This document shows, in pieces, positions 1-64,000 of a DNA stretch of 64,000 nucleotides. The position numbers and the translations under genes are program-made. Each line of letters starts with the position of its first letter. The stretch's first letter is position 1. A model generated the notes under the pieces. The model ran no database searches and was not told the origin of the DNA. It saw nothing but the letters and a program-made list of their open reading frames with translations. This stretch comes from an uncultured virus (IMG/VR IMGVR_UViG_3300032093_000024). Its lineage: Duplodnaviria; Heunggongvirae; Uroviricota; Caudoviricetes. The stretch lies in the IMG/VR virus record IMGVR_UViG_3300032093_000024; one strand, given 5' to 3'.

Positions 1-121
1 AACTACGGATGAAGGTATTGAGTCCATCTATGATAAGAACTCTACCATTCCTTACCCTTTGGGTATTAGATTCATGTTCAGATTCTACTTCATTGAGTAA
101 TTTTTTGTATAATTCTTTCAT
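1..121 (-). CDS. 5'-3' exonuclease / flap endonuclease (T4 RNase H-like), 5' part only, runs off window
   Basis: Own translation from ATG at 121: MKELYKKLLNEVESEHESNTQRVRNGRVLIIDGLNTFIRS; VLIIDGxN is the N-terminal motif of PIN/FEN 5'-3' exonucleases; directly downstream of recA. Confidence 0.7.
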   Translation of the reverse strand, partial: MKELYKKLLNEVESEHESNTQRVRNGRVLIIDGLNTFIRS

Positions 122-136
122 ATTTTGTAACCTTTA

Positions 137-1258
137 TTAATCACCGATTACTTCCGAGTCTGTCACCAAACTATCAGTATCCAATGAATCTTTTTTGTAT
201 TGTGAAATTGTTGCTTCGCAAATCCTTTTATAGATTTGCTCTTTTACTTCATTGTTAGCATCTAACGTTGAAGGAAAATCTTTGGATTGAAATTTAATCA
301 CTTCGCCAGTATCAATATCAGTATATTCATACCAAGCTCCTGATTGTTTTACAATACCATTGTCCTTCATTATTGCTAACCAAGCTCCATAGTTATCAAT
401 ACCTCTGTCAAAGAAAATATCAAAATCAGCGGAACGTAACGGAGGTCCCATCCTATTCTTTACTACTTGACAACGTACTTTGATACCTACGATTCTCTCA
501 TTACCATTCTCCTTAGCCTTAATCGTTCCCATACTCTTTAATCTTAAACGAACCGATGCGTGGAAAGCGATTGCTTTACCACCAGAAGTTGTCCAAGGGT
601 CAGAGAATGGCATTGCGTTCATCTTCTGTCTTAATTGATTTGTGAAAACCAATGTGATTTTCTGTCTACCAATTAAGTTAGTGATTTTACGCATTGCTTT
701 TGAGATTATGATTGCCTTATCGGTAGCGTAACCATCTTTACCATAATCAGCTTCCATTTCTTTTTCAGTAGATGCGGCGGCAACGGAATCCACCACAATC
801 GTTACATACTTATCTTTGGATTGCGTTCTTACTTTTTCAATGATTGTTTCGGTGTACTCAAAACATTGCTCAACAGTCTCAGCTGCTACATACAACATTT
901 TAGATACATCAACTCCGATAGCTTCCAAGAACTCTCTACTTACGGCATTTTCAGTATCAATCAAAACAGCTATACCACCTAACTTTTGTGTTTCGGCAAG
1001 TAAGTGTGCTGATAATAATGATTTACCGCTTTGTTCAAGTCCTGTCACTTCGGTAATTCTACCAACAGGCAAACCACCATAAGGTCTATTGGAAATAGCA
1101 ACGTCCAACAACGATGCTCCGGTTGAAATCCAACCATCTACATTTGTGGGTGCTTCATCAGAATCCAAAAAGAATGCTACTCTTTGGTCTTTTGATTGTT
1201 TGTTTAGTGATTCGGCGAGCACTGCTGCCAAATCAACTTCTTTAGTTGCTTTTGCCAT
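137..1258 (-). CDS. recA: RecA/UvsX-family recombinase
   Basis: 373 aa; GGLPVGRITEVTGLEQSGKS (Walker A), IDTENA, IVVDSVAA (Walker B), TSGGKAIAFHASVRL, VVKNRMGPP, QSGAWY. Confidence 0.95.
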   Translation of the reverse strand: MAKATKEVDLAAVLAESLNKQSKDQRVAFFLDSDEAPTNVDGWISTGASLLDVAISNRPYGGLPVGRITEVTGLEQSGKSLLSAHLLAETQKLGGIAVLIDTENAVSREFLEAIGVDVSKMLYVAAETVEQCFEYTETIIEKVRTQSKDKYVTIVVDSVAAASTEKEMEADYGKDGYATDKAIIISKAMRKITNLIGRQKITLVFTNQLRQKMNAMPFSDPWTTSGGKAIAFHASVRLRLKSMGTIKAKENGNERIVGIKVRCQVVKNRMGPPLRSADFDIFFDRGIDNYGAWLAIMKDNGIVKQSGAWYEYTDIDTGEVIKFQSKDFPSTLDANNEVKEQIYKRICEATISQYKKDSLDTDSLVTDSEVIGD

Positions 1259-1275
1259 ATTCTTTATAACTTATT

Positions 1276-2091
1276 TTATGAATTGAAAAGGTCATCAAAT
1301 GCCGCTGCTACATCATCTAATTTCTTAGCTGGTGCTGGTTTTGATGGAGTTGTATCAAATGGTGCTTCTTCCTCATCTTTAGCGGTTGAAGAAAGAGTTT
1401 CAGCTGATGCTGATTTCTCATCTTCAGATGCGCCACCTGATGGGTTCAACCAACCTTCTAATACATTCTTCAATTCTGCATAAGTTAATTCAGAATAAAG
1501 TTCGGTGATTTCCTTTTGTTCGTTAAGGAATTTGTCATTCTCAGCTTTAGTTGCTGCTAATGGTGTTTCTTTTGGTTTAACACGAATTGTTGTTACAGGG
1601 TAAGAAGTACCACTGTCTTCTGCGGATACAACTTCAACAGTAATATCTCTACCACTTTCTGGATCGGTAATATCGCCATAATCAGCGTCAGCCATATAAC
1701 CAAGAATCTCTTGATATACGGTCTTACCAAAGCCCCAAAAACGAACACCTTCACCTTCTTCACCTCTTACCAATACTGGTACGAAAGTACGAAGTTTCGG
1801 CTCCATTTTCTTAGCAGCTTTCCAATCTTCCTTATCACCCATTCTTTTAAGTTTATCAGCAAACTCAACTATTGGGTCAGGTCTGCCAAAACTCATTGGA
1901 GATAAGTAAGTTTTGTTGTTGATGTTGTAGTGAAAATAAAGTTCAATAAAAGGATTCTCTTTATTGAATTTGTACGGCACCAATCTGATTGTGTGTTTGC
2001 CTGGTGCTGGCTTCCAAAGTTCTACAGTTGTTCTTTGGGTGTTCTGCAGTTTGTTAAGTCTGCTCTTAATTGCGTCTAAATTAATTGCCAT
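1276..2091 (-). CDS. Single-stranded DNA-binding protein, T4 gp32-like
   Basis: 271 aa; WKP..GKHTIRLVP, FWGFGKTVY, DITDPESGRDI, acidic C-terminal tail ending AFDDLFNS; next to recombinase. Confidence 0.85.
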   Translation of the reverse strand: MAINLDAIKSRLNKLQNTQRTTVELWKPAPGKHTIRLVPYKFNKENPFIELYFHYNINNKTYLSPMSFGRPDPIVEFADKLKRMGDKEDWKAAKKMEPKLRTFVPVLVRGEEGEGVRFWGFGKTVYQEILGYMADADYGDITDPESGRDITVEVVSAEDSGTSYPVTTIRVKPKETPLAATKAENDKFLNEQKEITELYSELTYAELKNVLEGWLNPSGGASEDEKSASAETLSSTAKDEEEAPFDTTPSKPAPAKKLDDVAAAFDDLFNS

Positions 2092-2180
2092 GTCTTTTAA
2101 GTTTTAAGCGTTTAAGTTTTATGGTTTTATTTAAGTGTCTTTCCTACACTTCCGTTACACATATAAATATAAAGGAGATA

Positions 2181-2212
2181 CAAATATACAACAAGTTTTT
2201 GATATTACCAAA
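2181..2212 (-). promoter_or_regulatory. Bacteroidota-type sigma promoter (TTTG-N20-TATATTTG) for ssb-recA
   Basis: Plus strand CAAATATA 2181-2188 and CAAA 2209-2212, 20-nt spacer; matches -33 TTTG / -7 TAnnTTTG consensus. Confidence 0.7.
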
Positions 2213-2249
2213 TCTTTTTTTGATGTATTTTTGATTGATTTTGATGTAA

Positions 2250-2281
2250 CAAATATAGGTAAAATTTGTGACAATTCCAAA
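2250..2281 (-). promoter_or_regulatory. Second tandem Bacteroidota-type promoter (TTTG-N20-TATATTTG)
   Basis: Plus strand CAAATATA 2250-2257 and CAAA 2278-2281, 20-nt spacer. Confidence 0.7.
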
Positions 2282-2282
2282 T

Positions 2283-2314
2283 AAAAAAGGGAGAATTTTT
2301 AGTTTCTCCCTTTT
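2283..2314 (-). terminator. Intrinsic terminator (possibly bidirectional)
   Basis: Inverted repeat aaaagggagaa / ttctccctttt flanked by A and T runs, just after the stop of 2318..2794. Confidence 0.75.
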
Positions 2315-2317
2315 GTT

Positions 2318-2794
2318 TTATTTTTTAATCATTGATGTAAGTTTGGTTGAACTTTCTTCAATATCATCATCTCTATGATTCCATACTTTATTTTTGTCAT
2401 CATATCGGTAACCTAAACCGATTGCTGCATCTGCAAATCCTTCTTCATCAAAATCATCGCTACCAAATTCTCCGAAATCATATCCCATATCATACAATGC
2501 ATCGTATAATTCCTCATCACTTTGTCCATCTATTGATGCATCCGAGTCAGCTTGAGGAGCTTCACCGCCTCTATCTTTTGCATAATCTCCACCAAACATA
2601 TCATTTGGTTTAGTATCTACGTTAGGCTCATCACCTTTTTTAGCTTTAGGGTCTTCATGAGAACCAGCTTTTAATGCTGCATCTTTAGCCTGTTGTGTTT
2701 TGAAATAAACAAGTTTGCCAGTTTTTTTACTTCTAGCTACCAATTTAGGGTCTATGTTAGCCTCTATTAGTTCTTTTAATCTGATATTTGCCAT
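2318..2794 (-). CDS. Hypothetical acidic protein, possibly head-internal
   Basis: 158-aa ORF with own promoter motif and terminator; starts MANIRLKELIEA; Asp/Glu-rich. Confidence 0.7.
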   Translation of the reverse strand: MANIRLKELIEANIDPKLVARSKKTGKLVYFKTQQAKDAALKAGSHEDPKAKKGDEPNVDTKPNDMFGGDYAKDRGGEAPQADSDASIDGQSDEELYDALYDMGYDFGEFGSDDFDEEGFADAAIGLGYRYDDKNKVWNHRDDDIEESSTKLTSMIKK

Positions 2795-2812
2795 CTATGT
2801 TCTATTATATTT

Positions 2813-2846
2813 TATAAATATACGAAATTTTATTTAAACTTCCAAA
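2813..2846 (-). promoter_or_regulatory. Composite promoter: TTTG-N20-TATATTTA overlapping TATTTATA motif
   Basis: Plus strand TATAAATATA 2813-2822 and CAAA 2843-2846; 18 nt upstream of ATG at 2794. Confidence 0.55.
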
Positions 2847-3680
2847 TTATGCTAATAAGTGATAGTATTCCTTAAAGTGTTTTATTCGGTCTGCCAATCC
2901 AATAGTTCCACCATTTACTCTTTTTGTGATTGATGTTACTACGGCATCGGTTGCACCACCATCAGCCATTATGTGTAATTTATTCTTATTAAAGAACCAT
3001 GCTGCTGAAAGTAAAGCGTATTTAGATGCTACTACATCAGGATTAGATGGAATATCTTCACCGATTGCTTTACCAAATGCTGTATAGTTATCCTTTCCTG
3101 TCAATTGAATATATCCTCTTCCGCGAAACTTATATCCTTCACCACTTCCCTCATCACCATTACCCATACGAGATGCATATACTTTGTTTGCAATCTTTTG
3201 TGGGTTTCTTTGATATGCGTTTGCAATAGCTTCAGTTGGGAAATACTTTTTGAATATACCCATTAAACCTTTTGCTGAATAGTTTAAGTTTTCTTGCGTT
3301 GCTTTGAATCCACCACTCTCATGTCCGCATTGTGCCAAAAAGTGTGCCAATCTCAATGGAGTGTTGATTTGGAATTTAGCTGCAGTATCAGGAATCATTG
3401 CAATTACCGCATCAGGAATATGTCCTTTAAGTTTATCTAACTTCAATCCACCAACAGGTGTTATTGGAGCCGGTGGCGGTGGCGGTGGAGTATTCTCACC
3501 CATAATCATCGCCCAAGTTTTATCACCAACAATACCATCAGCAGGAAGTCCGTGCTTAGCTTGAAATTCTTTTACTGCTTGTTCAGTTTTAGGTCCAAAA
3601 TTAGTAACTGCTGGGGAAATACCTAATTTCTCCTGCATTAATTTTACATTTTCGTTATTATCACCTTTTTTTAATAACAT
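2847..3680 (-). CDS. Endolysin: peptidoglycan-binding domain + Pro linker + glycoside hydrolase family 19 domain
   Basis: LLKKGD..VKLMQEKLG..FGPKTEQAVKEFQAKHGLPADGIVGDKTW (PG-binding), PPPPPPAP linker, AHFLAQCGHESGGF..ENLNYS..FRGRGYIQLTGKDNY..ITKRVNGGTIGL (GH19). Start moved from 3734 to ATG 3680 to remove overlap with upstream gene. Confidence 0.92.
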   Translation of the reverse strand: MLLKKGDNNENVKLMQEKLGISPAVTNFGPKTEQAVKEFQAKHGLPADGIVGDKTWAMIMGENTPPPPPPAPITPVGGLKLDKLKGHIPDAVIAMIPDTAAKFQINTPLRLAHFLAQCGHESGGFKATQENLNYSAKGLMGIFKKYFPTEAIANAYQRNPQKIANKVYASRMGNGDEGSGEGYKFRGRGYIQLTGKDNYTAFGKAIGEDIPSNPDVVASKYALLSAAWFFNKNKLHIMADGGATDAVVTSITKRVNGGTIGLADRIKHFKEYYHLLA

Positions 3681-3687
3681 CGTGAAA

Positions 3688-4116
3688 TTATTTAGTTTCG
3701 TTAGATATAACTTCTTTACCATCACCAAAATCAATTACTTCAAAAACTCTTGTTTGAATTTTTTTAGTTCCTTCAGCGTTGGTTAATATGATTGAATTTT
3801 TGAATTTCTGCCAATTAATTACAAATGAATTATCTAGCACCCCACCATTTTCCTCTTTTACCAATTCGTTTAGGGCGTTAATTGTATATAATGTATTTGA
3901 TTCTTTCTTTCTATGAATTAGAATAGTATTTTCCAACGGAGTATCCGGTTGGAATGCTGTATCTATATTGTACGTGATAAACAATTCATCTAAATTCGCC
4001 TTATTTTGGAGAATATAAATGTAATTATAAACGATGTGGTAAGTTTCTCTTATTAGTTGTAATGTATTTTGTAACTCACCTTTCGTTGTAAACGTACATA
4101 ATAACTGTGTTTTCAT
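3688..4116 (-). CDS. Hypothetical protein
   Basis: 142-aa ORF, tightly packed, preceded by TATTTATA motif at 4147-4154. Confidence 0.75.
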   Translation of the reverse strand: MKTQLLCTFTTKGELQNTLQLIRETYHIVYNYIYILQNKANLDELFITYNIDTAFQPDTPLENTILIHRKKESNTLYTINALNELVKEENGGVLDNSFVINWQKFKNSIILTNAEGTKKIQTRVFEVIDFGDGKEVISNETK

Positions 4117-4185
4117 CCTCGTTTTCCCTTTTTCTTTTTAATCAACTATAAATATCAAAAAAGGGTTCAAAGGGTATTTTTACAA

Positions 4186-7100
4186 TTATCTCTTTATAGG
4201 TTCAATGTGAGATGAATTTGCATTGTTCAAAGAAAGGTACTTACATTCTTTACCGGTTGCCGCAATACCAGGATCATAAGACCATCCCATACCACTCAAT
4301 GTAGTTACACCATCAATTGTTTCATGTCTTGGGTCACCCTTTTTAGGATATACGGTTCTCAAATTACCAAACAATTGATAATCCATATCATTGTTATTCA
4401 ATGTTTCAGCGATTGCACCCATTTTACACCACATTCCACACTGTTTTTTATAATTTTCGTAATTTGCTTTTTGTTCTTTATCCGTCTTACCAAAGCACTG
4501 CTTAAAGTTTTTAAATGGAACTTTCTTTTCCACTTTTGCAGCCATTCTTGCAGCCTGTTCTTCACCTTCCATTTGAATTTCAGTTATTTGTTCTTCGGTA
4601 AGAATACCAGCTTTTTTAGCTCTTTCTAATACCGAATTTAACTCAGCTTCTTTAGCATCAATTTCTTCTTTACTCTTAACTCTGTTCTCTTCGCCAGGTG
4701 TAAATGACCATTTGTATGTATCAAATAATGTTAATATTTCTTTTTGTGTATCAAAGTTTTTATGTTTTCTATATCTAGTCATAAGTACTTTATCATACCC
4801 CGCACTAGCACCACCTTTTTCGTATTTTACCGATAATCCACCTTCAATCAAAGATGTTGAAATAATATTTTGGAAATTATTTGCAATTGCTTCAGCAGGA
4901 GATTCACCTTTCTTCATTCTTATTTCTTGAGAAGGTTTATAAGTTACAATGTCAGTAACTTTCCAATTTGATGCAGATGGCATGAATCCCGCATACCCTT
5001 GTCCCAATTTAACCATAAAGTCAAATATCTCTTGCATATCAGGAACACCTGCTCTAAATTCCGGATTGGCGTTCATCAACTTTGCAATTGCATCTATTTC
5101 TTCTTGCATTCTTTCAGGTGAGATACCATTATACGGATTTGAAATGTTTTTTATAAGATTAAGTACATTTTTTGCATCAGGTGGAATTTTACCTTTAAAG
5201 AATTTGCCAAAATCTGCATTTAATTTATTAAACATCATTTTTTTAATACTTTCAATGGTATTTTTTCTACCATCGGATGTATCAGTATCATATCCAAAAT
5301 CAATAGTTTCAATATCTTCTTGAGAAGCAATAAATTCTACATATTCATTGTGCCTTTTTATTGCAATCAAAGTTTTACGAACTTCTTCTTCAGGATTAGT
5401 AATACCTCTTTTTTTAAATTGGTCTAACAATTCTTTTTCATCTGGCTCTGGGTATCTTTTAAATACAGTATTACCAATTTTACAACTTTGTGTTTTACCA
5501 TCTTTATCTTTTTCTATACCTTCTACTTTAATCGGTTTTCTATCACGAGTTAAATTACTTGCAACCATTGATTTTTTTCTAACAGCATGTCCTGCATCAA
5601 ATATTTCATTTCTTTCCAAATATTCATTAAAAGAATCTCTATCTTCAATACCTTTACCCAATTCTACTTTAATGTGTGTTTTGAATTCACCTTTAGCCGG
5701 TGCAAAATATATTTTTGGGTCAGATGTAGCTGGGAATGTTACCCAATCACTTGCAAATCTTCTTTCTGCTTTTGTTAATTCCTCTCCTCTTAACGCTTTA
5801 CCAACAATACCAAATAAAACCTTTTTTTCATCTTTGTTCATTGGTAGTTTACTAATAACAGTATTTACATCCTTTAGTTTATCCTGCACTTTTTTCTTTG
5901 AAAAGAAAGCATCATCTTCTTCCATTTTGTTAGAAATTTTACCAGATGGTGCTGCTTTTGGTTTTGGTGTAGGAACAGACGTTGGTTTGGTTTTTTTATC
6001 TTTAGCCAATGCAGCCTTTTCTCTGCTTGCTCTTGCTTGTAAATCTTTGTCTTGAGCAACTGTCTTTATTGGTGCAGGTTTTTTACCTTTTACCGGTGGG
6101 GTTGTTGTTTGATTTTTTGCAGCTTTTTCTTTAGATGTTAATGCTCTAAAAGTTCCACGATCTGATTTGTGGGTTATCTCACCATCAGGTTGTTTTGAAT
6201 AATACCCACCACCTCTATGGTAATAGCCAGGATGTTCTTTAGATGGACTAGCTTTTATATTAGGTTTAGCTTCTCTAATAAATTCTGCAATAATTCCCTC
6301 TATAAGAGAATCAATCATTGGAAAAAGTTCTTCTTTCATTTCAGTTTTTTCTTTTTTATTTCTTTGTCTCCACATATCAACGTGAGAGTTGCCAACCGGT
6401 GCAATTACTTTGTATCCTTCAGCTTCAGCTTCTTTAATTTTTCTATCTAATTCCTTTTGGCGGAATCCATTATATGTTTGTTGTGCTTTACTTATTTCCG
6501 TTTCACCATATCCATCATCATCTCTATAATTAAGTTGATATAAATCTTCTTTTTGCCCATCAGTTAAATTATTCCAATCCACATCACCATCAAATTCCGA
6601 ACTTCCACCTTTTTTAGCTTGGTCTATTAACCATGCTTTACCCTCATCATCTAAATAATCATCAGGCTTCATATTTTCATCCGGCCCATCCTGTCCATAC
6701 ATATTAGCCCATATAGCAGCTTTAGCTTTAGATTTACTTCCGCCTAACGTTTTACCAACTTCATCAAATATAGGAGAAGTATCATCCAATACATTTGCGT
6801 TTTCATCCCAACTACTTTCGTTTGAGTTAGTAAAATGATTTTTTACTGCATCTCTAATTTCAGCTTGCTCTCCTGATAATTCTAAATTACCTTCAGAATC
6901 TTTACTCATTCCACCTTCACCAACAAACATTACTTTTGTATCTTTTGGAAGTGATGTGATTTGATTAATTGTTTCTTTTGTACTTTCATTATCAGCACCA
7001 TGTTCAACACCAATAATCATAGAACCATTATCGGTTGTTTCAATATCCAAAGATTCACCCTTTGCTGTTTTTCTATCTTTAAGGGAGTTTACAACGTCTT

Positions 7101-8490
7101 CAGATTCTTTTTGTGTTAATTGTTTTGGTTCTTCTGCAGGTACATCTTCTTTGTTAGCATCTGCTTTCTTAGCAGCAATACCCATATCTTCTGCAAACTT
7201 ATTACACATAGGAATTGCATCTTTAATATCCTGGTCAATCACTTGCACCTTCATAGGTATTTGAGAATCAGGATGTGATGCGTTATATGCTGCAATTGCT
7301 GCCCATCTATGATGTCCATCAATTACAAATCCATCTCTACTAACATAAATTGGTGCAGTAATTTTTGGATGTTGTGGGTCTTGCTCTAATGCACCCATCA
7401 TACCCAACACCTTTGCACCAACTAATTCATTTTGTGTTGCTTTTAATTTATCAGCAGGTACTTCGGTTTGTGATACTGTAATTCCTTTCTCTTTCAGCAT
7501 TTCTCTAAATACTGGTTCGGTATCTACTTCGCCATCTTTATCCACCGGCATATTTTCTGCTCTTGTTCCTGGCAACGCTTTACCTTTGAATTGTGGCATT
7601 TCTTCTCTTGGAATACCTAAATTATCATCACAATATAAGTTTGTACCAGGTACTGTTATTTGACACAAATTAATATTAGGTGCTTTTTCGCCTTTAGCTT
7701 TTGCATCATCAACAATTTGTTTTACCTTACTAATATCGGTATTGAATTTTTCTAAATCTTTTTTATCTATTCCATCGGGTATATCAGATTCACCACCAAA
7801 TGTATCAGGATCCGCTTCAGGTATTTCAGATTGTACATCTGCCGCTGGAATTGGATTAAATCCATCTTCTGCTTTAGGTTCTTCTTTTGGTTTTTCTTCT
7901 TCACCACTTCCTGCTAATTGAGCAAGTGTTTCTCTTTCTTTATCCAAACGAGCTCCCATAGCAGGGTCCTGTTTAGGGTCAAACATTGGTGCTGCTTTTT
8001 GAATCGGGTCCTCTTTAGGTGCAGATTCTTCACCACCATCACCTTTATCACCTTTTGGTTCCTGTGCTCCTTGTGGTTGTCCTTCTCCACCTAAATCCTT
8101 ATTGATTGTATCTCTTTCTTCTGAACCTTCTGGTGGTAACATTCTTTCTGCTGCTTTACGGCCAGGATGTTCTTTTGGTAATCTTAAAAGGTTTCCAACC
8201 AATCCTTCCGCATCTTCACCTTTTGCGTTTTTATATTTTACACTTTTATTTAGTACAGGATTTTTAAAATTCTTATCCGCTTCTACTACATGCTTCTCAG
8301 GAGTTTTTCCTTTTTCAGTAAGAAGGTTTTCTACTAAATCATTCTTAATATGAGATAATCCCATTTCAGAAAGTACAATACCCAACTCTTTTATGTGGGT
8401 TGGGTTTTTTGCATCAGGCATACCATCGTTTACTCTATACGCCCATTCAGAAATAATTTTATCAATTAATTGTAATAAATTCATGTTCAT
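4186..8490 (-). CDS. Large multidomain protein with ParB/sulfiredoxin-like domain
   Basis: 1434 aa; VPADKLKATQ..PIYVSRDGFVIDGHHRWAA (ParB-N/Srx motif); further domains tentative (see findings). Confidence 0.75.
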   Translation of the reverse strand: MNMNLLQLIDKIISEWAYRVNDGMPDAKNPTHIKELGIVLSEMGLSHIKNDLVENLLTEKGKTPEKHVVEADKNFKNPVLNKSVKYKNAKGEDAEGLVGNLLRLPKEHPGRKAAERMLPPEGSEERDTINKDLGGEGQPQGAQEPKGDKGDGGEESAPKEDPIQKAAPMFDPKQDPAMGARLDKERETLAQLAGSGEEEKPKEEPKAEDGFNPIPAADVQSEIPEADPDTFGGESDIPDGIDKKDLEKFNTDISKVKQIVDDAKAKGEKAPNINLCQITVPGTNLYCDDNLGIPREEMPQFKGKALPGTRAENMPVDKDGEVDTEPVFREMLKEKGITVSQTEVPADKLKATQNELVGAKVLGMMGALEQDPQHPKITAPIYVSRDGFVIDGHHRWAAIAAYNASHPDSQIPMKVQVIDQDIKDAIPMCNKFAEDMGIAAKKADANKEDVPAEEPKQLTQKESEDVVNSLKDRKTAKGESLDIETTDNGSMIIGVEHGADNESTKETINQITSLPKDTKVMFVGEGGMSKDSEGNLELSGEQAEIRDAVKNHFTNSNESSWDENANVLDDTSPIFDEVGKTLGGSKSKAKAAIWANMYGQDGPDENMKPDDYLDDEGKAWLIDQAKKGGSSEFDGDVDWNNLTDGQKEDLYQLNYRDDDGYGETEISKAQQTYNGFRQKELDRKIKEAEAEGYKVIAPVGNSHVDMWRQRNKKEKTEMKEELFPMIDSLIEGIIAEFIREAKPNIKASPSKEHPGYYHRGGGYYSKQPDGEITHKSDRGTFRALTSKEKAAKNQTTTPPVKGKKPAPIKTVAQDKDLQARASREKAALAKDKKTKPTSVPTPKPKAAPSGKISNKMEEDDAFFSKKKVQDKLKDVNTVISKLPMNKDEKKVLFGIVGKALRGEELTKAERRFASDWVTFPATSDPKIYFAPAKGEFKTHIKVELGKGIEDRDSFNEYLERNEIFDAGHAVRKKSMVASNLTRDRKPIKVEGIEKDKDGKTQSCKIGNTVFKRYPEPDEKELLDQFKKRGITNPEEEVRKTLIAIKRHNEYVEFIASQEDIETIDFGYDTDTSDGRKNTIESIKKMMFNKLNADFGKFFKGKIPPDAKNVLNLIKNISNPYNGISPERMQEEIDAIAKLMNANPEFRAGVPDMQEIFDFMVKLGQGYAGFMPSASNWKVTDIVTYKPSQEIRMKKGESPAEAIANNFQNIISTSLIEGGLSVKYEKGGASAGYDKVLMTRYRKHKNFDTQKEILTLFDTYKWSFTPGEENRVKSKEEIDAKEAELNSVLERAKKAGILTEEQITEIQMEGEEQAARMAAKVEKKVPFKNFKQCFGKTDKEQKANYENYKKQCGMWCKMGAIAETLNNNDMDYQLFGNLRTVYPKKGDPRHETIDGVTTLSGMGWSYDPGIAATGKECKYLSLNNANSSHIEPIKR

Positions 8491-9098
8491 TAAAATTTGT
8501 GGTCTTCCGCTTCACATATCATTTCTAATTCTTCCCAATGAAATTTTGGTCTTTCATTAAGAAATACAAAACATTTCCATTTCTTTTGTTTTTCAAAGTA
8601 AATGTGTTTTTGTAAATGTGAAGGAATTGCTGCACCAGTTGGTACTCTTTTAACAGGAGTATCAAAGAAAACTTTTATTAAAACAGTAATTGGTTCTACA
8701 TCATCCCATTTACGGATTTGTTCTTCCAACATTCTCCACTCACCTCTATTAAGATATTGATTTTGCATTATTGAATTTAGGTATGAGAATGTTTGTTTTA
8801 AGTTCGCCTCATTATCAGAAAATGTTGCTGCAGGAGCTCCATGTCCTTTATCGTAAACATTTCCTTTGTAATCCTCACCATCCGATGTTTTGATTCCCTT
8901 TTCTGTATAGAAATCCATATGACCTCTATTCACATTTGTAGGGCGGTTTGTAGAACGATACTTAATAATTAGTGGTTGTTCTAATGATTGTGAATAAAGT
9001 ATATCAAACACTTCATTCTTTACTCTTACATCAGGCAATTGTCCAAAAGATGTTAAAGAAACTAAAAGGAACGATAATAAAACAAAGAGTTTTCTCAT
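8490..9098 (-). CDS. DNA/RNA non-specific endonuclease (Serratia NucA-like, His-Me finger) with signal peptide
   Basis: YDKGHGAPAATF, TFSYLNSIMQNQYLNRGEWRMLE, IPSHLQK; start reassigned to ATG 9098 (MRKLFVLLSFLLVSLTSFG-Q), 24 nt below a TATTTATA motif. Confidence 0.85.
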   Translation of the reverse strand: MRKLFVLLSFLLVSLTSFGQLPDVRVKNEVFDILYSQSLEQPLIIKYRSTNRPTNVNRGHMDFYTEKGIKTSDGEDYKGNVYDKGHGAPAATFSDNEANLKQTFSYLNSIMQNQYLNRGEWRMLEEQIRKWDDVEPITVLIKVFFDTPVKRVPTGAAIPSHLQKHIYFEKQKKWKCFVFLNERPKFHWEELEMICEAEDHKF

Positions 9099-9136
9099 AT
9101 TATAGCATATTTTTGTATATACTATAAATATGGTGG

Positions 9137-10423
9137 TTAAACGTTTCCGTAATCCTTTCCCCAACTGGCTTTAATAGGGAATCCACCTTCTTCAATTATT
9201 TCTTTTAACCCCTTAATCAAACTCTTATCCACATCAGTAGGTACATCAAAAAGGAATGAGTCATAAGTGTACAATTCCAAACTTATTCCACTCCCCTTTA
9301 TGTAATCCAATATCTTCCTCATTTTATCCACATTCACTTCAGTTTCATATGCTTGTAGGAGATAGTTAAATACTTTTTGAGAATTTGGTTGTTCCACCCA
9401 CATTGTAGGGATTTGGCGGTTTGGTGTTTGGATGTAACCCTTCACCACACTCTCTTTCCAAAACCTTTCAATAAAATCAGCTACCTTATCAAAGTATGGT
9501 ATTTGTCTAAACTCATCATCAATCCCACCATAAAGGAGACGGAACGTTACTCCCTTACCTTCAGCCAAATCACACCCATATTGGTCAGCTAACCATTGGT
9601 GAACATTTGTTTGTGGAAGTGGGAAATCAATCAGTTTACCAATAAGACGTGGGTGATACGAATCATAATCCATTTGTAAGAATATCCCATCCGCTATTAA
9701 GGTATCTCTACTCCCATCCGATTTGTTGAGAGCCGCATAGTTTACTCCCGCATGTCTATTGGATGGACGACCAGTAATTGTAAATGGATTGTATTCGGTG
9801 TACACCACATTATCGGATGTAATGTGTTTGGAAGACTGTGGCCATCTATCAATGAATTTTTCCCTTGCGACACGAATTCCGAATTGTTCAATTTCTGAAA
9901 GGATTGGTAAGAAAATATCGTTATACCAATTATAAGTTTTAGTCTTTTGATTACGGTGTTTTAAGAATTCATTATCTACCGCTTCCGCAAGTTTAAGAAT
10001 GGGAATGGATTGAATGACATCTTCTTTGTAACCTTTGTGTAGTAAGGGAGCTACTAAACCTTGTAGTGGTTGGTTGTAATCTATGGTATCTCCAGTTTTT
10101 AGAAAGTGAGCCGTATCAATGTCATTCAATCCTTCCCTTAAATTGGAGAACGATTGTAGTAGCTTCTTCTTTTGGAAAACCCACTTTTCACCCATTGTAT
10201 TTAGAACACCCTCTATAAGTGATTTAGAGAGTGATAGAGTATCGGTATGCCGATGTGGAAGAATATACCTATCTTCTACAGTTCGTATCAGGATAAAGGA
10301 TATATCGGTGTTTCGTGGGTGTTTATCATTATCTACCCAAAACGGATACCAAAGGGATACTTCAGTTTCCAATTTCACCTTCAATTCATCCAGCTCACCA
10401 ATATTTTCCACTATCTTTATCAT
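9137..10423 (-). CDS. Short family-A DNA polymerase-like protein
   Basis: 428 aa; TITGRPSN, motif A LQMDYDSYHPRL, motif B GKGVTFRLLYGG, FNYLLQAYETE, motif C LYTYDSFLFD, C-terminal WGKDY. Confidence 0.8.
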   Translation of the reverse strand: MIKIVENIGELDELKVKLETEVSLWYPFWVDNDKHPRNTDISFILIRTVEDRYILPHRHTDTLSLSKSLIEGVLNTMGEKWVFQKKKLLQSFSNLREGLNDIDTAHFLKTGDTIDYNQPLQGLVAPLLHKGYKEDVIQSIPILKLAEAVDNEFLKHRNQKTKTYNWYNDIFLPILSEIEQFGIRVAREKFIDRWPQSSKHITSDNVVYTEYNPFTITGRPSNRHAGVNYAALNKSDGSRDTLIADGIFLQMDYDSYHPRLIGKLIDFPLPQTNVHQWLADQYGCDLAEGKGVTFRLLYGGIDDEFRQIPYFDKVADFIERFWKESVVKGYIQTPNRQIPTMWVEQPNSQKVFNYLLQAYETEVNVDKMRKILDYIKGSGISLELYTYDSFLFDVPTDVDKSLIKGLKEIIEEGGFPIKASWGKDYGNV

Positions 10424-10661
10424 TCTTCTTTGCTGCTTGTGCTTTTTCTAATACTGATTGTTTTTTAGCCAACTTAGCTTCTTTATAAGCTTTCTTCATC
10501 ATCTTATCATACCCAGCTGGAAACTTATTGGTAACTTCAATTGGTCCATTTGGAAATTTCTTCAAATCATATTTCCATACGGATTCAGTTCCATCATCAT
10601 CTTTATATGTTATTTCAAACTTTGTTGGTTTATCTATTGGTTTTTCCGGCCATCTACCCAT
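10395..10661 (-). CDS. Hypothetical protein (88 aa)
   Basis: Start reassigned to ATG 10661 (MGRWPEKP..) because the promoter at 10676-10707 lies within the longer ORF-track version; overlaps polA-like start. Confidence 0.65.
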   Translation of the reverse strand: MGRWPEKPIDKPTKFEITYKDDDGTESVWKYDLKKFPNGPIEVTNKFPAGYDKMMKKAYKEAKLAKKQSVLEKAQAAKKNDKDSGKYW

Positions 10662-10675
10662 AAAAACAATTTGTA

Positions 10676-10707
10676 CAAATATACAAAAAAAATCCCAAAC
10701 TACCAAA
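10676..10707 (-). promoter_or_regulatory. Bacteroidota-type promoter (TTTG-N20-TATATTTG)
   Basis: Plus strand CAAATATA 10676-10683, CAAA 10704-10707, 20-nt spacer. Confidence 0.7.
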
Positions 10708-10723
10708 TAATAGTTCGGGATTT
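10685..10723 (-). terminator. Intrinsic terminator of tmRNA
   Basis: Minus strand AAATCCCGAACTA-loop-TAGTTTGGGATTT (one G.U pair) followed by a U run, starting just after the tmRNA CCA. Confidence 0.75.
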
Positions 10724-10724
10724 G

Positions 10725-11098
10725 TGGTGGAGATGGTGGGATTCGAACCCACGTCTTACGAAGTAACCATAATACCAGCTTTTCACACGTTTAGGATAAG
10801 GTTTAATCTTATTCACCTTCCAAAATAATTGGGGCCGTTTGGTTAGAACAGCGCTACCACCAACCGATTTAAAGTTTCGGTAAACTTAATGCTCATTCTT
10901 TTTAAATTCCACGATGAGTGCGGAAGGGATTAGGCTGCTACAGCGTAATCAGCACCTACGAATGCCATAACGTCATCGAAGGTCCATGTAGATAATTCTA
11001 CGTCATTTATTGTTTGATTCCGAGATTAAAGTGGTTTGAGAACCTTCCCACTACGTGTGATACTACAATTCGCATCGCAATCAAGTCCAGTCATCCCC
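10725..11098 (-). ncRNA. ssrA: tmRNA (one-piece, 374 nt)
   Basis: 5' GGGGATG pairs with 3' CATCTCC-ACCA with the G3.U alanine determinant; T-arm GTGGGTTCGAATCCCAC; resume context AATAAAT-GAC; tag ORF 11004-10930 = DVELSTWTFDDVMAFVGADYAVAA*. Confidence 0.95.
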
Positions 11099-11105
11099 AT
11101 ATTTG

Positions 11106-11137
11106 TAAATATACAAAAAGTATTTGAATTTACCAAA
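11106..11137 (-). promoter_or_regulatory. tmRNA promoter (TTTG-N20-TATATTTA)
   Basis: Plus strand TAAATATA 11106-11113 and CAAA 11134-11137; ends 7 nt upstream of the mature 5' G. Confidence 0.65.
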
Positions 11138-11503
11138 TTAATATAAAGAAAATTGCGAATGAAACGGAAGATGATTTATAATACCAATAATTTTTTTTGA
11201 AGCTATTTTGAGTGATTGTTTATTTGAATTTTCAATTTCATTTAAATTACCTGTTATTCTCCATTCTAAAGAAGAAGTATTCCAAAATGGGTCAGTTAAA
11301 TACTTCTCATACTCTTTTGAATTTATTTCATATATTGTGGCATCTTTATCATTAACTCTTTGAATAAAATACCTCACAATATATCCTCTCCTATAATCAA
11401 TATAATTTGGAGTTGGTATAAATGTTCTAATAGTATGGTTTACTGGTCCACGCTTATTTTGTGCATTTAGCAATTGATTATATTCAAATGTACTTATTCC
11501 CAT
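11138..11503 (-). CDS. Hypothetical protein, last gene of baseplate operon
   Basis: 121-aa ORF abutting the hub gene; PTPNYIDYRRGYIVRYF. Confidence 0.7.
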   Translation of the reverse strand: MGISTFEYNQLLNAQNKRGPVNHTIRTFIPTPNYIDYRRGYIVRYFIQRVNDKDATIYEINSKEYEKYLTDPFWNTSSLEWRITGNLNEIENSNKQSLKIASKKIIGIINHLPFHSQFSLY

Positions 11504-11504
11504 T

Positions 11505-14500
11505 TTATTGTATTTGTCTATATTCTCCTTGTACTCTTGTTGTCCATTTCATATCCTGTATAGTTTGTTCAATTTCAGTCACTTGAAAGAACCCGTACTT
11601 ACTATATTTATCCGGTATTCCAATTATATTAAACGTATCACCCCTTCTTATTCCACTTCTCCCTAATATTGTAAATGAATATTTTATAGGAAGTGGTGGT
11701 GACATTTGTCCTTTTCCTAATACTGCAGGTACTTGATTTGTTTTAAGGATGTTTAAAAATTTGGAATCTCTACAACAATAAATTTTAAATTTATTTTTAA
11801 ATACATCAATATTATTTATAAAGTTATTTAAATCATCTTGTGTTAATGTATTTTGTGTTGGGTCAGGAACAATATCAATTTTTTCTAAATTTTGTGATAT
11901 ATTTGCAGCTGCTGCTTGTTGTGCTGCTGCAGCAAATTCTTCACCTTTAGTTTTTAAATCATTCTCTATTCTCAATTGCTCCGCTTTTTCCGCATCTACT
12001 TCTTTTTTTATTTTATCAATTTCAGCCTGTATTTCTTTTTGTTTACCTTTATAATAATTTAATTTAGCAGGGTCAGAAGTTTCGTTTACATCTATTTCAA
12101 AATATTCAGTACCATCAACACTATCTTCAAGTCTCTTATATGCTTTTATTCTTTTTTCATTTGCAGCAATTAGTTCTTCTTTCTTTTTTGTTTTTTCTTT
12201 GTTTGCGTTATTTTCTTTTTCTTTTTGTATTAATTCTTCACCAGATTTTTTTTGTTCTTCACTAATTGCTTTTTGGTTTACTGAATTTACTTTAGTTTGT
12301 AAATCGGTTGGTTTATCTTCACCAACTTTCGTTTGTGCAGTTTCATCTTCTTTTTTAGCACCCTCACCACTTGATGAAGGTCCGCTATCTGCTACAGGTA
12401 AATATTTTTTAAAAAATCTATCAGTTGAATTAGAAAAACATCCCCCTATTGCAATATCCTTTTGGTCTGGATTTGATGATAAACTTAATCTTTGGTTTAT
12501 AATTTTATTCATCATTGCACCAGGTATTTCAATATTCAAATCAGCTGCTAAAAATCTACTCTTTTCACCACTATGAACAAACACAGGTGGTGTGACATTT
12601 TTTTTACCAACCCAATTTTCATCATAAACAGTAAAAATTGTAGTTTTTTGTCCATTTACAGTTTTATTTTTTTCAGCTATTTGAAAATTCCAAAACGAAT
12701 TTGTTGCTAAACTCATTTCATTTAAAAGAGTTTGTAAAACCTCTCTCATAGTACGATTAGGTTTTTCCATTTCTTCTTTAAAAAAATCAAAATTTATATA
12801 CAAGTTTTTAAGATACCCCCATTTATATGAGTCTTCTACAAACCCATCATCATTGAGGATATCTGATTGTGCAAATCTTATTTCAACATCCCCTACTTTA
12901 ATAGCGTTATCTATTAATTCTTCATCTAAGCTTAATTCAGCTCTATTTTGTTCCATAAAAAATTTACTAAAATTTGGCATCCAACCAGGTATTAATAATC
13001 TTTCTGGTTTAGTTGAATAAATTCCTTTAAATGCGCCAATTTTAGTATCATTAATATCAACTACAACATTAATTGGTATTGTTGAAACTAATAATGCTTT
13101 TAAATTAGAGTTAGCATTTAATATTTGTACTGCCTTTCCAAATCTTAAATACCTGTTTTTTGAAAATAATTTTTCTTTTGGTAACGGTAATCCACCAGCC
13201 AACATAATTTCAGTTGCGTTTGCTTGACCAGTTGGAGCTGCAGTAAATCCTCCTGCTCCACCAACTTGTCCAGGTTGCCCTGCAGGCTGTGGTGTTGGGT
13301 CTGCGGGTACGGGTGGTCCTTGCTTTAAAAACCAACGTTGCCCACTAGTCTTATTAATATCTTCACCCTTTTCATTTTGTTTATAACCAAAACGTGCTCT
13401 TGATGTTTTTGCTTCTTCAAATTCAGTATCGGTTACTTTATTAGTCTCTTTCCACGTAATCCACGCAGGTGCTTTTTCTCCAGCTTTTCCCGTACCATTT
13501 ACCCATTCATTTGCAATAAGGTTAAGTCTTTCCCATTTTTTAAATTCCGGGTCAGTTCTTTTTTTACCATTATTTGCATCTTCAGTAACTTTTCTTTCTT
13601 GACCTGATTGATTGGCTGCGGTATTAGTTGTTGACGTTGAATTAGTCCCTGCCGTACTAGAACTTCCCGATACAAATCCTCCCAATCCATCTATTGTTCT
13701 ACCATCTCTATAAATTGAAATTTGATTTTCTATTACAGGATCTAAATTAATAAAATCTAAATTGGAAAATTGGTCAGTTTTACTAAATAATAAGTTTTTT
13801 ACTTGTGTTGTCTGACGAGTTTTTGGAAGTTGATTAAACATAAATTTAAATCTTCTTTCCGCCATTTGGTCTGCTGATTCCAAGTTTAAATCAGGTAATG
13901 TAAATGGATGTGTTGCATCATCATTTGATATTACACCTTTTTTGTTTGCTTTTTCAACATTATGGTGAGTTTGTAAATATGTTGGTAATCCAGGTGCACC
14001 TCTTAATTTAATTGAAATTTCAAATGCATCTCCATTAGAAACTACATTACCACCTACAATAAAACCAAAAAATGAGTCATACTCACCACCTGTATCCCTT
14101 CTCCATTCATGCAATGTTGAATAGTCTAGATTTCTATTACCAACCAAATATGCAATTTTTCTTGCATCAGAAGTATTAATTAATCCAGAGTATGCGTTGG
14201 CCGTGTTCCATCCGTATTCTAAATTTAACGAATGACCAGGCTCCATAAAATATTTTTGAATTAATTCTACCTGCCCTAATGTAAATGCGGTAATTTTTAA
14301 ATCAGCATGTCTAGATATTTGGTCCTTTCCTTCTTTAATGTTTATCGCAGTAACAATAGGTGATGGTTTAAAAGGTATATCTCCTATTTCAGTATTACTT
14401 ACGTTAATTGGTTTACCATTCCAATCTACACCAATAGTACCACTTCTATCCGCATTACCATAAAAAGATGCCCCATTAAGACCGGTTGCTTCAAAAAGTT

Positions 14501-14648
14501 TCCAATCAGGATTAGAAATCATTATACATCCATCTCCTGTGCCTGATATTAATCTTACAAACACATTTAGTCTTGAATAATCTAAAAGGCTTGTATTTTT
14601 AATTTTATCAACAATTACACTCTCTATTGCGGTAAGACGTGGAAACAT
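11505..14648 (-). CDS. Putative baseplate hub protein (gp27/gpD-like)
   Basis: 1047 aa; position after tape measure/tube initiator/LysM genes; C-terminal PIKYSFTILGRSGIRRGDTF..FQVTEIEQTI..WTTRVQG resembles hub C-terminal barrel. Confidence 0.6.
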   Translation of the reverse strand: MFPRLTAIESVIVDKIKNTSLLDYSRLNVFVRLISGTGDGCIMISNPDWKLFEATGLNGASFYGNADRSGTIGVDWNGKPINVSNTEIGDIPFKPSPIVTAINIKEGKDQISRHADLKITAFTLGQVELIQKYFMEPGHSLNLEYGWNTANAYSGLINTSDARKIAYLVGNRNLDYSTLHEWRRDTGGEYDSFFGFIVGGNVVSNGDAFEISIKLRGAPGLPTYLQTHHNVEKANKKGVISNDDATHPFTLPDLNLESADQMAERRFKFMFNQLPKTRQTTQVKNLLFSKTDQFSNLDFINLDPVIENQISIYRDGRTIDGLGGFVSGSSSTAGTNSTSTTNTAANQSGQERKVTEDANNGKKRTDPEFKKWERLNLIANEWVNGTGKAGEKAPAWITWKETNKVTDTEFEEAKTSRARFGYKQNEKGEDINKTSGQRWFLKQGPPVPADPTPQPAGQPGQVGGAGGFTAAPTGQANATEIMLAGGLPLPKEKLFSKNRYLRFGKAVQILNANSNLKALLVSTIPINVVVDINDTKIGAFKGIYSTKPERLLIPGWMPNFSKFFMEQNRAELSLDEELIDNAIKVGDVEIRFAQSDILNDDGFVEDSYKWGYLKNLYINFDFFKEEMEKPNRTMREVLQTLLNEMSLATNSFWNFQIAEKNKTVNGQKTTIFTVYDENWVGKKNVTPPVFVHSGEKSRFLAADLNIEIPGAMMNKIINQRLSLSSNPDQKDIAIGGCFSNSTDRFFKKYLPVADSGPSSSGEGAKKEDETAQTKVGEDKPTDLQTKVNSVNQKAISEEQKKSGEELIQKEKENNANKEKTKKKEELIAANEKRIKAYKRLEDSVDGTEYFEIDVNETSDPAKLNYYKGKQKEIQAEIDKIKKEVDAEKAEQLRIENDLKTKGEEFAAAAQQAAAANISQNLEKIDIVPDPTQNTLTQDDLNNFINNIDVFKNKFKIYCCRDSKFLNILKTNQVPAVLGKGQMSPPLPIKYSFTILGRSGIRRGDTFNIIGIPDKYSKYGFFQVTEIEQTIQDMKWTTRVQGEYRQIQ

Positions 14649-14938
14649 TATTCAGTAAATTTATTAACTATTTCAATATATTGTACAGGTATTCTCAAAA
14701 CAGTACCATCTTCAAAACCAAATACTGCATTATGAATATTATTAGCCGATGCAATAATCCACCATAAATTTGGGTCATTATAAAAAGTTTTTGCCAATGT
14801 ATCCAATCTATCACCGGTTTCAGTTGCTATGTATATATCACTTTCTCTTAAAGGAATATTAGGAAATCTTCTAGTACGATAGACGGTTTTACCATCTATT
14901 GTTTTTCTTGTTCCTAATCTTGCATATCTACTTTTCAT
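14648..14938 (-). CDS. LysM-domain baseplate protein (gp53/P2 X-like)
   Basis: GDRLDTLAKTFYNDPNLWWIIASANNI..GTVLRIP. Confidence 0.85.
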   Translation of the reverse strand: MKSRYARLGTRKTIDGKTVYRTRRFPNIPLRESDIYIATETGDRLDTLAKTFYNDPNLWWIIASANNIHNAVFGFEDGTVLRIPVQYIEIVNKFTE

Positions 14939-14950
14939 ATATTAAGTTAA

Positions 14951-17023
14951 TTAAAGTTGAGCAGGAGGATTTACAGCACTACCATCTCCAAAAAATTGTT
15001 TATTTGTTCTTTTTTGAACATAAATATATCTCCAAGTTGTTGTTCCTTCTATTCTTTGTTGAGTATTAGATTTCGTTAATCTTAATCTTTTTTGAATTTT
15101 TTTAGCTTCATCACTATCATCATCAAATTGCGTATCACTACCTTGTTCATCTTTTTCAGGTGTCAGAGGAGTAGCAGAAGGTGTACCTTTATTTGTTGAC
15201 TCAAATTTATTAGCATTTTGTCTGTTAGCTTCTAACCTTGCATCATCTTTTGATGGTTTATATCCATACAAATAGTCTCCAACCAACGCTTTATTACTTT
15301 GTGTTTCTGAACCAGGAACATAATTAAATGTATTTGATTTTGCTTCAACAAATTTTAGTGTCAAAGTAATTTCTATAATCATTGGTAAGCGGTAGTTTTG
15401 TACATCCTGCCCATTTAAACCAACTTCCCATGGATAGTCATCATCTATGTTATAAGTCATATTTTCTATAAAACATTCCTTATTTCTGTACATATCCCCT
15501 AAAGTAATTCTTAAAAATGGTGCTGATACGGCGCCTGTTATATTTTCATAATTTTGTGGATATACTAAAGATGAAAGGTAGGCTATTTTATGCCAATTCA
15601 TTTTATGTTCTTCTTTATGTAAAGATGCAACTTTAAATGTAAACTGAACACTTCTTTCTATACTTTGATATGTGTAAAAATTAAACGGTGAACCAATGAA
15701 TCGGCTACTATCCCAAGTTGGTGAAAATTGTTCACTTAAACCAGTAATTGTTCCTCTAAATACAACTGCTGTAGAGTTTGCTATTGAAACAAATTTTAAT
15801 GGAATATAATCTAAACCATCTAATTGTTTTTCAACTTCGGCTGTTTTTTCTGATTTATTAAAAGGACCGGTCTGATTTAAAACATCTCTATAAAGTTTTC
15901 CAACATCAGTTAAACCCAATTTATTTCTATCAGTTGTTCTTTGAACTTTTGAATAAATAGGATTTTCATCGGTTTCATATTCTGATTTATTTTGTGCTAA
16001 TTCTGGTAAAAATTTTAGTTTTGTTTGTTTTGCAGTTTCTGCATCTCCAACATAATTTGCTAATAAATTACTTGATAAATCGTTTCTTTCTGTATAATCA
16101 GTATCATTTGTTTTAAACGGCTGATTAGCAAAATTGAGTGGGTTTTTTCCAAAATCTCTCTCATTTTTTGTTACATCGGAATATTTTCTTAATGATGAAT
16201 ATTTAATACTCACATTTCCGGTTTCTCTGAGCTCTTTCGCTAATTGTTGAGCTTTTTCTCCACCCGTTGATAACCAACCTGCAACTTTTTTTGCAACCAA
16301 TTTTTTAGCTTGCTCTTGTGCTATGTTTAAACCTTGATTGACCAATGTTTGTTTTATTTGGTCAGGTGTTCCAGTTGCGTTTCTAGCTAAAAATGTTGCA
16401 ACTTTTGTACCATTTGAAATATTTTTAAGAGTTGCCAGTATTTGATGTGTACGAAATTCTTCACTTACACCTGGTACTTTTATTTTAAATAACGGACTAG
16501 AAACAACTTTTGAAGGTATTAATACATCTGGAAAAAATGAACCAAATGTATTTTTAAATTGTCCAACTGCTTTTGTTGCAAGTGCTTTTGGATTAAATGT
16601 TGCAGGAACTCCAACTGCCTTTGAAGCACCAAATTTAAATGCCTCTCCTACAGTATCTCCTACAATTTGTGCAGCAGTTGCTGCTAATCCTTTACCCCCA
16701 GTTCCAATCTTCATTGTTTCTACTAATGAAGTTTGTTGTGTGGACATTCTTAATACATCAGTACCATAAATGGCAGGTGAACCTAAAACCATGTATTGAA
16801 ATAATCCAACGTTTTCTTGTTCTAATCTCGTTTCTCCAATTCTTTCTGTCTTATTTCCACTTCTCAATCTAATAATACCAGGTGTAGCAGTTTTGTTTAA
16901 TGCAAAACTCGTAGATGATATAGGTACACTTTTACTATCTCTAACTTCAAACGCATCTTTTGGCGTTTGATTTGCAAGAGTATCATATTTTTTATTATTA
17001 AAAAGTTCTAATAATGTTGGCAT
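14951..17023 (-). CDS. Putative baseplate tail-tube initiator (gp48/gp54-like C-terminal domain)
   Basis: LSEQFSPTWDSSRFIG..YTYQSIERSVQFTFKV..APFLRITLGDMY..PWE..LPMIIEITLTL; follows tape measure. Confidence 0.6.
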   Translation of the reverse strand: MPTLLELFNNKKYDTLANQTPKDAFEVRDSKSVPISSTSFALNKTATPGIIRLRSGNKTERIGETRLEQENVGLFQYMVLGSPAIYGTDVLRMSTQQTSLVETMKIGTGGKGLAATAAQIVGDTVGEAFKFGASKAVGVPATFNPKALATKAVGQFKNTFGSFFPDVLIPSKVVSSPLFKIKVPGVSEEFRTHQILATLKNISNGTKVATFLARNATGTPDQIKQTLVNQGLNIAQEQAKKLVAKKVAGWLSTGGEKAQQLAKELRETGNVSIKYSSLRKYSDVTKNERDFGKNPLNFANQPFKTNDTDYTERNDLSSNLLANYVGDAETAKQTKLKFLPELAQNKSEYETDENPIYSKVQRTTDRNKLGLTDVGKLYRDVLNQTGPFNKSEKTAEVEKQLDGLDYIPLKFVSIANSTAVVFRGTITGLSEQFSPTWDSSRFIGSPFNFYTYQSIERSVQFTFKVASLHKEEHKMNWHKIAYLSSLVYPQNYENITGAVSAPFLRITLGDMYRNKECFIENMTYNIDDDYPWEVGLNGQDVQNYRLPMIIEITLTLKFVEAKSNTFNYVPGSETQSNKALVGDYLYGYKPSKDDARLEANRQNANKFESTNKGTPSATPLTPEKDEQGSDTQFDDDSDEAKKIQKRLRLTKSNTQQRIEGTTTWRYIYVQKRTNKQFFGDGSAVNPPAQL

Positions 17024-17035
17024 TTTACTAATTTT

Positions 17036-19420
17036 TTATTGAAGTGCAAAATCGTTTCTAGTTCCTCTACCTACAACTTTTGCTACACCCGCCGTAACTC
17101 TATCACCGTCCATATAAACAACTATCTTTCCCGCTTGCATATCTGCTCTTACACCTCTAAATTCTTGAATTAGTGCTCCTATCATATTATTACTATTTGA
17201 AGATATTACTGATTGAGTCTGACCACCTGTATTATTAATTGTAGATAATGCTTTTACTGCACCAGGTGCAGCTACAACATCATCATTTTTTGATAAATTA
17301 AGTAAAGCTCCTTCTTTTGTAGAAATTTGAGTTTTACCACTAGCAGGTGACATCACATCTCCAGCTGCTTGGCCCTTTGCTTTACCCATTTGTGACATAA
17401 AACCCGCAACTGCGGCTATAGCGAGAGGAACACCAAAAGGCCCCAACCACGCTAATCCAGCAAATATAGCACTTATCGCTGAGCCTACCATTGAGATTAA
17501 TAAAGGAGAAAGAACAACTAGCATTGCAATCGCTCCAGCTTTACCTTCTTTTAACCCTTGAATAAACATCTGAATACCTGCTACTGCCCATTCTAATGGT
17601 TTAAATAACATTTCCATTACAGGTACTAAAGATGTCATAAGTGGCATCAATGTACCACCTAATTGAGCTATTATACCTTTAAAGGAATCTTCCATTTTGG
17701 TAAGTTGTCCATTTATTTCCTGTTGCTTTGAAAATTCTTCAACTTTTTGTTTTAATTGGTCTTCATTTAAATTACTTATATCTAATCCTTTAGCAATGGC
17801 ATCTTCTGCTGCTTTTTTATCAGTTTCATTTAAATTAGCCAATTGTTCTCTCATTGCCAATTGTTTGCTAATTTGTTCAACTGTCATATTTGTAGCATCT
17901 GCTAATGCTCTTTTGGAAAACACATCCATTTTAGTAAAATCTCCGGCTTGCTCAATAGCATCTAATGATGCTTTTTGTGCTCCTAGTATATCACCTTCAT
18001 AAGCCAGTGCTCTTGCTCTACTTAAATTGAATTGACCACCAACCATAGTTGCCGCAACCAATTCTTTTTCTATACCATTTTCAAAATCAAGAAGACCTTC
18101 AGCAGTTTTTTCAACTTCTTGTAGATTAGTACCCAATCTTTTAGCCTCTGCAGCCTGTTTTATTAATAGTGAAACATCTCCTTTAAAATATTTTGCTGTT
18201 ATGCCCGCACTTTTAGCTATGTCCTCCATCATTTCTTTTGGAGATACTTTCAATTGTTTAGCTAAATTTATAGCTTGCATTTGAACATTTGCGGCAGTTT
18301 GTTGTGATAACCCACCAATTTGTTCAAAAATACCTTGTACCTCTGCACCAGTTTGGGCCGAAACACCAAAGTTGGATTTCATTAAAGTAATTGCACTTAA
18401 TGTTTGTTCCGAGTGTGCTACAACATCACTAAATGTATTTGCTAAAGCGTTGGCAGTATCATAAACATCTTTCAGTTCTACACCCACTTTTCTATAATAC
18501 ATTTCTATGTGGTGTGCCTGATGTCCTAATTCTTCGGTTTGAGAAACAGTCATACCCGTTTCTTTTCTATAATCTTCCGCTGCTTTATCTAATTCTGAAA
18601 ATGCATGATATGCCGCCATTAACGCACCGGCTAAAAGAAATGTACCCGCTAATTTGAGTGACATTGATTTAGCAACTGAACCCATTTCTTTAACAAACCC
18701 TAATGCAGATTGTACCGATTCTGGTAAAATATGTGCCATCTTATGTTGTTGCTCGTGTATTTTTTTTATTCTTTCTTCTGCAGCTAACAATTTTTCTTTT
18801 GCTTTAAAACTTGCTTCTGCTGCGGCTTTATCTTTACCTGTCAATCCAGCTGTATCTCTTTGAAATTTTTGCTTTCTTTTTTCTGCTTCACTTATACCAT
18901 GTGCGTGTTTTTTTGCCTCAATCATTGATTCAGCAGCACCCTCTTGTTGATTTCTTATGTTAGTTAGGACATCTATTCTCTTTTGTAATTGAGAATATTC
19001 TTCATCTGAAGCATTTATTTGTTCTTTTTTTAATTCTAAAATTCTTCCAGTTATAGTTGAAAATGCGTTACTCTCATTTGTAGATTTTTGTAAAGTTGTT
19101 TGAACATCTTTACCCAATCTACCAAAAGATTTTTGAAAATCTTCTTGCGTATCATTATAATCTCCTTGTCTTTTTAATGCTTTTTCCCAAACATCTGTAT
19201 ATTCTTTTGATTTCTTTTCGGAATCAGATATTACTTTTAATTCCTCTTTTAAATTCTTTATATGTTCTTTATCCTGCTCATTTCTTTTTTTAAGACGCTT
19301 GATTTCATCTTGTCCTGCCAACGCCATACGTTTATTACGTTCTTCTATTCGTTGTTGGACTTCGTTCTGTTCGTCTAACAGCTGCTTCTTTTTGGATTCA
19401 TCGGATAAATTTTCTGCCAT
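17036..19420 (-). CDS. Tail tape measure protein
   Basis: 794 aa, Ala/Lys/Glu/Gln-rich coiled-coil character, hydrophobic Gly/Ala segments near C-terminus; canonical position after tube and chaperone. Confidence 0.8.
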   Translation of the reverse strand: MAENLSDESKKKQLLDEQNEVQQRIEERNKRMALAGQDEIKRLKKRNEQDKEHIKNLKEELKVISDSEKKSKEYTDVWEKALKRQGDYNDTQEDFQKSFGRLGKDVQTTLQKSTNESNAFSTITGRILELKKEQINASDEEYSQLQKRIDVLTNIRNQQEGAAESMIEAKKHAHGISEAEKRKQKFQRDTAGLTGKDKAAAEASFKAKEKLLAAEERIKKIHEQQHKMAHILPESVQSALGFVKEMGSVAKSMSLKLAGTFLLAGALMAAYHAFSELDKAAEDYRKETGMTVSQTEELGHQAHHIEMYYRKVGVELKDVYDTANALANTFSDVVAHSEQTLSAITLMKSNFGVSAQTGAEVQGIFEQIGGLSQQTAANVQMQAINLAKQLKVSPKEMMEDIAKSAGITAKYFKGDVSLLIKQAAEAKRLGTNLQEVEKTAEGLLDFENGIEKELVAATMVGGQFNLSRARALAYEGDILGAQKASLDAIEQAGDFTKMDVFSKRALADATNMTVEQISKQLAMREQLANLNETDKKAAEDAIAKGLDISNLNEDQLKQKVEEFSKQQEINGQLTKMEDSFKGIIAQLGGTLMPLMTSLVPVMEMLFKPLEWAVAGIQMFIQGLKEGKAGAIAMLVVLSPLLISMVGSAISAIFAGLAWLGPFGVPLAIAAVAGFMSQMGKAKGQAAGDVMSPASGKTQISTKEGALLNLSKNDDVVAAPGAVKALSTINNTGGQTQSVISSNSNNMIGALIQEFRGVRADMQAGKIVVYMDGDRVTAGVAKVVGRGTRNDFALQ

Positions 19421-19429
19421 ATTTTATAA

Positions 19430-19666
19430 TTACTTACTTAAAAATCCAGCTTTTTTCAAGTAATCGTAAATGTCTGGATTTTCTTTTTTTATACGATTTA
19501 ATTGAACAATTGTATCTGAATTTATTTTTTCATAATCTTTCATTATTTTTTTCAATTCAGGATCATCATCAATCACCTTTTGAATTGGTTTAGGTGCAGG
19601 TTTTTTTCCTGTAATAAAATCCCAAAATTTTTGAAAATTTCCTTCTGATATTTTATATCTTTTCAT
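19430..19666 (-). CDS. Hypothetical protein (78 aa)
   Basis: ORF preceded by TATTTATA motif at 19687-19694; 9 nt before tape measure start. Confidence 0.7.
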   Translation of the reverse strand: MKRYKISEGNFQKFWDFITGKKPAPKPIQKVIDDDPELKKIMKDYEKINSDTIVQLNRIKKENPDIYDYLKKAGFLSK

Positions 19667-19700
19667 AATGAGTATAATTTAACACTTATAAATATCCTAT

Positions 19701-19737
19701 AAAAGAAAAAAGTTAGGATTATCTTTTAATCCTAACT
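19701..19737 (-). terminator. Intrinsic terminator
   Basis: Perfect 11-bp stem agttaggatta / taatcctaact, 5-nt loop, followed on minus strand by TTTTTCTTTT. Confidence 0.8.
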
Positions 19738-19934
19738 CTTGAAGGTTGTTTTTGTGTTTGTGCGTTTTTCACACTTTCATTCTCTTTTTTCTTTGCATCT
19801 GCTAACTTATTATAATAAAAGTTTCGTAGATACGTTGGCATATTATATATTTCCATTACCGTAAATCCTTGTCCATAGTACACCATATCAAAGATTTGTG
19901 TATGGAGATTTATGCTATGATTACTCGGAAGGCC
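19719..19934 (-). CDS. Frameshift extension of tail assembly chaperone (gpGT/T4 gp51-like), absent from ORF track
   Basis: Open +1 frame GLPSNHSINLHTQIFDMVYYGQGFTVMEIYNMPTYLRNFYYNKL..RIKR* (71 aa) entered at a T7 run; EIYNMPxxLR pattern typical of gpT-type extensions. Confidence 0.7.
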   Translation of the reverse strand, partial: GLPSNHSINLHTQIFDMVYYGQGFTVMEIYNMPTYLRNFYYNKLADAKKKENESVKNAQTQKQPSRVRIKR

Positions 19935-20676
19935 AAAAAAAGTTTACGCCTAATGCAATAGGCGCCTCCTCCACCTCTCCATTTTCATGAGTATAAGTAA
20001 ATTTCATATCCATATCCGGAGAAATTGCTTTAACATAATCTCTAAATGCTTTACTATCTCTAGCTAACATATTATTAATATATTTAGTGATATGTCCAAT
20101 ATCAGAATTTCCGTCTACTGATTTTATCATATATCTCAAACGAGTGGTAATATCACTCTTTATATCTTTATTAAGTTTTTCTAATGCCGTAATATCCTTC
20201 TCTACAGCCTTTTCATCACCGTGTGTCAATAGTTTGAATATAAGTTTATTTTTACCAGCTGGTGTTATAAACTCAAATTCGTTTTTACTATTATAAATTG
20301 AAGTATCAACATTTTTTGTTTTTATTTGGGAAAGGTCACATCTTGCTTTCAAAACTTCATTTTTTACCGAAGAAAAAAAAGAAAAATCATAATCTGGACC
20401 ATAACCCAACATACGCGTTGCTAATAATATTGCGTTTTTATCTCCTATTAGTATTTCATCAGGATTAATATTATCAACTAAAATAGATTCAAATAATTTA
20501 TCTAAAACTATACCCTTTCTAATTAGATTACCTGAAGCTAAAATATCTTCTTCTTTAGCTGTCATTAATTTTATTGTAATTCTACCAGATGAAAGTGGAT
20601 TATCTTTTGGATAAAGTTTACCTTCAGATGGTAAATCTAACACTTCCGTTGGAAAATCAAATTGTTTTTCTTGCAT
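19921..20676 (-). CDS. Tail assembly chaperone / T4 gp26-like hub assembly protein
   Basis: 251 aa; LPSEGKLY, MTAKEEDIL, GDKNAILLATRMLGYG, C-terminal NFFWP; between tube and tape measure. Confidence 0.75.
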   Translation of the reverse strand: MQEKQFDFPTEVLDLPSEGKLYPKDNPLSSGRITIKLMTAKEEDILASGNLIRKGIVLDKLFESILVDNINPDEILIGDKNAILLATRMLGYGPDYDFSFFSSVKNEVLKARCDLSQIKTKNVDTSIYNSKNEFEFITPAGKNKLIFKLLTHGDEKAVEKDITALEKLNKDIKSDITTRLRYMIKSVDGNSDIGHITKYINNMLARDSKAFRDYVKAISPDMDMKFTYTHENGEVEEAPIALGVNFFWPSE

Positions 20677-20731
20677 AACGTTATATTTTGTTTTGTATAT
20701 ATAAATACATTATTCTAAAAAAATTAGAAAT

Positions 20732-20760
20732 AAAAAAGGGATACCTTTTGAGTATCCCTT
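20732..20760 (-). terminator. Intrinsic terminator after tail tube gene
   Basis: Stem aagggatac / gtatccctt with U run on minus strand. Confidence 0.75.
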
Positions 20761-20781
20761 ATTTTTATCTTTTTTCTTAAA

Positions 20782-21279
20782 TTAAAATTCAAGAACTGCG
20801 TAATCGTAAGTAAGTGTTAAAGTGATATTAACTGGCTCATTTTCAGAGTTGTATGCTAAATCACCAAAGTTTGCCTGAGATATAAATGCTCCCTTTAACT
20901 TCCACTGCTCAATCTTATCACCAACAGGTCCTAACAAATAGAAATCAATATCTTTCTTATACATTTCTGCATATCCATCTCTACCGGTAATAGATTCATG
21001 TGATAAACGAACCCACTCCATTACCGCTTGTGCTCCAGATGGAACAATAGGGTCATAAAGAGTGATTTCCAAATCTTGCCATTCACCTTTACCTTTAAGC
21101 TTTCTATATACGTTGATATGGTCAAGCTTCACAGTTTGGAACTGAATTGTTGGTCTATTTGCTGCACTCACTAAAAATGAAGGGATTGATAAATCGCTAA
21201 ACTCCATAATGTAGCGATTCTTCATTTTAGGTTCGAAGTTCGTATAGAACATCTTATCAAAGGATAGTATATCTGCCAT
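20782..21279 (-). CDS. Tail tube protein (T4 gp19-like)
   Basis: 165 aa; EPKMKNRY, GKGEWQDLEITLYDPI, YKKDI..LGPVGDKIEQWKLKGAF..ITLTLTYDYA; directly after sheath. Confidence 0.9.
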   Translation of the reverse strand: MADILSFDKMFYTNFEPKMKNRYIMEFSDLSIPSFLVSAANRPTIQFQTVKLDHINVYRKLKGKGEWQDLEITLYDPIVPSGAQAVMEWVRLSHESITGRDGYAEMYKKDIDFYLLGPVGDKIEQWKLKGAFISQANFGDLAYNSENEPVNITLTLTYDYAVLEF

Positions 21280-21333
21280 TTTTAATTACCTTTTATTTTA
21301 TATTAATAAATATCTATTTTGTTTGTTTTCGTA

Positions 21334-23694
21334 TTATGCTGAGAAACTTGCTCCAGTTGGTAAGATGTTGAAATCAATTACTATGAATTCCGCAGTCTTA
21401 GCAGGTTGTAAGAAAATTTGTCCAGCCATAATATTTCTATCAATTACATCCGGTGTGTTATTGGTTTCATCCATAACTACTTTGAATGCGTACAAACCTT
21501 GTCTTTGTTGAATAGTTTCCAAGTAAGGATTTACAGTGTTTAAGAATCTTCCTCTAGTTTCAGAAGTGTTTTGTTCAAACACTAAATAACGAGATGTAGA
21601 TGCGATAAACTTCTTAACTGCAATCAATAATCTTCTTACGTTGATTCTATCCAATGCAGATGCTTTATCTTGCAAAGTTTTCTGTCCGAATGCTACAATA
21701 CCTTGTCCAGGGAATGTTGCAATTGGGTTTACTTTGTTTTCATAAAGTGTATCTCTTTCAGCGTGTGTTAATCTATTCAATACACTCACAGCTCCTACGA
21801 TACCACCTCTATTCAAACCAGCTGGTGCGAACCACTCAGCCGCTAATCTATCGTTACTTGCATAAACTGCTGGTAACAATGTAGAAGGTGGAACAGTTGT
21901 AAGTTTGTTTGTGTTTGTATCAATTGTTTTTACCCAAGGGTAGTAAGTTGCTACATAGTTTGAATCAACAGCATTTGCTTGCTCAGTTGCTTGAGTTATT
22001 GTATCCGCGTAATCGTTGAAATCAGCGATATAGAATGCATCTTGTCTAGCTTCAACCATATCAATCACTTTAGTCACAATTGAAGGATGTAATTGTCTTA
22101 CAATACCAGGAGTTGCTACTAAATTGATATCCCATTCGTCAGGATTTGATACGGCGTTAATTGCTTTTGTATATGCAACTGAACCAGATGAGGTTGATGT
22201 TGCACAATTAAATCCTTGTGTATTAGATGGTCCCCATACTGGATTGTTATTGTAATCGTTTACACCAGGTTTACCAATTCTCAATACAGGATTTGTACCA
22301 TCAAAACCATCTTGGAAAGCCAAAACAAATTGTCTTTTCACCATATCAGTTGCTGCAGAACCAGTCATTTGATAACTCAATCCTACACCACTAATATTAC
22401 CATCAAATGCAAATGCGGTATTTGAACCCGTTTGTGCACCGATTGGAAGTGGTTTTAAATATTGTTTATTATCCAAAGATACTCCACTAGTTTCATAATC
22501 AAAACCAGAGAAATATACTGGAGATGATGAAGTATTGCCAATTGAATTTGTTTGGAAAGTTACTTTTTGAACTTTTAATGCCTGTGCGTTATCAGTTGCC
22601 TTAATTGGATTTGTATAAGCTCCATGTCCAAATGGTGCTGCTGAAATTGGGAATGAACCCGCATCAGCTACAACCACTCTTACATATTGTGATTTATTGG
22701 AGTAATCACCATTTTCGGTAATTTTACCATTATTATCAATCGTCAACCATCTGTCACCAATTCTTCTTGCGATATAGTTTGGAGAAGCAGGGTCTAAATT
22801 TACTCCATTGTAAGTTTCCAATACACTCTTTCTCTTATCAGTATCACCATATCCTCTAATTGTTACAGTAAATGTAGAATAATCGGTTGAACCATCTTCA
22901 CCTGCTGCTTTTACATTAGAAATACCAATTTTAAATTTAGTATTATAAAGTGTACCTTGTCCTAAAGTTACAAATTTAAAGAGGTCATATCTTTCACCAC
23001 TAATCAATTGAGATTGTACATATGGAGTTTCTGCAGATTGTGCATCGTATGCAAAATCTTGTGTTGGAAGTGCAACTGCACTAACAACCGTACCACCCCA
23101 TAAACCTGCTGCTGCATTTGAATAAGATGCAGATGCTAAATGTTCAAAGTATGTATATCCAAAAGCTTTTTTACTTCCTAATGGAGATTCACCAAATACG
23201 TCTGAAATATCATTTGTATCTCTTGGAAGAATAGATGCAGAAACCCAACCAAAATCAGAACCAGAAAGTAAGAACGAACCAGAGTATGCTGCTCTTGGGT
23301 CAGATATTAATTGTACTGCTTTTTCAACATCTTGATTACCTCTTTCAGTTGTATGTAATGTTGCAATTAATTTTTCGCCAACTAATCCACCAGATGCAAA
23401 AATACCAATTGGAGCAGCTTCTTGGTAACCACCAACTCCACCTACTCTTACAATTGTTACAATGCCGGTTTCTCTTAAATAATTTTGTACTGCATATTCA
23501 GTATAATAAGTTCCATCAGGAGTTCCGAAGATTGCTTCAAACTCTGATTGTGTTCTTACGATAGTAGGAACGAAAACAGGTCCTTGTTTGAAAGGTCCTA
23601 TGATTGCTGCTCCAATTTCGCCTATTCCTTGCGATAAGAAGGATAGGTCATTTTCTCTCGTAAATACGCCTGGTGATACGATTCTTTCTGCCAT
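21334..23694 (-). CDS. Tail sheath protein (T4 gp18-like)
   Basis: 786 aa; VSPGVFTRENDLS, YYPWV, WFAPAGLNRG, RDTLYENKVNPIATFPGQG, ALDRINVRRLL, FEQN, IFLQPAKTAEFIVIDF. Confidence 0.95.
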   Translation of the reverse strand: MAERIVSPGVFTRENDLSFLSQGIGEIGAAIIGPFKQGPVFVPTIVRTQSEFEAIFGTPDGTYYTEYAVQNYLRETGIVTIVRVGGVGGYQEAAPIGIFASGGLVGEKLIATLHTTERGNQDVEKAVQLISDPRAAYSGSFLLSGSDFGWVSASILPRDTNDISDVFGESPLGSKKAFGYTYFEHLASASYSNAAAGLWGGTVVSAVALPTQDFAYDAQSAETPYVQSQLISGERYDLFKFVTLGQGTLYNTKFKIGISNVKAAGEDGSTDYSTFTVTIRGYGDTDKRKSVLETYNGVNLDPASPNYIARRIGDRWLTIDNNGKITENGDYSNKSQYVRVVVADAGSFPISAAPFGHGAYTNPIKATDNAQALKVQKVTFQTNSIGNTSSSPVYFSGFDYETSGVSLDNKQYLKPLPIGAQTGSNTAFAFDGNISGVGLSYQMTGSAATDMVKRQFVLAFQDGFDGTNPVLRIGKPGVNDYNNNPVWGPSNTQGFNCATSTSSGSVAYTKAINAVSNPDEWDINLVATPGIVRQLHPSIVTKVIDMVEARQDAFYIADFNDYADTITQATEQANAVDSNYVATYYPWVKTIDTNTNKLTTVPPSTLLPAVYASNDRLAAEWFAPAGLNRGGIVGAVSVLNRLTHAERDTLYENKVNPIATFPGQGIVAFGQKTLQDKASALDRINVRRLLIAVKKFIASTSRYLVFEQNTSETRGRFLNTVNPYLETIQQRQGLYAFKVVMDETNNTPDVIDRNIMAGQIFLQPAKTAEFIVIDFNILPTGASFSA

Positions 23695-23826
23695 TTTATT
23701 TCTCCAATTAGGTTTTTAATTGTAATTTGTATTCAATCCAAAAATACAGATATAAATATAAAGAAAATATCCAAAACACAATATAATGCTTTGGATACTA
23801 TCTATATAAAAAGGTTTTTATTCAAA

Positions 23827-24216
23827 TTAGATTGGTACTGAACCAGAAATTGAACCAGAAGATGGTGACCAAGGCAAATCAAATGTATCTACATTTTTGA
23901 TTACACCTTTCTTATTATTGATATCTTTTTGAATTCTATCAGAAATATGGTCCCAATAACCTGTTTGTGTTGAACTACTTACGTGATGTTTTATCCATCC
24001 TAAAACTTGTTCTTCGGTAAGTTGTGAATATTCTGTAAAGTTATCTGGATCTACTGAATCTAATTTAAAAGGTGTTGCACCGATAAATGTTCCAGTAGTA
24101 TTATCAGAATCATCAGTACCTACACATTCCCATCTAGTACCGATTATCACATCAGTAAGACCATTACCACTTGTTTTTGAAAGAGCTTTTACAGCCCAAG
24201 TATAATTTATAGCCAT
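23827..24216 (-). CDS. Small tail-fibre-associated protein
   Basis: 129 aa; NYTW.., FTEYSQLTEEQVLGWIK, LPW; downstream of S74 fibre. Confidence 0.6.
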   Translation of the reverse strand: MAINYTWAVKALSKTSGNGLTDVIIGTRWECVGTDDSDNTTGTFIGATPFKLDSVDPDNFTEYSQLTEEQVLGWIKHHVSSSTQTGYWDHISDRIQKDINNKKGVIKNVDTFDLPWSPSSGSISGSVPI

Positions 24217-24253
24217 TGTTTCCTATTTTTATAATAAATATTTGTTTTTAAAA

Positions 24254-24541
24254 TTAACCATTTTCTTGTCCCGTAACAACAAAGTTAAAATCACTACACA
24301 TTCTTTCTGCTAAATAAAAATTACTACCACTCCATGCATTTAATACATTTTGTGGTACTTTCCATTCACCAGTTGATACTGTTGTATCTGGTATTGCAAC
24401 CGATTCTCTATTTGGGTCTCTATATCTCAATTCATATCTTAAAATACAATCATCATCATTTAAATCATATCTTAAAATGTTTGTAAATACAGTATTAACT
24501 TTTTTACCAAATAAATTTTTTTCTTCAATAAAAGTTATCAT
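24254..24541 (-). CDS. Hypothetical protein
   Basis: 95-aa ORF in tightly packed operon. Confidence 0.65.
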   Translation of the reverse strand: MITFIEEKNLFGKKVNTVFTNILRYDLNDDDCILRYELRYRDPNRESVAIPDTTVSTGEWKVPQNVLNAWSGSNFYLAERMCSDFNFVVTGQENG

Positions 24542-24556
24542 CTTCTTTTTAATTTT

Positions 24557-24982
24557 TTATACGTCCTGCAAAACAGTTGCTGATTGAATTACATTTCTTT
24601 CTATTAAATCCGCAGCTATTTTTTGTTTTAAAAGTGGATATGCTTTTGAAAATATATCACCACCTTCCAAAACACTAAAATCTGGAACTTTCTTTTCGTA
24701 AACTCTACCATCAATAACTTCTTGCTCAGTTCTATTCATAGGTAATGAGTGCCAATGTGGAATCGCATCTACCTTTGCAAGAAATCTTTCTTGAATAGGT
24801 GCTCCCATACGATTAGAAATGTTTGTTTCTAATAATCTTGCAGTTTCTTCGTTTTTAAATACGTTCACATACAATTCTAATGCACCTTTGTTTCTATCTA
24901 CCACATATCGGTAGATTCTAACATAAGCTTCATCAGTTATACCTTGCGATGTTCCAATGTTTGCTGCTATTTTAATTGCCAT
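24557..24982 (-). CDS. Hypothetical protein, fibre-associated
   Basis: 141-aa ORF; AAGGAG and TATTTATA upstream. Confidence 0.7.
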   Translation of the reverse strand: MAIKIAANIGTSQGITDEAYVRIYRYVVDRNKGALELYVNVFKNEETARLLETNISNRMGAPIQERFLAKVDAIPHWHSLPMNRTEQEVIDGRVYEKKVPDFSVLEGGDIFSKAYPLLKQKIAADLIERNVIQSATVLQDV

Positions 24983-25018
24983 AGTTATTCTCCTTTAATA
25001 TATATAAATATATAGTTG

Positions 25019-28000
25019 TTATCCCAAACCTAATTTTTCTTCTAACATTTTTACTTTAGCTTTCAATTCTTCAATTTGAGCCTGTTGTTCTTTCATAGCG
25101 TTTACCAATAATGCCGGCATTGCTCTATCTCTTATTGCTAAATATCCAGCTTCATCTGCTCTTACTAATAATGGTTCTATATCTTCAACCTCTTGCGCAA
25201 TGAAACCAATATCATGTCTTAAACCGGTTGTTTCGTACTCATCAGTTCCCTCCTTCCAATCAAATTCAACACCTCTTAATTTAAGAACTTTTTCTAAAGC
25301 ATTTTCGTAGAATTTAACATTATCTTTTAATCTTCTATCCGAAGGTGAACCATACGCAATAATGTTGTTTGATGCAATAATTACACCGTCATATCTTAAG
25401 TTAATATTTGCACCACCACCTCTATTACCAGAGAAGATTCTCAATCCATAAGATGCACGAAGTGATAAATATCCGTCATTTACGTCTGCCAAATCACCAT
25501 CATCGGATACCCACATACCACCACCACCATAGTTATCAAAGTTTGCACGAACTACATATGGAGTACCAATAGTATCATCATTCAAATAGTATCTCTGCCA
25601 TCTAGATGACCATCCACCCCATCTTACAACGTTATCGCCATCCAAACCTAAATTCAATGCGTAGTAACCACCTTTGTGGAAACTCATAAATGCACCATTA
25701 TTGCCGGTTGAGTACGGCTGACACATTGCCGAATCGGTTTGTGTTGCGTAGTATCCTCTATTATAAGTAAAGTAAACTCTTGAATAGTGGTTATAATCAT
25801 AAGTTGGAATACAATATTCACCTCTATTATTTGAGTCAACCTGTGCTTTCCATCCACTATTGTTTGGCCAAGAGTTTCTGAACCACAATCTATCCACAGG
25901 TCCACCAACTAACTGCCATCCATATCCCGAATTATAACTCCAAGTATAGTGGTATGATTGAACACCCACCCAGTGAGATGTACCAGGAGGTTGGTTAGCA
26001 GGGTTTGACCAAGTATCAATATCACCACTACCCCAATCCATTACCCAGTTGAAGTCAGTTGTACCCCAACCCATATTACCTGTCCAATAATAAACATCAC
26101 CAGTGTAATCTTGTGGTCTTCTCCAGTTTGACCTACCGGTTAATGATATATTACCTTTACCTCTATTTTCTAATCCTAACCATTGAGAACGAGAGTTAGG
26201 GTCCATATAGTATCCGGTATCACCTCTATCATAGAAAATATATGCTCTCATATCGTTTGCCCATGTCACACGATATAATTCCATATGAGCATTACCATAT
26301 TCAATACGAATCTGCCAGTTACCAGATGAGTTCAACATACCAAAACCACTACCATCCCAATATCCAGCATATCCTCTTAAATCAGATTCGTAGTTATTGT
26401 ACATTACAATACCACCATATCCATATCCACCACCAGCTGATTTCCAATATCCGTTATTTGAATACCAGTGCATTCCTCTGTTTTGGTTATATAAACCATG
26501 TCCAGAAGTATTGTTTCTAAACCATCCATTTACATAAACTTCTTGGAATGTAGGTCCTGCATCAGTTCTTACGTTTTGGTTGATGTAGTTACTCATCCAA
26601 CCCATATATCTATTCCAATAGTTTCCATCTCTTGCAAACTGATGGGATTCTAAACCATCAGAACCATATCTCATAATGAAATAACCATTACCATAAATTT
26701 GGCCATACATATGTGATGAGTGCCATTGTAATTTATAGTGTTCACCAGTCCAACCACCAGGATCAGAATGTAACATATATCCAGGTCTAATATAGAGATT
26801 ATTAGTTGTGACCTGATTCATACTAGAACCACCATCTGGATTTATATAATATCCACTATTATTTGAATCATAGAAAATAGTTGCGTAGAAATCACCACCA
26901 CTTCCTAAATACATATTACCAACCCACCAGTTATACATTGCTACTCTGTATCCATTTAGATACATTTCATATACGTTATAATAGAAGTTTGAACGGTCAG
27001 TATAAATGTGAGCATGTGATGAGTTAGCCGGTCCAAATTCAATATATCCATAAGGAGTATTGTGTCTATAACCCCAACTACCACCAGCTAAATAGTATCC
27101 ACCATTTCCATAATCCATTGAAGATAAACGAGAACGTCCTGCTGGGTCAACAAAATATCCAGAGTTGTTTCTATCATACATTATTGGAGTTTGGATATTA
27201 CCTGGTACGTGGAATTCACCACCATAAAAATATCCACTACCTTCAATATTACCAGTACCGGCCGCAGATATATAATCGTTTACATTACCATATGTTGCTG
27301 TTGAATGGAATACGATTCTACCAGTTGCAGCAACTCTTAAACGGTCATGTATAGTTGAAGTATCAGGATCATTTCCCTTAAATAAAAGTAATTCTGATTC
27401 ATCACCGTTTCTCCAAATTCTTTCAATAAGAGCAGTGTGGTTATAAGAACCAGGATTATCACCTACAACACCATAAAAATATATACCATTTGAAGATGAT
27501 GAAATACCACTTAAATAGATACCGCTAAATCTAGAATCACCTGCTGGGTTGACGTAATATGTAGTATCATTTGCATCATAGTAAATACCCGCTCTCATTT
27601 GGTCTCTTACCCAAAGATGTCCATCAGGATGGAATTGTGCTACACCTGTCCATCCAGAAGTTAAGATACTGAATGATTTTGATGAACTCATATGAATACC
27701 AAAACCTTCTCTACCCCAATACCCTCTTGATGTTGAGTGTTTAATCAAACCTTCATCCCAACTACCAGCTCTTAACCAATAAATGTAAGGCCATTGGTCA
27801 GAGTTTGATGTATCATATCCATATCCATTCACATAAAAGTATCCAGATGTTAATGAATATATATTTGAGTTTCCATTAGGGTCTACATAGTATCCAGTGT
27901 TATTATAATCGTAGAAAATTGGTGAACGCATCTGATTGTATGCGTAGAAAATACCACTACTAAATTCTCCCCAGTTATTATATGCACCACCACCAAAATA

Positions 28001-31000
28001 AATTACGTTACCATCATAATAGTTAAGGTACAATTGATACCCACTACCAGCATCCAAATGTAAGTTACCATTTGTAGATGCTACCGAAGGAGTACCACTA
28101 TCAACTAACCCTTGTCTACCATCAGTACCAACATAAAGATACGCTCCCCAAGTTGGATTTGGGCCAAACAAAATACCACCACGCATTCTTCCTGCGGATT
28201 GGGAAGTTGAATTAGGGTCTATATAATAACCACTATCATTTGCATCATAGAATATAGTTCCATAAACCGAACCACCAAAGTATGCAATAGGACTACCACT
28301 TTCTCTACCTATGTAAGCAAATTGGTTATTACCAGAGGTATTATCCATAAATCTTACATAAGAGTTGTTGTTATTATCATTTGAGTCAACCCTTAAAATA
28401 ATATCATTAAATGAGTTTATACTTATTGAATCACTAAACGAACCATTTAAATCAGTAGATGCAATACCATGATAATAATATAAATCATAACTAGCGTTCC
28501 AGTCAAATGAAATGTATGCCATTCTAGTTAGATACGCACTATATGTTCCGTAAGTTCCCCAAATTGAATATTCAGAACCAACTCTAAACGAACCCTGTGC
28601 TCTTATATACGAATCAACATAAACATTTCTACCACCACTAGAACGAATCCAAGTACTATCTTGCATATACCATCCGCCACCCCAACCAAATCTAAGCTCC
28701 TCATCTTTAAGGAAGGTTGATGTACCTCTACCAAATACAATTGCATCGTTATTACCTAACAATTGTACTGAACCATTTATGAATAATCTATTATTAGTTA
28801 TACTACCAACAGTTGCTGAGTTGTCTGATGCGGTGTATGAAAAATCCGATGTTGATATACCAACTCTTTCAGATGAATCAGAATATAGGACTAAGTTTCC
28901 ACCATATCCAGTTCTGTTAAATTCAAATCCGTTTAAGTTCCATATTTGTCTTCCACCACTCGCATATGTTCTCGTCTGCCAACTTCCTAATGAACCATTA
29001 CTATGTCCAAAGTAAATAAAATTAGCACCGGTGATACCCATATCACCATTTACATTTATACCAGAAACATCCCATGCTGCTCCTGAAGAACCAACAGCTA
29101 ATTGTTGTAGTCTTGATTGTCCATCACCATCTATACGATATGCTGAGTTTGCTAAATCATAGAAAATATATGTTTGAAGATAGTTGTTGTATATACCCCA
29201 ACCATCAACTCTTACGTTCAAATCACCACTGTCCGAACTCATGCGGAATTCTCCAGCAGCTCCATACATTCCTATTCCAGTATATCCCCAATCATTATAT
29301 CCAAATCTTAATCTACCACCATATGAACTACCATTCCAATAAGGAATTGTTACTGATTGTTTAAATTCTTCATGAGTTGCCTCTCTAATTCTTGGTGCAT
29401 AAAAATATGTTTTACTTCCGTTCACACCACCATAACAAGTACCAAATCTCATTTGTACTCTACGAGTTGATGAGTGCATTACACCATCTGCATTTGAGTT
29501 TGTATTATCAATTACATTTGATGATGTTGATGCGTATCTATCTACCCCTTCCGTATTTCCTTGAGGTGATGGAGTTCTCCAGCTTCTAAATTTATGAACT
29601 AATTTAACCCATGTACCACCAGTATTTAATGGTGATGTATGGAAATACGGATTTGAACTTATACCCGTACCATCAGTCCTTTGCTCATTCCATCCAACAT
29701 AAAGGTTATCATTACCTGTACTTCTTACCCATACGATGAATTCATAATCTTTTTCAGCATTAACTTCTACCCATTCGGTAGTGTACCATTGATAACAACC
29801 TGAAGGGTTACCATTACCGGTAGAAACGTGCGCTTGAACAACTGTGCCATCAATGAATGTAATTGCTTCATATATACCACTACCATTTACACCAACATCC
29901 GTACTTCTTACGTTTAGTGTTGCACCACCTAAATTTTGTGGATATACAGTATTAAGTCTTGAAGAGCCTGCTGGGTCTAAATAATAGTATGTATCATTAT
30001 AATCATAATAAATTGGTGAACGCATATCGGTTACACCATAAACTCTATTATAGAATATTTCACTACCATTTAAGTAATATGTACTTTGATTATTAAGGAA
30101 CATATTACCATTTACTTCCTTTCTAATATCCCAACTTGCCCAAGCTCCATTTAAAAATCCGTAGTTAGCACCAGTACCGTAAATTTGTACTTTATAACTA
30201 CCACCACTATTTTGTAATAATAATCCTACATCAGAGTTATTATTCTGACTTCTGATTGCAATATTAGAACCATTGTTTGATGTATAATAATGTCCAGCAA
30301 TTGTTGCGTTAGCAAATGTTGGTGAGTCAGTTGTTCTTACATCCTGATTCATATTTGCTGCATAAGGATACGATGTTGTATCCATTATACGTTTCCACGC
30401 ACCCCAAGATGTACTTGAACCATATCTCAACCACATATTACCATTATCCGTAAATCCTAATTCATTTGCTCCGCCGCCACTCCAATCAGTAGTTGAACCA
30501 TATTTTCTAAAGTACATTACGCCATTGTAAGTACCACCATCATTTAATCCATTTGTAGAATTTTGTTTGAAATCAAATCTAACGCCCTGATTTGCGTTTT
30601 GTGTTTGTGGTGTACTAGCTGTTGCTCTTGTATCTTGTACATTTATAAATGTTGCAGTTGTTGCAGTTGTTGCATTTCCAGATAAACTACCAACAAAAGT
30701 ATTTGCTGTTACTTGATTAAAAGTTACATTATCAGTAGTACGCAGATTTTGGTTCATTAAGTAAACCTCTGTAGCTCCTTGACCGGTATCAATAGTACCT
30801 GTAAGAACCACATTACCATTTACATATAAAGTATTATCCGCTGTCCATCTATCATTTGATTCATCCCAATAAAACGAAACAGTTGCTGAAGAACCTCTCC
30901 TTACTTCAATACCAGCATTTTCAGTTGGTGCACCTGAAGTAAAGTTTGAGTTTAACGTTATAATATTATCAGCAAGATTTATTGTTTCGGTATTAATTGT

Positions 31001-33637
31001 AGTTGTTGTACCACTTACAGTTAAGTTACCAGTAATTGTTGCATTACCAGTCACTGTCAATAATGTACCATCAAAAGTTAAATTACTTTCAACAGTACCA
31101 TTTGGTGCACTTCCATTTAATGTGATTACACCATTATCAGTTGTACCAGTTAATGCTAATAAACCAGATGAACCACCACTACCTGAAGTTCCTGCAGTTC
31201 CACCACTACCCGATGTACCCGATGTGCCACCACTACCAGAAGTACCAGATGTACCACCACTTCCTGCGGTGCCTCTTGTACCAGATGAACCACCACTACC
31301 TGCAGTTCCAGATGAACCACCGCTACCCGATGTGCCGGCAGTACCACCACTTCCTGCACTACCGGATGTGCCTCCGCTACCAGCAGTACCAGATGAACCT
31401 CCACTACCTGCAGTTCCAGATGAACCACCGCTACCCGATGTACCAGAAGAACCTCCACTACCTGCAGTTCCAGCAGAACCAGATGTACCTCCACTACCAG
31501 ATGAGCCAGCAGAGCCACTTGTTCCTGCTGAACCAGAACTTCCCGAAGAACCTGCTGAACCAGATGTACCCGAAGTACCACTATCTCCTGTTCTTACAAA
31601 ATCAAGAACCAATTGTGCGTTATTTGAAGGAAGTGTACCACTTACATAAGAAACAGGAATTTTAAAATAGCCTGATGCGTTTGTTACCGCGCCATTAACT
31701 AAAAATATATTATTAACAGTACCACTATCTCTTGAAGATAATACTACATATCCTCTAGCTCCTAATGTTGTACTATCATCCCATGTATTAAGCCATGCTA
31801 ATTGGTTATTGCCATTTTGGTCTAAAATATCAATATAGATAAATGTTACTGAACCGATTGTTGCATTATTATACTGAACCTTACCATTACCAGGATCAGT
31901 ATCAGTTATTATTGTACTAAAATCATACTTGATACCACCACTTTGTCCACTTGTACCACCACTACCAGCAGTTCCTGCTGAACCAGATGTACCAGATGTG
32001 CCGGCACTTCCAGAAGTACCTGTTGTACCAGATGAGCCGGTTGTACCTGAAGTGCCTCCACTTCCAGATGTACCCGAACTACCACCAGAACCAGAACTAC
32101 CACTTAAACCCGATGAACCTGCTGAGCCGGATGTACCCGCAGTGCCTCCACTACCAGATGTGCCAGAACTACCAGATGTACCTGATGTACCTCCACTACC
32201 TGAAGAACCTGCACTACCACCTGCTCCTGTAATACCAGAAGAACCCGTTGAACCGGATGTGCCAGAACTACCTGAACTGCCTGATGTTCCTGATGTTGAT
32301 GAAGAACCCGAAGAACCGGATGTACCTGCACTACCACCTGCGCCTGAAATGCCAGATGTACCTCCACTACCTGCTGTACCAGCACTACCTCCGGTACCAG
32401 ATGAACCATTTGTACCAGAACTACCTGATGAGCCAGAAATACCGGATGAACCCGTTGTACCAGAAGAACCTGTGCTTCCCGAAGAACCACCACTACCTGC
32501 AGTACCCGTTGTACCTGCCGAGCCGGTTGTACCAGATGAACCGGTTGTACCAGATGAACCCGAACTACCAGAACTTCCTGATGAACCCGAACTACCTGAA
32601 GAACCAGAAGTTCCTCCGCTACCCGATGTACCACCGGAACCAGATGTGCCTCCTGAACCAGAAGTACCACCGGAACCAGAAGTTCCTCCACTACCAGAAG
32701 TACCTGATGTACCTCCGGATCCAGAACTACCTGAACTACCACCACTACCAGATGTACCAGATGTACCACCACTACCCGAAGTTCCTGAAGAACCCGAGCT
32801 ACCAGATGTGCCACTTGTACCACCACTACCAGAACTACCTGAACTACCACCACTACCTGATGTACCAGAGCTGCCGCTTGAACCAGAAGAACCTGATGAG
32901 CCTCCACTACCTGATGTGCCAGAAGTACCAGATGTACCAGATGTTGCTGCTGCAAATCTTCTACCTACTCTGCCTGTTGTTAAGTTTACAACTAAAACTT
33001 CATTCGTTGTATTATCAGTAGGTATTGTATCACCAGTAACTCCTATTGAGCCACTTACTGAAAGTGAACCTGTAATTTCTTGTCTATCTGATGTTGCATC
33101 ACCAAATTTATTTGAACCACTTGCATAGATAATTGATGATGATATGAATGTTGTATGTAATTCGGTTGTAGTAATTTTTCCACCAACTACTAAATTATTT
33201 GCAATTGTTGCATTACTACCAATTGTTGCACTTCCACTTACTATTAAAAAATTATCAATAGAAACACCAGTGTTTACAATCAAACCTTTATTTGGTGAAA
33301 TATTTGCAATTGCTGAACCAGACTTTAGTTGATTCAAATCCCCAATTGCAGATGCATTAATATTAAATAATCCACCACCATCGCCTCTAAATAAAGAAGC
33401 CGATATTGATGATGAAATATTTAAAGAACCGGTAATTTGTACATTACCTAAAATTTGTATCGGAGAATTAGATTGTGATACAATTAAATTTGTTTGTACA
33501 CCAGAAGCACTAAAACTACCAACTATACTCACCGATGCAGATGAAAAGTCAGCAATTTTACTTCCACTTACAAATAATCCAATTAAGGATGAACTTAATT
33601 GATTTAAACCATTAGGACTTTTACCTAAATACTCCAT
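25019..33637 (-). CDS. Long tail fibre with Gly-X-X tracts and C-terminal peptidase S74 intramolecular chaperone
   Basis: 2872 aa; SDRRLKDNV..ALEKVLKLRGVEFDWK..IGFIAQEVE..LLVNAMKEQQAQIEEL; 8 copies of IxYDxNxxxYYxDP; two GSS/GTS tracts. Confidence 0.88.
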   Translation of the reverse strand: MEYLGKSPNGLNQLSSSLIGLFVSGSKIADFSSASVSIVGSFSASGVQTNLIVSQSNSPIQILGNVQITGSLNISSSISASLFRGDGGGLFNINASAIGDLNQLKSGSAIANISPNKGLIVNTGVSIDNFLIVSGSATIGSNATIANNLVVGGKITTTELHTTFISSSIIYASGSNKFGDATSDRQEITGSLSVSGSIGVTGDTIPTDNTTNEVLVVNLTTGRVGRRFAAATSGTSGTSGTSGSGGSSGSSGSSGSSGTSGSGGSSGSSGSGGTSGTSGSSGSSGTSGSGGTSGTSGSGGSSGSSGSGGTSGTSGSGGTSGSGGTSGSGGTSGSGGTSGSGGTSGSSGSSGSSGSSGSSGSSGTTGSSGTTGSAGTTGTAGSGGSSGSTGSSGTTGSSGISGSSGSSGTNGSSGTGGSAGTAGSGGTSGISGAGGSAGTSGSSGSSSTSGTSGSSGSSGTSGSTGSSGITGAGGSAGSSGSGGTSGTSGSSGTSGSGGTAGTSGSAGSSGLSGSSGSGGSSGTSGSGGTSGTTGSSGTTGTSGSAGTSGTSGSAGTAGSGGTSGQSGGIKYDFSTIITDTDPGNGKVQYNNATIGSVTFIYIDILDQNGNNQLAWLNTWDDSTTLGARGYVVLSSRDSGTVNNIFLVNGAVTNASGYFKIPVSYVSGTLPSNNAQLVLDFVRTGDSGTSGTSGSAGSSGSSGSAGTSGSAGSSGSGGTSGSAGTAGSGGSSGTSGSGGSSGTAGSGGSSGTAGSGGTSGSAGSGGTAGTSGSGGSSGTAGSGGSSGTRGTAGSGGTSGTSGSGGTSGTSGSGGTAGTSGSGGSSGLLALTGTTDNGVITLNGSAPNGTVESNLTFDGTLLTVTGNATITGNLTVSGTTTTINTETINLADNIITLNSNFTSGAPTENAGIEVRRGSSATVSFYWDESNDRWTADNTLYVNGNVVLTGTIDTGQGATEVYLMNQNLRTTDNVTFNQVTANTFVGSLSGNATTATTATFINVQDTRATASTPQTQNANQGVRFDFKQNSTNGLNDGGTYNGVMYFRKYGSTTDWSGGGANELGFTDNGNMWLRYGSSTSWGAWKRIMDTTSYPYAANMNQDVRTTDSPTFANATIAGHYYTSNNGSNIAIRSQNNNSDVGLLLQNSGGSYKVQIYGTGANYGFLNGAWASWDIRKEVNGNMFLNNQSTYYLNGSEIFYNRVYGVTDMRSPIYYDYNDTYYYLDPAGSSRLNTVYPQNLGGATLNVRSTDVGVNGSGIYEAITFIDGTVVQAHVSTGNGNPSGCYQWYTTEWVEVNAEKDYEFIVWVRSTGNDNLYVGWNEQRTDGTGISSNPYFHTSPLNTGGTWVKLVHKFRSWRTPSPQGNTEGVDRYASTSSNVIDNTNSNADGVMHSSTRRVQMRFGTCYGGVNGSKTYFYAPRIREATHEEFKQSVTIPYWNGSSYGGRLRFGYNDWGYTGIGMYGAAGEFRMSSDSGDLNVRVDGWGIYNNYLQTYIFYDLANSAYRIDGDGQSRLQQLAVGSSGAAWDVSGINVNGDMGITGANFIYFGHSNGSLGSWQTRTYASGGRQIWNLNGFEFNRTGYGGNLVLYSDSSERVGISTSDFSYTASDNSATVGSITNNRLFINGSVQLLGNNDAIVFGRGTSTFLKDEELRFGWGGGWYMQDSTWIRSSGGRNVYVDSYIRAQGSFRVGSEYSIWGTYGTYSAYLTRMAYISFDWNASYDLYYYHGIASTDLNGSFSDSISINSFNDIILRVDSNDNNNNSYVRFMDNTSGNNQFAYIGRESGSPIAYFGGSVYGTIFYDANDSGYYIDPNSTSQSAGRMRGGILFGPNPTWGAYLYVGTDGRQGLVDSGTPSVASTNGNLHLDAGSGYQLYLNYYDGNVIYFGGGAYNNWGEFSSGIFYAYNQMRSPIFYDYNNTGYYVDPNGNSNIYSLTSGYFYVNGYGYDTSNSDQWPYIYWLRAGSWDEGLIKHSTSRGYWGREGFGIHMSSSKSFSILTSGWTGVAQFHPDGHLWVRDQMRAGIYYDANDTTYYVNPAGDSRFSGIYLSGISSSSNGIYFYGVVGDNPGSYNHTALIERIWRNGDESELLLFKGNDPDTSTIHDRLRVAATGRIVFHSTATYGNVNDYISAAGTGNIEGSGYFYGGEFHVPGNIQTPIMYDRNNSGYFVDPAGRSRLSSMDYGNGGYYLAGGSWGYRHNTPYGYIEFGPANSSHAHIYTDRSNFYYNVYEMYLNGYRVAMYNWWVGNMYLGSGGDFYATIFYDSNNSGYYINPDGGSSMNQVTTNNLYIRPGYMLHSDPGGWTGEHYKLQWHSSHMYGQIYGNGYFIMRYGSDGLESHQFARDGNYWNRYMGWMSNYINQNVRTDAGPTFQEVYVNGWFRNNTSGHGLYNQNRGMHWYSNNGYWKSAGGGYGYGGIVMYNNYESDLRGYAGYWDGSGFGMLNSSGNWQIRIEYGNAHMELYRVTWANDMRAYIFYDRGDTGYYMDPNSRSQWLGLENRGKGNISLTGRSNWRRPQDYTGDVYYWTGNMGWGTTDFNWVMDWGSGDIDTWSNPANQPPGTSHWVGVQSYHYTWSYNSGYGWQLVGGPVDRLWFRNSWPNNSGWKAQVDSNNRGEYCIPTYDYNHYSRVYFTYNRGYYATQTDSAMCQPYSTGNNGAFMSFHKGGYYALNLGLDGDNVVRWGGWSSRWQRYYLNDDTIGTPYVVRANFDNYGGGGMWVSDDGDLADVNDGYLSLRASYGLRIFSGNRGGGANINLRYDGVIIASNNIIAYGSPSDRRLKDNVKFYENALEKVLKLRGVEFDWKEGTDEYETTGLRHDIGFIAQEVEDIEPLLVRADEAGYLAIRDRAMPALLVNAMKEQQAQIEELKAKVKMLEEKLGLG
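31163..31589 (-). repeat. Coding Gly-X-X (GSS/GTS/GTA/GSG) tract, ~140 aa
   Basis: 9-nt periodic degenerate repeat in the 2872-aa gene. Confidence 0.9.
31935..32945 (-). repeat. Coding Gly-X-X tract, ~335 aa
   Basis: 9-nt periodic degenerate repeat in the 2872-aa gene. Confidence 0.9.
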
Positions 33638-33649
33638 TCATTACAACTT

Positions 33650-33982
33650 TTATGTTATCTCCAATACCGAAACAATTACATCCGCTGAACTAGCTAATGA
33701 TGATGTTACTGAAAGAAAATCTCCAGTCTCCAATACTAATTTTTGTTCACCACCAACTAATACGTTAGAACTACCAGGTAAAATTAATGAATCCTTTACT
33801 AAATACGCTGTTTTATTGGAAGAACTATCTCTTACCATCACACTAACAGAAATATTTTGAGAATTTACATTTGCTACACCAACTCCAATTACGGTTGTTG
33901 ATGTGTTTGCAGGTGTTGTATAAACTGTCACACCTGTTGTTCCAATTGAACCTGTAATACTATTTTTAAAAGCGTTTGCCAT
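33650..33982 (-). CDS. Small beta-rich virion protein
   Basis: 110 aa; MANAFKN..VYTTPANTSTTVIG..KLVLETGDFL..VSVLEIT; paralogous to the termini of 46292..47224. Confidence 0.7.
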   Translation of the reverse strand: MANAFKNSITGSIGTTGVTVYTTPANTSTTVIGVGVANVNSQNISVSVMVRDSSSNKTAYLVKDSLILPGSSNVLVGGEQKLVLETGDFLSVTSSLASSADVIVSVLEIT

Positions 33983-33993
33983 TTATTCTAATT

Positions 33994-34275
33994 TTATCCT
34001 AAAGCTATTGCAAATGCAATTGCTGAATCTAAAACATTTACTCCATCTACTAAATATCCTCCAGCAGTTAAATTCATAGAACCTGTCATTCTAATTGAAC
34101 CACTAACTGATAAACTATTATTTACAACAAGATTATCAAATGATGCTTGTTGTACATCAATAGTACCTTTAAAAGAACCCGTCACCGAACCAGTAAACGA
34201 ACCACTCAAATCCGCATATGCGTTATTTCTATCTTGAATGATTGAACCTGAAAATATGGGGCTGTGAATTACCAT
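33994..34275 (-). CDS. Small fibre-like virion protein
   Basis: 93 aa; SGSFTGS repeats, ends AIAFAIALG. Confidence 0.7.
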   Translation of the reverse strand: MVIHSPIFSGSIIQDRNNAYADLSGSFTGSVTGSFKGTIDVQQASFDNLVVNNSLSVSGSIRMTGSMNLTAGGYLVDGVNVLDSAIAFAIALG

Positions 34276-34323
34276 TTTACCTTAATTATTAAACTTATAG
34301 GTATAAATATAAAACAATCCCAA

Positions 34324-34767
34324 TTAAGGTTTTACCGGCCATACTATATTAAAAGGGGTTGTTTGTGTTGTCACATCTCTTAACTGTTGTCTATACGATT
34401 GCCAAATTGTTTTAGTTTCATTTGGAATATCAGCTAATTGTGTCCAATCACATTCTATTAATAATTCGTTTCTAATTTGTCTAATTTCTTCCCACTTAAT
34501 TTCTATTCTATTATCTATCTCACTTTGCGAGGCGTTGGTTTGAACCCAATTTTGATAATAAACACCATCTACTAATATTGGTGTTCCTTCGGTAATATTT
34601 TTTGTATAATCATTTGGTTTTGGGGTTTGTCTTACTTCAAATATATTATATTCATTCATTACCGATTCCGTCATCTCTGATGGGAAACTGATTCGCGGAT
34701 TATCTTCTCTTAATTGTTTTAAAGAGTAAGGATATGTTGTTTCATTATTTACAATTCTTAAATACAT
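34324..34767 (-). CDS. Tail fibre assembly chaperone
   Basis: WEEIRQIRNELLIECDWTQLAD..WQSYRQQLRDVT..WPVKP. Confidence 0.8.
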   Translation of the reverse strand: MYLRIVNNETTYPYSLKQLREDNPRISFPSEMTESVMNEYNIFEVRQTPKPNDYTKNITEGTPILVDGVYYQNWVQTNASQSEIDNRIEIKWEEIRQIRNELLIECDWTQLADIPNETKTIWQSYRQQLRDVTTQTTPFNIVWPVKP

Positions 34768-34769
34768 AA

Positions 34770-35669
34770 TTACTTAAAGTTTAATGGAATTGAAGCAAAA
34801 TTAGATAAACCTGTGCAGTTATTAAAACAATCAACTCCCGATGGTGTTGGTACTCTATTCCAAAGTTCTGGTGCTGTACCTGTTAAAGAATTTGTAGTTG
34901 TACTCATATTGTAACAACTATTAAAAATTGTTACAGAAGTATTAAAGGTAAATTGTAAAACGTTTGTTAATGATAAACAGTTTCTAAATGTACCCGAAAA
35001 GTTTGTTGCTAATGTGTTTTGGTCAAATAATGTTGATGGTACTGATGTTAAACCGGTACACGCAAAAAAGCAAGAAGAAAATATAGTTGCACTTGTATTT
35101 GCATCAAATAATCCCGAAGGCACTGTTGATAACGTTGGTATGGATGAAAACGTATCCGAAAATGTTGTTGCTAAAGGAGAGAATGCAAATATATCCGAAG
35201 GTATCGTTGTTATACGTGTGGCTCTCATAAAATTTGCAAATGAACGCATTTCATTTAAGCCATCGTAGCCACCAACTGCACTCATACTTGCACTTGAAGG
35301 TATAGATGTAATATTTACACATCCATAAAAATTTATAGTTCTAGAACCAACACTACCCCATTGAACAATCGCTGTTATTAAATTTCTAATTGATGCCGAA
35401 TTATTTACTGTAAAGCCAGGCATTAATCCGCTAATTGTAATTGTATATGTTCCAGCAGAAACATAAGTATGAATTCTTGCTACCGAAGAAGAAGAAGTTA
35501 TTAAACCAGAATTAGAACCATCTCCCCAATCTATATTAAGATTTGGAGAAAGACCTCCAAAATCAGATAATGGACAAGTAAAAACGGTGTTTGCCGCTGT
35601 TGTTGTTACTTGAAATTTAAAAGGAAACGTTTCTTCTCCCGTTGGTATTAATTTTCTTGCTATACTCAT
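34770..35669 (-). CDS. PKD-like domain + BspA-type leucine-rich-repeat protein
   Basis: IDWGDGS..HTYVSAGTYTITISG then repeats LTSVPSTLFDQNTLATNFSGTFRNC. Confidence 0.75.
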   Translation of the reverse strand: MSIARKLIPTGEETFPFKFQVTTTAANTVFTCPLSDFGGLSPNLNIDWGDGSNSGLITSSSSVARIHTYVSAGTYTITISGLMPGFTVNNSASIRNLITAIVQWGSVGSRTINFYGCVNITSIPSSASMSAVGGYDGLNEMRSFANFMRATRITTIPSDIFAFSPLATTFSDTFSSIPTLSTVPSGLFDANTSATIFSSCFFACTGLTSVPSTLFDQNTLATNFSGTFRNCLSLTNVLQFTFNTSVTIFNSCYNMSTTTNSLTGTAPELWNRVPTPSGVDCFNNCTGLSNFASIPLNFK

Positions 35670-35680
35670 AACTCTAATTA

Positions 35681-38600
35681 TTAACTAATATTTTTTCCTA
35701 CTACAAATCCGTAATATGTTGTACCACCATTAAATGTAAAGAATGTTAATACATCCGTACCGGCTGATGTTAATACAGGTGCTGTACCACCTGGCCAATC
35801 AACACTTGCTGGCCATGTTATAGCAAATGCTCCCGCATTTACTGTTGTTAAAGTAAATCCAAACGCGTTTGAAGCAGGTGGATTACTAAATGCTATTGTT
35901 GCGGCTCCATTAAATTGTCTTCTAAAGTTATTACCGGTTGAAAGGTCAATTGTTACACTTCCACCAGTTCCTTGGTCTGCATAAGTTTCTCTAAATGTTG
36001 TTGCTGATATGAAAGTACTTGCAGCAATTGAAGTTGTTACTGTCACATTTCCGGTAATAGCCAATGTACTACCATTGAATGTCATATTATCTTCAACTCT
36101 TACATTCGGAGGTGTTCCTTCTAATGTTAATACACCATTATCAAGCGTACCACTAAATGATGCGAATCCAGAAGTACCATTTGTACCATTTACACCAGAA
36201 CTACCGTTTGTCCCCGATGTTACTCCTAATGCTGAAGTACCAGACGTTCCACTTACACCAGCACTACCCGATGTACCAGATGAAATTCCTGGTGTTGATG
36301 TGCCCGAAGAACCCGATGTTCCACTAAATCCATCAGTACCAGATGTACCAGAAGTAAAGCCTGGAGGAGTTGTTCCTGAAGTACCTGATGTACCTGCGTC
36401 TCCTTGCGAACCTTGTGCTCCAGATGTACCAGAAGTTCCACTACTTCCAAAGAATGTACCATTTAGACCAGAACTACCAGAAGTGCCAGATGTACCATCG
36501 GTACCTGTACTACCAGAGCTTCCAGCTGAACCATTTGTTCCATTTACACCCGAAGTGCCATTTGAACCAGAGCTTCCTGCAGTTCCACTACTTCCAAAGA
36601 ATGTACCATTTAGACCAGAGGAACCCGAACTACCAGATGTTCCATCAGTACCACTTACTCCAGAACTACCTGCGGTGCCAGTTGAGCCTGAACTACCCGA
36701 TGTTCCACTACTTCCAAAGAATGTACCATTTAATCCACTGCTACCTGAACTACCTGAAGTACCAGATGTTCCACCGGTTCCGTCCAATCCAGATGAACCT
36801 GCGGTACCTGTACTACCCGAACTTCCTGCGGTACCAGATGAACCAAAGAATGTACCATTTAATCCTGAACTACCAGAAGAACCTGATGAACCAGCTGAGC
36901 CAGTTGTACCTCCACTACCAGATGTACCCGATTCGCCTGAAGAACCAGAAGAACCCGATGAACCACTACTACCAAAGAATGTACCATTTAGACCAGAACT
37001 ACCTGAAGAACCCGAACTTCCACTTATACCCGATGTACCGTCTACGCCACTTGTCCCTCCGGTGCCCGATGTACCTGTGGTACCAGATGAACCAAAATAA
37101 GTTCCATCTAAACCAGATGTACCTCCACTACCCGAAGTGCCATCAGTACCAGAGAGCCCGCTAGAGCCTGAAGTTCCATCTAATCCAGATGAACCTGCAG
37201 TACCAGTGGTACCGTTTGTACCCGATGTACCCGAACTTCCAAAATATGTACCATCTAAACCAGATGTACCTGCTGAGCCAGTTGTACCATCCGAGCCGCT
37301 ACTACCAGAGCTTCCTCCACTACCAGATGAACCAGAACTACCCGAACTTCCCGATGTACCTGATGAACCAAAGAACGTTCCATTCAAACCAGAAGAACCG
37401 GATGAGCCAGAACTACCAGATGTACCGGATGTGCCTCCACTTCCACTACTACCATCGGTACCAGATGAGCCGGATGTGCCACTACTTCCATCTATACCAC
37501 TCGTACCATCAGAACCAGTTGTACCAGATGAGCCCGTTGTTCCTGAACTACCAGATGAACCTGCACTACCCGATGAACCTGCTGAACCAGATGAGCCATC
37601 AGTACCGCTACTACCATCACTGCCAGAGGTGCCCGAAGTACCTTCAGAGCCGGTTGTACCAGAAGACCCGGTTGTACCAGATGAACCTGATGTTGATGAT
37701 GAACCCGATGAACCCGAACTACCTGAGCTTCCACTTGTACCATCAATTCCACTTGTGCCATCAGAGCCAGTTGTACCGGATGAACCCGTTGTGCCACTGC
37801 TACCTGCGGTGCCAGAACTTCCTCCCGAGCCGGAACTACCATCAGTACCCGAAGAACCTGCAGTTCCAGAGGAACCAGAACTACCCGATGAACCTGATGT
37901 ACCCGAACTTCCTGAACTTCCTGATGAACCTGAGCTGCCCGCTGAACCGCTACTACCATCAGTACCAGATGAACCATCACTTCCGCTTGTACCAGAACTA
38001 CCCGAACTTCCTGAACTTCCTGATGAACCAGATGTGCCAGATGTACCCGATGTACCGGATGTGCCATCAACACCTGAAGAACCTGCAGTACCAGAGCTTC
38101 CAGATGTACCCGAAGAACCTGTTGTACCAGATGAACCCGTTGTGCCTGAGCTGCCACTAGTACCACTACTACCAGATGTTCCTGAACTTCCAGAACTACC
38201 AGATGAACCTGATGAACCTGTGGTACCAGAACTTCCACTTGAGCCAGAACTACCCGAACTACCAGATGTTCCCGATGTGCCATCTACTCCGCTTGTTCCT
38301 GAACTTCCTGAAGTACCTGCTGAACCCGTAGTACCAGATGAGCCGGAACTTCCTGAGGTGCCACTTGTACCGGATGTGCCCGATGTGCCTCCACTACCTG
38401 AAGTACCTGATGTGCCCGCTTCACCACTACTACCTGAAGTTCCCGAAGTACCAGATGTACCATCTGAACCAGATGTTCCCGATGAGCCTCCACTACCAGA
38501 ACTACCACTTGTGCCGCTTGTACCAGATGTACCACCCGTACCTGCAGTTGCAGATGAACCAGAACTTCCTGATGTACCAGAACTTCCTGAGGTGCCAGAT

Positions 38601-41600
38601 GAGCCTCCGGTACCAGTTGTACCTGATGTGCCTGCAGTACCTCCTGAACCAGAAGTACCTCCACTACCTGATGTTGCAGATGTACCAGAACTACCCGAAC
38701 TTCCTGAGGTGCCAGATGTACCAGAACTTCCTGATGTGCCACTTGTACCAGAAGAACCAGATGTGCCTCCACTACCTGATGTTCCCGATGTACCATCTGA
38801 ACCAGTTGTACCAGAACTTCCAGATGTACCAGAACTTCCTGAGGTGCCACTTGTGCCAGAAGAACCCGATGTGCCACTTGTGCCAGATGTGCCGGATGTG
38901 CCCGAACTTCCAGAACTACCAGATGTGCCGGAGCTTCCACTTGTACCTGCAGTGCCACTACTTCCAGATGTACCAGAACTACCAGATGAACCTGTTGTAC
39001 CAGAGCTTCCGCTTGTACCAGAGCTGCCGCTAGAACCTGATGAGCCGGAAGTACCAGATGAGCCGGAACTTCCTGAACTTCCGCTAGAGCCAGAGCTTCC
39101 GGAAGTTCCAGCAGTACCAGATGAACCAGAACTACCAGAAGAACCTGATGAACCATCGGTACCAGATGTGCCACTAGAACCCGAACTACCTGCAGAGCCA
39201 GTTGAGCCAGAAGTACCAGAAGTTCCCGATGAACCAGATGAACCATCAAAACCAGAAGTACCACCTGTACCAGAAGAACCTACCGCTGCTGCTACGTTTC
39301 TATATGCTAATCTTTTTGTTATTGGGTCCCAAATTACCACCTCATTTGAAGAACCAGATGGTAAACTTTGTAATGCTACACTACTACTAAAAAATACACT
39401 TCCACTTACACCTAAACTTCCACTAATTGTAAGTGATGCATTTATTGTTTGGTTTGTATTGATGTTTAAGAATGATGATGTATCGGATGATGGGGTATTT
39501 AATGCAAACATTGCATAAGATGCAGTTCTTGCAAAAGTTATACTATCCATTCCCAATGGACCATCAACATCAGATGAAAGTACATAGGATGCTGTCAATG
39601 ATGTTTGTGCTAATCCACCATTTATAGTTACTAATACACCATCCGAGCCAGATGCAATTACATCAACACCCGAACCACTAAAGTTAATTTTAGCAACTTG
39701 AGATTTTGTTAATGAACCGGTATGGAAAATAAATAAATCAGTTCCTCCACCTTGTCCAGCATTTAATGCGTAAGATGCGGTTAATGCGTAAGATGAACTT
39801 ACTGCACTAAATACCGCCATTGAAGATGTTTGGTTATTTCTTACATATTCATTTGCATTTGCTAATGATGCAGATAAAGCCGAAAGTGATGCTGAATCAA
39901 ATCCAGTTACCGCATCAGCAAATCCTGCTTTAACAGCGTATGATGCAGAAAGTACAGTACCAAACACTCTATCACCAGGTATCGTACCATTAATCAATGA
40001 ACCACCACTACCAATTACAACGTGTCCAGAGGTTAATCCAGCAAATATTAATTGAATAGTATCATCATCAATTGATTTTACAGTACCAGGTATAATTTGG
40101 TCTTCCGAACCTGTTGCGTAAACTTGTACAACTGGATATCTAATACCCAAATTATGTACAATTGTTAAAGTACTTACATTATTAAAAGATACAGTTTCAG
40201 TTAATGAAGTTTCAGGTTGTGGTACAAAATATCCTCTCGCTTCGTCAAATCTTAAAATATCATATTCAGCAGATGCAGTTGGTCCTACTCCTTGGAAATT
40301 GTATGTACCCAAGAATGAACCACTAACTAATGGAGAAAATAAATAATGACTTGCCGTAATTTCATTTGCTCTCAATCTACCATCAACATAAGAATCACCC
40401 CAAACAAATGAAGATGTATTAACTACAAATCCTTTATCAGGTGAAATTGATGCCGTTGCTGAACCACTCTTTAATATAAATGTTTCAAACGATAAGTTAG
40501 CAATATTGATATTTGTCAATCCACTACCATCACCAAAGAAAACAGAACCAGAGTTTGCTACAATGTTTCCACCTGTAACGAACAATGCACCGGTTACACT
40601 TAAGTTACCAGATACGAATGTTCTAGTTCCAATTTGCAATCCTTTATTTGGTGATATTACTGCTTCAACTGAACCAGACTGAATTCTATCAATCTTTAAA
40701 TCATCTAATGCTTCCGGTGGGATATTAAATAATCCACTACCATCTCCGTCATATCTTGCAGCAGTAATTGGTACGTTTACATTTAATATATTTGGGTCAA
40801 TAATAGCAACGCCTGAGCCAGAGTTAATTTTAAATAACTCCAAGTTTTCAATCGCATCAGGTGGGATATTAAATAATCCGCCACCATCACCAAAATATAT
40901 TGATGCTGTAATTGCACCACTAACCGCCAATGAGGCTGTAATTTCTGCTTTAAATGAGCCAGATTGAGGTGAAGTTATGACTTGAAATCTATCACCACTT
41001 GCTACCGATGCGGTTGCACTACCACTAGCAATCAAAGGAGATGCTGCCGCAACTACGTTTGTTAATTGAGAACCATCTCCAACAAATGCAAACGCTGTAA
41101 TACTACCACTAACATCTACAGAACCAGTAATTCTAGTTCCAATTTGTGAACCAGTTGCTCCGGTTGTTACAATAAATGTATCTCCACTTTGAACTGATGC
41201 TGTTGCCGAACCACTACCAATGAATGGTGCAGCTGCCGCTTGTACATTAGTAATATAAGAACCATCACCAACAAGATATTGTGCTTTAACACTTCCACTT
41301 ACATCAATAGAACCAGTGAATCTAGAACCATATTGTACATCCAAACCACTACCAGTTGCTGCAGTTGTAATAATAAATGTATCACCACTTTGAACGGATG
41401 CAGTTGCACTACCACTAGCAATTAATGGTGCTGCTGCCGCTTGTACATTTGTAATATATCTACCGTCACCAAATAAGAATTCAGTTGCTCTTATACTTCC
41501 ACTAACTTCAATAGAACCAGTGAATTGAGAACCAACTTGCGATTGTGTGAATGGAGTTATTACTCTAAATCCTTCATCAGGAGTAACCGATGCAGTTACT

Positions 41601-44600
41601 GAACCTGATTTGATTTCAGTACTAATAAGTGCATCTTCTGTTAATGCTGATTTTGGAATACGTCTTAAATAAGTACCTTCAGCGTATATGAATGAACTAG
41701 AATCAATAAATAATCCGCCACTTATATCTGATATAAATAAACTACCACTTACTGAAACAGAACCTGTAAATTGAGATGCAATAGATGCCGTAAACGAACC
41801 ATCTTCACCAAATGATGATGTAAATGGAGTTAGTACAACGAATCCAAAATCAGGAGATACCGATGCTGTTACGGATCCAGATTTAATTTCAGCAGATATT
41901 AATGCATCTTCAGTAAGTGCTGAACGAGGTATGTTTCTTAAATATGCACCCTCTCCAAAGAAATTAGAAGATGATTCAAGCAATAATGCTCCAGAAGTTG
42001 CATTTATTATCATACTACCAGTAATCAATAAGCTACCGGTAAATTGTGAACCACTATCTACGGATTCTACTTTAAATCCATAATCAGGTGCTACTGAAGC
42101 GGTTACGCTTCCACTCGCTATACGGAATACTTCTTCTGATAATGCTGAACGAGGTATATCAAATAATCCTCTACCACTACCACTATACATTGAAGCGGTT
42201 AATGTACCTTCTATTTTAGTTGCACCAATAAATTTAATTTCCGCAGGTATTACAATTGAATCTACAATATTCATTGTACCTGCCATAGATGAATGCAATT
42301 GACAGTTATAATACAAAACATTTGGAGAACCAGATGGTGGAGTAAATGTTATTGTTCCATTATCAGTACCATTGTTAGATACTCCACTATTATATTGATT
42401 TGCAGTACCTGTTGTTTGTGTTGTCTTAATTAAGAATGGGTGTCCACTTGCATTTATGTTAAAAGTATGAGTGACACCTCTTACTAAAGTAAGTGTTGGA
42501 TTTGAACCTTGTATTGAACCACTAAACACATACTCACCACTTCCATTATTAGTTACATTATAAACAGGAAATAAAGATGAAGTTAGTACTTCTCTTGCCG
42601 ATGATGAAACTATAAAACTACCACTAATTGTGGAATATGTATTAACCTCAAATCCTCTATCAGGTGCTATTGATGCTGTTACACTTCCACTAAATATTTT
42701 TGTAGAATCAATTGCTAAATTGGCTAATGTAATATTTGTTAATTTAGAACCATCCCCAACAAAGAAAGAACCACTTTCTACATAAAGACTTCCACTTACT
42801 CTTACACTACCAGTAAAGAATGAACCACTTGCGGCAGATTTAACTACAAATCCAAAATTAGGTGAAACTGATGCCGTTACTGAACCAGATTTGATTTCAG
42901 TTGATATCAATGCATCTTCACTTAATGCATTTCTTGGAATATTTCTTAAATAAGTACCTTCACCAAAATATGCAGATGATGAATCTAAAATTAATGAGCC
43001 CGATGTTGTTGTTACTCTTAAACTTCCAGTTATAGCAACACTACCCGTTATTCTAGAACCCAAATCTGACGATTCAACGATAAATCCTCTATCAGGTAAT
43101 GCAGAGGCAGTAACACTACCACTTGCAATTCTAAATAATTCTTGCGAAAGTGCTGAAAACGGAATATCTGTCAATCCAGCACCACTACCACTAAATACCG
43201 ATGCGGAAACTCCCATTCTAAATCTTGCACTGCCACTTACACTTAAACTACCACTAAATGCAGAACCACTTGCTACTGAATTTACTACAAATCCAAAATT
43301 AGGTGCTACTGAAGCGGTAACGCTACCACTAAAGATTTTAGAAGTATCTAAATCAGATATTGCGGAACGAGGTATATCAAATAAATTTCTACCGCTACCA
43401 GAATATGATGAACCGGATGATAAGAATACACCACCTCCACTTATGAATAAACTTCCACTAAATCTTGAACCACTTGTTATTGATTCTACTCTAAATCCAA
43501 AATTAGGTGCTACCGATGCGGTTACACTACCACTAGCAATTAACGAAATATCAAAAGATAAAGCAGAACGTGGAATATCGTAAAGAAATCTACCACTACC
43601 ACTAAATGAAGAACCCGTCTCCAAAAATACACCACCACCAGTAATAAACAACGAACCAGTGAATCTAGAACCAAATTCAGCAGATTCAACTTTAAAACCA
43701 ACACTATCAGGATTTACTGATGCGGTTACACTACCACTTGAAATTCTGTTTGATACTTCCGATGGAACATTTCTCAATCCACTACCATCTCCTACAAAAG
43801 AACCAGATACTAAAGAAGCACTGACTATAAAAGCTCTCAAACTACCACTTATATCAACAGAACCTGTAAATTGAGAACCATACGCTGAGCCCGTTCTATC
43901 GGTTTCAACTTTGAATCCAAAATCAGGTGTTGTTGATGCGGTAATTGAACCTGATGCTATTCTAAATGCATCACCGGTAAATGCAGAACGTGGAATATTA
44001 AATAATCCACTACCATCTCCTTGAAAGAATGAACCACTAAAAGAGCCTGTAAATTCCCTTGCTCTTACATAATCTCTTACATACAATCCACCACTTATAG
44101 CAGTATTGCCTTCAAATAAAATTCTATCTTGAAGATATAAGTTATCAACTATACTCATTGATGCACCCATCGCAGAGTGGAATTGACACTGATAAAATAA
44201 AGTATCAGGTGAACCCGAAGGAGGTGTGAAATATACTGAACCACTATCTTCACCGTTATTTACAACTCCAGTATTATATTGTGCTGCTGTACCAGTTGTG
44301 GCAGTTGTTTTTATAAAGAAAGGATGCCCGTTTGCATTTACTTCAAAGCGGTAAGTTACCCCTCTTACTAAAGTCAATGCTGGGTTTTGTCCACTTGCTG
44401 CACCATCAAATACATATGCAGATGAACCAGCTGAAGTTACATAAAAATAATTTGGTATTGATGAGGTTGCTAGCGGTTCTGCTGAAGATGATACTACAAA
44501 ACTACCACTAATTGTTGAACGAGTATTTACAGTAAATCCGTAATCTGGTGTAATTGATGCGGTATATGAACCACTAAATATTTTTGATGTATCTAAATCA

Positions 44601-46222
44601 GATATTGCCGTTTTTGGAATATCAAAAAGGAATCTACCGCTACCAGAATAAGAACCAGAATATAATTCTACTCTACTACCACTTATTTTTAAACTACCGG
44701 TAAATTGAGAACCACTTGCTTCTGATATTACCTGAAATCCTTTATCCAAAGAAACTGATGCGGTCACCGAACCAGTCTGAATTCTTGTTGCTGCTACAAC
44801 TTCTTCTGCTAAAGCGGATAATGGAATATTAAATAATCCCTCACCACTACCAGAATAAAAAGAACCATCTGCTAATTGAACAATACCACCGGTTACAAAT
44901 AAAGAACCAGTAAATTTTGAACCACTAAAAGGTGATGTTACTACAAACCCCCTATCAGGAGAAACTGATGCAGTTACGCTACCACTTTTAATTTCTACTG
45001 ATATTAATGCATCTTCGGTAAGTGCATTTCTTGGAATATTTCTTAAATAAGTACCTTCACCAAAATATGCAGATGATGAACCCAAAATAAGTGCACCGCT
45101 TGTAGCAGTAATAATCATACTTCCGGTAATAAACACACTACCTGTAATACGAGAACCACTATCTACTGAAATTACTTGAAATCCAAAATTTGGTGCTACT
45201 GAAGCAGTTACTGAACCGGATTTGATTTCGGTACTAATTAAAGCATCTTCAGTAAGTGCCGAACGAGGTATTTCTCTCAAATATTTACCTTCACCATAAT
45301 ATACTGAACCTGACCTTAATTGTATAGAGCCACTAAATGGATTTATAAATAAACTACCAGATATATCAACACTACCAGTAAATTCTGAACCACTCTCTAT
45401 TGATTCTACTCTAAATCCAAATTCAGGTGTTACAGATGCGGTTATAGAACCTGTTGCCAATTTAGTAGCTTCAGGCAGATTTATTAAATTTCTACCATCA
45501 CCAAAAAATGAACCAGTAAATGAACCGCTAAAAGAACCTGTCAATTCCGCAGAACCTGTGAAAGTACCAAAAGCGCTTGCACTTCCTATAAATGAACCCG
45601 TAAGATTACCTGATATAGTTGAACCAGAAATCACATATGCATTTAATCTATCTCTTACTTCTACCGAACCTGTAAATTGTTGTATATCAGTTTCCTCATC
45701 ACCAAATACATTTGAACCTGATGAGTAAATTATTGAAGAAGAAATATAAGATACTAAAATCTGCTCAGCGTATATTGTATCATCTACATATAAATCACCT
45801 TGTATCCTAGTATTTGTATTGACTAATAAATCATTATTAATAAAAGAGGCAGTTGCCGAACCACTTGCTATAAAAGTTGCATCAGGTAGATTTCTTAATC
45901 CACTACCATCACCACTAAACGAACCGGAAAAAGAGCCGGAAAAAGAACCCGTAAAACTACCACTTAATGATGTAGCACTACCAGTAAAAGAACCTGTAAA
46001 TTGTCCAGTTACTCTATCTAAATCTAAACTCCTTACAAATCCTCTATTACCCTGGTCATCCGAAACTACTATCGCAGGGGAGCCAGAAAGTGAAGCAGAA
46101 AAGTTTGGAACACCTAAATTTGGTTCAACTTGAGATAAATCTATAAATTGATACCTATCCGGTGTTACATTTTTGGGTGAAACTACCCTTACCCTACCCG
46201 TTAAAAGATTACTTATTGCCAT
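35681..46222 (-). CDS. Giant fibre-like virion protein (3513 aa) with ~65-aa repeats, two cupredoxin-like domains and a ~1000-aa Gly-X-X tract
   Basis: Repeats GxGxxLxxIPxSAL..IxSGSVTASVxPxxGF..FTGS; HPF..CQxHSxM twice; long GSS/GTS tract; C-terminal WPASVDWPGGTAP..TDVLTF domain. Confidence 0.85.
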   Translation of the reverse strand: MAISNLLTGRVRVVSPKNVTPDRYQFIDLSQVEPNLGVPNFSASLSGSPAIVVSDDQGNRGFVRSLDLDRVTGQFTGSFTGSATSLSGSFTGSFSGSFSGSFSGDGSGLRNLPDATFIASGSATASFINNDLLVNTNTRIQGDLYVDDTIYAEQILVSYISSSIIYSSGSNVFGDEETDIQQFTGSVEVRDRLNAYVISGSTISGNLTGSFIGSASAFGTFTGSAELTGSFSGSFTGSFFGDGRNLINLPEATKLATGSITASVTPEFGFRVESIESGSEFTGSVDISGSLFINPFSGSIQLRSGSVYYGEGKYLREIPRSALTEDALISTEIKSGSVTASVAPNFGFQVISVDSGSRITGSVFITGSMIITATSGALILGSSSAYFGEGTYLRNIPRNALTEDALISVEIKSGSVTASVSPDRGFVVTSPFSGSKFTGSLFVTGGIVQLADGSFYSGSGEGLFNIPLSALAEEVVAATRIQTGSVTASVSLDKGFQVISEASGSQFTGSLKISGSRVELYSGSYSGSGRFLFDIPKTAISDLDTSKIFSGSYTASITPDYGFTVNTRSTISGSFVVSSSAEPLATSSIPNYFYVTSAGSSAYVFDGAASGQNPALTLVRGVTYRFEVNANGHPFFIKTTATTGTAAQYNTGVVNNGEDSGSVYFTPPSGSPDTLFYQCQFHSAMGASMSIVDNLYLQDRILFEGNTAISGGLYVRDYVRAREFTGSFSGSFFQGDGSGLFNIPRSAFTGDAFRIASGSITASTTPDFGFKVETDRTGSAYGSQFTGSVDISGSLRAFIVSASLVSGSFVGDGSGLRNVPSEVSNRISSGSVTASVNPDSVGFKVESAEFGSRFTGSLFITGGGVFLETGSSFSGSGRFLYDIPRSALSFDISLIASGSVTASVAPNFGFRVESITSGSRFSGSLFISGGGVFLSSGSSYSGSGRNLFDIPRSAISDLDTSKIFSGSVTASVAPNFGFVVNSVASGSAFSGSLSVSGSARFRMGVSASVFSGSGAGLTDIPFSALSQELFRIASGSVTASALPDRGFIVESSDLGSRITGSVAITGSLRVTTTSGSLILDSSSAYFGEGTYLRNIPRNALSEDALISTEIKSGSVTASVSPNFGFVVKSAASGSFFTGSVRVSGSLYVESGSFFVGDGSKLTNITLANLAIDSTKIFSGSVTASIAPDRGFEVNTYSTISGSFIVSSSAREVLTSSLFPVYNVTNNGSGEYVFSGSIQGSNPTLTLVRGVTHTFNINASGHPFLIKTTQTTGTANQYNSGVSNNGTDNGTITFTPPSGSPNVLYYNCQLHSSMAGTMNIVDSIVIPAEIKFIGATKIEGTLTASMYSGSGRGLFDIPRSALSEEVFRIASGSVTASVAPDYGFKVESVDSGSQFTGSLLITGSMIINATSGALLLESSSNFFGEGAYLRNIPRSALTEDALISAEIKSGSVTASVSPDFGFVVLTPFTSSFGEDGSFTASIASQFTGSVSVSGSLFISDISGGLFIDSSSFIYAEGTYLRRIPKSALTEDALISTEIKSGSVTASVTPDEGFRVITPFTQSQVGSQFTGSIEVSGSIRATEFLFGDGRYITNVQAAAAPLIASGSATASVQSGDTFIITTAATGSGLDVQYGSRFTGSIDVSGSVKAQYLVGDGSYITNVQAAAAPFIGSGSATASVQSGDTFIVTTGATGSQIGTRITGSVDVSGSITAFAFVGDGSQLTNVVAAASPLIASGSATASVASGDRFQVITSPQSGSFKAEITASLAVSGAITASIYFGDGGGLFNIPPDAIENLELFKINSGSGVAIIDPNILNVNVPITAARYDGDGSGLFNIPPEALDDLKIDRIQSGSVEAVISPNKGLQIGTRTFVSGNLSVTGALFVTGGNIVANSGSVFFGDGSGLTNINIANLSFETFILKSGSATASISPDKGFVVNTSSFVWGDSYVDGRLRANEITASHYLFSPLVSGSFLGTYNFQGVGPTASAEYDILRFDEARGYFVPQPETSLTETVSFNNVSTLTIVHNLGIRYPVVQVYATGSEDQIIPGTVKSIDDDTIQLIFAGLTSGHVVIGSGGSLINGTIPGDRVFGTVLSASYAVKAGFADAVTGFDSASLSALSASLANANEYVRNNQTSSMAVFSAVSSSYALTASYALNAGQGGGTDLFIFHTGSLTKSQVAKINFSGSGVDVIASGSDGVLVTINGGLAQTSLTASYVLSSDVDGPLGMDSITFARTASYAMFALNTPSSDTSSFLNINTNQTINASLTISGSLGVSGSVFFSSSVALQSLPSGSSNEVVIWDPITKRLAYRNVAAAVGSSGTGGTSGFDGSSGSSGTSGTSGSTGSAGSSGSSGTSGTDGSSGSSGSSGSSGTAGTSGSSGSSGSSGSSGSSGTSGSSGSSGSSGTSGSSGTTGSSGSSGTSGSSGTAGTSGSSGTSGSSGSSGTSGTSGTSGTSGSSGTSGTSGSSGTSGSSGTTGSDGTSGTSGSGGTSGSSGTSGTSGSSGTSGTSGSSGSSGTSATSGSGGTSGSGGTAGTSGTTGTGGSSGTSGSSGTSGSSGSSATAGTGGTSGTSGTSGSSGSGGSSGTSGSDGTSGTSGTSGSSGEAGTSGTSGSGGTSGTSGTSGTSGSSGSSGTTGSAGTSGSSGTSGVDGTSGTSGSSGSSGSSGSSGTTGSSGSSGSSGSSGTSGSSGTSGSSGTTGSSGTTGSSGTSGSSGTAGSSGVDGTSGTSGTSGTSGSSGSSGSSGSSGTSGSDGSSGTDGSSGSAGSSGSSGSSGSSGTSGSSGSSGSSGTAGSSGTDGSSGSGGSSGTAGSSGTTGSSGTTGSDGTSGIDGTSGSSGSSGSSGSSSTSGSSGTTGSSGTTGSEGTSGTSGSDGSSGTDGSSGSAGSSGSAGSSGSSGTTGSSGTTGSDGTSGIDGSSGTSGSSGTDGSSGSGGTSGTSGSSGSSGSSGLNGTFFGSSGTSGSSGSSGSSGSGGSSGSSGSDGTTGSAGTSGLDGTYFGSSGTSGTNGTTGTAGSSGLDGTSGSSGLSGTDGTSGSGGTSGLDGTYFGSSGTTGTSGTGGTSGVDGTSGISGSSGSSGSSGLNGTFFGSSGSSGSSGSSGESGTSGSGGTTGSAGSSGSSGSSGLNGTFFGSSGTAGSSGSTGTAGSSGLDGTGGTSGTSGSSGSSGLNGTFFGSSGTSGSSGSTGTAGSSGVSGTDGTSGSSGSSGLNGTFFGSSGTAGSSGSNGTSGVNGTNGSAGSSGSTGTDGTSGTSGSSGLNGTFFGSSGTSGTSGAQGSQGDAGTSGTSGTTPPGFTSGTSGTDGFSGTSGSSGTSTPGISSGTSGSAGVSGTSGTSALGVTSGTNGSSGVNGTNGTSGFASFSGTLDNGVLTLEGTPPNVRVEDNMTFNGSTLAITGNVTVTTSIAASTFISATTFRETYADQGTGGSVTIDLSTGNNFRRQFNGAATIAFSNPPASNAFGFTLTTVNAGAFAITWPASVDWPGGTAPVLTSAGTDVLTFFTFNGGTTYYGFVVGKNIS
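36168..39282 (-). repeat. Coding Gly-X-X (GSS/GTS/GTT/GxD) tract, ~1040 aa, with 8 GL[ND]GT[FY]FG interruptions
   Basis: 9-nt periodic degenerate repeat; last ~90 codons more irregular. Confidence 0.9.
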
Positions 46223-46291
46223 TCGTACTTACCAGCTTTGTTATAAATATCTAAAAAATCACCTATAAATATTAATAGATAATTTATATCG

Positions 46292-47224
46292 TTATTCATT
46301 TGCAGATTCAAGAAGTGAAAGAATTACTGATAAATCTGGCGAGCCAGAAACAATAAAGCCATATCCTTCCTCTAATACTAATTTACCTGCTACAACAGGT
46401 GAAAGTGAATCCGCTGCCGGAATTGTTACGTTTGTAACCAACTGAATAGGATTTTGTGCTATTAAAGTTGGATTTTCAATTGTGTTTATTACAGTATTTA
46501 CTAATCCATTTATAACATAAGCAGAACTACTAAATTGTAAAGTTGTAGGACTAAAAGAATTAAAAGATTGAGTTACTGTGTTTTGATACAATCTACTAAC
46601 AAATTGAGATGCTGTTACTGATTGATTTTTTATTACTTGTTGACTTAAATAATTAAAATATTCTAAAGCGTCTAACGATGATGAATATTCCTCAGGAAAA
46701 TTTGTTTTTATAATATTAATACCGTTTTTTGTAAAATATGATTTTGCAGCTTTATCAGTTCTAATTTTTAGATTATTATCTAAATCATAAGAAATTGCGT
46801 CTGCTAAATCTAAAGCGTAATTTTCAAATCTTGAAGAAGTAAATACAAAAGGAGTTTCAGAAAGATTATTTTGAAATGATGAATATGCAGCCACTTCTTT
46901 TCTTAAAAATTGTCTATTAAGAGCCAGAAGTGCCGATGCACTATCAAAACTTCCACTAAAATTATCTAATGTTACAAACCCACCAACAGATGCGCTTATA
47001 AAAGAACTACCACTATAAACACCTTCAAAAGATGGTAATGGAATTTCTCTATTAGATGTTACTAATATAGTTACAGGCTGTGTAACAAAACTATTGTTTG
47101 TAATTTGTGCAGAAAGAACAATTGATGAAACACCTACCGGCGTAACATAAACTTCATCCTGCTCACCAGTCAGAGATGTTACTACTGACTGAAATCGGTT
47201 TAACGGTACAAATACATTTGCCAT
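46292..47224 (-). CDS. Virion protein: small beta domain with one inserted helical module
   Basis: 310 aa; termini resemble 33650..33982; insert resembles the repeat of the 4363-aa protein. Confidence 0.75.
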   Translation of the reverse strand: MANVFVPLNRFQSVVTSLTGEQDEVYVTPVGVSSIVLSAQITNNSFVTQPVTILVTSNREIPLPSFEGVYSGSSFISASVGGFVTLDNFSGSFDSASALLALNRQFLRKEVAAYSSFQNNLSETPFVFTSSRFENYALDLADAISYDLDNNLKIRTDKAAKSYFTKNGINIIKTNFPEEYSSSLDALEYFNYLSQQVIKNQSVTASQFVSRLYQNTVTQSFNSFSPTTLQFSSSAYVINGLVNTVINTIENPTLIAQNPIQLVTNVTIPAADSLSPVVAGKLVLEEGYGFIVSGSPDLSVILSLLESANE

Positions 47225-47241
47225 TTCTTTTTATTTTCCTT

Positions 47242-50200
47242 TTATATTTGAAGTGCCAATGAGAACGGAGTTACCAATGAGAATAGAGATTTACTAAACG
47301 TTCTACCCACAAGAGTACCAGTTGCCTGGTTAATACTTAAACCAGTACCGATTCTAAAGTCACCATCTTGGTTACCGGATGTGAAGAAGATTCTACCCCC
47401 ACCCAATTCGGTAATTTCAAAAGCCGGATTTGCAACACCACTACCACCTTGGTTTGGAGGGAGTGCTTTAAATGTCACACCACTACCATTATAGGAGTAG
47501 TCAATACCAGTTGCCACAATTAGAGAACCAAATGATTCCAATGGTGCTCCAGCTGCGATAAACTCAGCTCTCGTTCTTAAATATCTATTTGTTTCAAGAG
47601 TCTCTAATTTTTGAGAAGAAATTACCGCTTGTGCACTTCCATATTGTCCTGTATAGTAAGAAGATGCTGCTGCAATTGCTCTTTCATTGCCACCATACAA
47701 CAAATCAGTTGCACATGCATCAACAATCAATCCAGTATCTCTTGAACAACTAGCTTCATTATATACTAAATATGGGAATGCTCCATTTGTATATCCGATT
47801 GCTCTTTGTTTCAATTCATCTTTAGCCGCTACTAATCTTGCTGCTGCTTGTCTTCTCTTTGTAGAAGGTGCTAAATAAGTTAATTGAGTGTTTCTAACTA
47901 ATTTTTCAGCTATACCTCTTGCAAAGTTAATACCATCTACAGTTTGTTTCTTTTGTCCAACTTCACCATTATCAGTATATGATTCTGCGATTGCTACTGA
48001 AGGTATTCTATAATAATAAGAACCTGCCTCAATACTTCTTTCATTACCACCATATACCAAGTCAGTTCTGATAGCGTCTATAATAAATCCTAAATCACGA
48101 GAACAACTTACTTCGTTATATTTTAATGTACTCCAAGAAGAACTCAAGAAAGTAATTGTTTCTTTTTGAATTAATGGTTTATTGAATGTTAATAGTTGAG
48201 CCGTTCTCATTAATGAACCAGAAGCAACCCACACATCTACATAAGTTGGATTTGTTACTGATTTACTTGCCAATCTTCCCGCATATCTTACACCAGTAAT
48301 TGTTGGGTCCAATTGGTTTTGTTCAGAAGGTACACCTGCGTTAGTTGCCCTTGATGGGAATAAATAATAGTATGTTCCCGCTATTACACTTCTTTCTTGT
48401 CCACCATAAAGAAGGTCAGTTGTTGCTGCATCAATCAAATACTTAACATCTCTACTACAACTTGCTTCGTTATATTTAACACCACTCCAAGAAGATGAAA
48501 CATATGCAATAGCTTCCGCCGCAATAAAGTTTTTGTTTTCTCTTAATAAGTAAACTGAAGAAGATACTGCCAAAGATGCTGTATTAAACTCAACGTTTTG
48601 TATTACCTTTTGTGCTATTCTACTTGCGTAGTTTATACCATCATTGGTTTGTTTTAATTGCCCATCACCATCTCCATCGCCCAATAAAGTTGCTTTAGAT
48701 GGATATTTGAAATAGAATTCTCCACTCATCACAGTTCTTTCATTACCACCATACAATAGGTCAGTTGCTACACCATCAATAATATATCCAACATCTCGTC
48801 TACACTTAGCTTTATCATAATTAAAGTTAGCCCAACTTGATGTTAAGTAATGTAATGTTTCTTCTTGTATAAACTCTCTATTACTTCTTAACAATGCTAC
48901 TGAAGCAGATACTACTTGCGATGCGGTAACAAATACTTTATTTTGAATAATGTTCTTAGCTATTCCACCCGCGTAATCAATTGCATTTACAGTAGATTCT
49001 AATTGAGAACCAGTAGCCAATGAAGGATATAAGAAATAATACAATCCTGCTTTAGCACTTCTCTCATTACCACCATAAAGAATATCAGTTGATACGGCAT
49101 CTATTAGGTGTCCAACATCCCTTCTACATTTAGATTCGGTATATTGTAAACCAACCCAAGAAGAACTTACATAAGCAATAGTTTCTTCTTGTATGAATGC
49201 CTTATTTTGTTTCATTAACGCGTGAGATGCTGATGCGTAGATTGAAGCGGTAAAGAATTGAGTATTTACAATTACTTTTTGTGCCAATTGCCCTGCATAT
49301 CTCATAGCATCCAATGTTTCATCTAATTGAGAACCAGTTGCCGCTGATGGATATAAGTAATAATATAATCCCGCAGTTCTTATTCTTTCATTACCACCAT
49401 AATAAACATCGGTTGCAACAGCGTCTATAATGTGAGAAATATCTCTCTTACACTTATCTTCGTTATATGTAAATGCTACATCAGAATTAGAACCAGTCAC
49501 CCAAGATGAACTAATATACGCTATTGTTTCATTCTGAATAAATGGTTTATTTTGATTTAGCAATGTCCATGCAGTTGTTCTTTCAATTGAAGCTGTTTGG
49601 TACTCAATATTTTGAAGTACTTTTTGTGCTAATTTACTTGCGTAGAATAATCCATCCAATGTGTAGTTCAATTGAGAATCAGTTGCTTGTGATGCTGATT
49701 CAAAATAGAACTTACCATTTACAATTGATGCAGAATCTACACCAAACAACATATCTTCAGCTGCACCACTAATAATCAATCCAACATCTCTCTTACATTT
49801 AGTTTCATCGTAAGATGCAGTACTCCAAGAAGAACTAATATACGCGATAGTTTCATTTTGAATGAATCCTATGTTTTCTTTTAATAAGTTATATGCGTAA
49901 TAAACATTAGATGCAGTTGATGGAGTTGTGTAAACTACAGGAGTTGGTAATGAAGCAGTTCCAATTGCCACAATATTTGTTACTATTGAAATTGATGCTG
50001 AAATTAAAGAAGCCTCATAAGTTGTTCCATAATTAGATGATGCAGTTATATACTGATTTGCATTTGTAAACTTAATACTTTCAGATGTATTTGAAATTAA
50101 TGATGGAATTGAACCCGTACCAACTTCTACAATATTTGTTACTACTGCAAATGATGAACTTACTCTATTCACTTCATATGCGGATGCTGAGTATGAAGCT

Positions 50201-53200
50201 GAGTATTGTGTTGTTCCAGTAACTTTAATATTATTCGCAGTATTCAATATAATTTGTGGTTCTGCTATTAAGTTACTATTAATGATTTGCTCAGTTAATC
50301 TTCTAGCATAATCAATTGCAGTTGTTGTTTCAACTACCTGCTCTGATTCGGTTGCCAATGAAGGATATAAGTAATAGAACTCTCCAGCTTTATTACTTCT
50401 TTCATTACCACCGTATAATAGGTCAGTTGCTACTGCATCTACAATATATCCAACATCTCTACGGCATTTAGATTCAATATAATCCAACTCAGGCCATTTA
50501 GCGTTTACAAACGCTACGGTTTCTTCCTGAATGAAAGTTTTGTTATTTTTAATTAGATTATATGCGGTTTGGTTGTTAGCAGATGGTGATACAAATGTTG
50601 AACCACTCACAATATTCATCGCTAATCCCCTAGCATGTCTAACGCCGGTTAATGTTGGTTCTAATTGTTCATCAGTTGCTTCGGATGGGTAATCATAATA
50701 ATATCTACCTGCAATAATACTTCTCTCATTACCACCATATAAAATATCGGTTGCAACCGCATCTATAATGTAACCTAAATCTCTTTCACATTTAGATTGA
50801 GAATACACAAATCCTTGCCAAGATGAACTTAAATACGCAATAGATTCTGATACTATAAATTGTTTGTTTGTTCTTAATGATGCCCAAGAAGAAGAAACAA
50901 ATGATGAAGAAAAATGTGTTAATACAGTATTTCTAACTACTTTTTCAGCCATTCCACCTGCAAACTTTAATGCAGTTACAGTCTGGTCTAATTGAGAACC
51001 AGTAGCTTGAGAAGGATAGTCAAAATAGAATCTTCCATTTACGAAAGATGCGGAGTTTCCACCATATAATAAATCAAATGCTGCACCACTTATAATTAAC
51101 CCTACATCTCTACTACAACTTGCCTCATTATATACAAATGTTGACCAAGATGAACTCATAAATGCAATTGTTTCATCTATAATCATTTGTTTATTATCTA
51201 ATAATAAATTATACGCATTATTGATTTTTGCATTAGTATTTGGAGTAATAGCAGGTGCCTCATAAACAACTGAACTCGTACCATCATTTAATAATGTATC
51301 AATTACTAAAGAGAATGATGAAGAAATAAGTTTAGCTTGTAATCTATCTGCACTACTTCCACTTATTATTTGCGGTGTTGCTGTAACTTTAATACTTGCA
51401 GATGTATTTGGTATTAATGTTGGAATTACCGATGTTCCGGTATTTACTATATTCAATACAATACCAAACAAGTTACCAATTCTATTTATTTCAGAACCAC
51501 TACCCGTAATTGAAATTGCGGTTGCGGTTGTTGTTTTTATTGAAGAAGAAGTATTTGAAACCAATGTTGGTATAGAACCAGTTCCATTGTTTATAATATT
51601 AATTACGTTTCCAAATGAACTACTAATACTTGCAGTTTGGGTGTTATACGTTCCACTTCCTAAACTTTGTGTTATTGATGAAATATGCAATAAAGTTGGT
51701 GTACTTAATTGGAATCCATAATTGTAATTATTTGCCAAACTATCAGGCACAGACGCAGAACCCCAATAAATAATATCTCTTATTAATCCAAATGATGCCG
51801 TTGTTATACCAACTTCAATTGAACTTGCTGATACAGATGAAGTAATTTGAGATTCATTTGATACTTTAATAGAAGAACTTGAGTTTGTTACAAGTGGTGG
51901 TACTACATTCAATCCACCTGCAATAATTTCAGTAACTAATGCAAATGATGAACTCACTTTATTAATTTCTACTGTTGTGGCAGATATTGATGATGTAATT
52001 GGAGTTATATGACTTACTCTAATATTTGCATTAGTATTTGAAACTAAAGTAGGTGAAGATAATTGTAAATTTTGAACTATCTTTTTAGAAAGTGATTTTG
52101 CATATTCAACACCCGCTACAGTTTCAACTACCTGGTCAACTTTAGTTGCTTTAGATGGATATCTATAATAGTAATCACCAGCAATAATACTTCTCTGATT
52201 ACCACCATACCAAAGGTCAGTTGCTACGTTATCAACGATATACCCAACATCCCTTCTACATTTTTCTCTATTATATCTCAAATATGGATAGAAAGCATCA
52301 ATAAATTGAATAGTTTCGTTTTGTATAAATGTTCTATTATTTTTAAGAAGATTATACGAAGATGAAACAAATTCAGTTGGTGAAGTCAATAATTGTGAAG
52401 ATATTACTTTTTGTGAAATACCCGCTGCAAATTGAATACCATCAATAGTAGGTCCTTTTTGTGCATTCGTTGTTGGAGAAATTGATGAAGTATATACTGC
52501 TGCAGAAGGATATAAATAATAGTATTCACCTGCTTTAGAACTTCTTTCGTTACCACCATATAATAGGTCAGTTGCTACATTATCAATAATATACGCAACA
52601 TCTCTACTACAACTTAATTCGTTAAATGTAAAACCACCAACATTAGTCCAAGATGAACTCAAAAATGCAATAGTTTCTTTTTGAATTAATTGTTTATTTT
52701 GTCTTAACAAATTCCATGCAGTAAGTTCTGAATTAGTAGGTTGTAATAATGTTATATTTTTTGCTACCTTTTCAACTAAACCTTTAGCGTGTTTAATACC
52801 ATCCAATGTTTGGTCTAATTGTCCTTCATCATTACCATCACCTTCTACTATTGCAAGAGATGGATATAAATAATAGTATTCACCAGCTTCTCTACTTCTC
52901 TCATTTCCACCATAAAGTATATCAGTTGCCACAGCGTCAATTATGTAACCAACATCCCTTCTACATTTAATTTGGTCATATTGGAAAAAACTCCATGCAG
53001 AATTAAGGAATCCAATAGTTTCAGTTTGTACTAAATCTTTATTTTCTTTTACTAAATTATATGTAGTTTGAACTGAAAGTGAAGCTGTTACAAATACTCT
53101 ATTATTAAGTATTTGCTCCACCATATGCTTAGCGTGCTTAATACCACTTAATGTTGGTCCTAATTGAGATGTTGTTGCTTGAGATGGGTATCTATAATAA

Positions 53201-56200
53201 AACTCCCCTGCCTCTATACTTCTTTCATTACCACCATAAACTAAATCAGTTGCAACTGCATCTAAAATATAACCAACATCTCTTTTACATGTTTGTTCGT
53301 TATATGATGCAGTACTCCAACTTGCAGAAACATATGCGATAACTTCATCGGCAATAAATCCTTTATTATTGTAAATCAACTCTCTTGCCTGCAATCTATT
53401 TTGAGATACTTTACTAAATGTATTACCTCTTAATAGTTTATCTGCCAAATCTCTTGCATATCCAATACCAGTAACAGTTTCTTGTATTTGTGAGCCTGTT
53501 GCTTCTGATGGATAAAGGTAATAATAAACTCCTGCTTTAATTGTTCTTTCGTTGCCACCCCACTTAACATCAGTTGCCACTGCGTCAATTATATAACCAA
53601 CATCTCTCTTACAAGTATTTTGGTCATAAGAATGAGATGCCCAAGAAGAAGATAAATATGCAATTGTTTCTTCTTGAATAAATCTTTTGTTGTTTACTAA
53701 AATATCATGTGCAACTAATGATTGTGAATTTGGATATGATAATACCGTATTTACAATTAGTTTTTGTGCTAATCTACTTGCATAGAATACTCCATCTAAA
53801 GTTTGATTTAATTGTGAACCTTGTGCTTGAGATGGGTAATCGTAATAAAATTTACCGTTTACTACTGATGCGGAGTTACTATTCCAAATAAGGTCTTCAG
53901 CTGCGCCACTAATAATTAATCCAACATCTCTACGGCATTTTTCTTCATCATAAGATGCAGTTGACCAAGATGAACTCAAATAAGCAATAACTTCATTTTG
54001 TATGAATGGTATATTTTGTTTTAATATTCCGTATGCTGCTAATACAGCCGATGAAGATACCGATGAAGTATATGATGATGTAGGTAAATTTGCTATAAAT
54101 GAACCAGTACCATTTGATATAATATTTGTTACTATTGAAATAGATGCCGATATTGCATTTACTTCGGTTTGTGTTGCAGATGATGCAGAAATGTATTGTG
54201 GTGTTGATGTAACTTTAATATTATTTACAGTATTTAGAACAAGTGTTGGTAAAGAGCCTGTACCATTTTCTAATATATTAATTACTCTATTAAAACTAGA
54301 AGTTATATTATTAGCTAATGATTTAGATACTGCAACTGATGATGAATATTGAGTTTCATTTGTTATTCTCAACAATGCGTTTACATTCTTTACCAATGTT
54401 GGTAATGAGCCAGTTCCTTCTTTCACAATATCTAAAACAATATCAAAACTATTGTTTGAGCCAGTAATAAATGTATTAGATATAGATGCGGTTGAAATAA
54501 ATTGAGGATAGTTTGTATTTTTAATTAATCCACTTGCATTATTTACCAAATTTGGAATTGAACCAGTACCATTTGCTATAATATCCAATACTATATTAAA
54601 ACCAGTAGTTACTTTTGCAGAATCAGATGGAAGTGGTTGTACCGATGAACTAAATTGATTATTAGTTAAACGTATAACACCCTTTATTGAAGAAGATGTA
54701 ATTGTTGGTATTGCAGAAATACCTTTATCTATAATATTAATTACATTTCCAAATGATTGAGATACAATGTTTTTATCGGTTTGATTTACAATACTTGAAG
54801 TAATTGTTTGTACTTCACTAGTCTTTTTAATACCATTTTCAGTATTTGAAACTAAAGTTGGAAACGCAGAACTACCACTTTCAATAATTTTTGCTACATT
54901 ATCAAAACTATCTTCTATTGCCTTACCACCAATCGCAACCAACTTTGCCAAATCTCTCGTAAATCTTACTGCATCGGTTGTTTCGGTTACTTGTGCATCC
55001 GTTGCTTGTGATGGGTATAAGAAATAGAATCTTCCTGCAGTAATTGCTCTCTCATTTCCACCATATACTAAATCAGTTAAAACATTATCAGTTATAAATC
55101 CAACATCTCTAAAGCATTTAGATTGTATATAATTTAATGTTGGATATGTATCGTTCACATACTCAATAGTATTTTGTTGTAAGAATGTTCTATTATCTTT
55201 TACTAATTTTCTTGCGGCTAATACAGCTTCAGATGGATTAGTTAAACTAACATTCTTAATAATATTTTGTACTAATTGATTTGCGTAATAAACACCTGTT
55301 ATAGTTGGGTCTAATTGCTGAGATACGGAAGGTTCTCCACCCACCGTTGCTGCAGATGGATATCTATAATAAAAATCACCAGCAACAATACTTCTTTCAT
55401 TTCCACCATATACCAAATCAGTTCTTACTGCATCTAAAATATATCCCACATCTCTTTTACACTTAGCCTCATTATAATAAACTCCACTCCAAGAAGATGA
55501 AACATATTCTACAACTTCTGCCGCAATAAGTTCTTTGTTTCTTCTTATTAACTCACTTGCGTTTATTGAATTAAGTGAAGCTTGTGTGAATGTTTCTCCA
55601 ACAACAATCTTTTGTGCTAATCTACTTGCGTAGTTGATAGCATCAGTTGTTTGAATTAATTGTGAACCAGTTGCTGCCGATGGATATGTAAAATAGTAAT
55701 CCGCTGCTATTCTAGTTCTTTCATTACCGCCATAGATAATATCAGTTCTGATTGCATCTAAAATATATCCAATATCCCTTCTACAAGTTGTTTCATTGTA
55801 ATCAAAACTTCCCCAAGATGAACTCATATATGCTATGGTTTCATCTGCTATAAAATCTTTGTTATTCAATATCAAGAATGAAGCACTTGCTCTACTTCCA
55901 GTAAATTGTTGTAATTCTATATTTTGAATTAATTTTTGTGCTAATCTACTTGCGTAGTTAATACCATCTAAAGTTTGTGCCAATTGAGAACCAGTAGCCT
56001 GCGATGGATATTCATAATAGAATTGTCCATTTACTACTGATGATGAATTTACGTTAAAAATTAAATCTTCAGCGGCACCACTAATAATTAATCCAACATC
56101 TCTACGGCATTTAGCTTCATCATACTCAAATGTACTCCAAGAAGAACTTAAATATGCTATTGTTTCGTCTTGTATGAAATCAATATTTTGTTTAATTATT

Positions 56201-59200
56201 TCATAAGCAGCTCTTGCATTAGATGATGATAATGGAGCCGTATATGGTTGCTTACCAAATACACCTGCACTCTCACCTCTTTCAATAATTTTAGTTACAA
56301 TTGAAATTGAAGATGAAATAAATGCAACATCTTCCAAGCTTCCACTATAAGATGAAGAAACGTATTGTTCAGTTGCACTTACTTTAATATTTTGAGATAA
56401 AGAAGAAGTTAATACAGGTATTACCGATTTACCACTTACTAATACATCGGTAATAAGTTTCATTGATGAACTAATACTTTGTGATTCTGCAGTTGTTGCT
56501 GGTATTGCCAAAGTTTCTAACGATGTAGCAGTTACTTTAATGTTTGCCGCTACACTTGATGTATAAAGTGGAATTGAACCAGTACCATTTGTAATTATTG
56601 TACCTATCAATGATATAGATGCGGACAATGAACTACTTAACGCACCACTTGCGGCATTTGAACCACTATATTGTGCTAATGAAGTTACTTTTATCGCATT
56701 TGCCTGTGAGTATGTGATTGCTGGTTCAGCTGCAATACCACCTGCAATAATTGTATTTACAATATCATATCCACTTCCAATTTTATTAACTTCGGATGGA
56801 GATACAAATGATGATGTAACCTGTGAACCAGATGTTACATTAAGAGGATTATCTTTACCCCAATTTAAACCCGTATTTTGTGCCAATATTGAAGGTACAG
56901 CGGATATACCTCTTTTAATAATTCCTTCAATAATTGCAAAAGAACTACTAATAGAATTTTGTTGAGTTTGCGTACCACTATTTGATGATGTTACATTTGT
57001 ATTATTTGTAACTTTAAAATTTCTCTCATCATTATTTACAATTCTTGGTGTATCTAAAATAATATTACTTACAATATAATCAGTAATAATTTTTGCGTAT
57101 TTAATTGCACCAATTGTTTCTCTTCTTTGAGTTGTTGTAGCAATAGATGGGTATTCATAATAATATTTACCTGCTATTACACTTCTCTCATTTCCACCAT
57201 ACAACAAGTCAGTTGAAACATTATCTAATATGTATCCAACATCACGTCTACACTTTTCTTGGTTATATGATAATTGTGGAAAAGCAACATTTACAAATTC
57301 AATTACTTCATTTTGTATTAAACTCTTATTACTTCTTATTAAAGAGTATGCAGCTTGTGAAGATGTAGTTGGTAAACTAAATGTTTTTCCTGCAACTAAA
57401 TTATTTACTAAACCTGCTGCAAAGCGAATACCATCTAAAGTTTGTCCCAATTGTCCATTACCATCACCATCTCCCTCAACAATCGCTAATGAAGGATATA
57501 AATAATAAAATTCACCCGCTTCAATACTTCTTTCATTACCTCCATATAGAGTATCAGTTGCTACAGCATCTAGAATATAACCAACATCTCGTTTACACTT
57601 TGCTTCATTATAATAAAAATTAGACCAAGAAGAAGATAAAAATGCAATAGTTTCATTTTGTATAAATGATTTATTGTTATTGATTACTTGCCATGCAGTT
57701 TTTCTTTTTTGTGTATATGCATCTAAATCAATATCCCTAAATGTTTTATTTTTGATAAGTTCAATTGCTAATCTAGCTGCGTATTTTACTGCTGTTTTGG
57801 TTGGGTCTTTTTGTGATGTAATTGCACTAGATGGATATTCGTAATAGAATCTACCTGCAGTAATACTTTTATCATTACCACCCAATAATAGGTCTTGCGC
57901 AACAGCATCAATCAAGAAACCAACATCTCTACGGCAGGTTGCCTCATTGTAATAGAATCCATCTACACCACTCCAAGAAGATGAAATATACTGTATTACT
58001 TCTTCTTGAATAAATGCTTTACTTCCGGTAAGAATTTCAAATGCGTTAATTATATCAGTGTCTTCACTAGCCACACTTCCACTTATAGTTGCTGGATATG
58101 TTAGTGTATTTGCAATTAATTCTCTTGGAGTTTCTGAATTATTTATTATAAAGAATCTACCACTTAATGTATTATTAATTTGTGATGTATAATATAATGT
58201 ATTTGGTGCATCATATGGTACAGTGAACGTAATATTACCAACACTATCACCATTATTTATTACGCCTTTATTATAATCAAAAGTGTTTGCAATAGTTTCA
58301 ACTGGTTGTGTTCTTATAAAGAATGGATAATCAATTCCACCTTGTCCTTCCGATGCACTTACATAAAATTTATAAGTTTCACCTCTAAATAAAGTTATTG
58401 TAGGATTATTACCAACACCATCCCAATTATAAGATGAACTGTTTACATTTGTAATTGTATAATTTCTTCTATGGTTATTTGGAATTGGTAAAATATTACT
58501 ACCAGTACCATTTGATAATATGTTATAAATTATACTAAAACTTGCACTTACTTTATTAATTGTTTCTACTGAAGATGAGATACCACTTTGAACTGGTTCT
58601 AATCCACCAATATAAAAACTTGCACTTAATGAAGAAGTTAATTTTGGTACAACACTTAATCCATTTTTTATAATATCTATTACGGTTTCAAAAGATGAAC
58701 TTATACTAGCGGTTACATCATTTGGTAATGCCGGAGAAGCAGGTGATGGTATTATTGATGTTCTTCTAATACTTGCCGATGTTGATGATTTAAAATCATA
58801 GGAACCAGTACCATTTGAAAAAATACCTAATAATACACCAAACGAAGAGCTAATTTGATTTAAATCTCCTTGAGATGCAGATAGTGGAGTAGCCGAACCA
58901 GAATAAGAGCCTGTAATTTGTGTTGCTCCTAAAATATTATAAGGTGATTCTGAACTAAATCCTTTATTTGAACTTCTTGCTAATAACGTAGGATAATTTG
59001 AAGTACCACTATCTACTATTTCACTTACTAATTTAAAATCCGCTGAAATTTCATCCGCAGCGGTTGAAGATAATTCTACTCCAGATGAAGTAGTGTATTG
59101 TGGAAATTGAGAAGGAGATGATAAACGGATACCTTCCGCTGTATTTAATGTTGTTACTTCAGGCAATGCATCTAACCCTCTATTCAATACATCAACAACT

Positions 59201-60333
59201 ACACTCCAACTTGCTCTTACTCTATCTCTAGCATCAATATTTCCACCACTACCACTAATAAAACGAGAACCACTAGCATACATACCATACAAACCAAACG
59301 AAATGTTTGAGTTGTTTAGGGTAGCATGTCCACCATTGTTTACTCTAATTGCATAATATGAGAAGTTATTAAAGAAAGATACGAGCTGAATGAATCCTCT
59401 ACCATTTACCAAACAACCAACTCCGTTTGGAGAAATTTGTGTATAGGCATCTAATACCATTGAAGCGAGTGGTGAATCAGGATTGATTACATCACCATTA
59501 ACATACAATCCACCACCGCCAGGAGGAATTTCTTCATAAAGCTCCGTAAATGAATTCTCTTGGTTAGAAATTTGTGAACAGTTCTGAACGTATGGTGAAG
59601 TTGTGATAAATGCACCAGGTTGGAACGCTACAGCAAATCCTTTTTCAGGATTTATTTGGTCAGGAAATAATCTCAATCCTCCCATAGTAACCTCTGCGAT
59701 ATAACAACCAGAGTTTACATAGAATAAGTCTTCAGTAGGGTTTTTAGCGTTGATTTTTGTAATACGCAAACCTGCACCCCAAATAGTTGTATTTTTAGGA
59801 AGTATAACAGGGTTATCTTCCAAATATGTACCAGCCTGAACTTTAATTACATATCCATTTTGAATAGAACCCGTATCAAAACCATAACGTCCATCGTATC
59901 CAGGTGCTGCTAATGATGCAGCTCTTTTAATTGTACGAAGTGGAAATTGAATAGTTCTACCATCATTTGTATCATCACCATCGGTAGAAGAAACATATAG
60001 TGTAGGTACGTTAGCACCAAAATCTTTTGCCAAAATACCAGAATATCTTTGTGTATCTTCTGCTAATATTGTGTTTGATGATGTAATTGATAAAACAGTA
60101 TTAGGTGCTCCCGTTTTTAGAACACCATCAATTATCAACGAACCAGTTAAAAATACTGAACCTGTAATCTCATTTTTTGAACCGGTATCGTTTCCCATAA
60201 AGAAACTTTTTGATACAAAAAGTGAGCCAGAAATAATCGCATCATTTCCTAAAAACAAGTTTTCCGCAACCGTTAAAGACCCGGTTATATTTTGTTGTTC
60301 TTCAATTTGTTTACGAGGTATCAGTCTAGCCAT
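47242..60333 (-). CDS. Giant virion protein (4363 aa): beta-helix-like N-terminal domain + 23 CxRD helical modules
   Basis: LYVSSTDGDDTNDG..PLRTIKRA..IKVQAGTYLEDNP..SPYVQNCS (pectin-lyase-like start); 23 copies of Yxxx[KTS]CxRDxG..D...GGNERS..AG.YY.YPS. Confidence 0.85.
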   Translation of the reverse strand: MARLIPRKQIEEQQNITGSLTVAENLFLGNDAIISGSLFVSKSFFMGNDTGSKNEITGSVFLTGSLIIDGVLKTGAPNTVLSITSSNTILAEDTQRYSGILAKDFGANVPTLYVSSTDGDDTNDGRTIQFPLRTIKRAASLAAPGYDGRYGFDTGSIQNGYVIKVQAGTYLEDNPVILPKNTTIWGAGLRITKINAKNPTEDLFYVNSGCYIAEVTMGGLRLFPDQINPEKGFAVAFQPGAFITTSPYVQNCSQISNQENSFTELYEEIPPGGGGLYVNGDVINPDSPLASMVLDAYTQISPNGVGCLVNGRGFIQLVSFFNNFSYYAIRVNNGGHATLNNSNISFGLYGMYASGSRFISGSGGNIDARDRVRASWSVVVDVLNRGLDALPEVTTLNTAEGIRLSSPSQFPQYTTSSGVELSSTAADEISADFKLVSEIVDSGTSNYPTLLARSSNKGFSSESPYNILGATQITGSYSGSATPLSASQGDLNQISSSFGVLLGIFSNGTGSYDFKSSTSASIRRTSIIPSPASPALPNDVTASISSSFETVIDIIKNGLSVVPKLTSSLSASFYIGGLEPVQSGISSSVETINKVSASFSIIYNILSNGTGSNILPIPNNHRRNYTITNVNSSSYNWDGVGNNPTITLFRGETYKFYVSASEGQGGIDYPFFIRTQPVETIANTFDYNKGVINNGDSVGNITFTVPYDAPNTLYYTSQINNTLSGRFFIINNSETPRELIANTLTYPATISGSVASEDTDIINAFEILTGSKAFIQEEVIQYISSSWSGVDGFYYNEATCRRDVGFLIDAVAQDLLLGGNDKSITAGRFYYEYPSSAITSQKDPTKTAVKYAARLAIELIKNKTFRDIDLDAYTQKRKTAWQVINNNKSFIQNETIAFLSSSWSNFYYNEAKCKRDVGYILDAVATDTLYGGNERSIEAGEFYYLYPSLAIVEGDGDGNGQLGQTLDGIRFAAGLVNNLVAGKTFSLPTTSSQAAYSLIRSNKSLIQNEVIEFVNVAFPQLSYNQEKCRRDVGYILDNVSTDLLYGGNERSVIAGKYYYEYPSIATTTQRRETIGAIKYAKIITDYIVSNIILDTPRIVNNDERNFKVTNNTNVTSSNSGTQTQQNSISSSFAIIEGIIKRGISAVPSILAQNTGLNWGKDNPLNVTSGSQVTSSFVSPSEVNKIGSGYDIVNTIIAGGIAAEPAITYSQANAIKVTSLAQYSGSNAASGALSSSLSASISLIGTIITNGTGSIPLYTSSVAANIKVTATSLETLAIPATTAESQSISSSMKLITDVLVSGKSVIPVLTSSLSQNIKVSATEQYVSSSYSGSLEDVAFISSSISIVTKIIERGESAGVFGKQPYTAPLSSSNARAAYEIIKQNIDFIQDETIAYLSSSWSTFEYDEAKCRRDVGLIISGAAEDLIFNVNSSSVVNGQFYYEYPSQATGSQLAQTLDGINYASRLAQKLIQNIELQQFTGSRASASFLILNNKDFIADETIAYMSSSWGSFDYNETTCRRDIGYILDAIRTDIIYGGNERTRIAADYYFTYPSAATGSQLIQTTDAINYASRLAQKIVVGETFTQASLNSINASELIRRNKELIAAEVVEYVSSSWSGVYYNEAKCKRDVGYILDAVRTDLVYGGNERSIVAGDFYYRYPSAATVGGEPSVSQQLDPTITGVYYANQLVQNIIKNVSLTNPSEAVLAARKLVKDNRTFLQQNTIEYVNDTYPTLNYIQSKCFRDVGFITDNVLTDLVYGGNERAITAGRFYFLYPSQATDAQVTETTDAVRFTRDLAKLVAIGGKAIEDSFDNVAKIIESGSSAFPTLVSNTENGIKKTSEVQTITSSIVNQTDKNIVSQSFGNVINIIDKGISAIPTITSSSIKGVIRLTNNQFSSSVQPLPSDSAKVTTGFNIVLDIIANGTGSIPNLVNNASGLIKNTNYPQFISTASISNTFITGSNNSFDIVLDIVKEGTGSLPTLVKNVNALLRITNETQYSSSVAVSKSLANNITSSFNRVINILENGTGSLPTLVLNTVNNIKVTSTPQYISASSATQTEVNAISASISIVTNIISNGTGSFIANLPTSSYTSSVSSSAVLAAYGILKQNIPFIQNEVIAYLSSSWSTASYDEEKCRRDVGLIISGAAEDLIWNSNSASVVNGKFYYDYPSQAQGSQLNQTLDGVFYASRLAQKLIVNTVLSYPNSQSLVAHDILVNNKRFIQEETIAYLSSSWASHSYDQNTCKRDVGYIIDAVATDVKWGGNERTIKAGVYYYLYPSEATGSQIQETVTGIGYARDLADKLLRGNTFSKVSQNRLQARELIYNNKGFIADEVIAYVSASWSTASYNEQTCKRDVGYILDAVATDLVYGGNERSIEAGEFYYRYPSQATTSQLGPTLSGIKHAKHMVEQILNNRVFVTASLSVQTTYNLVKENKDLVQTETIGFLNSAWSFFQYDQIKCRRDVGYIIDAVATDILYGGNERSREAGEYYYLYPSLAIVEGDGNDEGQLDQTLDGIKHAKGLVEKVAKNITLLQPTNSELTAWNLLRQNKQLIQKETIAFLSSSWTNVGGFTFNELSCSRDVAYIIDNVATDLLYGGNERSSKAGEYYYLYPSAAVYTSSISPTTNAQKGPTIDGIQFAAGISQKVISSQLLTSPTEFVSSSYNLLKNNRTFIQNETIQFIDAFYPYLRYNREKCRRDVGYIVDNVATDLWYGGNQRSIIAGDYYYRYPSKATKVDQVVETVAGVEYAKSLSKKIVQNLQLSSPTLVSNTNANIRVSHITPITSSISATTVEINKVSSSFALVTEIIAGGLNVVPPLVTNSSSSIKVSNESQITSSVSASSIEVGITTASFGLIRDIIYWGSASVPDSLANNYNYGFQLSTPTLLHISSITQSLGSGTYNTQTASISSSFGNVINIINNGTGSIPTLVSNTSSSIKTTTATAISITGSGSEINRIGNLFGIVLNIVNTGTSVIPTLIPNTSASIKVTATPQIISGSSADRLQAKLISSSFSLVIDTLLNDGTSSVVYEAPAITPNTNAKINNAYNLLLDNKQMIIDETIAFMSSSWSTFVYNEASCSRDVGLIISGAAFDLLYGGNSASFVNGRFYFDYPSQATGSQLDQTVTALKFAGGMAEKVVRNTVLTHFSSSFVSSSWASLRTNKQFIVSESIAYLSSSWQGFVYSQSKCERDLGYIIDAVATDILYGGNERSIIAGRYYYDYPSEATDEQLEPTLTGVRHARGLAMNIVSGSTFVSPSANNQTAYNLIKNNKTFIQEETVAFVNAKWPELDYIESKCRRDVGYIVDAVATDLLYGGNERSNKAGEFYYLYPSLATESEQVVETTTAIDYARRLTEQIINSNLIAEPQIILNTANNIKVTGTTQYSASYSASAYEVNRVSSSFAVVTNIVEVGTGSIPSLISNTSESIKFTNANQYITASSNYGTTYEASLISASISIVTNIVAIGTASLPTPVVYTTPSTASNVYYAYNLLKENIGFIQNETIAYISSSWSTASYDETKCKRDVGLIISGAAEDMLFGVDSASIVNGKFYFESASQATDSQLNYTLDGLFYASKLAQKVLQNIEYQTASIERTTAWTLLNQNKPFIQNETIAYISSSWVTGSNSDVAFTYNEDKCKRDISHIIDAVATDVYYGGNERIRTAGLYYYLYPSAATGSQLDETLDAMRYAGQLAQKVIVNTQFFTASIYASASHALMKQNKAFIQEETIAYVSSSWVGLQYTESKCRRDVGHLIDAVSTDILYGGNERSAKAGLYYFLYPSLATGSQLESTVNAIDYAGGIAKNIIQNKVFVTASQVVSASVALLRSNREFIQEETLHYLTSSWANFNYDKAKCRRDVGYIIDGVATDLLYGGNERTVMSGEFYFKYPSKATLLGDGDGDGQLKQTNDGINYASRIAQKVIQNVEFNTASLAVSSSVYLLRENKNFIAAEAIAYVSSSWSGVKYNEASCSRDVKYLIDAATTDLLYGGQERSVIAGTYYYLFPSRATNAGVPSEQNQLDPTITGVRYAGRLASKSVTNPTYVDVWVASGSLMRTAQLLTFNKPLIQKETITFLSSSWSTLKYNEVSCSRDLGFIIDAIRTDLVYGGNERSIEAGSYYYRIPSVAIAESYTDNGEVGQKKQTVDGINFARGIAEKLVRNTQLTYLAPSTKRRQAAARLVAAKDELKQRAIGYTNGAFPYLVYNEASCSRDTGLIVDACATDLLYGGNERAIAAASSYYTGQYGSAQAVISSQKLETLETNRYLRTRAEFIAAGAPLESFGSLIVATGIDYSYNGSGVTFKALPPNQGGSGVANPAFEITELGGGRIFFTSGNQDGDFRIGTGLSINQATGTLVGRTFSKSLFSLVTPFSLALQI
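47540..59230 (-). repeat. Protein repeat array: 23 CxRD modules (~105-115 aa) in 5 clusters plus 23 single-helix units (~50 aa) in 5 runs
   Basis: Counted by eye in the translation; DNA-level echoes such as ctttcattaccaccata and caacatctct recur. Confidence 0.85.
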
Positions 60334-60716
60334 TATACAATTTCTACTATTTTCCCTTTTATTTCAAAATCTGCTGCCTTTACCTCTTTTGGTAATCTGG
60401 TAATATCCGCAACAAACGTAACAATTATATTATTACCAACAATCTCAATTCCATAACGATTTTGAGGTTGTTTTACACCATATAAATAGATATCAATGTA
60501 ATCTTTTATATTATCAACTTCTAAAATATCAATTACAAATCTTTTATTAGTAAGTGTTAATTTAAAATATATATCATTTTCTACTTCCATCAAATCTGGT
60601 ACATAGTTAAAAGTAAACGTTTCTTTGTTTACCTGAAGTACAAATTCTCTAAAGCCTAATCTATCTCTTAGCCTTTGAGTGGTATCAATATTAATATTTG
60701 GAAGTTTTCTACTCAT
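60333..60716 (-). CDS. Hypothetical protein
   Basis: 127-aa ORF, coupled to neighbours; IDIYLYGV..IIVTF..FEIKGKI resembles C-terminus of 61073..62167. Confidence 0.7.
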   Translation of the reverse strand: MSRKLPNINIDTTQRLRDRLGFREFVLQVNKETFTFNYVPDLMEVENDIYFKLTLTNKRFVIDILEVDNIKDYIDIYLYGVKQPQNRYGIEIVGNNIIVTFVADITRLPKEVKAADFEIKGKIVEIV

Positions 60717-61071
60717 TATTATAAAGTTCTAAATCACCATTTATTTTAATTTCATCTGAATCTTCTAAAGCATAAATATTTCCAAACCTATCATATTCTG
60801 GAAAATTACTTCTTTTAAATTTTATGTAAAAATATTCATTTTTATTTTCGTATATATAGTCATTATAAGAAATATATAAACCATTTATAAAAACATCAAA
60901 TCTAGCATCTGGTTTTCTCAACCCTTCCAATAAAGGAAATAAAGTTTTTACTCTAACTGATTTTACTTTATAAATCCAGTATAAAGGATGTTGCAAATCG
61001 TCAGGTACCAAAATAAATTCATTTGGTTCATTTACTTCTTTCATTATATTTTTAAGTTGTCTAATATTCAT
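60709..61071 (-). CDS. Hypothetical protein
   Basis: 120-aa ORF; FDVFINGLYI..ALEDSDEIKINGDL resembles FRVYINGDFI..ALDANDEIEITGKF of the upstream gene. Confidence 0.7.
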   Translation of the reverse strand: MNIRQLKNIMKEVNEPNEFILVPDDLQHPLYWIYKVKSVRVKTLFPLLEGLRKPDARFDVFINGLYISYNDYIYENKNEYFYIKFKRSNFPEYDRFGNIYALEDSDEIKINGDLELYNNE

Positions 61072-61072
61072 A

Positions 61073-62167
61073 TTATGCTAATTGTTCAAATTTACCTGTG
61101 ATTTCTATTTCATCGTTTGCATCTAATGCAAAAGATAAGCCTGTGAATACAAAAGTAATTTCATTTGTTGCGTTATTAAATGTATAAGAATAATTTGGTA
61201 CAAACACACCACTATTGTTATAGTTACCTGGTGAAATAAAATCTCCATTAATATAAACTCTAAACCAATTTTTTGTATCAAATACTCCAATTAGTTCATT
61301 TGGTAAAATGGGTTGTCTAACATTTGTTAATTTTATTGTATTACTATTTACAAAAACAGCAGTTTGTACACTTTTTAAACCAATAAAATCAATTACTTGT
61401 GCATATTCATTGTATAAGGAATTGTTTGTAAATGCATCTCCTGTCAAATCGGTTTCAACGCTAAATTGTACTCTTTTTGGAGTCATTTGTTTTTTTACAG
61501 TAGGTTTTTCATTATATCTTTCTGGTATTAAATAAGCATTTACTACCATAGTAAAGGTTGTACGAATAATTCTTTCAGAACCTTGCCCCACCTCTTGTTG
61601 ATTTTCAAACCCATTAATTCTTGTGACAAATCTTCTACCATCTTCTTTGCCCCAATATCTATCAGTTGCGTATTGAAATGCTTCAACTATTTTATTCATA
61701 TGTTCCGTAAAAGAAGTCCATATCATTACTTCATATGTGATTGTTACATAAGCTGGAACATGAACACTATAACTTTCATATGCTGGTCCTGCATTATTTT
61801 GTAAAGTAAATCTTTCATATCTATTTTTTTGAGTATATTTTTTAACTGCAGGAATAGTGAGTTGTTCTCTAAAATGTTGTAAGTTTGTATTTCTATCAAT
61901 AGAGTTTCTTTTAAACATTACTAAAGGTATTTGTATTCTACCTCTTTGGTCTCTTAAATATCCATCTTTTCTTGCGTTGTTCCATCTCTCTGCATTTCCA
62001 TAAATTAAAGGTACTTTAAGTGTGTTACCATTTTCATCTAAATCAGGTATAATTACAGATGACATATAATCGGCAATAGTAGAGTCAACATCAATTAGAG
62101 AAACTCCTTTGATATATTTTTTTTCTATTGGTAATTGTTTTGCTCTATTTTTTTCTTTATTATCCAT
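61073..62167 (-). CDS. Tail terminator / sheath stabiliser (T4 gp15-like) with C-terminal extra domain
   Basis: KVPLIYGNAERW, IQIPLVMFKR, VPAYVTITYEVMIWT..MNKIVE; order gp13-gp14-gp15. Confidence 0.7.
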   Translation of the reverse strand: MDNKEKNRAKQLPIEKKYIKGVSLIDVDSTIADYMSSVIIPDLDENGNTLKVPLIYGNAERWNNARKDGYLRDQRGRIQIPLVMFKRNSIDRNTNLQHFREQLTIPAVKKYTQKNRYERFTLQNNAGPAYESYSVHVPAYVTITYEVMIWTSFTEHMNKIVEAFQYATDRYWGKEDGRRFVTRINGFENQQEVGQGSERIIRTTFTMVVNAYLIPERYNEKPTVKKQMTPKRVQFSVETDLTGDAFTNNSLYNEYAQVIDFIGLKSVQTAVFVNSNTIKLTNVRQPILPNELIGVFDTKNWFRVYINGDFISPGNYNNSGVFVPNYSYTFNNATNEITFVFTGLSFALDANDEIEITGKFEQLA

Positions 62168-62628
62168 TATATTGTTCTCATTTCAGTTTGTATTGCGCTT
62201 CTTCTAGTCATAAACGTAGAACAAACAATTGAAAATCTTTCATCTTCACCAACTCTACCACCAACTAATTGGTCTTCTCTAACATTATCAATTTCAAAAT
62301 ACCCGTCATTATGGTAAATAATATCACCAATTTCAGGATAAAAATCTTTTTCTTTTAAAGTAAATCTATTAAAGCGAAATTCAACATTTTGAGAAACATC
62401 AGAACCAAATCCTTCATAATTTGATGTAGTATCTTCTCTTTGAATTATAGCACTACATTCAACACCTTGATAAAATGTTTTATTCAAAGATTCTCCATAT
62501 AAATTGGTTGTACTGTTTTCTATAATTAATTTATATAAAACTACAGTAGTTTCTACTACTGCATCAACTAATTCTCTAGATATACCTTCAAAAAATTTTA
62601 TATCTCTTGTTAGTGCAAAACGTGCCAT
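62167..62628 (-). CDS. Neck / head-closure protein (T4 gp14-like)
   Basis: TNLYGES, YPEIGDIIYHNDGYFEIDNV; between gp13-like and gp15-like genes. Confidence 0.7.
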   Translation of the reverse strand: MARFALTRDIKFFEGISRELVDAVVETTVVLYKLIIENSTTNLYGESLNKTFYQGVECSAIIQREDTTSNYEGFGSDVSQNVEFRFNRFTLKEKDFYPEIGDIIYHNDGYFEIDNVREDQLVGGRVGEDERFSIVCSTFMTRRSAIQTEMRTI

Positions 62629-62632
62629 AATA

Positions 62633-63799
62633 TTAACCTATATAAATTGGAAGAGGAACTTTTCGTAACATTTCTTGATGAGCCGTAGCTTCAGTATTTC
62701 TATTTTCAAATTGCTTTGTTCTCTCTAATTCTGCTAAAGTTTCTCTCAATTGTGTCATTAAGTTTTCTTTTTCCGTTGTTGCTTCTGCTCTCAACGCGGC
62801 TCCATCCAAACTAATTTCGGAACCAGGAATTGGAATTTGAGAATATTTTTCTCTCACAGCACCCAATAGTTCTTTTACTAAAGCCAATGTATATTTTCTA
62901 ATCCATTGTTTACCCACATCATTAATACCATTGTATTCCATAAAATCATATGGAATATCCGAATAATCCGAAATAACATTTGATGTTATTGATGTTGAAT
63001 TTTCAGTAAAATCATCTTTTACAAAATAATCAAAATATAATCTTCCGTATAAATTTACCTGTTGAGAGGTTGGTTTTGGAAATACTCTTATTTTACCATT
63101 TACAATATTGAAAGTAAATGCCGATTTTCTGAATTGGTCATTAAATTCAATTGCCTGAATTCTTAACATATCTTCAAATATTGGCATCAATATAAATTGT
63201 GCCGCTGGAGAATATGAACCAAATCCAAATTCGTCAATAAGGTTTAATGTACCCTGTCCACTTACTGAATATGGGTCAAAGAATCTATTGATTGCAGGTA
63301 CTGGTTCGTGGAATACTTTTACAATTTCTATTCGTTTTCCACTTTCAGAAACAGCTGACCATAATGTATCCAAATCATATTCTTGTTTACCAGGAACCAA
63401 TTCAACATATCCTTTTTTGATATCGGTATTTCCACCAACACCAACTAATGTACCATATGCATCAGAAATTGAAATAAGTGTTGGAAGGTTTGAACCTTGT
63501 ACTAATTTACTTGTAAGTGAATTTGCTTTTGATTTACCACGTAATGTATCTAAATTATTACGAATATTAAATTGATTTACCTGTGCGCCATATTCGGAAA
63601 TTGATTCCTCAAAGCATGCATAGAAATTTTCATCTATTAATTCTATATTTTGGATAGGATATCCCAATCTTCTAGCACACCAAAGTGCCACTTTTGGAGC
63701 ATCTTCTTGGAATTCATAATCAGTATCATAAATTCCAAAAGGTGTCTGACCTGGGAAAAACGATGAAGAACCAGGATATACGAGTGTTTCTAATGCCAT
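62633..63799 (-). CDS. Neck / head-tail adaptor protein (T4 gp13-like)
   Basis: WCARRLGYPIQNIEL, WIRKYTLALVKELLGAVREKY..IPG..LDGAAL, ends PLPIYIG. Confidence 0.8.
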   Translation of the reverse strand: MALETLVYPGSSSFFPGQTPFGIYDTDYEFQEDAPKVALWCARRLGYPIQNIELIDENFYACFEESISEYGAQVNQFNIRNNLDTLRGKSKANSLTSKLVQGSNLPTLISISDAYGTLVGVGGNTDIKKGYVELVPGKQEYDLDTLWSAVSESGKRIEIVKVFHEPVPAINRFFDPYSVSGQGTLNLIDEFGFGSYSPAAQFILMPIFEDMLRIQAIEFNDQFRKSAFTFNIVNGKIRVFPKPTSQQVNLYGRLYFDYFVKDDFTENSTSITSNVISDYSDIPYDFMEYNGINDVGKQWIRKYTLALVKELLGAVREKYSQIPIPGSEISLDGAALRAEATTEKENLMTQLRETLAELERTKQFENRNTEATAHQEMLRKVPLPIYIG

Positions 63800-63824
63800 T
63801 ATAAGTACTTATTTTAACGTTACC

Positions 63825-63832
63825 TATAAATA
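63825..63832 (-). promoter_or_regulatory. Putative late promoter motif TATTTATA (representative of 14 intergenic copies)
   Basis: 25 nt upstream of gp13-like ATG; other copies listed in findings. Confidence 0.6.
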
Positions 63833-63861
63833 TTAGAAAAGGGAAGTTTAGTTATTTGGGA

Positions 63862-64000
63862 TTAATTATCCAATTGTTTCCATTGTCCACCATCCCATCC
63901 ATAGAAATGAGAATCGGTTGTATTAAAGTAAAGTGCTCCAGAGTTTGGTGAAGATGGAGCAGATACATGGTTTGGTAAAATAATACTAGCGCTTACGTTT
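63862..64000 (-). CDS. 3' end of a fibre-like protein (partial)
   Basis: Own translation: ..LPNHVSAPSSPNSGALYFNTTDSHFYGWDGGQWKQLDN*; G.LYFNT...F.G.DG..W is a common phage fibre motif. Confidence 0.65.
   Translation of the reverse strand, partial: NVSASIILPNHVSAPSSPNSGALYFNTTDSHFYGWDGGQWKQLDN

Follow-up and report, generated by a model that had tools for sequence, protein, structure and literature searches.

Balanced helical units in a giant viral tail-region protein suggest a branched single-chain rod

The window analysed here, a 64,000-nucleotide stretch of DNA from an uncultured virus, encodes a 4363-aa protein in which two kinds of unit, H and C, occur in alternating blocks and in equal number (23 of each, one H unit being weak). 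The units follow one another as opening and closing brackets do, and this bracket-like balance is a rule of the protein family. Prediction and comparison indicate that the protein is probably a fibre of the myovirus tail region, built as a single-chain branched rod in which 23 five-helix domains arise from nested H-C pairs.

The gene and its context

The protein (P0001) has an identical twin (P0002) in a public collection. It is matched by PHROG tail-fibre profiles (phrog_4527, E 4e-210; phrog_5342, E 5.5e-193), and the neighbouring genes are for fibre, fibre-assembly, sheath, tube and baseplate proteins. On the basis of these matches and this neighbourhood it is annotated, by homology, as a putative virion or tail-fibre protein. 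A Pfam scan of the entire protein gave no meaningful match, nor did PDB sequence searches with a C cluster and with the N-terminal 620 aa, and megablast against phages returned 0 matches. The gene is divided as follows, from the N terminus on.

47242..60333, minus strand: whole gene, 4363 aa, stop codon included (ORF call)
59278..60333, minus strand: N-terminal region, beta-helix-like, residues 1-352 (weak PF12708 match; best phrog_5342 stretch at residues 112-216)
58474..59277, minus strand: H block 1, residues 353-620, H0 (355-394) and 4 strong H units (H HMM)
58072..58473, minus strand: 135-aa domain at the predicted tip of the first hairpin, residues 621-754 (weak CBM_4_9 match; 135-aa gap from the last H unit to C1)
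57052..58071, minus strand: C cluster 1 (C1-C3), residues 755-1094 (regex, HMM and alignment)
56230..57030, minus strand: H block 2, 5 units, residues 1102-1368 (H HMM)
54916..56235, minus strand: C cluster 2 (C4-C7), residues 1367-1806 (regex, HMM and alignment)
54061..54930, minus strand: H block 3, 6 units, the first helix-only, residues 1802-2091 (H HMM)
52057..54063, minus strand: C cluster 3 (C8-C13), residues 2091-2759 (regex, HMM and alignment)
51238..52035, minus strand: H block 4, 5 units (H17-H21), residues 2767-3032 (H HMM)
50263..51243, minus strand: C cluster 4 (C14-C16), residues 3031-3357 (regex and HMM)
49930..50241, minus strand: H block 5, 2 units (H22-H23), residues 3365-3468 (H HMM)
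47536..49923, minus strand: C cluster 5 (C17-C23), residues 3471-4266 (regex and HMM)
47245..47535, minus strand: non-repetitive C-terminal tail, residues 4267-4363 (C-terminal end of phrog_3442, residues 4270-4361)

A first-pass annotation of the DNA had placed the repeat array between a beta-helix-like N-terminal region and a short, non-repetitive C-terminal region. The latter is borne out: the tail is kept in complete homologues, and its conservation served as the marker of completeness in the comparisons below. The beta-helix corresponds to a weak match to PF12708 (pectate-lyase-like beta-helix; E 0.002) that lies below the cut-off. A cupredoxin-like domain, which had been proposed for one tip of the rod, found no support and was dropped; the sole hint to the identity of the tip domain is a weak match to CBM_4_9 (E 8.7e-4), whose 20.1 bits lie under the cut-off of 25.9.

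H and C units occur in equal number

A regular expression for C.RD finds 23 sites in the ORF, in clusters of 3, 4, 6, 3 and 7 and with a within-cluster spacing of 108-119 aa. An HMM built from these modules recovers the same 23 with 102-155 bits, C23 being the most divergent (102 bits, against 135-155 for the other C modules). The H-unit HMM detects 22 strong units of about 51 aa (i-E <= 2.5e-12) and a 23rd, weak one, H0, which lay outside the HMM seed (i-E 0.003). After one HMM iteration H0 reaches 11.3 bits (i-E 0.0024), which is borderline in this protein; at its position more distant homologues carry a clear H unit. An extra match to the H HMM at i-E 0.2 falls inside C12 and was discarded.

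With the 22 strong H units, the weak H0 and the 23 C modules, the order along the chain is H5 C3 H5 C4 H6 C6 H5 C3 H2 C7, the H blocks holding 5, 5, 6, 5 and 2 units and the first consisting of H0 and 4 strong units. The running difference of H minus C is 5,2,7,3,9,3,8,5,7,0. Both the order and the running balance had been read by eye, and the HMM count agrees with them once H0 is included. Two position-specific variants were likewise confirmed: in the module alignment GLIISGAA..VNG opens clusters 2-5 (C4, C8, C14 and C17), and xPxLxY replaces SSSW in the closing module of all five clusters (C3, C7, C13, C16 and C23). Unit numbers and variants are thus matters of direct count, as is the balance across the family.

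The balance is kept across the family

In 115 of 122 complete, non-redundant homologues, C minus H past the first H block equals 5 by automatic HMM count. The remaining seven have a visible, divergent, helix-only unit that falls slightly short of the threshold (i-E 0.058-0.34, or no match) and were rescued by eye. In a second sample of 15 complete ORFs the difference was 0 in 3 ORFs and 1 in the other 12, in which the weak H0 alone escaped detection. The 122 homologues have between 15 and 28 C modules, and shorter relatives as few as 4; complete short forms include H5C3H6C8 (11/11) and H3(+H0)C4 at about 1090 aa. Distant relatives inspected by eye have a 1:1 ratio in tandem form (8 H units and 8 cores in P0231; 5/5/5 in S-PM2 p091).

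The 122 homologues fall into 22 architectures before rescue and 19 after it. Nineteen architectures imply at least 18 changes, and parsimony on a tree of the N-terminal domain gives 47, all of them balanced. These co-indels are local, as in the series H1C6, H2C7, H3C8 and H5C5, H6C6, H7C7 or the step from H6C6 to H6C4H4C6. Once H0 is counted, the running H minus C stays positive in every listed architecture up to the end of the chain, where it becomes zero. Freely unequal counts, which had been named as the outcome that would speak against the model, were not seen among complete homologues, and the apparent exceptions are fragments. Thus P0145-P0151, candidate H5/C9 counter-examples, were rejected because they are truncated by the end of a contig; in the complete genes the counts balance, and the supposed N-terminal domain of these fragments is an insert of about 415 aa found between H17 and H18 in some homologues. 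For 36 ORFs the reading frame runs off the edge of its contig.

Equal counts could also arise if H runs and C clusters were independent segments of a rod, like beads on a string, and if cassette duplication or length matching kept their numbers the same. Rods of tandem helical repeats are common, and prediction gives each C module four helices and a core of its own. However, single blocks are unbalanced (H5C3, H5C4, H2C7) while totals are balanced in all complete proteins, and the change from H1C6 to H2C7 is impossible by contiguous duplication.

Long linkers lie at predicted branch points

Under nested pairing, the latest H unit laid down would join the first C module after the H block, and the position of each branch point follows from the bracket order. 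Three H-H linkers in this protein are long: one past the 2nd unit of block 1, one with NWGK past the 1st unit of block 2, and one with NYGF past the 2nd unit of block 4. All three coincide exactly with branch points predicted from the brackets. First-in-first-out pairing would instead place branch points past the 3rd unit of block 1, past the 2nd unit of block 2 and inside block 3; it was rejected, as it accounts for 0 of the 3 long linkers and nested pairing for 3 of 3.

The same relation is seen in homologues, where linkers were counted in 115 of the 122 proteins. An H-H spacing of at least 56 aa occurs at 94% of 334 predicted branch points and at 3% of 1532 other linkers, a test that amounts to three ancestral positions. 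Two observations go against the nested model: the long linker is kept in H5C8 architectures, for which no branch is predicted, and it is absent from derived branch points such as that of H6C4H4C6, where the spacing is 51 aa.

Predicted contacts between H and C units

Structure prediction of fragments had been proposed as a check of the nested model. For a hairpin of H14-16 with C8-10 (137-row alignment), AlphaFold2 predicted one confident body (pLDDT 90.0, pTM 0.88). When this model was compared with single chains of about 150 aa in a VIA fold search, the aligned ranges 121..263, 96..372 and 45..480 corresponded to H16+C8, H15+C9 and H14+C10.

Pairing over a long distance was assessed by two-chain prediction of C19-20 with H17-18, which lie about 900 residues apart. 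The median score was 0.77 (0.66, 0.77, 0.78), and the best control scored 0.00; of 157 solved complexes 116 attain the mark for this score, as do 2 of 215 mismatched pairs, counts that are rough because our own alignments were used. The runs have at least 84% of their contacts in common, a partner pLDDT of at least 80 and over 300 contacts. In the lowest-error pairs the H17 helix (residues 19-35) is set on C20 (118-122, 158-166 and 207-218), which is an antiparallel arrangement. As controls, C19-20 without H drops to pLDDT 43-46 and H17-18 without C to 38. Close cousins of a true partner pass this method too, so the score speaks for binding of H to C in general and not for one particular pairing. 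A search of the PDB by sequence found no complex like H17-18/C19-20.

A three-way junction of 1151 aa (23-row alignment) was predicted with pLDDT 81.8 (H17-18 blocks 69-92) and pTM 0.62. Its beta-bridge residues are found at five H-unit starts (56, 166, 215, 603 and 654) and five C-module ends (373, 482, 813, 928 and 1036), with no others, and in the model this pattern fits nested rungs, one of which would join 56 to 1036. A VIA row for the junction (55..1032) corresponds to H18+C19. H-C contacts were derived from the contact list of the complex, the alignment ranges and the DSSP pattern of the predicted models. Foldseek against the PDB returned only spurious membrane proteins (TM about 0.1).

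The models therefore support a predicted H-C contact, its antiparallel register and a long-range pair, in line with the nested contacts that the first-pass annotation had anticipated. Its central proposal, that a distant H helix completes each C module to give a branched rod, is likewise supported by prediction and comparison, and all of its suggested checks that were run spoke in its favour. The confident hairpin, the extensive H-C interface and the loss of confidence of C19-20 without H also speak against independent rod segments, a reading that we consider very improbable.

A different explanation is that H and C complete one another between chains, so that domain swapping in a homo-oligomer would yield a bundle or lattice and not a single-chain tree. 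Phage fibres are commonly trimeric, total balance would be required equally, and the two-chain prediction itself has H and C binding in trans. On the other hand, each co-indel is confined to a single H|C junction, the running count behaves as brackets do in every architecture, single chains fold confidently as hairpin and junction, and long linkers lie at branch points predicted for pairing in cis. Swapping is thus unlikely, although a form of it confined to the trunk is compatible with all four of these observations. We infer that the protein is tree-shaped and that pairing is in cis.

Proposed architecture and comparison with known systems

In the proposed single-chain rod, each domain would consist of a four-helix C module of about 108 aa together with one helix, a short strand and the linker from an earlier H unit of about 51 aa. 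From the beta-helix-like N-terminal region the chain would emerge as single H helices in a row, turn at a tip and return in the form of C modules, which would clamp onto the helices already laid out. Whenever a C cluster has fewer units than the preceding H run, unpaired H units would wait to be closed later by the last C cluster. The trunk would then comprise seven domains (H0, H1, H5, H17, H18, H22 and H23 with C23 to C17) and carry four side arms, made of 3, 4, 6 and 3 domains in turn, with the 135-aa, putatively beta-rich domain at the tip of the first; the N- and C-terminal regions would join at the base. The protein may serve as a host-recognition scaffold whose length and branching are altered through balanced indels.

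Flagellin and the flagellar hook protein are nested hairpins in which inner domains are inserted in outer ones and the termini lie together. As in the phage protein, the chain runs out and back, and outer domains are made of N-side and C-side segments. Flagellin, however, has 2-4 unlike levels and is unbranched, whereas the phage protein would have 23 homologous domains with the same split site, up to 8 deep and with four side arms, and its family keeps a strict count rule. Spectrin-type repeats are helical modules of about 106-110 aa chained into a rod, contiguous and self-sufficient. The phage protein would also be a rod of helical modules, but each C module would be one helix short, with the missing helix located in a different array.

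Further relatives are giant structural proteins of T4-like cyanophages (phrog_4527 and phrog_5342; S-PM2 p091; the "baseplate wedge initiator" of DSL-LC03), which have the C.RD module and an H-like helix in common with the protein. They are 25-35% identical and contain only a few units, most of them in tandem or split in another way. When predicted viral structures were searched with Foldseek, such unannotated cyanophage giants were the best matches, and there were no others; our searches found no description of their fold or topology. In branched receptor-binding systems, such as those of dual-RBP Klebsiella phages (PMC13579863), the adsorption apparatus also displays several binding modules; this branching comes from several proteins docked together, whereas here one polypeptide would branch. 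No description of the H/C topology or of a phycobiliprotein-like phage fibre was found in the literature searched, mostly titles and abstracts outside subscription journals together with passages of PMC6628666 and PMC3037559.

Should the model be correct, the protein would be a repeat protein with a bracket-grammar domain map, like RNA stems, in which one chain gives a branched rod. Its evolution would be policed by a count rule, since H and C remain equal through each unit gain or loss that was observed. It would also offer a new reading of the numerous giant structural proteins that lack annotation in cyanophages and their relatives and a natural template for the design of branched single-chain protein scaffolds, and it would pose a folding problem, with up to 9 helices unpartnered while the chain is synthesised.

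Likeness of the H+C domain to phycobiliproteins

The completed H+C domain appears to be similar to phycobiliproteins, in its predicted fold and, weakly, in its sequence, which was not part of the first-pass annotation, and it would be akin to their globin-like fold. PF00502 matches 1 of the 23 C modules (13.7 bits, E 0.061), and when the phage record was searched in six frames its score was 12.9 bits; neither attains the gathering cut-off of 22.2. In a profile search of the PDB, 5 of 6 matches are phycocyanin alpha (E 0.45-0.9), aligned on KC.RD.GY...GG with an identical 18-residue spacing. C.RD is thereby set on K83-C84-A85-R86-D87-I88-G89-Y90 of phycocyanin alpha, where Cys84-x-Arg86-Asp87 in the central helix is the site of bilin attachment and coordination. 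A collinear P-S motif also aligns between C modules and phycobiliproteins. By hhalign the probability is 70-82% (E 1e-5 to 4e-5), with a score that none of 60 column shuffles nor the reversed control attains; against the beta subunit the probability is 0.8%.

Two models were submitted to VIA, and for each, 8 of the top 10 structures are bilin-binding phycobiliproteins or photocobilins, with Z of 8.3-10.1, where about 13 is attainable by unrelated helical models. The best matches (Z 10.0-10.1) have an rmsd of 2.0-3.0 A over 102-112 residues, the top one 2.0 A over 102 residues at 19% identity.

Phycobiliproteins (PF00502; phycocyanin alpha, allophycocyanin and the ApcE bilin domain) are thus the best matches both by structure and by sequence profile, but all scores lie under the family thresholds and the X-Y helices are not aligned. 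The phage domain would moreover take one helix from elsewhere in the chain, and such domains are concatenated 23 times in a structural protein. The likeness may therefore be convergent, a generic up-down helical bundle in which C-x-R-D would be conserved because of a separate structural role. Each match taken singly is short of significance, the VIA scores are under the level at which helical models call for caution, and the beta subunit is barely recognised. Against this, independent methods (PDB profiles, VIA, hhalign and the P-S motif) agree on one family. We regard convergence as quite possible, though we lean against it; if the model is right, the likeness would point to recruitment of a light-harvesting fold of the host as a building block of the virion.

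A bolder proposal is that the 23 domains are phycobiliprotein-derived sites that bind bilin through C-x-R-D, so that a chromophore-bearing branched fibre senses or uses light. This seems to us a long shot. Neither a CpeT lyase (PF06206) nor psbA (PF00124) was found in the record that holds the window or in four related ones, all partial (21-52% complete), and no bilin-synthesis gene was seen in these records. If true, a bilin fibre would give the bilin-synthesis and lyase genes of phages a client on the phage side, and it would be the molecular basis for light-dependent adsorption of cyanomyoviruses. That adsorption is independent of host photosynthesis and of unknown mechanism, which may reside in the tail fibres, according to PMC6628666. 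Through the likeness to phycobiliproteins, the old question of how light affects cyanophage adsorption could be put to the test with a defined protein.

Apart from the likeness in fold and motif, what speaks for the bilin proposal is that the Cys, Arg and Asp of C.RD are kept in 99.8-99.9% of 2938 unique modules (mean identity 47%) and that all three lie outside the residues that the complex model places against the H unit.

Unit architecture of the giant protein

The first-pass annotation proposed that each C module (a ~110-aa C.RD module) is completed by an earlier H unit (a ~51-aa single helix) in a nested, bracket-like order, which would produce a branched rod. As far as computation reaches, this interpretation is supported by the sequence comparisons and predicted structures described here for the product of the following gene.

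47242..60333, minus strand: giant fibre ORF, 4363 aa, with tail-fibre PHROG matches

The tail-fibre PHROGs matched are phrog_4527 (E 4e-210) and phrog_5342 (E 5.5e-193); neither a Pfam family nor a PDB sequence was matched by the giant protein. By tblastn, 172 phage records share parts of it at 25-35% identity. Nearly all are Synechococcus or Prochlorococcus myoviruses, whose annotations read short tail fibre, tail fibre-like or structural protein.

The giant protein contains 23 C.RD sites in clusters of 3, 4, 6, 3 and 7, and searching with a module HMM gives those 23 C modules again (102-155 bits). Strong matches to an H-unit HMM number 22, with a period of ~51 aa, and a weak N-terminal unit, H0 (residues 355-394), lies outside the HMM seed with an i-E of 0.003 (11.3 bits once iterated). 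The H blocks comprise 5 (4 strong and 1 weak), 5, 6, 5 and 2 units. These HMM counts reproduce the H/C order and the running H minus C of 5, 2, 7, 3, 9, 3, 8, 5, 7, 0 that had been read by eye, and the module alignment shows the GLIISGAA variant of first modules and the xPxLxY variant of last modules as originally described. The block architecture is thus confirmed.

H/C balance across the family

One-to-one completion is expected to keep H and C counts equal in homologues, and unequal counts had been named as evidence against it. A protein search returned 308 relatives at E <= 1e-10, the 120 matches listed being 2785-5154 aa long, and DNA scans added 10 viral and 63 metagenomic loci. H units were counted at i-E <= 0.05 with the full HMM or i-E <= 0.01 with a helix-core HMM. 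Beyond the first block, the 122 complete, non-redundant proteins show 22 different architectures, and each has 15 to 28 C modules in total. Their first H block always consists of four strong units plus the weak H0, so that a C minus H of 5 afterwards makes the whole protein balanced; this value was found in 115 of the 122. In the seven exceptions (three architectures), block 3 opens with a divergent helix-only unit that is visibly homologous and has an i-E of 0.058-0.34 or no HMM match. Rescue of these seven by eye leaves 19 architectures and at least 18 changes, none of them unbalancing. On a FastTree built from the N-terminal domain, parsimony counts 47 architecture changes, a figure possibly inflated by recombination or tree error, with balance unbroken in all.

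Each change is confined to one H|C junction, as in the series H1C6, H2C7, H3C8 and H5C5, H6C6, H7C7; others convert H6C6 to H6C4H4C6 or H4C2H4C6, or remove the whole H6C6 arm. Since a step from H1C6 to H2C7 is impossible by one contiguous duplication, the balance is, on this sequence evidence, upheld by selection rather than by the mutation process.

A second search, for shorter proteins, yielded 15 complete ORFs, all balanced when H0 is counted, and 36 that are open at a contig edge. The complete shorter forms include H5C3H6C8 (11/11) and a ~1090-aa H3(+H0)C4. Counting H0 and the seven rescued proteins, equality held in both samples. H5/C9 proteins from this search were rejected as unbalanced counter-examples, their loci ending at contig edges. 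Metagenome and virome assemblies often break within this gene (homologous loci L199-L260), so many of the "proteins" in databases are truncated forms that begin at an internal Met codon and seem unbalanced.

Linkers at predicted branch points

Bracket matching predicts where the chain passes from trunk to side arm within H runs, and linkers at these positions were compared with all others in 115 of the 122 proteins. In statistics that effectively represent three ancestral positions (after block 1 unit 2, block 2 unit 1 and block 4 unit 2), H-H spacing is at least 56 aa at 94% of 334 predicted branch points (median 59) versus 3% of 1532 other linkers (median 51), and 108/334 versus 2/1532 carry the motif N[WYKFH]G[KFY]. 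The long linker is still present in H5C8 forms without a predicted branch, and is missing from recently created branch points. Of the roughly 18 H-H linkers in the giant protein, three are long, and all three sit at positions that nested pairing predicts; were units instead paired first-in-first-out, none of the three would lie at a predicted position.

Predicted structure of H-C pairs

Structure prediction of H/C fragments was also among the checks originally suggested. A hairpin of H14-16 and C8-10 (residues 1934-2415) was modelled with AlphaFold2 from 137 aligned junction fragments, both orthologous and paralogous, with a mean pLDDT of 90.0 and a pTM of 0.88. The model has one 20-residue helix per H unit and four helices per C module. 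In an exhaustive structural search, its ranges 121..263, 96..372 and 45..480 each align to single ~150-residue chains. With contacts read indirectly, from these alignment ranges, they correspond to an H unit plus its bracket-matched module (H16+C8, H15+C9 and H14+C10).

For a long-range pair, C19-20 (3694-3917) and H17-18 (2767-2868), about 900 residues apart, were predicted as two chains. The score was 0.77 (runs 0.66, 0.77, 0.78), and of three controls the best scored 0.00; the score mark is reached by 116/157 solved complexes and 2/215 mismatched pairs, a calibration that is only rough with custom alignments. At least 84% of contacts agree between runs, and pLDDT for the partner does not fall below 80. 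In the best-defined contacts, the H17 helix lies on alpha1, alpha2 and alpha4 of C20, the second module, and hence in the antiparallel register that nesting predicts. In the controls, pLDDT falls to 43-46 for C19-20 and to 38 for H17-18; each thus looks incomplete alone. Because close cousins of the true partner also pass this prediction, the modelled complex shows H-C compatibility, not which H pairs with which C.

A three-way junction fragment (1151 aa; H17-21, C14-16, H22-23, C17-20), predicted from an alignment of only 23 rows, reached a pLDDT of 81.8 and a pTM of 0.62, with the N-terminal H17-18 confident. Its only beta-bridge residues lie at H-unit starts (56, 166, 215, 603, 654) and module ends (373, 482, 813, 928, 1036), and four of the pairs are local rungs. 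From the DSSP line, we infer that 56 bridges to 1036, a predicted rung from H18 to the C19/C20 boundary 980 residues away. A structural alignment spanning junction residues 55..1032 agrees with this rung.

Relatives with other topologies

In a 2190-aa family with 28% identity (proteins P0231, P0234 and P0241), C and H alternate in tandem; counted by eye, H units and cores number 8 each. This family carries precomputed PF00502 matches and a ~340-aa beta-helix-like insert, and one domain is apparently split (by eye), with alpha4 and the H helix before two complete domains and the core behind them. Two further relatives come from Synechococcus phages.

8092-18108 of locus L197 (Synechococcus phage S-PM2): p091, 3338 aa, with five C.RD cores
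1243-13566 of locus L198 (Synechococcus phage DSL-LC03): 4107-aa "baseplate wedge initiator", flanked by two baseplate wedge genes

By eye, S-PM2 p091 has five cores, five alpha1-type helices and five H-like helices. A run of four alpha1-type helices (~44-aa period) is followed by cores that recur every 131 aa, with an H-like helix ahead of each, and counts may therefore balance around a different split point. The DSL-LC03 protein has just one C module, at residues 2606-2709, with an H-like helix after it; this hints that C/H-type domains can occur in baseplate proteins. Judged by these relatives, the 1:1 H:C ratio seems older than the nested arrangement, and the contiguous module-then-H form suggests a globin-like domain that ends with the H helix. 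The closest known principle to the nested chain is the out-and-back nested organisation of the flagellin type; in the literature searched, no 23-fold, branched, count-policed protein made from a single split domain turned up.

Likeness of the H+C domain to phycobiliproteins

When the structural matches of each model are ranked, bilin-binding phycobiliproteins or photocobilins take 8 of the first 10 places. Allophycocyanin 8or7_A aligns over 102-112 residues (rmsd 2.0-3.0 A, 12-19% identity) at Z 10.0-10.1, in a range (up to about 13) that unrelated helical models can also reach. Other examples are the ApcE bilin domain and phycoerythrin; globin-coupled sensors and colicin pore domains rank next. 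A profile of the 23 modules has six matches at E < 1 among all PDB sequences, five of them phycocyanin alpha, with kC.RDvGY...GG aligned on KCARDIGYY...GG at identical spacing. PF00502 is the best Pfam family for module C10 (E 0.061) and, when the record is scanned in six frames, the sole match (E 0.0046; 12.9 bits versus a cut-off of 22.2), and precomputed PF00502 matches are present in several homologues.

With hhalign, 601 modules were compared with real cpcA/cpcB sequences from cyanobacterial contigs, giving 69.7% probability (E 4e-5) overall, 82% for alpha alone and 0.8% for beta alone. The reversed control gave 0.1%, and the best of 60 column shuffles scored 24.8 versus 34.4. At a loose setting, the alignment runs collinearly from helix B to helix G and also takes in a P-S motif. 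Among 2938 unique modules (mean identity 47%), the motif Cys, Arg and Asp are kept in 99.8-99.9%, and D57, Y73, T88, Y38, Q84 and S78 in 97-99.9%. D57, Y73 and T88 lie in the predicted H interface of the complex model, and the Cys-Arg-Asp triad lies outside its listed interface residues, non-listing being no proof of no contact. Remote homology of the H+C domain to phycobiliproteins is moderately probable. The giant protein is not classed as a member because each single score falls short of significance; the likeness is a new, testable lead.

Tip domain, inserts and genome setting

At the tip of the first arm sits a beta-rich domain of 135 aa, which weakly matches a carbohydrate-binding module. 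Homologues (L013, L016, L047, L058 and other loci) have extra inserts of ~160, ~327 and ~415 aa between consecutive H units. The 415-aa insert, which one protein can have in as many as three blocks, has weak Pfam matches only, and a Pfam scan of the 160- and 327-aa inserts gave none. Close relatives differ strongly in architecture. The giant protein might be a host-recognition scaffold whose N- and C-terminal regions would meet at the attachment end.

The window belongs to an IMG/VR record that is 91,093 bp long and estimated to be 52% complete, and nearly all genes of the window lie on the minus strand. PHROG matches outline a myovirus tail region with sheath, tube, baseplate hub and wedge, tape measure, a fibre-assembly protein and three giant fibre-like ORFs. 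The giant-protein gene has head-tail joining genes on one side and two other giant fibres on the other.

4186-8490, minus strand: 1434-aa ORF, matching only a PHROG of unknown function
21334-23694, minus strand: tail sheath, closest to Microcystis phage Mel-JY01 (46.8% identity, 99% of length)
25019-33637, minus strand: 2872-aa ORF, with tail-fibre PHROGs
35681-46222, minus strand: 3513-aa fibre ORF, with collagen-like and tail-fibre PHROG matches

The tail sheath is also close to Flavobacterium phages; the 172 records matched when residues 1-3000 of the giant protein were searched by tblastn include no Microcystis phage. Within the 3513-aa fibre ORF, GC is 0.46-0.48 at 36-40 kb versus about 0.33 elsewhere, and long spurious ORFs overlap it on the opposite strand. 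Four giant proteins, the 4363-aa one included, total >12,000 residues in this phage fragment.
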